Origin: Candidatus Bipolaricaulia bacterium
Lineage (GTDB): Bacteria > Bipolaricaulota > Bipolaricaulia > JBHIAT01
Direction of reading: 5' to 3'
Length of the DNA stretch: 22,096 nucleotides
NCBI GenBank assembly: GCA_046758705.1
Contig: JBHIAT010000046.1
Location: 1-22,096 of the forward strand
Shown: in pieces, positions 1 through 22,096 of the stretch
Position numbering within the stretch: the stretch's first letter is position 1
Layout of the letters: every line of letters starts with the position of its first letter
Made by a program: the position numbers and the translations under genes
Notes under the pieces: model-generated
Told to the model about the DNA's origin: nothing
The model's input: the letters and a program-made list of their open reading frames with translations, nothing else
Database searches by the model: none

Positions 1-383
1 CGGTTTTGCCCCTCTTCTTCCTGTTCCTGCGCCTGTTTCTTCTCGATCTCCGACCAGAGCACCAGCTTCTGGGGGAACATCTCCTGGCCACACTCGTTGC
101 AACGGACCACCCGGCCTCCATGGAGCGACTCCCAGTTCTCCGACAGGCAACAGGGCGTGACACCGACCTGTTTATGGACTCTGCCGGGATACCGCCTTCG
201 GGTCCGGTAGACCTCTATCAGCATGAGCAGCAGGCCAAACGCAATGGCAGGCAGGCCGAGACGAATCCCCGCGGTCGCCCCTCTCGCTCCGGCGCTCCCT
301 CCCCACAAGCTGAAGATCACCATGAAGATCCCGAACAGGATTACAAACACAGCGACATCGGTCAACCGCGAACCGGTCATCAT
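1..383 (-). CDS. Hypothetical membrane protein, two TM helices plus putative Zn-ribbon; runs off the window edge
   Basis: Not in the ORF track. My translation from ATG 383 is open to base 2: MMTGSRLTDVAVFVILFGIFMVIFSLWGG...LGLPAIAFGLLLMLIEVYRTRRRYPG...TPCCLSENW...VRCNECGQEMFP...RNRRRNRKKRGKT. SD-like AAGAAGGT upstream. The + ORF 6..398 is its antisense shadow. Confidence 0.75.
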   Translation of the reverse strand, partial: MMTGSRLTDVAVFVILFGIFMVIFSLWGGSAGARGATAGIRLGLPAIAFGLLLMLIEVYRTRRRYPGRVHKQVGVTPCCLSENWESLHGGRVVRCNECGQEMFPQKLVLWSEIEKKQAQEQEEEGQN

Positions 384-409
384 TGCCTACCTTCTTGAGC
401 CAAGCCATG

Positions 410-438
410 ATGAAATTCAGTTTTACTCCCAGTATAAT
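410..438 (+). promoter_or_regulatory. Putative sigma70 promoter for the helicase
   Basis: ATGAAA (410-415), 17 nt, perfect TATAAT (433-438); ATG at 461. Confidence 0.5.
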
Positions 439-460
439 AAATCGTCCATCGAAATACATT

Positions 461-2698
461 ATGACATCATCGATCGACTCGTTTATCACAATCCTGAAAC
501 GCCAGCCCTGGTACCAAGGTCAAATCGAGATCGTTCGGGTGATCCCCGGCCAAGCGGCCCGCTACGGAGTTTTGGAAAAACCGCTCCCGGACCCCGTGAA
601 CACCTATCTCAACCGGGAGAACCTCACGCTCTACACCCATCAGGTCAAGGCGATCGAGCAGATCCGGGGCGGGGAAAACGTTATTCTCACCACTCCGACC
701 GCCTCGGGCAAGACGCTGGCGTTCAACCTGCCAATCTTCGAACACCTGTATCATGACCGACGGGCGACTGCCCTCTACCTGTATCCGCTCAAGGCGCTTG
801 CCAACGACCAACTGGAGAAGCTACACCAGCTGGAGCGAGCGACCGGGATCGCCCTCGGGGCGAACATCTACGACGGCGACACCCCTCAGCATCTGAGACC
901 CAGGATCCGAGAGATCTCCCGTATCATCGTGAGCAACCCTTACGCCCTGCATCAGTACCTTCCGTGGCATCACAAATGGGCCCGGTTCTTCAAACATCTG
1001 AAGTTCGTGGTCATCGACGAAGCGCACCGCTATCGGGGCGTCTTCGGCTCAAACGTCGCCATGTTGATTCGCCGACTGGCTCGCATCTTGGAACGTCACG
1101 GTGCCGATCCGCAGTTCATTCTGTCGTCAGCGACGATCGCCAATCCTGAGGAGCATGCGCACAAGCTGATCGGCAAGGACGTGACGGTCATCGCTGAGGA
1201 CGGCTCGGACCACGGCGACCGGTACTTCCTGTTCTGGAATCCGGTCCATTACCCCGACCACTCGGTCCACCGCCAGACGAGTGACCTGCTCAGGTTGCAC
1301 GCCACGCAGGGGTTCCAGACGCTCTGTTTCACCATCTCCCGAGCGATGGCCGAACTGACCGCGCGCTGGGCGAAGGAGGCAACGAACGGCGAGGTGAAGA
1401 TCGCCGTCTATCGTGCTGGTTACCTCCCTGAGGAGCGTCGGGAGATCGAACGAGCGCTTCGCGACCGGGAACTGGATGCGGTCGCCTCCACCAACGCTCT
1501 CGAACTGGGGATCGACATCGGTGAGCTCGACGCGGTGATCATCGCCGGTTACCCGGGGACGGTCGTCTCAACCTGGCAGCAGGCGGGACGCGCCGGACGG
1601 GGAACCGCGCCCGCGGCTGTGACGCTCGTTGGGTTCGAGAACCCGCTCGATCAGTACTTCATGAGACACCCCGACCGGTTCTTTGAACGCCCCCATGAGC
1701 ACGCCATTATCGACTTAGACAACCTGCACATCAAGATGGGTCACCTGATGTGCGCCGCCGCCGAACTCCCGTTGCGTCAGGTCGATGAAAAACAGTTCGG
1801 CGACTTCGCACCGTTGCTTGAACCGTTGGAGGACCAGGGATTACTGGGATCGACACCCGTCGGTTGGGTCTATCAGGGGACCGCCCGGCCGGTCGACGTG
1901 GTGAACTTGGACAATATCTCTAACGAGATCGTCGAGGTGATCTGCGACGGGGAGACTCTGGAGACGATGGAAGTGCGGCAGGCCTACGCAGAGGCCCACC
2001 CAGGCGCCGTCCTGCTCCATCAGGGTGAGACCTACCTGGTCTCCGATCTCGACCTGGAACGGAACACGGCAACGGTCGTCAAAGAGGAGGTCGATCATTA
2101 CACCGATGCGCTACAGGTTACCAAGACCCGGATCTTGAACCCGGTAGACTGGAAAGATCACGGCGACTTTGAACTCGCTGTAGGCAACCTCCACGTGGCC
2201 GAGCGGTTCGTCAGCTACCAAGTCAGACGGTACGATCGCGTCCTTGGCCGATACGAACTCGACCTGCCGCCGATCGAGTTCGAGACAGTCGGGGTCTGGT
2301 TCACCGTGCCCGATGCACTCCGGCAGGCGGTGATCCAACGCGACGGCGATTGGGTCGGAGGGCTCCATGGAGCGGAGCACGCGATGATCGCTATGACGCC
2401 GTTCCACGCGATGTGCGACCGCTGGGACATCGGTGGATTGTCGACGCCATACCATCCGGACACCGGAGCTGCAACCATCTTTATCTACGATGGCTTCGAG
2501 GGCGGGATGGGCATCTCGGAGAAGATCTTTCAGCTCTTTCCTGAGCTGGTAAAGACGACCTACGAACTGATTCGCGACTGCGGCTGCGAGATGGGCTGTC
2601 CCTCCTGCATTTACTCTCCGAAGTGTGGCAATCAAAACGAACCGCTCGACAAGGCGGCCGCCCTGACCCTGCTCAAAGGGATCTTGGCACGGGTATAG
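461..2698 (+). CDS. DEAD/DEAH-box helicase with C-terminal DUF1998 Zn-binding domain (MrfA/YprA/Hrq1-like)
   Basis: Q motif LYTHQ, Walker A TPTASGKT, YPLKALANDQ, DEAH, SAT, TNALELGIDIG, QQAGRAGR, C-terminal CGCEMGCPSC...SPKCGN. Start moved from TTG 383 to ATG 461, which lies downstream of the TATAAT and avoids overlap with the divergent gene. Confidence 0.93.
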   Translation: MTSSIDSFITILKRQPWYQGQIEIVRVIPGQAARYGVLEKPLPDPVNTYLNRENLTLYTHQVKAIEQIRGGENVILTTPTASGKTLAFNLPIFEHLYHDRRATALYLYPLKALANDQLEKLHQLERATGIALGANIYDGDTPQHLRPRIREISRIIVSNPYALHQYLPWHHKWARFFKHLKFVVIDEAHRYRGVFGSNVAMLIRRLARILERHGADPQFILSSATIANPEEHAHKLIGKDVTVIAEDGSDHGDRYFLFWNPVHYPDHSVHRQTSDLLRLHATQGFQTLCFTISRAMAELTARWAKEATNGEVKIAVYRAGYLPEERREIERALRDRELDAVASTNALELGIDIGELDAVIIAGYPGTVVSTWQQAGRAGRGTAPAAVTLVGFENPLDQYFMRHPDRFFERPHEHAIIDLDNLHIKMGHLMCAAAELPLRQVDEKQFGDFAPLLEPLEDQGLLGSTPVGWVYQGTARPVDVVNLDNISNEIVEVICDGETLETMEVRQAYAEAHPGAVLLHQGETYLVSDLDLERNTATVVKEEVDHYTDALQVTKTRILNPVDWKDHGDFELAVGNLHVAERFVSYQVRRYDRVLGRYELDLPPIEFETVGVWFTVPDALRQAVIQRDGDWVGGLHGAEHAMIAMTPFHAMCDRWDIGGLSTPYHPDTGAATIFIYDGFEGGMGISEKIFQLFPELVKTTYELIRDCGCEMGCPSCIYSPKCGNQNEPLDKAAALTLLKGILARV

Positions 2699-2703
2699 AT
2701 TCT

Positions 2704-3411
2704 CTAATCAGTAAAAGTGATAAAGACAAAAATCTCGTTGTTTGCGCCCTCAAATCCCGGAGTGTTTGCCTCCACAACGATCACGACTCTATCACTAAAT
2801 TTGTAAATCTCCGTGATGCGATGACGGTAAGCCCCTTCACTACCCAATGGCGATTTTCCATCCGCATGAATAAGTCGGGATTCACCTCCATCCGCTAAAA
2901 GTATCTTTATTTTTTGGATTTCCACTGACAATGAATTTTCTTCACCTGTTTTTATCGCTTCTAAAATGATACTTTGATTGTCGGAAATTTTAATCCTGTT
3001 TGAGCCGTTTTCATTGCTGATATAATCTCCTAATTGACCCTTTGTTATATCGTACTGTTCAAATGCTGGTTGAGTGATATATTCCAAACGGCCCCGCAAG
3101 AAATTTTCAAAACAATCAAAATCAAATGTAAATGTTGTCATTCCTTGAATACATCCATAGAGCTCGAAAGAATCTCCGAAGGTTTTCTCAAGGTCCAACC
3201 GGACTTGAAAAACTGCGAAACGCTCATCCGTATTTAGAATCGTGAACTCATAAAAGGCGAACGGGAGAGGGTCGGGGATGATGATCTTTTCGTAAGCGAA
3301 ATATGCTCCTGAATCTGAAAATCCGATCGCATGAAAGTATTCCTCACGTGCGGCATATAGCTGAAACGATATGCTTGAAAAAATGATTAAAACAAGAAGT
3401 AATTTCCTCAT
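2704..3411 (-). CDS. Secreted protein, DUF2259-like
   Basis: Signal peptide MRKLLLVLIIFSSISFQLYA; IGFSDSGAYFAYE resembles the DUF2259 N-terminus; strong SD GAGGAGGT; AT-rich. Confidence 0.65.
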   Translation of the reverse strand: MRKLLLVLIIFSSISFQLYAAREEYFHAIGFSDSGAYFAYEKIIIPDPLPFAFYEFTILNTDERFAVFQVRLDLEKTFGDSFELYGCIQGMTTFTFDFDCFENFLRGRLEYITQPAFEQYDITKGQLGDYISNENGSNRIKISDNQSIILEAIKTGEENSLSVEIQKIKILLADGGESRLIHADGKSPLGSEGAYRHRITEIYKFSDRVVIVVEANTPGFEGANNEIFVFITFTD

Positions 3412-3459
3412 TGAACTACCTCCTCATTCATCCGGGGCAACCCATAAAATAGAAAGATC

Positions 3460-4038
3460 TCATTGCTGGTTCCCCTTTCGAGCGTACAACACCCACTCGC
3501 CTGGGGGCGCATCGACCCGATAGTAGTCGGACGGTAGACGGCCGAGCTTTTCAAAGCCCGCCTTTTGCAACGAACGCCGCTCGGCGGTGTTCTTCACCAT
3601 GGTATAAGCGAACACACTGTGAGTCTGTGATAATCCGAGAAGAAACTCCATCGCCAGCGCTTGAACGGAGGTACCATAGCCTTTACCTCGCTCTCCAGGA
3701 TCGGCGATGAAGATGTTCAGTTCCCAGTCGATCTTCTCAGGATCCGGATGAAACTGCCACTTTCTGTAATAAAACCTTCCCAACGGCCGACTGTCTGAGC
3801 TCGTTCGGATGAGAAAGTACCAGCGGTCCGGACTGTGGAGAAAGAGCGTTCGAAACCCGTCCTCGCTGATATCGGGAACCCGCTTGTAAGGACCTTGTGC
3901 GACGGGATCGAGGGTCCACTGGATCAGGAACTCGACGTTGCTCGGGTCCGCTGGTTCCAGCGTGACCGTCTCATTTCTCAACAGAGTTCCCAGCTGTTCT
4001 TCCCGGTTCAAGTCAAATCTCCTTTTTTTGTCTATCAC
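3460..4038 (-). CDS. GNAT family N-acetyltransferase (RimJ/RimL-like)
   Basis: Motif A ERGKGYGT and NTAERRSLQKAGF. GTG start overlaps the upstream stop (GTGA); alternative TTG start at 4011 with SD AAGGAG. Confidence 0.88.
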   Translation of the reverse strand: MIDKKRRFDLNREEQLGTLLRNETVTLEPADPSNVEFLIQWTLDPVAQGPYKRVPDISEDGFRTLFLHSPDRWYFLIRTSSDSRPLGRFYYRKWQFHPDPEKIDWELNIFIADPGERGKGYGTSVQALAMEFLLGLSQTHSVFAYTMVKNTAERRSLQKAGFEKLGRLPSDYYRVDAPPGEWVLYARKGNQQ

Positions 4039-4409
4039 AGTTCCTCTGCTTCTGTCTGATGTATCCGAATCCGATCGATCTCAACAATCCACAGCTTTTT
4101 CTCCACCGACATTCGGGTGAGTGCTTGAAGAAACCGCTGAACCAGTTGTTCCAGAAGAGCAAGGCTAGGATTACGAGGGACACGAATGACAGCGATGCCA
4201 TTCGCTTGATCAGGTGGGAAGCGGGTTACATCCGCGAAATCCAGGTCCAGCGTGACCAAACAGCGCTGTTCAGTACAACATACCTCATAGAGATGCTGAT
4301 CTGAACATCCCTGTAACTCCTGACTCCGAACTGTTTGAACATCGTGTTCTGCAGTGCGGAAAAGTTGCTGAGTGCGAGTTCCAAAGTTCTCATCGAGTTT
4401 GAACCTCAT
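4035..4409 (-). CDS. DUF5615 family PIN-like protein (VapC45-like toxin)
   Basis: MRFKLDEN...SDQHLYEVC...LVTLDLDF...GIAVIR; ATGA-coupled to the DUF433 gene. Confidence 0.9.
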   Translation of the reverse strand: MRFKLDENFGTRTQQLFRTAEHDVQTVRSQELQGCSDQHLYEVCCTEQRCLVTLDLDFADVTRFPPDQANGIAVIRVPRNPSLALLEQLVQRFLQALTRMSVEKKLWIVEIDRIRIHQTEAEEL

Positions 4410-4648
4410 TCTGTCGCCTCAACGGGGATGTCAACATATCTTTCTCGGGACATCTCGGCTCCGTAAGCGATGGCTGCGCGAACATCCTCCTCTGTCAATT
4501 GAGGGTACTCTTCGAGAACCTCCTCAATGCTCATCCCGGTGGCCAGGAAATCAAGAATCAGGGATACCCAGATGCGGGTGCCACGAATACAGGGTTTGCC
4601 GAAACAGACATTGGGGTCAACGGAAATACGCTGTAGAAGGGAGTTCAT
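4406..4648 (-). CDS. DUF433 domain protein (putative antitoxin)
   Basis: RISVDPNVCFGKPCIRGTRIWV...LATGMSIEEVLEEYPQLTEEDVRAAIAY; ATG 4648 has SD AAAGGAG (track start 4672). Confidence 0.92.
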   Translation of the reverse strand: MNSLLQRISVDPNVCFGKPCIRGTRIWVSLILDFLATGMSIEEVLEEYPQLTEEDVRAAIAYGAEMSRERYVDIPVEATE

Positions 4649-4736
4649 CTCTATTTCTCCTTTCTTGCTCATGGTCGCTTATCCATGAAGCCAGCAGACT
4701 CAGACTCACGTTATGAGAAACTTGCTCGCCCCGATC

Positions 4737-5354
4737 CTAAGAACGCTGCGTGAGCAGACGTTCTACCACCTCTTCTGCAAAAAGCCTTACCTGATAGCTC
4801 TTGATCACTTTCCCGAGTCCCAAGAAGACCTGCTGGTCTTTAGATTCGCTACGAACGATCGACTCCGATAACACCCCGAGGAATAAGAGACGAGAACCGA
4901 CTACTAACCCGCCACCACTGCTATAGCTTCCCTGGTTAAGCAGAAAAACAGGGCTACCACTAGACCCCGGAAACACCCCTGCATCGATGAGAAATGCGGG
5001 CTGTCCCCTAAAGTTGTTCCATGGGGGTGTTGCAGTGATTCCCCGTCTGACGATTGGCGTCACATTATGCTCGTCATAGAGACCACTTGGATAGCCTATA
5101 AAGGTTATCTCCTCTATCGCTGCAAGATTCTCCAGAACATCTCTTTCCGGGATCAAGTCAGGTGTAATCGCACGGTAGAAGGGATATCTTCCCGACACCT
5201 CCATTTGATTTAGAAGAGAGCCAATTGGAACAGCTGCTAGATCATTACGCGGGTCCATATGACGGATTAGAAACTCGCCATCGATTTCCGCATATTCAAC
5301 CCAGATCGGTACAGTGGTGTACAGCAGTTGAGTGCTCAGATCATTCAGATTCAT
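4737..5354 (-). CDS. Trypsin-like serine protease, apparently lacking the catalytic-His segment (possible pseudogene)
   Basis: NDLAAV (Asp), FIGYPSG and LIDAGVFPGSSGSPVF (Ser) present; no GTGF...TNxHV segment upstream of the Asp motif. Confidence 0.75.
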   Translation of the reverse strand: MNLNDLSTQLLYTTVPIWVEYAEIDGEFLIRHMDPRNDLAAVPIGSLLNQMEVSGRYPFYRAITPDLIPERDVLENLAAIEEITFIGYPSGLYDEHNVTPIVRRGITATPPWNNFRGQPAFLIDAGVFPGSSGSPVFLLNQGSYSSGGGLVVGSRLLFLGVLSESIVRSESKDQQVFLGLGKVIKSYQVRLFAEEVVERLLTQRS

Positions 5355-5906
5355 TGCTCACTTCCAAGATCCGAAACCCTATCAGGATCAGGTAGCTCTT
5401 TGAGAACTTCATCCGCAATCTCAGAAGGTTTCTTAATCGAAGTACTCCGTCTGAAAAAGTAGGCCACGAGCGTCCCGATCCCTATTATAGGGATCAGAAT
5501 ATAGAACGCTATCCCTCTCGAACTGCCTAGTACAACGTACAACTCCACTCTGCCACGCACTAACTGACGCCCCGACACACAACATTGATACGGCAAGAAG
5601 CAAGTCATTAATTGGGAACCGCGCTTCTTTAATTTTTGAGAGTAAGCGACGGCATCTATACAGTGTGTTAGCCCGGACTTGGACTACGAAGTCGCCCCGG
5701 TCTTGATCCGACAACTTAACCGGATAAGTCCTGGTAGTCGTTGTTAGATCATCAGTTGTATCTGTCCTAAAATCAGCAGCCGGGATACCCTCGGCAGTCG
5801 GTTGAGGCAGGTCGTCGTCAGGCATAACTTTTGAGGTTTGTTTATCCTCGGCTCCAAGCGGACGTTCCCTGCTCTTTTCTCCTGACTTACCCTTCATTTC
5901 CATCAT
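5351..5906 (-). pseudogene. Two-TM membrane protein gene frameshifted by a 7-bp tandem duplication
   Basis: GTACAAC occurs twice in tandem (5530-5536, 5537-5543). Removing one copy joins ORFs 5433..5906 and 5351..5608 into one 182-aa frame whose stop overlaps the protease ATG (ATGA). Confidence 0.8.
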
Positions 5907-6044
5907 TCCGGAGTTTACTGAACTCCTACAGCGTCGTCAACCCACCTATAGCTTAATCAGTCACCGACTGTTCTGTGCTCCATCTTAATATAAAGGATTA
6001 TCTATCGATAGCCTCATCTCTACATCCCTCAACCCAAGCCGGGT

Positions 6045-6073
6045 TTGAAAATCGAAGCCGTTTTCCATAGAAT
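6045..6073 (+). promoter_or_regulatory. sigma70 promoter for tsaB-etfBA
   Basis: TTGAAA (6045-6050), 17 nt, TAGAAT (6068-6073). Confidence 0.65.
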
Positions 6074-6078
6074 GGGTA

Positions 6079-6756
6079 ATGTCAGCGATGCTGACCCTAG
6101 GGATAGACACGGCCACAGAGATGGGGTGTGTCGCGCTCTGCCGCGGCCATGAACCGGTGGGGGAGCTGTCGTTCCCTGCCGCGATGAGCCAGTCGGAGCG
6201 ACTCCTTCCGGCGATCGAATCGCTGCTGGGGCAGGTCGAGACGAAGGCCGCAGAGATCGAACTGATCGCCGTCTCGCTCGGCCCCGGGTCGTTCACCGGC
6301 CTCAGGATCGGGATCGCAACGGCCAAAGGACTGGGGCGCGCGCTGGGAAGACCAGTGGTCGGCATCGCGACGATGGAAAGCTACATCGATCGTGTCGACT
6401 TCTGGTCCGGTCCGATCTTCGTTCTGATCTACGACCGACGCGATCTCGTCTACTGGGCGCGGTTCGAATCGGGGGAACCGCTCGGAGAAGAGCGCTCCGA
6501 CCCTATCGAGGCCGTCTTGGCCAAGGCGCCCTCGGGGACGCTGTTCGTCGGAACCGGAGCGGAACGGTATCGGGAGCAGATCATTCAGCAGGTGAGCAGG
6601 AGCCGCGTGGCTTCGTCCGCCCTGAACGGGCCTTCGGCCCTGAGCATCGCGAGATTGGGATGGCGCAAGTTCGAGCGGACCGGAGCGGATGAGCGGTACG
6701 AACTGGAGCCGCGTTACGCGCAACGGCCGCTGGCAGAGATTCGTTCCAAAGGATGA
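6079..6756 (+). CDS. tsaB: tRNA t6A biosynthesis protein TsaB
   Basis: LGIDTAT, SERLLPAIE, GPGSFTGLRIGIATAKGL, LEPRY; start is ATG 6079 or 6088. Confidence 0.95.
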   Translation: MSAMLTLGIDTATEMGCVALCRGHEPVGELSFPAAMSQSERLLPAIESLLGQVETKAAEIELIAVSLGPGSFTGLRIGIATAKGLGRALGRPVVGIATMESYIDRVDFWSGPIFVLIYDRRDLVYWARFESGEPLGEERSDPIEAVLAKAPSGTLFVGTGAERYREQIIQQVSRSRVASSALNGPSALSIARLGWRKFERTGADERYELEPRYAQRPLAEIRSKG

Positions 6757-6766
6757 GGTGATCGGG

Positions 6767-7528
6767 TTGAAGATCGCGGTCTGTATCAAGCGAGTGCCGG
6801 AGACCGGGGGGCGGTTGGAGTTGACCGACGACCGGATGGCCGTTGATACCTCCAACATGGACTTCGTGATCAACACCCACGACGAGAGCGCGGTCGAGGC
6901 GGCCATTCAGATCAAGGAGGCCGCCGGTGAAGGTGAAGCCCATATCACCATCCTCTCCCTCGGTCCGCCCGAGACGACCGAGGTGATCCGACAGGCGATC
7001 GCCATGGGAGCTGACGCGGGTGTGTTGCTCGAGTGTGAGGAGGGGGACCAAGATTGGGACGCCCATGCCATCGCAAACGCGCTCGTGAATGTGCTCAAAG
7101 ATCGGGAGGTCGATCTCTACCTCCTCGGTCGGGAGGCCGGGGATGACAACCACTATCAAGTGGGACCGATCATCGCGGAACGGCTCGATCTGCCGTTGGT
7201 CACCGGTGTCAGTCATCTGGAGGTCGCGGATGGCGTGGCAGCCGTCCGTCGTGAGACGGAGGTCGGCGATGAGGTCTATGAGATACAATTGCCAGCCGTG
7301 CTCACCGTGAACGACACGATGACCACGCCCCGCCATGCGTCGCTCCGCGGGATCATGCGGGCGAAGCGCACCGAACTCGAGGTATTCAAACCGGAGCGGG
7401 GGGAGCCGAAACTGCAACTTATCGGTCTGAAGAAACCACCCGAGCGCGAAGGCGGAGAGATCATCGGAGAGGGGCCGGAGGCCGTCCCCGAGTTGGTCAC
7501 CCGGTTGAAACAGGACGGGGTACTATAA
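6767..7528 (+). CDS. etfB: Electron transfer flavoprotein beta subunit (EtfB/FixA family)
   Basis: KIAVCIKRVP, INTHDESAVEAA, AIAMGAD, QVGPIIAERL, LPAVLTV; TTG 6767 preceded by SD GAGGTG. Confidence 0.93.
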   Translation: MKIAVCIKRVPETGGRLELTDDRMAVDTSNMDFVINTHDESAVEAAIQIKEAAGEGEAHITILSLGPPETTEVIRQAIAMGADAGVLLECEEGDQDWDAHAIANALVNVLKDREVDLYLLGREAGDDNHYQVGPIIAERLDLPLVTGVSHLEVADGVAAVRRETEVGDEVYEIQLPAVLTVNDTMTTPRHASLRGIMRAKRTELEVFKPERGEPKLQLIGLKKPPEREGGEIIGEGPEAVPELVTRLKQDGVL

Positions 7529-7532
7529 CAAA

Positions 7533-8522
7533 ATGATTTTAACTTTCATTGAAGCACGCGATGGAAAGCCGGTCGAGCCCGCACTCGAGGTTCTGGCCCA
7601 AGGACGGCAGTTGGCCGACGCATTGGGCACAACGCTGGAGGCCGTTCTGATCGGAGCTGGCCTTGAGCAGTCGGCCTCCGAATTGGGGCAGTTCGGCCCG
7701 GATCACCTGCTGCTCGCTGAAGACGAGCGGCTGAGCCACTACGCGCCGGAGGCGTTCACCCGGATCTTGACCGATGCCATTGAATCACGTTCACCCGAGA
7801 TCGTCCTCGGGGCAGCAACGGTCATGGGGAAAGACCTGCTGGGTCGGGTCGCCAGCAAACTGGAACTCGGCCTGGCAACCGATGTAACCGAGTTAGGTGT
7901 GGAAAATGGGACGCTCCAGGTGACCCGGGCGATCTGGGGCGGCAGCGTTCTCGCCGAGGTGGAATTCCACACGACACCGAAGCTGATGACGCTCACACCC
8001 GGGGAGTTCCCACTGGACTCCTGGGAACCGGAATCGAAATCGATCCAAGAACCCGAGGTCGAGCGTCTCGATGTCGCGCTCGAGGACCGGGACTTCCGCG
8101 TCGTCGTTCGGGAAGTCATCCAGCCGGAGCACAAAGGGGTCGAGCTTACCCAGGCCCGAACGGTCATCGCTGGAGGGCGTGGGGTCGGCGGGTCGGAGGG
8201 ATTTGAGATGCTCCAAGAATTGGCCGACCTGCTTGACGGAGCGGTCGGTGCCAGCCGGGTGGCGACCAACAACGGTTGGATCTCCCCTGACCGCCAGATC
8301 GGCCAGACCGGTAAGTCGGTCTTCCCAGACCTGTACATCGCCTGCGGCATCTCCGGCGCGATCCAGCACATCGTCGGTTGCAAGGGGTCCAAGGTGATTG
8401 TGGCCATCAACAAAGATCCTGAGGCTCCGATCTTCAAGCTCGCCGACCACGGAATCGTCGGGGATCTGTTAGAGATCGTCCCGGCGCTGATCGAAGAGAT
8501 AAAGAAAGCTCGTAGCGAATAA
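7533..8522 (+). CDS. etfA: Electron transfer flavoprotein alpha subunit (EtfA/FixB family)
   Basis: AGGRGVG, VGASRVA, QIGQTGK, YIACGISGAIQHIVG, AINKDPEAPIF. Confidence 0.96.
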   Translation: MILTFIEARDGKPVEPALEVLAQGRQLADALGTTLEAVLIGAGLEQSASELGQFGPDHLLLAEDERLSHYAPEAFTRILTDAIESRSPEIVLGAATVMGKDLLGRVASKLELGLATDVTELGVENGTLQVTRAIWGGSVLAEVEFHTTPKLMTLTPGEFPLDSWEPESKSIQEPEVERLDVALEDRDFRVVVREVIQPEHKGVELTQARTVIAGGRGVGGSEGFEMLQELADLLDGAVGASRVATNNGWISPDRQIGQTGKSVFPDLYIACGISGAIQHIVGCKGSKVIVAINKDPEAPIFKLADHGIVGDLLEIVPALIEEIKKARSE

Positions 8523-8560
8523 CTCATCGCTCAAAGACGAACGGAAGGAGAGAATTCAGA

Positions 8561-8773
8561 ATGGCACAGGTCTGCGAAATCTGTGGCAAACAGCCGGACT
8601 TCGGCCAGACGCGCAGCCACTCCAACCGGGCCACCAAACGAAAGCGACGGCCGAATATCCAGAGGATCAAGGTATGGCAAGACGGCCGCAAGGTGCGGGT
8701 GCGTGTCTGCACGCGATGTCTGAAGGCCGGAAAGGTAAACAAAGCGATAGCCGGCAGCCGCCCCTCACAGTAG
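8561..8773 (+). CDS. rpmB: 50S ribosomal protein L28 (Zn-binding CxxC/CxxC type)
   Basis: CEICGK...SHSNRATKR...PNIQ...VCTRCLKAGKV; SD AAGGAG. Confidence 0.97.
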   Translation: MAQVCEICGKQPDFGQTRSHSNRATKRKRRPNIQRIKVWQDGRKVRVRVCTRCLKAGKVNKAIAGSRPSQ

Positions 8774-8799
8774 AGCTGACTTCAACGAGGGTCAGTCTC
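8773..8799. terminator. Imperfect hairpin between convergent rpmB and ybhB
   Basis: GAGCTGAC...GTCAGTCTC stem; no clean U-tract. Confidence 0.3.
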
Positions 8800-8831
8800 A
8801 ACAATTTCCCAAAATTTTATCATGGTGGCCG

Positions 8832-9299
8832 TCACCGCCTGCTATATACCCCCATCACTTCCGTCTCGGCCAAGATGTGTCCTTCTATCGCCTGGAGCAA
8901 TTGCTTCTTGCTCGCGCCGGTGGCGAGGTCGAGGTCGAGCGCCGTATCCAGGGCATAGAGTTTGAAGAAGTAGCGATGGGTGCCACCGGGTGGACAAGGG
9001 CCCCCATAGCTCAGCCGCCGCCAACTGTTCTGACCGTGCCGACTGCCGTCGGGCAGGTCAGCGTCCGAAGGGACCGCCTCCGGCAAGCCACGGGCTTCAG
9101 CCGGCAGGTTGTAGAGCACCCAGTGAACCCAGGTCCCCCTCGGCGCGTCGGGGTCATCGGCGATGAGAGCAAAACTTTGCGTATCCTGGGGTGGATCGCT
9201 CCATTGCAACGGCGGTGAGATGTCTTCACCGTCGCAGGTATACTTGCGGGGAATCGGCTCTCCGGGGGCAAAAGCGGTACTCGTCAACTCAAAAGGCAT
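8832..9299 (-). CDS. YbhB/YbcL family PEBP (Raf kinase inhibitor-like) protein
   Basis: YTCDGEDISPPLQW, DDPDAP, WVHWV, YGGPCPP, HRYFFKLYALD; ATG 9299 with SD AAAGGAG (alternative start 9326 overlaps the fixX stop). Confidence 0.95.
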   Translation of the reverse strand: MPFELTSTAFAPGEPIPRKYTCDGEDISPPLQWSDPPQDTQSFALIADDPDAPRGTWVHWVLYNLPAEARGLPEAVPSDADLPDGSRHGQNSWRRLSYGGPCPPGGTHRYFFKLYALDTALDLDLATGASKKQLLQAIEGHILAETEVMGVYSRR

Positions 9300-9322
9300 G
9301 GCTTGATCTCCTTTCTCCTCCA

Positions 9323-9637
9323 TCATCCGAATTTATACGACACCCCTTTACCCCCTTGTTGCCACGTCCAGACAACGTTGTCGTGGGGGCAGGCGACCCG
9401 GCAGGCGCCGCACTCCACGCAGTTCTCCCACTCGATAATCGGCACCACCTCCCCCTCAGGGACCCGCCACACATCCGCCGGGCAGATGAGCACGCACTCC
9501 TTCCCCGAGTTCTTGGCACAGACGTCGGTGTCGATGATCCCAAGATGGGACTCCGGCCCCTCGCTCCAGTGGAGTGTGAACAGTTTGTCGGTGAGCGATT
9601 TCTCTTCGGGCTCCCTGAGATACTCTTTGAGATCCAT
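9323..9637 (-). CDS. fixX: Ferredoxin-like protein, FixX family
   Basis: CVLICPADVW, CVECGACRVACP, GGKGVSYKFG; immediately downstream of fixC. Confidence 0.88.
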   Translation of the reverse strand: MDLKEYLREPEEKSLTDKLFTLHWSEGPESHLGIIDTDVCAKNSGKECVLICPADVWRVPEGEVVPIIEWENCVECGACRVACPHDNVVWTWQQGGKGVSYKFG

Positions 9638-9643
9638 CTGGGT

Positions 9644-11041
9644 TCACCCCCTGAGCAATCTCCAGCCGAGCCGCAGCCCGCCGAGCAGACCGATGCGTTC
9701 TTTGAACTCCGCGACGAGCTTGTCCACCAGTGGTTGATCTTTGAAGGTCTCAACGACCCGTGCCAGTTCCTCCGGATCTAAGATCTGGCCGATCTGCTCG
9801 ACCGCCTTCCGCTCCAGGTCCTGCTTGGGACTCCCATCCATCTTGAAGATCTGATGGATCGCGGCAAGGATGATCTCGGGATACTCCCGAAGTATGCGCC
9901 CGTTCTCGGTGAAGAAATCGGTCAGATGGCGATACTCCTCCAGATCCTTCCAGACCCAACTCTCCTTCATATGCCGTTCGTACTCCTGCAGGGTCGTCTC
10001 CGAGAAATCACCGCGTTCATGCGCTTGGAGTGCGACCTCACCAGCCAGGATGCCTGACTGCATCGCCAGATTCGTTCCCTCATGGTACAACGGGTTGGTG
10101 TTCACGAGACTCGCTGCATCACCGACGATCATCAGCCCGTCGGCCACAATCCGGGCCGCCTCGACGCCTCGGATCCCGGCCTCGGGGATCATATGGGCAC
10201 CGTATTCGACCGTCTCCGCGCCGCGGATCAGCGGCCGGATCGCCGGGTGCTGTTTGAAATGCACCAGGACGTCATGGGGACGGAGCCGGTCTCGGATGCC
10301 GCTGGCGATCGAATAGCCGATTCCAAGGCTCAGGTGCTGTTTACAGGTGTAGATGAACCCGCTGCCCAGCATCCCACGGACACCCTCCCCGAAGTACTCC
10401 AGGGCCGCCCCTTCGTTCCCGGCCAGGTGGAACCGATCGTCGATGACCTCTTGGGGGAGGGCCATCGTCTCCTTGACCGCCACGATGAAATCCTCAGGAC
10501 GGGGCTTCGGCTTCAGTCCGGCCGCCTCCGCCAACAGCGTGTTAGCGCCCTCGGCGAGGATGACGAGATCGGCCCTCAGGTCGCCATCGGGACGATCCGT
10601 GCGTACACCGACGATCCGGCCGTTCTGATACAGGAACTCGACGACGACCGTCTCGGTGACCAAGAATGCCCCGTCGCGCTCGGCAACCTCGGCGAACCAG
10701 CGGTCGAAACTTCCTCGGAACGCGGTGAACATGTGGTTGTGGGGAGGCTCGTTCCAACGAGATGTGCGAAAGTCGAGGCTCAACTCAGCATCACTGGAGA
10801 GCAGACTGAACTTCCGATGGATGATGTGGCGTTCGAGCGGTGCCTCGCTGACGAAATCGGGCACCAACTTCTCCAGGACCGGCGTGAACAGGATGCCACC
10901 GTAGAGGTTCTTTGTGCCGGGATAGCGCCCCTTCTCGAAGATGGCCACCTCAAGCCCACCGCGGGCCATGGTAATGGCGGCGGAGACCCCGGCCGGTCCG
11001 GCACCAACAACGATTGCATCGAACTTCCCGTCAGCCCCCAT
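9644..11041 (-). CDS. fixC: FAD-dependent oxidoreductase, FixC family (ETF:quinone oxidoreductase-like)
   Basis: VVGAGPAG, GTKNLYGG, FDRWFA, EYGAHMIPEAG, IVGDAA, EGTNLAMQSG. Confidence 0.9.
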   Translation of the reverse strand: MGADGKFDAIVVGAGPAGVSAAITMARGGLEVAIFEKGRYPGTKNLYGGILFTPVLEKLVPDFVSEAPLERHIIHRKFSLLSSDAELSLDFRTSRWNEPPHNHMFTAFRGSFDRWFAEVAERDGAFLVTETVVVEFLYQNGRIVGVRTDRPDGDLRADLVILAEGANTLLAEAAGLKPKPRPEDFIVAVKETMALPQEVIDDRFHLAGNEGAALEYFGEGVRGMLGSGFIYTCKQHLSLGIGYSIASGIRDRLRPHDVLVHFKQHPAIRPLIRGAETVEYGAHMIPEAGIRGVEAARIVADGLMIVGDAASLVNTNPLYHEGTNLAMQSGILAGEVALQAHERGDFSETTLQEYERHMKESWVWKDLEEYRHLTDFFTENGRILREYPEIILAAIHQIFKMDGSPKQDLERKAVEQIGQILDPEELARVVETFKDQPLVDKLVAEFKERIGLLGGLRLGWRLLRG

Positions 11042-11059
11042 AGAAGACCTCCTCCCGTG

Positions 11060-12649
11060 CTAACCACCAAAGCGAAAGACCGTGTAGACCAAGCCCATCA
11101 ACCCACCGAGCGAAAACCCGGCCAGGCCGACCGTCTCCCAGGGAGGCGGGGGATCACCGAGGACGAGGAGTGCGGAACTGATCATCACTGCAACTGCTGT
11201 CAGAGCACCGACCGTCGGCACCGACCGAACCGTCTGCCTGCCTTGCCATCGCCGAGTCCCAACCGAAGAGACCCCGTCCTCCAGCGCCTCGATACGCCGT
11301 GACAGTCTATCGAGACGCCCCGGCAGCTCGATCAGTCCTTTGACCTGGTCGTAGATGAGATCGAACAGCGCGGTGAGCCCCTTGCCGGGGTGAAGCTTCC
11401 AATAGAAGGACCGGATCACCTGATCCCAGCGGTAGTCCGGATCCAGATCCTCAGCCACCGCCTCGACGGTAACCAGCGTCTTGGGGAGCAACAGAAACCG
11501 GACCGGCGGGTCGAGCTGGTAGTGGCGTAGCACTCGGTTGATCAACTCATACATGAGCCGACCGATCGGTATCTCCTTCATCTGATGCCGGTAGTAATGC
11601 TCAAGGAAGTAGGCGATCTCCCCATGTAACCGCTCGGTATCCTCCGGTCGGACGATCTCCATGGCCTGCAGCACTTTCAGGACCCCGTCTGCATCGTGGT
11701 TGACGGCCGAGACGAACAACGTCTCCAGGTGCTCCCGGTCCCGGAGACGGAGCTCACCGACCAGCCCCAGGTCGACGAGGCCCAACCGGTTCTTGCCGAG
11801 CACCAGGATATTGCCAGGATGGGGATCGGCGTGGAAGATGCCGAATTTGAGGATCTGATCGAGATAGACCTCGGCGATCAGCCAGGCAATCGCTTTCAGG
11901 TCATATCCGGCCGCCTGAAGCGCCTGCTTGCGGTTGACCTTGATCCCATCGAGCCATTCGAGACACAGGACCCGTTCGGTGGCATAATGGACCTTTGGAA
12001 TCTTCACCCGGCTGTCATTCAAGAATACCCATCTGAGCCGCTCTGCGTTCCCCGCCTCCAGGCTGAAGTCGAGTTCCAGGATTGTATTCTTCTCGAACTC
12101 CTTGACCGCCTTGACCAACTGTGCCCGGCTCGCGACCGCGAGGCCCCGTTCCAGGACCCCGGCCATCCGGTAAAGCAGTCGGATGTCCTGTCGGATCTTC
12201 GCCTCGATCCCCGGCCGCCGCACTTTGACGGCGACCTCCTCCCCGGAGCGCAGGGTCGCCCGATGGACTTGCGCCAGGGACGCCGCCGCCACCGGCTGCT
12301 CGTCGAAATGTCGAAAGGTTCGGGAGAGTGGTCGGCCTAATTCCGCTTCGATGATCTCCACCGCGAACTCACTAGCGAACGGCGTGACCTTGTCCTGAAG
12401 CTTGTCCAGCTCCTCACAAACTCTCGGCGGGAAGAGATCCGGACGGGTGCTTACCGCCTGGCCGAATTTGATGAACGTCGGACCCAGCTCTTCCAGAATC
12501 CTCCTGAATCGCTTCGGTGGGGCCTCGTGCCCATCCCGTCTCATCAGGAGATCACGAACCAAGTACCCGAAACCGTGCTTGATGAAGATCCGGGTGATCT
12601 CACCGATCCGCTTGCCATCGTCCCAGCCTCTGAACGGGATCATCGACAT
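11060..12649 (-). CDS. AarF/ABC1/UbiB family atypical kinase with C-terminal TM helices
   Basis: LGPTFIKFGQ, AAASLAQVH, VAVKVRRP, ELDF..EA.N, HADPHPGN, DLG. Confidence 0.95.
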   Translation of the reverse strand: MSMIPFRGWDDGKRIGEITRIFIKHGFGYLVRDLLMRRDGHEAPPKRFRRILEELGPTFIKFGQAVSTRPDLFPPRVCEELDKLQDKVTPFASEFAVEIIEAELGRPLSRTFRHFDEQPVAAASLAQVHRATLRSGEEVAVKVRRPGIEAKIRQDIRLLYRMAGVLERGLAVASRAQLVKAVKEFEKNTILELDFSLEAGNAERLRWVFLNDSRVKIPKVHYATERVLCLEWLDGIKVNRKQALQAAGYDLKAIAWLIAEVYLDQILKFGIFHADPHPGNILVLGKNRLGLVDLGLVGELRLRDREHLETLFVSAVNHDADGVLKVLQAMEIVRPEDTERLHGEIAYFLEHYYRHQMKEIPIGRLMYELINRVLRHYQLDPPVRFLLLPKTLVTVEAVAEDLDPDYRWDQVIRSFYWKLHPGKGLTALFDLIYDQVKGLIELPGRLDRLSRRIEALEDGVSSVGTRRWQGRQTVRSVPTVGALTAVAVMISSALLVLGDPPPPWETVGLAGFSLGGLMGLVYTVFRFGG

Positions 12650-12675
12650 TGATCTCTAAAGCTTTGCTGAGGCGC

Positions 12676-12999
12676 TCAACCGCTGCTCTTCTTCTGCCGC
12701 TCCACCCGGGTGATCTTCTGTTCAAGCTCCTCAACCCGTATCTGCAGGGCCTCCAGCCGTTCAGCGCGGACGAATCCCAGGTCTTGGAGCAGCACCTCGG
12801 TCCGCTCCCCGAGCACTTTTCTGAGCCGAGTCCGTTCCTCATCGGCCCGCTCCAGCAGACGCTCCCGAAACGCTTGCTGCTCCCCCTCAGTGAACTCCTT
12901 CTCTTCCATGAACGCCTCGATCTCCTTCAGCAACCGGTCCCGAATCATGGCCGATGCCCCGATCCCGATGTTGATGATCTCCTCCAGTGTATTACCCAT
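12676..12999 (-). CDS. Phasin-like coiled-coil protein, the usual upstream partner of AarF/UbiB genes
   Basis: IGIGASAMIRDRL...LLQDLGFVRAERLEALQIRVEELE; ATG 12999 overlaps the end of rsfS (track start 13128 lies deep inside rsfS). Confidence 0.75.
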   Translation of the reverse strand: MGNTLEEIINIGIGASAMIRDRLLKEIEAFMEEKEFTEGEQQAFRERLLERADEERTRLRKVLGERTEVLLQDLGFVRAERLEALQIRVEELEQKITRVERQKKSSG

Positions 13000-13423
13000 C
13001 GTGTTTATCCCCTCTCTTTCTCCGCGACGGATCGCGCTGCTTGTCACTGACGTGATCGACATCGAGCTCCCACTCCCCCCACAGACCCTCCAGATCGTAG
13101 AACTCCCGGGTCTCCCTCTGGAATACATGGACGATGAAATCGTTGTAATCGAGCACCACCCAGTTCCTCCCCTTTACACCCTCCCTATGGAGCAGATGCT
13201 CTTTGGGATAATGCTCGATGAGATGATCGACGATCGCCTTTACCTGTTTCGGCCCCTCCGCCTCGGTGATCACAAAGTAACGTGTCGGGACCGAGACGGC
13301 CCGCATGTCGAGCACCACAGTGTTCTGGCCGTATTTCTCTTCGATCAGCTGGACAACCTGTCTCAACTGGGTGATCTCCCAGGTCTCAAGATCCGTATTT
13401 GTATTTGACCTCCGTGCCCCCAT
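12992..13423 (-). CDS. rsfS: Ribosome silencing factor RsfS (Iojap)
   Basis: VVLDMR...YFVI...QVKAIVD...EG...WVVLDYNDFIVHVF..ETREFYDLEGLW; start uncertain. Confidence 0.95.
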   Translation of the reverse strand: MGARRSNTNTDLETWEITQLRQVVQLIEEKYGQNTVVLDMRAVSVPTRYFVITEAEGPKQVKAIVDHLIEHYPKEHLLHREGVKGRNWVVLDYNDFIVHVFQRETREFYDLEGLWGEWELDVDHVSDKQRDPSRRKRGDKHDG

Positions 13424-13424
13424 C

Positions 13425-13650
13425 GTGACGACTCCCCATGAATCAATTCAGAGGCTTCTCAGTTCATCCTGCTTGCGTGTCGGGTAGAGCCTGTCTTTGA
13501 AGGTTTTGCGCATCGATCTTTATTCTATCCTAGCTGTCTCTCCTCTGTTGAGATTTTACGTATCGCTTTGGGAATTTGTCAACTGCTCTGCTCTACTACA
13601 CTACCCTGCACCAGCAACGTACCTGTATCCCTACACTGAACAGCAGAGAG
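13425..13650 (-). mobile_element. Internally deleted IS200/IS605-family (tnpB) remnant; left boundary uncertain (about 13577 or about 13650)
   Basis: Mini-ORF 13448-13513 MRKTFKDRLYPTRKQDELRSL* resembles the TnpB N-terminus (K.F.YRLYPT..Q) and runs into the right-end-like GAAGCCTCTGAATTGATTCATGGGGAGTCGTCAC (hairpin, terminal TCAC). Confidence 0.75.
13553..13582 (-). promoter_or_regulatory. Near-consensus sigma70 promoter firing through the tnpB remnant toward rsfS
   Basis: TTGACA (13582-13577), 18 nt, TAAAAT (13558-13553). Confidence 0.7.
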
Positions 13651-13671
13651 TTTAGGCACGGAAGGATTGAG

Positions 13672-14913
13672 CTAAAACGTGAAGTCCCTTCCAAAGATGA
13701 AGACCAGATCCGTTCCCTCAAAACTCACGCCCTCTTGCTCCATCTGAGTCTGGATCTGGGTCAACTGGGCTTCGAACTCCCCGGGGGAGACCAACTCGAC
13801 TGAGACATCTCCCAGCGTCTCCATTAACATTCTCGCCTTTTCCAAGTCCCCCGAGAGGTTGACAAGGTAGCTTCGGGGGTATTCGAAGCTATCCGCGTTG
13901 CCGATGTGGACAACCTGAAATTCCTTGGCACTCAAGTACTGTGCCACGTTATGGGCCAGGCCTTGGACACCGTTCCCATTCAACACCCCCACCTTGATCT
14001 CATCCCGGGTGATCATATCGATCCCGCGGATCAGCCGGTTAACGAGCTCCGCCGTCTTCACGATATCCGGCTCCAGATAGCTGATTCCATCGACTTGCAC
14101 CGGGATTCCCGGGATCTGAGCCATGCTCGCCGTGTCGAAGGTGGTCCTGCGCAGCAGCTTCATCATCGTGTAGAGATCGACGAGCGACAGGTTGGTGTCG
14201 ACGTAACGGATCGCCGTGTCAATCAATGCCTTCAGGTTCCATAGGGTATCGAACTGGATCCCTATATCGAGCAGGGCCTTGGCGAACTTCTGTTGTCTTC
14301 GAATCCGGCCGATATCACCGAGCTGGTCGTGGCGGAACCGCACATACCCCATCGCCTCCTTCCCGGTGAGGTGCTGTCGTCCGGGCGGGATGTCGATGTG
14401 AAGGTTCCCGGCAACATCGTCGTATTTCAGGTGCTTATCCACGTCGATCGTCACCCCGCCTAACAGGTCGACCAGTCGCTCGAATCCTCGATAGTCCATG
14501 GAGATGTAGAATTGCGACTTCGACGGCAACCCCAGGAAGTCGGAGATCACCTGCCGGGCCAATTCCGAACCGCCGATGGCGTAAGCCGCGTTCACCTTGC
14601 GCCACCGCCCGTCGGGGAACTTCAACCGGGTGTCTCGAGGGATAGAGAGCAGGTTCATCTCCCCATCTTTGGCGATGCTGACGAGCACGATAGTGTCACT
14701 GCGCCCCTGCTCGTTCGGCCTATCAGCGTCGATCCCGAAGACCAGAATGTTCGCCCGCTCACCGCGCCTGAACAAGCGATTGATCTTCCCGGCTTGCCAG
14801 GTATAGACCTGGACCCCGACCGCTAGGACCACCAAGATGATCCCAGCGATCATCAACCTGCGCTTCCACTTCCGTCGGCGTCTCTCGCTCGAGCTCTTGA
14901 AGTAGCTCTTCAA
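13672..14913 (-). CDS. LCP (LytR-CpsA-Psr) family protein with LytR C-terminal domain
   Basis: N-terminal TM; GRSDTI, SIPRDT, KVNAAY, YVRFRH, GDIGRIRRQQ; C-terminal VLNGNGVQGLA...IGNAD; TTG start with SD GAGG. Confidence 0.95.
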   Translation of the reverse strand: MKSYFKSSSERRRRKWKRRLMIAGIILVVLAVGVQVYTWQAGKINRLFRRGERANILVFGIDADRPNEQGRSDTIVLVSIAKDGEMNLLSIPRDTRLKFPDGRWRKVNAAYAIGGSELARQVISDFLGLPSKSQFYISMDYRGFERLVDLLGGVTIDVDKHLKYDDVAGNLHIDIPPGRQHLTGKEAMGYVRFRHDQLGDIGRIRRQQKFAKALLDIGIQFDTLWNLKALIDTAIRYVDTNLSLVDLYTMMKLLRRTTFDTASMAQIPGIPVQVDGISYLEPDIVKTAELVNRLIRGIDMITRDEIKVGVLNGNGVQGLAHNVAQYLSAKEFQVVHIGNADSFEYPRSYLVNLSGDLEKARMLMETLGDVSVELVSPGEFEAQLTQIQTQMEQEGVSFEGTDLVFIFGRDFTF

Positions 14914-14967
14914 TTTCGATCCTCTGTATTGTGTCGATTCTCTTGACCCACAACGATATTACCCCCA

Positions 14968-14996
14968 AATTTACCACAATTGCCCAGAAAAATCAA
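14968..14996 (-). promoter_or_regulatory. Putative promoter of the LCP gene
   Basis: TTGATT, 17 nt, TAAATT, with an extended TG. Confidence 0.5.
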
Positions 14997-15144
14997 GTGC
15001 AGACCGTCGATCGCGGCAATTGGTCAGGATCAACCTCTACAACGCAGTTGATCTGGGCAAGATCCTTATGCTATATGAGGATAGTCCGAGGGCCGGTGGG
15101 AAGCACACTTGCCAGGCCCTCCCGCCGTACCTTACATTTGTATT

Positions 15145-15174
15145 TTGATTTTAATTGCCTTCCTTGGGTACAAT
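15145..15174 (+). promoter_or_regulatory. Putative promoter of ctpA
   Basis: TTGATT, 18 nt, TACAAT; ATG at 15195. Confidence 0.55.
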
Positions 15175-15194
15175 ATGTTTTGGTGAGTGAACTA

Positions 15195-16379
15195 ATGAAC
15201 AAACGATTGCGTTGGAGCATTACCCTGTTAATCATCCTGATGATCGGCGTTGGGCTATTGAACTTCAATGCCACTCGTGGCCAACAGGAAAGCCAGTTTG
15301 AACTGTTCTCCCCGCTGTTTCGGGCCTATGATTATCTAAGAAATTATTTCTACCATCCGGAACTCGACCGCCAGCAGCTCCTCCACGGGGCGATCCGGGG
15401 GATGCTCAAGGAGCTGGATGACCCTTACTCCCGGTTTATGGCTCCGCAAGAATACGAGGAGATGCGGACCCGGATCGAGGGAGAGTTCGGGGGCCTGGGG
15501 ATTAAGATCGCGATCCGGGATGAACAGCTGATAGTCATCGCACCGATCAAGGGCACTCCGGCTTATCAGGCCGGGGTGAAGGCCGGGGACATCATCTTGG
15601 AGATCGACGGGATCTCGACCGAGGGAATGGATCTCAGCGAAGCGGTGCAGGTGCTGCGCGGCGATCCGGGGACACCAGTGACCCTCACGGTCACACACCG
15701 GGATGGAACCGATGAGATCCTGGCGATCGTTCGCGACATCATCGAGATCCAAACCGTCGAGAGTGAGCGGCTCGAGGGGGAGATCGGTTATATCCGCATC
15801 AACAGCTTCAATGATCGGACCGCTGCCGAATTGGACAAGGCGTTCGCCGAGCTTCCCAGGATTCAGGGGATTGTCCTCGACCTGCGCGACAACCCAGGTG
15901 GACTGCTGAGCGCTGCCATCGAGGTAAGCAGCCGGTTCATCGATCAAGGCTGGATCGTCTCGACCAAGAGCCCGACCACAGCTGACCAGGTCTACCACAC
16001 TCGGGGGAACGAACTCCCCAATTTCCCATTGGCCGTCCTCATCAATCAGGGAAGCGCCAGCGCTTCCGAGATCGTGGCCGGCGCCATCCAGGACCATCGT
16101 ATGGGGATCCTGGTCGGTGCTCGAAGCTTCGGGAAGGGGCTGATTCAGACGACCTTCCGGCTTGGGGACGGATCAGCGATCGCCTTGACCACCGCTGAAT
16201 ACTATACCCCGAATGGGTCCAGGGTTCAGGATGTCGGCCTGACCCCAGATATTCCGGTCGAGTCGGGAGATGGAGGGGAAGTTGAGGGGGGCGAAGACCA
16301 GGTGTTGAACACGGCGGTGGCGTGGGTGAAAGAACATCTGGGACAGCGGATGCCCCTGCTGCTCTCGGGCACCTCCTAA
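15195..16379 (+). CDS. ctpA: S41 family carboxy-terminal processing protease (PDZ)
   Basis: N-terminal signal/TM, LDDPYS, GGLGI PDZ, LDLRDNPGG, SASASE (Ser), SFGKG (Lys); stop overlaps the stop of the convergent gene. Confidence 0.93.
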   Translation: MNKRLRWSITLLIILMIGVGLLNFNATRGQQESQFELFSPLFRAYDYLRNYFYHPELDRQQLLHGAIRGMLKELDDPYSRFMAPQEYEEMRTRIEGEFGGLGIKIAIRDEQLIVIAPIKGTPAYQAGVKAGDIILEIDGISTEGMDLSEAVQVLRGDPGTPVTLTVTHRDGTDEILAIVRDIIEIQTVESERLEGEIGYIRINSFNDRTAAELDKAFAELPRIQGIVLDLRDNPGGLLSAAIEVSSRFIDQGWIVSTKSPTTADQVYHTRGNELPNFPLAVLINQGSASASEIVAGAIQDHRMGILVGARSFGKGLIQTTFRLGDGSAIALTTAEYYTPNGSRVQDVGLTPDIPVESGDGGEVEGGEDQVLNTAVAWVKEHLGQRMPLLLSGTS

Positions 16380-19300
16380 GACGAGCCCTCCAGAGACTTT
16401 GAGCTCGAGCTGTGGAGCTTGTCTTCATACATCCGCTGATCTGCCTGCTTCAGGACCTCCTCCAGTTTGACCTCGCCACCGGGTGAATAGGTGGCGGTTC
16501 CGATCCCCAACGTGATCGGAAAGCCGAGGTCGGGTAGCCGCTCCCGGTTATTCCACCGCTCCAGTCGTTGCTTGAGACGGACAACGGAGCGTTTCGCCTC
16601 CGTCACAGACGTCTCGAGCATCACCACCAGAAACTCGTCGCCGCCGAACCGGATCACGATGTCGGAGTCACGGGTGTGTATCTCCAAGAAGTCAGCCACC
16701 TGGGCTAACACCTCATCCCCCTTCAGATGACCGTGCCGATCGTTGATCTCCTTGAGCTGGTTGACATCGATCATCAGGAATGAGATGTCGTGACTGTACC
16801 GTTTGGCCCGCTCCTCCTCCACCGCGATCGTCTCGTTGAAGTAACGGCGATTGAACAGCCCGGTCAACGGATCCCGGATCGCCGCCTCCCGCAGCTCCTC
16901 CTGACGGTTGAGGTTGCTGATCGAGATCGCCATCTGGCCGGCGACCGACTGGAGCAGTTCGAGGTCTTCGTCACCGAACGCATCGATCTCCCGGCTCTCG
17001 ATGTCGATGACCCCGAGGATCTCCTCTCCCATCTGGATGGGGACGGCCAGCTGGGATCTGATCCCGGGATGATCCTGGAGATGTCTGAGATCCCCGGTCA
17101 CATCGTCGATCAGCGCGGACTCCCGATGCTCAGCCACCCAACCGATCGTCCCCTCCCCCAGCTTCAACACTTTGAACATGGGCTCCATGTATTCGACATC
17201 CTCGTGCCCTTTTAGGATCAGTTGGGCCCCCTGCTTGAGATAGATCGCACCGTGATCGTAGTCGACATTCTCCTTCAGTCGCTTCAGCATCCGGTTCACC
17301 AGGCTGTCCAGATCCTCGATCTGGGCCAACTCCTGACTGATGTGGTAGATCCTCTTGAGCCGCTCCTTTTGCTCGTTGAGCTTCTCCTCGCGCTTGGCTC
17401 GTTCCACCGTCAACGCCGCTAGGCTCGCCAGCATCTCCATGATCCTCAACCGCTCCCGCGTCGGCATCATCCTGTCATCGGGCTCGTCTACGGAGATCGT
17501 CCCGACGATCCCTTCCTCGACATGCATCGGGATGAACAGGAAATCGTCAGGATGCCATCCCCCTGCCTCTCTAGCTTCATCCCCGCCCGCCCCGTAGGGC
17601 ACCTCCCACGGAACCTGATCATGAGGGATGTAGTAAGAACGACCGAGCTTGAACGCCGGGTTGAAGATCAGCTTGCGCGTCTCCGGGGGCATCCGACGTC
17701 GACGCAGTTCCGCCTCCTCCGTCTCACTCAACCCCGCGGTGGCGATCATGCTCGTCCTGATCCTTTCCCCAGCGGAGGTAAAATCGAACGGCCGTTCGTA
17801 GAGCGAGATGACCACGCGCTGGAACGGGCTGTGCTCGGCAACCGCCTCGGCCACCCAGTTCAGGATCTCCTCGACTTTGTGGCTGGAGATAATCTCCTCG
17901 ACGATCAAAAGCAGACTGTCACTCAGTGCCCTCTCCCGATCCTCACGCCTCGCCTGCTCCAGCTCCTGCCTCTCCCCCAACACCCTGAGGAAGGTCTCGA
18001 CCACCCGGTTATCAAATTGGGTCCCGGCGTTCTTGGACAGTTCCTCGATCGCCTCCTTCTGCGACAGAGCCCGGCGGTACGGCCGATCGCTCGTCATCAC
18101 ATCATAGGCGTCGACGACAGCCAGGATCCGTGCCTCTAAAGAGATCTCCTCCCCAGCCAGGCCCCAGGGGTAGCCGGTGCCGTCCCAGCGCTCCTGATGC
18201 TCCTCAACGATCCGGCCCACTTGCTCCAAGCGGCGGATCCCGGAGATGATCTCTCCCCCGATACTCGGATGTTTTTTCATCTCCAGCCACTCCTTGGGGG
18301 TGAGCCCCCCCTCCTTGCCAAGCATGTGGTCCGGGACACCGATCTTGCCAATGTCGTGAAGCAGCGCGGCATAGCGCAGCTGCTCGATTTGCTCCTCGGA
18401 CAGGCCGAACGCCACACCCACCTTGGTAGTCATCTCCGCCATCCGGTGACCGTGGTCCTCGGTGTGCTTGTCCTTCTTCTCGATCGTTTTGGCGAGCGTC
18501 GTCACCGTCTGGATAACCCAGTCCTCCATCTCCATCCGGCGGCGGATGTTGGTGATCTCCACCCCGATCTGACCCGCCATCGACAGCAACAACTCCTGAT
18601 TCTCTGAGTCGAACGCGCCGGCCTTCTGACTCTCGATGCTCAGCACCCCGACAATCTCCCCGTCGATCTCAATCGGCACCGCCAACACCGAGTGGATTCC
18701 CTGACACAGCTCCAAATAGCGCGGATCGCGGGCCACGTCGTTCACCAGGGCGGATTCCCCGTGTCGGACGACCCATCCCGGAATCCCCTTTTCCAACTCT
18801 AGGGAATCATTCACGTCATATATGACCTGGTCCTCCGGCCCCTCTGCCCCCTTGACGACCAGCAGCTGGTCTTCCTCCACCAAGAAGATCGCGCTGTAAT
18901 CATAGGAGAAGCTCTCTCTCAACCATTGGAGCACCGGACCCATCAGGGTCTCCATATCCAGGATCTTCGCCATATTCTGGCCGATGAGATAGGTGCGACT
19001 GAGCCTCTTGCGCTGTTCGGCGAACTTCTGGGCCATCTGAGCGCGACGCATAGCCCCGCTGATCTGTTGGATGGCGTTTTTGGCGACCTCCAGGTCCTCG
19101 TTGCTAAACGCTCCATGCTCGGTCTTGCTGTCGATGTTCAGGTATCCGAGGATCTGTCCATCGATCTCGATGGGCAATGACAGGGTCGATTTTGGCCGGC
19201 CGACTTCCTCAAGGATCGCCCGATTCCGTTCGTCGAGGGCGTGGGAGCTGAACTGGTTGAAATCGTCGATGATGACTGGTGCGCCCCCGTATTCGCCCTC

Positions 19301-20206
19301 CTGATAGGCGGCGTCGCGGGGAATCCTCACCTGCTGGAGCTTCTGAAGATCCCACCCCTTGGCAGCCTTAACCGTGAACACCTGCTCCTCGGCATCCCAC
19401 AGGATAACCGAGCCGGCTTCGGCCTTTGGGATCAGGCCGACCGCCTCCTCGAGAACCGCGTTCAACACCCACTGGATATCGATATCGGTGTCGATCGCGG
19501 TGATGAAGTTGCGCAGGTAATCGAGCTCTCGCTCCAACCGCTCTAGATACTCGCGCTCGTCGCGCCTGCGCCTGCCCTGTCCCTGAGTCTGGGGCTTGCC
19601 AATGCGTAACAGCCCCTGAATCACCGTCCGCTGAACCTTGGAGACCTTCTCGACGGCTCTCGCGATCCGGACCCTGTCCTCAATGGGAAGTTTGAGCGTC
19701 TCGAGTTGCTTACTCTGGATCTTGTCGGCATCGATCTCCCCCGGCCCCCCGGCTTTGAGGATCTCCACAACCCCCGCTTGCTTGATGTTGAGCTCATTGG
19801 AGAGCTCGGCGACCGACGGGAATCGGCCATACTCCTCGAAGAAGGTGCCGATGACGATCCTTACCTTCCCACTGAGCATCTGTATCCACTCGGAGAATTT
19901 ATCGGACGGTTTTCCCTCAAGATAACGCCGGATCTCTTCTCGGATTAGGCGGGTTGCATGGTCGTCGAATCCGACGCCCTGAGCCGGGTTAAAACTGTAG
20001 ATGGCGTTCAATAGACCGATATAACCGGCCTGGATCAGGTCATCCGACGGCCGGCTCGAGCCGGCAAGCTCCGTGGCAGCTGTCTGTACCAAGCTGAGTT
20101 TCGCCTCGACGATCCGCCGTTCGGCGCCGGGGTTTCCTTCTCCCTGGAGCGATTGGAACAGTTGCTCCAGATCCCTCACATGGTTTTGTTCCCTTCCTTG
20201 GGTCAT
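16376..20206 (-). CDS. Sigma-70-like domain (regions 2-3, truncated 4) fused to GAF-GAF-HD-GYP-GAF-GAF-GGDEF
   Basis: DDLIQAGYIGLLNAIYSF and YGRFPSVAELSNEL; four GAF-like repeats (LSLPI..GYLNID, LAVPI..GVLSIE, LFIPM..GTISVD, LAVPI..GVIDIE); LLHDIGK, HQERWDGTGYP, DAYDVMTSDRPYR; DPLTGLFNRR, RDSD-IVIRF-GGDEF. Confidence 0.92.
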   Translation of the reverse strand: MTQGREQNHVRDLEQLFQSLQGEGNPGAERRIVEAKLSLVQTAATELAGSSRPSDDLIQAGYIGLLNAIYSFNPAQGVGFDDHATRLIREEIRRYLEGKPSDKFSEWIQMLSGKVRIVIGTFFEEYGRFPSVAELSNELNIKQAGVVEILKAGGPGEIDADKIQSKQLETLKLPIEDRVRIARAVEKVSKVQRTVIQGLLRIGKPQTQGQGRRRRDEREYLERLERELDYLRNFITAIDTDIDIQWVLNAVLEEAVGLIPKAEAGSVILWDAEEQVFTVKAAKGWDLQKLQQVRIPRDAAYQEGEYGGAPVIIDDFNQFSSHALDERNRAILEEVGRPKSTLSLPIEIDGQILGYLNIDSKTEHGAFSNEDLEVAKNAIQQISGAMRRAQMAQKFAEQRKRLSRTYLIGQNMAKILDMETLMGPVLQWLRESFSYDYSAIFLVEEDQLLVVKGAEGPEDQVIYDVNDSLELEKGIPGWVVRHGESALVNDVARDPRYLELCQGIHSVLAVPIEIDGEIVGVLSIESQKAGAFDSENQELLLSMAGQIGVEITNIRRRMEMEDWVIQTVTTLAKTIEKKDKHTEDHGHRMAEMTTKVGVAFGLSEEQIEQLRYAALLHDIGKIGVPDHMLGKEGGLTPKEWLEMKKHPSIGGEIISGIRRLEQVGRIVEEHQERWDGTGYPWGLAGEEISLEARILAVVDAYDVMTSDRPYRRALSQKEAIEELSKNAGTQFDNRVVETFLRVLGERQELEQARREDRERALSDSLLLIVEEIISSHKVEEILNWVAEAVAEHSPFQRVVISLYERPFDFTSAGERIRTSMIATAGLSETEEAELRRRRMPPETRKLIFNPAFKLGRSYYIPHDQVPWEVPYGAGGDEAREAGGWHPDDFLFIPMHVEEGIVGTISVDEPDDRMMPTRERLRIMEMLASLAALTVERAKREEKLNEQKERLKRIYHISQELAQIEDLDSLVNRMLKRLKENVDYDHGAIYLKQGAQLILKGHEDVEYMEPMFKVLKLGEGTIGWVAEHRESALIDDVTGDLRHLQDHPGIRSQLAVPIQMGEEILGVIDIESREIDAFGDEDLELLQSVAGQMAISISNLNRQEELREAAIRDPLTGLFNRRYFNETIAVEEERAKRYSHDISFLMIDVNQLKEINDRHGHLKGDEVLAQVADFLEIHTRDSDIVIRFGGDEFLVVMLETSVTEAKRSVVRLKQRLERWNNRERLPDLGFPITLGIGTATYSPGGEVKLEEVLKQADQRMYEDKLHSSSSKSLEGSS

Positions 20207-20344
20207 GAACCTCTCATATTCATCGCTTTTCCGTCATGAACCCCCCAAAAATACCCCCGCGGTTTGGTAGTTGGTTAGGAGATATCAGGGTTGTCCACGG
20301 CCCCTGATATAATTATGCACCGTGGGGTGAATTTCTAGAATAAA

Positions 20345-21265
20345 TCAATAAGTCAGATGATCATATCCGCCTCCACCCTGGCTATCGGTCAGCCGGGCGA
20401 TCTCAGCTTCGTCCTGGTTCCACCGCTCTCGCACCCGCACCTGAAGATCGAGGTAGACGTGTATCCCGAGCCGTGCCTCAATCTCCTGGCGTGCCTGCCG
20501 ACCGATCTCCCGGATCATCCGACCACCCCGACCGATGAGGATCCCCTTCTGGGAGCGGCGGGCCACGTAGATGTGCGCATAGATCTCCATCAGCTCCCGG
20601 TCCTCCCGCTCCTTCATCTCGACGACCTCGACGGCGACTGCATAGGGGATCTCCTGGTGGGTGAGCTGAAAGATCTTCTCGCGGATGAATTCAGCGATCA
20701 CGAACGACTCCGGTCGGTCGATGGTGATCTCAGCGGGAAAGTACTGGGGCCCCCCCGGCAGATATTTTTTGATCAACTCCAGGGTCAGACCCAGGTTGAT
20801 GTTCTCCACACACGAGATCGGGACGGACTCCCGAAACAGGCCTGTCTCCTGATAAGCGGCGATCGTCTCCTCCACCTCGTTCCCCTGCGCCAGGTCGATC
20901 TTGTTGACGGCCAACAGGATCAGCCCTTCGAAGTCCGAGAGCCTGGAGAACAGTTTCCAATCGTATGGCTGGATCTCCCCCCACGGCTCCACCATATGGA
21001 GGATGAGGTCGAGGCCGGCGAGTGCCTTGAACACCTGATTGAGCAGGTATCGGCTCAGTTTATCCACCGGTCTATGGAGGCCGGGGGTGTCGGTGAAGAT
21101 GATCTGGGCATCCTCCAGATTCTTGATACACCGGATACGGTTCCGGGTTGTCTGATGCTTCTCCGAGGTGATCAGGACTTTGCGACCCAGGATCCGGTTG
21201 ATGAACGTCGACTTGCCGACGTTGGTCATCCCTAAGACGCCGACGAAGCCCGACTTAAATCCCAT
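20345..21265 (-). CDS. era: GTPase Era
   Basis: GMTNVGKS, QTTR, DTPG, NKID, IREK...EIPY, KH domain ILIGRGG; SD GGAGG. Confidence 0.97.
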   Translation of the reverse strand: MGFKSGFVGVLGMTNVGKSTFINRILGRKVLITSEKHQTTRNRIRCIKNLEDAQIIFTDTPGLHRPVDKLSRYLLNQVFKALAGLDLILHMVEPWGEIQPYDWKLFSRLSDFEGLILLAVNKIDLAQGNEVEETIAAYQETGLFRESVPISCVENINLGLTLELIKKYLPGGPQYFPAEITIDRPESFVIAEFIREKIFQLTHQEIPYAVAVEVVEMKEREDRELMEIYAHIYVARRSQKGILIGRGGRMIREIGRQARQEIEARLGIHVYLDLQVRVRERWNQDEAEIARLTDSQGGGGYDHLTY

Positions 21266-21295
21266 CCTGGTTGCCTCCCATATTGTGCTTCCTCA

Positions 21296-21324
21296 ATTGT
21301 ACTAACCGGACACTCTACGGGCAA
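21296..21324 (-). promoter_or_regulatory. Putative era promoter
   Basis: TTGCCC, 17 nt, TACAAT. Confidence 0.55.
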
Positions 21325-21350
21325 CCAGGCGAAGCCCGTCGCGTTCTCGT

Positions 21351-21380
21351 TTGACTTCGGGAGCGGTTACGAAGTAGACT
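21351..21380 (+). promoter_or_regulatory. Putative pilB/gspE promoter
   Basis: TTGACT, 18 nt, TAGACT. Confidence 0.55.
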
Positions 21381-21435
21381 AAAGCAAGGTTTAATCAAAT
21401 CCCACGGCGGTCAGATCGCAACCGGGTGACCCCAG

Positions 21436-22096
21436 ATGAAAGATCAACTGAAGACCAACTTCCTCAAATACCTGATGAGACAAGATCTGCTCACTGAGGA
21501 ACAGAAGACCAGGGTAGAAAAGATGTTTCAGGAGGATGAAGCCGATCTGGATCGGATCATAATCAGGAACAACATTTTGAAGAAGGATGACTATTACCAG
21601 ATCCTGGCTGGATACCTGTCCGAAGAGATGAGCCGGGATATCATGTTCTACCCCCTGTCTCCTGAGCGTCTCGACGAAGAGATCGTTCGACTCATCCCGG
21701 AATCGATGGCTCGAAGACACGTTATCATCCCGGTGGGCAAAGAGAATGGGAGATTGAAGCTGGCGATGGCGGATCCTTCAGACCTGTTTGCCACCGACGA
21801 CGTTGCCTTTAGGACAGGGTATGAGATCGAGCCGGTGTTGGGAGCCCGGGACGATATCCTCAGCAGCCTGGCTTACGTCTTCGGCGGGATGGACGAATCC
21901 TGGGACGAGGTCATCGGGGATCTGAAGGGAGATCTGCTCCAGGATATCGAGGAGATTGAGGACCAGGATGTCGACCTGGCCGAGGCGTCGAAGCTGGCGC
22001 AGGAGGCACCGGTGTTGCGGTTGGTCAACAACATTATCCTCCAGGCGCTCAAACGCAAGGCCAGCGACATCCACATCGAGCCACTCGATCGCCAGA
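21436..22096 (+). CDS. GspE/PulE/PilB family assembly ATPase, N-terminal part (truncated by the window)
   Basis: Not in the ORF track. My translation: MKDQLKTNFLKYL...LIPESMARRHVIIPV...LKLAMADPSD...EAPVLRLVNNIILQALKRKASDIHIEP. Confidence 0.93.
   Translation, partial: MKDQLKTNFLKYLMRQDLLTEEQKTRVEKMFQEDEADLDRIIIRNNILKKDDYYQILAGYLSEEMSRDIMFYPLSPERLDEEIVRLIPESMARRHVIIPVGKENGRLKLAMADPSDLFATDDVAFRTGYEIEPVLGARDDILSSLAYVFGGMDESWDEVIGDLKGDLLQDIEEIEDQDVDLAEASKLAQEAPVLRLVNNIILQALKRKASDIHIEPLDRQ

Follow-up and report, generated by a model that had tools for sequence, protein, structure and literature searches.

Partner switching between sigma and anti-sigma factors and signaling by cyclic di-GMP (c-di-GMP) are two of the main routes by which bacteria make lifestyle decisions. 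Direct links between the two were found only recently, and in trans, in Streptomyces; there, the GGDEF domain of the GGDEF-EAL enzyme RmdB of Streptomyces venezuelae is described as directly binding the sigma factor sigma-WhiG (PMC13232838). Another close precedent is PhyR, whose ECF-type sigma-2/sigma-4 domain, combined with a receiver, is described as binding the anti-sigma factor of the true sigma factor (PMC4598750). Here we consider a protein, P0001, in which a sigma remnant and a c-di-GMP enzyme are united in a single chain. It is encoded in the window, by which we mean the whole 22,096-nt stretch of DNA analyzed (contig C46), from an uncultured hydrothermal-vent bacterium represented by one metagenome-assembled genome (completeness 93.9%, contamination 4.7%, 319 contigs); all of the evidence comes from this one genome and one study. 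The original prediction, made from the sequence of the window, had recognized a sigma-like domain fused to GAF, HD-GYP, and GGDEF domains and knew of no characterized example of such an architecture. A literature search for sigma-GGDEF or sigma-HD-GYP fusions returned nothing relevant.

Domain architecture of P0001

P0001 is a single open frame free of internal stops (16376..20206, on the minus strand like all its domains given below; 1276 aa plus stop codon). It starts with an ATG at 20206, preceded at a distance of 3 nt by a purine-rich, Shine-Dalgarno-like GAGAGG (20210..20215, minus strand). The promoter scan detected no promoter-like site in the 138-nt gap between era and P0001, and the counts from a promoter and terminator scan of 16000-21500 were at the level of chance (2 versus 1.7 expected and 3 versus 3.5 expected). 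Profile searches and paralog alignment bear out the reading of one frame running from the sigma part into the enzyme part, and every peptide that had been quoted in support of it is present at its position.

The enzyme part comprises two GAF domains (aa 243-386, 19049..19480; aa 416-549, 18560..18961), an HD-GYP domain (aa 571-735, 18002..18496; Pfam HD_5, 136.8 bits), a third GAF domain containing an insertion (aa 777-935, 17402..17878), a fourth GAF domain (aa 965-1096, 16919..17314), and a GGDEF domain (aa 1109-1265, 16412..16882; Pfam GGDEF, 139.4 bits), just as had been proposed from the translation. The HD-GYP domain aligns with PmGH (4mcw_A; E 5.7e-38) and displays the HDIGK and DGTGYP motifs, with HQE where the solved PmGH structure has its HHE triplet. 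The GGDEF motif is likewise intact, and five residues N-terminal to it, at the I-site position, lies RDSD, an RxxD signature that we take to be an inhibitory site. Judged by its sequence, P0001 is thus a real multidomain c-di-GMP turnover enzyme with the architecture GAF-GAF-HD-GYP-GAF-GAF-GGDEF, in which both the phosphodiesterase and the cyclase motifs are intact.

We confirm that the N-terminus is a truncated SigB/F-type sigma factor without the region 4.2 helix-turn-helix (HTH), an assignment on which Pfam, NCBIfam, and the paralog alignment agree with the original prediction; the sigma match lies well beyond chance. Within aa 1-210, the stretch that had been singled out for a sigma profile search, Pfam Sigma70_r2 matches aa 33-96 (34.4 bits; cut-off 24), and positions 5-131 of the 227 of the NCBIfam SigB/F/G model TIGR02980 match aa 29-154 (E 4.4e-21), with a score of 75.6 bits that falls short of the curated cut-off of 234.35 for a full-length group-3 sigma factor. 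The Sigma70_r3 match is weak (14 bits, under the cut-off of 25.3), and Pfam finds no Sigma70_r4 in P0001. The closest solved structure by sequence is sigma-F from its complex with SpoIIAB (1l0o_C; E 2.6e-13), the alignment of which extends to aa 154, as does that of TIGR02980. An AlphaFold2 model of aa 1-250 has a mean pLDDT of 86.9; in a Foldseek search, its top hits are SigB, SigS, and SigA bound to RNA polymerase (E 4e-7 and weaker; TM 0.3-0.4).

Reading of the alignment with the four complete paralogs from the same genome, on which all region-by-region statements about truncated and complete forms are based, indicates that regions 2.1-2.4, 3.0-3.1, and 4.1 are retained. Region 2 (2.1-2.4; aa 28-98, 19913..20125), delineated by Sigma70_r2, TIGR02980, and the alignment, includes a well-conserved region 2.2, and its region 2.3 is altered as had been noticed: it reads FDDHATR where the complete paralogs have FSTYATH, so that Tyr is replaced by His. 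Region 3.0-3.1, the sigma-3 domain (aa 105-153, 19748..19894), scores below the Sigma70_r3 cut-off and is delineated by TIGR02980, 1l0o_C, and the alignment; beyond it, about 16 aa of region 3.2 are missing. The two helices of region 4.1 (aa 160-204, 19595..19729) are seen in the alignment and in the model (helices 175-186 and 190-202). The alignment also shows that the 4.2 recognition helix has been replaced by a basic low-complexity stretch and a long linker helix (aa 205-242, with the helix at 217-240; 19481..19594).

The assembly of public sequencing runs allows the continuity of the gene to be evaluated. An exact 50-nt repeat common to the paralog on contig C85 (19776..19825, no strand assigned) is a point at which contigs from these runs break or switch paralog. 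It corresponds to aa 128-144 and lies away from the sigma/GAF junction; it makes the assembly link from aa 1-127 to the remainder of P0001 ambiguous. Since both candidate partners of that link are sigma region 2, the architecture is unchanged. The junction itself, at about 19580, where a check of continuity had been called for, is crossed without difference by single contigs in three of four runs, two of which may be the origin of the DNA analyzed here and the third of which comes from another sample of the same study: those of X1 and X2 cover 18800-19805 and that of X3 covers 18800-19825.

A family of truncated sigma modules

Our survey of the same genome recovered 20 frames with Sigma70_r2, 15 of which contain Sigma70_r4 in the same frame. 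The five that lack it are P0001, three further proteins termed P0006, P0002, and P0003, and a sigma-2-only gene of 140 aa. P0006 (771 aa, on C58) couples a sigma-like module to GAF-GAF-HD-GYP; P0002 (at least 387 aa, on C85) has a sigma-like module, the same linker as P0001, and a different C-terminal domain, the 132 aa of which match no Pfam family; and P0003 (282 aa, on C48) is a sigma derivative without the HTH, encoded in an operon that also contains a GAF-only gene and the sigma-2-only gene. None of the four modules has the 4.2 helix, three have a shortened 3.2 finger (P0006 retains region 3.2 at full length), and two have His for the region 2.3 Tyr. P0003 further has a Pro at the conserved Gln found in region 2.2 of the complete paralogs. 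The linker is conserved in the C58 and C85 paralogs, with 70% identity between P0001 and P0006. As three sister genes share the same cut-down sigma piece, the module of P0001 is probably a working docking module and not an accident.

Beyond this genome, the picture is different. Related genomes contain separate complete sigma genes only (25 matches, spread over 21 of 40 genomes searched, with frame lengths of 226-351 aa), and the sigma/GAF junction is absent from every other genome or metagenome searched. Complete sigma genes in all relatives had been linked in advance to a one-off deletion fusion; such genes are what is found outside the genome, whereas in the genome itself the truncation and the linker recur in paralogs on which purifying selection acts, so the fusion is not a one-off. 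A word-based search for proteins of 701-2233 aa sharing the P0001 N-terminus recovered the query itself only. Alignment of the junction against one genome per species yielded nine loci, which match in the region 4.1 part only (31-43% identity) and have no junction; these are from records of Bacillota, Syntrophomonadaceae, and Atribacterota. Alignment against metagenome contigs combined with linker patterns produced 380 pattern matches, none of them a relative. To date, the sigma-fusion family is known from a single metagenome-assembled genome. The enzyme core is widespread: aa 215-760 have 3617 homologues at E <= 0.001 among 8000 scored. When homologues of the GAF-GAF-HD-GYP part are ranked, P0001 and P0006 alone among the best 120 have a sigma domain, the others having PAS, REC, or additional GAF domains.

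A tree of 63 rows unites the four truncated modules in one clade (SH-aLRT 97), which falls in an unresolved group (87) together with the four complete paralogs of the genome and four outside rows. The best explanation is a single origin of the module from the lineage's own SigB/F-like sigma genes, followed by duplication. The dN/dS of the module between C46 and C85 is 0.35 (dS 0.46); the corresponding values for C46 and C58 are rough because dS is saturated (1.3-1.7). In the P0001/P0006 pair, divergence of the sigma part (46% identity, dN 0.46) is no faster than that of GAF1 (45%, 0.48) or GAF2 (50%, 0.43). Purifying selection therefore acts on the sigma modules, and as strongly on the sigma part as on the GAF domains. 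The truncated clade has long branches (0.93-1.02 for C58 and C48a, with a stem of 0.68 for C46/C85) when set against those of the complete paralogs (0.08-0.47), which could reflect relaxation instead of a new function.

Functional implications

We consider the best explanation, to which we assign a probability of roughly one-half, to be that the module is a non-transcribing group-3 sigma mimic serving as the docking input domain of a c-di-GMP enzyme, thereby coupling a partner switch to c-di-GMP. In P0001, the N-terminal input slot that holds PAS, REC, or GAF domains in relatives is occupied by a module derived from a group-3 SigB/F-type sigma factor, which has kept sigma-2, sigma-3, and the two 4.1 helices and lost the 3.2 finger and the 4.2 DNA-recognition HTH. 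Under our proposal, the module would, after duplication, have been joined via the conserved helical linker to various C-terminal parts. No longer directing transcription, it would act as a mimic and bind a partner that it shares with the complete paralogs, be it an RsbW-type anti-sigma kinase or the RNA polymerase core. The binding signal might then pass along the linker helix to the GAF/HD-GYP/GGDEF part, such that the state of the sigma/anti-sigma partner switch would set c-di-GMP synthesis versus breakdown; P0001 could also titrate the anti-sigma factor.

The pattern of conservation, with regions 2.2, 3.1, and 4.1 near to the complete paralogs and the DNA-reading 4.2 helix gone, fits such a mimic; the full-length region 3.2 of P0006 counts against it. 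Gene neighborhoods on C48 also favor the proposal: a complete paralog lies directly before a REC-PAS-HD-GYP gene, and P0003 shares its operon with a GAF-only gene. Genetic work is reported to have mapped the contacts of SpoIIAB on sigma-F to regions 2.1, 3.1, and 4.1, the very parts retained in P0001; our own literature search on the SpoIIAB contact regions returned nothing relevant. A candidate partner is available in the form of the genome's one RsbV-RsbW-PP2C module, which has no adjoining sigma gene, the RsbW-like gene being on another contig (C34). The RsbW-like protein has no match at E <= 1e-10 in 150 other genomes of the phylum, making an argument from co-occurrence impossible. Complex prediction with two RsbW-like copies and aa 1-215 scored 0.00 and 0.25 (against a mark of 0.32), which speaks neither for nor against binding. 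The well-kept region 2.2 fits binding to the RNA polymerase core and to an anti-sigma factor equally.

This last point brings in a possible, if rather unlikely, alternative, in which region 2.2 docks on the beta-prime clamp helices so that c-di-GMP turnover takes place at the polymerase, or the protein competes with true sigma factors, with no anti-sigma factor involved. The near identity of region 2.2 (DDLIQAGYIGLLNAI) in three of the four modules to that of the complete paralogs, and the polymerase-bound sigma factors that head the structural matches, are what such docking would lead one to expect, and contacts between a c-di-GMP enzyme and a sigma factor are already described (PMC13232838). 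However, three of the four modules have a 3.2 finger shortened by about 16 aa, and sigma-4 is reduced to half, which, from general knowledge of the holoenzyme, makes the usual two-point attachment to the core, at clamp and flap, unlikely; moreover, P0003 has Pro in place of the conserved region 2.2 Gln.

It is improbable that the module is instead a tolerated relic of a sigma/HD-GYP operon collapsed by deletion, surviving as an inert or dimerising extension without a specific partner. A suitable precursor exists on C48, where a complete paralog abuts a REC-PAS-HD-GYP gene in frame, the two being separated by the stop codon of the former alone, with zero intergenic bases, and both the long branches and the absence of the junction from the other genomes and metagenomes searched would be natural for a relic. 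Against this, the module has outlived at least three duplications with a dN/dS of about 0.3-0.35, a constraint equal to that of the GAF domains, and it has recombined together with its linker with unrelated C-terminal parts, whereas a relic is not expected to travel as a unit.

We regard with greater doubt the notion that the module is still a sigma factor, one that uses extended -10 promoters without a -35 contact and has in the enzyme part its own c-di-GMP regulator, as is perhaps the case for complete sigma-GGDEF fusions. Sigma-70 without region 4.2 can still use extended -10 promoters in vitro, and fusions of a complete SigB-like sigma factor to a GGDEF-type domain do make up a large family. 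Yet that family forms a separate clade (support 100) in which region 4 is kept, while P0001 has a deleted 3.2 finger and His for the region 2.3 Tyr. Furthermore, neither the gene contexts nor a search of the genome for r4 placed an r4-only gene, a potential second subunit, beside any of the truncated genes. Finally, an artefact of assembly or gene calling, with two genes fused by a chimeric contig or a sequencing error, is very improbable despite the fragmented bin and the repeat within the sigma part with its contig breaks and one alternative join, given that the repeat is not at the junction, which three of four runs span, and that a continuous frame with the same linker recurs in two diverged paralogs.

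Returning to the sigma mimic, a bolder and doubtful extension is that it works as a two-way converter: binding of the RsbW-type kinase would flip the enzyme between breakdown and synthesis, ligands of the GAF domains would expose or hide the mimic, which would act as an anti-anti-sigma factor freeing the complete SigB/F-like paralogs, and the sister proteins would connect this switch to other outputs. If this were true, it would define a modular "sigma-mimic input domain," a domain class so far undescribed.

Relationship to known systems

In its core, P0001 is an ordinary member of the GAF-HD-GYP(-GGDEF) enzymes with PAS, REC, or GAF inputs, many of which come from Chloroflexota and other metagenome proteins. 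The affinities of its N-terminal module lie with the SigF/SigB factors of SpoIIAB/RsbW and SpoIIAA/RsbV partner switching: its top profile is SigB/F/G and its top solved relative is the sigma-F chain of the SpoIIAB complex, and the genome has one RsbV-RsbW-PP2C set; lacking the HTH, P0001 is not a working member of that sigma family.

Among the nearest outside relatives of the module (32-38% identity) is the family in which a complete SigB-like sigma factor carries a degenerate GGDEF domain at its C-terminus; like P0001, its members unite a SigB/F-type sigma factor and a GGDEF-type domain in one polypeptide. This family (553 clusters at E <= 1e-20; the best 120 all have r2, r3, r4, and GGDEF) is undescribed in the literature searched; its source names are mostly Armatimonadota. 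Its members keep region 4, have the GGDEF-type domain directly after it, and group in a clade of their own, whereas P0001 lacks region 4 and has an intact GGDEF about 900 aa away. The GG[DE]EF signature occurs in none of 37 such fusions, and R-x-x-D is at the I-site position in 32 of 49 aligned rows; rather than enzymes, they resemble sigma factors to which a nucleotide-sensing tail has been added. Their existence suggests that coupling of sigma factors to GGDEF domains is far commoner than the searched literature shows.

The RmdB/sigma-WhiG/RsiG system is similar to the proposed one in that a c-di-GMP enzyme is described as contacting a group-3 sigma factor and interfering with its anti-sigma factor (PMC13232838). 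There, the sigma factor is complete and a separate protein, whereas in P0001 a cut-down sigma lies within the enzyme chain, and, in contrast to RmdB, two of the three sisters of P0001 are without GGDEF (P0006) or any c-di-GMP domain (P0002). A group-3 sigma remnant inside c-di-GMP enzymes would be a hard-wired link between partner switching and c-di-GMP.

The parallel with PhyR drawn in the original prediction stands as an analogy: in both, a sigma-derived domain is fused to a signaling domain, and in neither, as described for PhyR (PMC4598750) and proposed for P0001, does it act as a sigma factor. It does not extend to the domain type, the module of P0001 being a group-3 sigma-2/sigma-3/4.1 form without a receiver; its best profiles are group 3 and not ECF, with zero Response_reg matches. 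PhyR has a C-terminal receiver, NepR as its partner, and no enzyme part, whereas the group-3 module of P0001 sits N-terminally on c-di-GMP enzymes. Sigma mimicry by P0001 would represent a second independent case besides PhyR.

Results

P0001 is a real, unusual protein, encoded by a single open frame of 1276 aa (window 16376-20206, minus strand) that begins with an ATG preceded, 3 nt upstream, by GAGAGG. Pfam places Sigma70_r2 at aa 33-96 (34.4 bits, above the cut-off), followed by a weak Sigma70_r3 match, four GAF domains (aa 243-386, 416-549, 777-935, and 965-1096), HD_5 (aa 571-735), and GGDEF (aa 1109-1265); Sigma70_r4 is absent from the Pfam scan of the protein. The NCBIfam SigB/F/G model aligns over positions 5-131 of its 227 to aa 29-154 (E 4.4e-21), far below the full-length cut-off. 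Among solved structures, the closest to the sigma part in sequence is sigma-F as found in the SpoIIAB complex (1l0o_C, E 2.6e-13). The original prediction described the protein correctly, as a truncated SigB/SigF-like sigma domain read in one frame with GAF, HD-GYP, and GGDEF, and every peptide that it quoted is found in the protein. For aa 1-250, AlphaFold2 gives a confident model (mean pLDDT 86.9) made up entirely of helices, including a long one at 217-240.

The end of the sigma homology is seen in an alignment of this module with four complete SigB/F-like sigmas (C110, C258, C48b, and C112) and the three other truncated modules of the same genome. Regions 2.1-2.2, 3.0-3.1, and 4.1 lie near the complete paralogs, while region 2.3 reads FDDHATR versus their FSTYATH. 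The region 3.2 linker is short by about 16 residues in P0001 and in the modules of contig C85 and C48a, and that of C58 keeps these residues. The relation to the paralogs ends at the first residues of the 4.2 HTH; a basic Gly/Gln/Arg stretch takes the place of the HTH, and then a helix, DEREYLERLERELDYLRNFITAI, runs into GAF1.

This is not the one-off fusion against which the original prediction had weighed its reading, as the module and linker recur. Searching the genome with aa 1-214 gave 19 matches, and 20 frames carry Sigma70_r2; in 15 of these frames Sigma70_r4 is present as well. Region 4 is missing from the other five: P0001, its sister proteins P0006, P0002, and P0003, and a sigma-2-only gene. 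P0006 (C58, 771 aa) joins the same module and linker to GAF-GAF-HD-GYP and is 58% identical to P0001 across the enzyme part. P0002 (C85; L042, 2-1165, plus strand; at least 387 aa, its gene cut by the contig start) has the same linker, a module 71% identical to that of P0001, and a C-terminal domain of about 130 aa unrelated to P0001's; no Pfam family matched this domain in a Pfam scan, and an Atlas comparison (feature score 0.93, TM 0.59-0.66) suggests, as a lead only, an OB-fold of the tRNA_anti-like kind. P0003 (C48, 282 aa) couples the module to a helical tail. It shares an operon (L043, C48:1-6000, 1005-2845, minus strand) with the sigma-2-only gene (140 aa) and a GAF-only gene (180 aa), the latter overlapping P0003 by 4 nt, and this operon looks like a split version of the "sigma-like plus GAF" arrangement. 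The sigma module has been transferred together with its linker onto differing C-terminal parts.

C48 also holds an unfused counterpart of the P0001 fusion (L054, C48:14000-21629, 4327-6438, minus strand): a gene for a complete SigB/F-like sigma (261 aa) and then a REC-PAS-HD-GYP gene (441 aa). The stop codon of the first runs straight into the ATG of the second, which keeps the reading frame and leaves zero intergenic bases. This zero gap indicates that the sigma-then-HD-GYP order also occurs as an operon in the same organism, and a small deletion fusing a sigma gene to an HD-GYP gene is easy to picture.

The HD-GYP domain of P0001 (window 18002-18496, minus strand) aligns to the solved PmGH enzyme (4mcw_A, E 5.7e-38), with HD and GYP present. 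The HHE triplet found before the GYP motif in PmGH is HQE in both P0001 and its paralog P0006; the HD-GYP gene adjoining the complete sigma on C48 has HHE. The GGDEF motif is intact, and RDSD stands at the position of the inhibitory site. With HD and GYP present and GGDEF intact, the sequence of P0001 suggests a bifunctional c-di-GMP enzyme in which four GAF domains would serve as sensors. Among the best 120 GAF-GAF-HD-GYP homologues, only P0001 and P0006 have a sigma domain in the input position, the rest having PAS, REC, or GAF.

A phmmer search with aa 1-214 against 1.84 billion representatives yielded 8080 hits (E <= 0.001), the nearest being P0002 and P0003 from the genome itself plus P0004, with P0006 slightly further down; each of these three sister proteins of P0001 is a singleton. 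A word-based search for the P0001 N-terminus in proteins of 701-2233 aa found no other protein, and the sigma/GAF junction locus was found neither among one genome per species nor in metagenome contigs. The original prediction had proposed a search of other genomes for the fusion; in 40 related genomes, all related only at the level of "same class," 25 matches (E <= 1e-20, from 21 genomes) fell only in frames of 226-351 aa. To date, the fusion family with the truncated module has been seen only in this genome, which comes from an uncultured organism and is the sole source of P0001 itself.

A related, much larger sigma-fusion family is found among these hits. In 53 scanned proteins (52 of at least 330 aa among the 150 best phmmer hits, and P0003), Sigma70_r4 was present in 48 and GGDEF in 38 (37 besides P0001). 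The family comprises complete SigB-like sigmas (r2-r3-r4) that carry a GGDEF-type domain at the C-terminus and measure 400-490 aa in all (P0007, P0011, P0016, P0017, P0027, and P0038, among others). Its active-site motif is lost, with GG[DE]EF in 0 of the 37 proteins examined, and R-x-x-D is found at the inhibitory-site position in 32 of 49 aligned rows. P0007 as query recovered 553 clusters (E <= 1e-20), of which the best 120 all have r2, r3, r4, and GGDEF; sources that give a name use a plain sigma-factor one, and most of these names come from Armatimonadota. These proteins may be nucleotide-sensing sigma factors, and a literature search found no published work on the family.

A tree made by a quick method covers 63 rows, 8 from this genome and the outside hits P0005 and P0007-P0060, with P0004 and P0061-P0150 left out. 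The sigma-GGDEF proteins form a separate clade in it (support 100) and thus represent an independent fusion. The four truncated modules form one clade (SH-aLRT 97); around it is an unresolved group (87) that also takes in the four complete paralogs and four outside rows.

Discussion

What the analysis establishes is the architecture of P0001, its truncation, the recurrence of the module, its constraint, and its place as an input domain. The best available reading, unproven and to our minds about 50% probable, is that the P0001 module is a sigma mimic, which would bind one of the complete paralogs' protein partners and relay that binding via the linker helix. One candidate partner would be the single RsbW-type kinase on C34, part of a partner-switching set (STAS, 702-aa ORF, STAS, RsbW-like kinase, PP2C phosphatase, and 975-aa ORF; L040, C34:13000-25833, 3480-7660, plus strand) with no adjoining sigma gene. 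The kept regions 2.1, 3.1, and 4.1 are those in which genetic work has reportedly placed the SpoIIAB contacts of sigma-F. A search of 150 other genomes of the phylum, all related only as "same class," gave nothing for the RsbW-like protein at E <= 1e-10. None of the window neighbors of P0001 points to a partner; they are housekeeping genes (MrfA-type helicase, ETF, ABC1 kinase, LCP protein, S41 peptidase, Era, and GspE-like ATPase).

The RNA polymerase core is the other candidate partner, and attachment of the module to it is a possible, distinctly less favored reading. The top PDB matches of the aa 1-250 model are SigB, SigS, and SigA within polymerase complexes. The loss of the 3.2 finger and half of sigma-4 would argue, from what holoenzymes generally look like, against normal holoenzyme formation. 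Somewhat more doubtful is a tolerated relic. The truncated clade has longer branches than the complete paralogs in the 63-row tree, and dN/dS of the module between C46 and C85 is 0.35 (dS 0.46). P0001 and P0006 are saturated in dS; between them the module has 46% identity and a dN of 0.46, against 45% and 0.48 for GAF1, 50% and 0.43 for GAF2, and 73% and 0.19 for HD-GYP; the sigma part is therefore as constrained as the sensor domains. That P0001 is a still-active sigma factor is improbable.

An artefact is very hard to credit, as contigs spanning the sigma/GAF junction, which the original prediction had asked of the reads, were found in three of the four public runs compared with window 18800-20400. 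The window DNA may derive from X1 and X2, in each of which one contig spans 18800-19805 with zero differences. X3 comes from a different sample of that study; a contig there is identical over 18800-19825 and beyond that has 58 differences and a three-codon insertion, matching the C85 paralog. Only fragments were seen in X4. Contigs break or switch at an exact 50-nt repeat common to the paralogs on C46 (window 19776-19825) and C85 (L042, 380-429), which otherwise differ at many surrounding positions. The join of the P0001 body to the C85 N-terminus in X3 reflects either the path that the assembler took through the repeat or true recombination in that sample. Since contigs span it and the repeat lies within the sigma-3 part, the junction (19481-19594) is well supported; the assignment of the N-terminal 127 aa between the two paralogs is not certain, and is sigma region 2 either way.

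Hydrothermal-vent metagenome runs, all from one study, contain the window DNA. The window makes up the whole of contig C46 (22,096 bases), one of 319 contigs of a 3.70-Mb bin (93.9% complete, 4.7% contaminated). The 40 related genomes have listed sizes of 1.1-2.3 Mb, against 3.7 Mb for this bin, in which 15 sigma-70-family genes are complete. Either the bin represents an unusually large, signaling-rich member of a small-genome group, or it is partly mixed.

Sigma mimicry and modular c-di-GMP enzymes are the known kinds of which P0001 would be a variant. For the proposed mimicry there are two precedents: PhyR, which mimics a sigma factor and binds an anti-sigma factor (PMC4598750), and RmdB, the GGDEF domain of which binds sigma-WhiG and displaces RsiG (PMC13232838).
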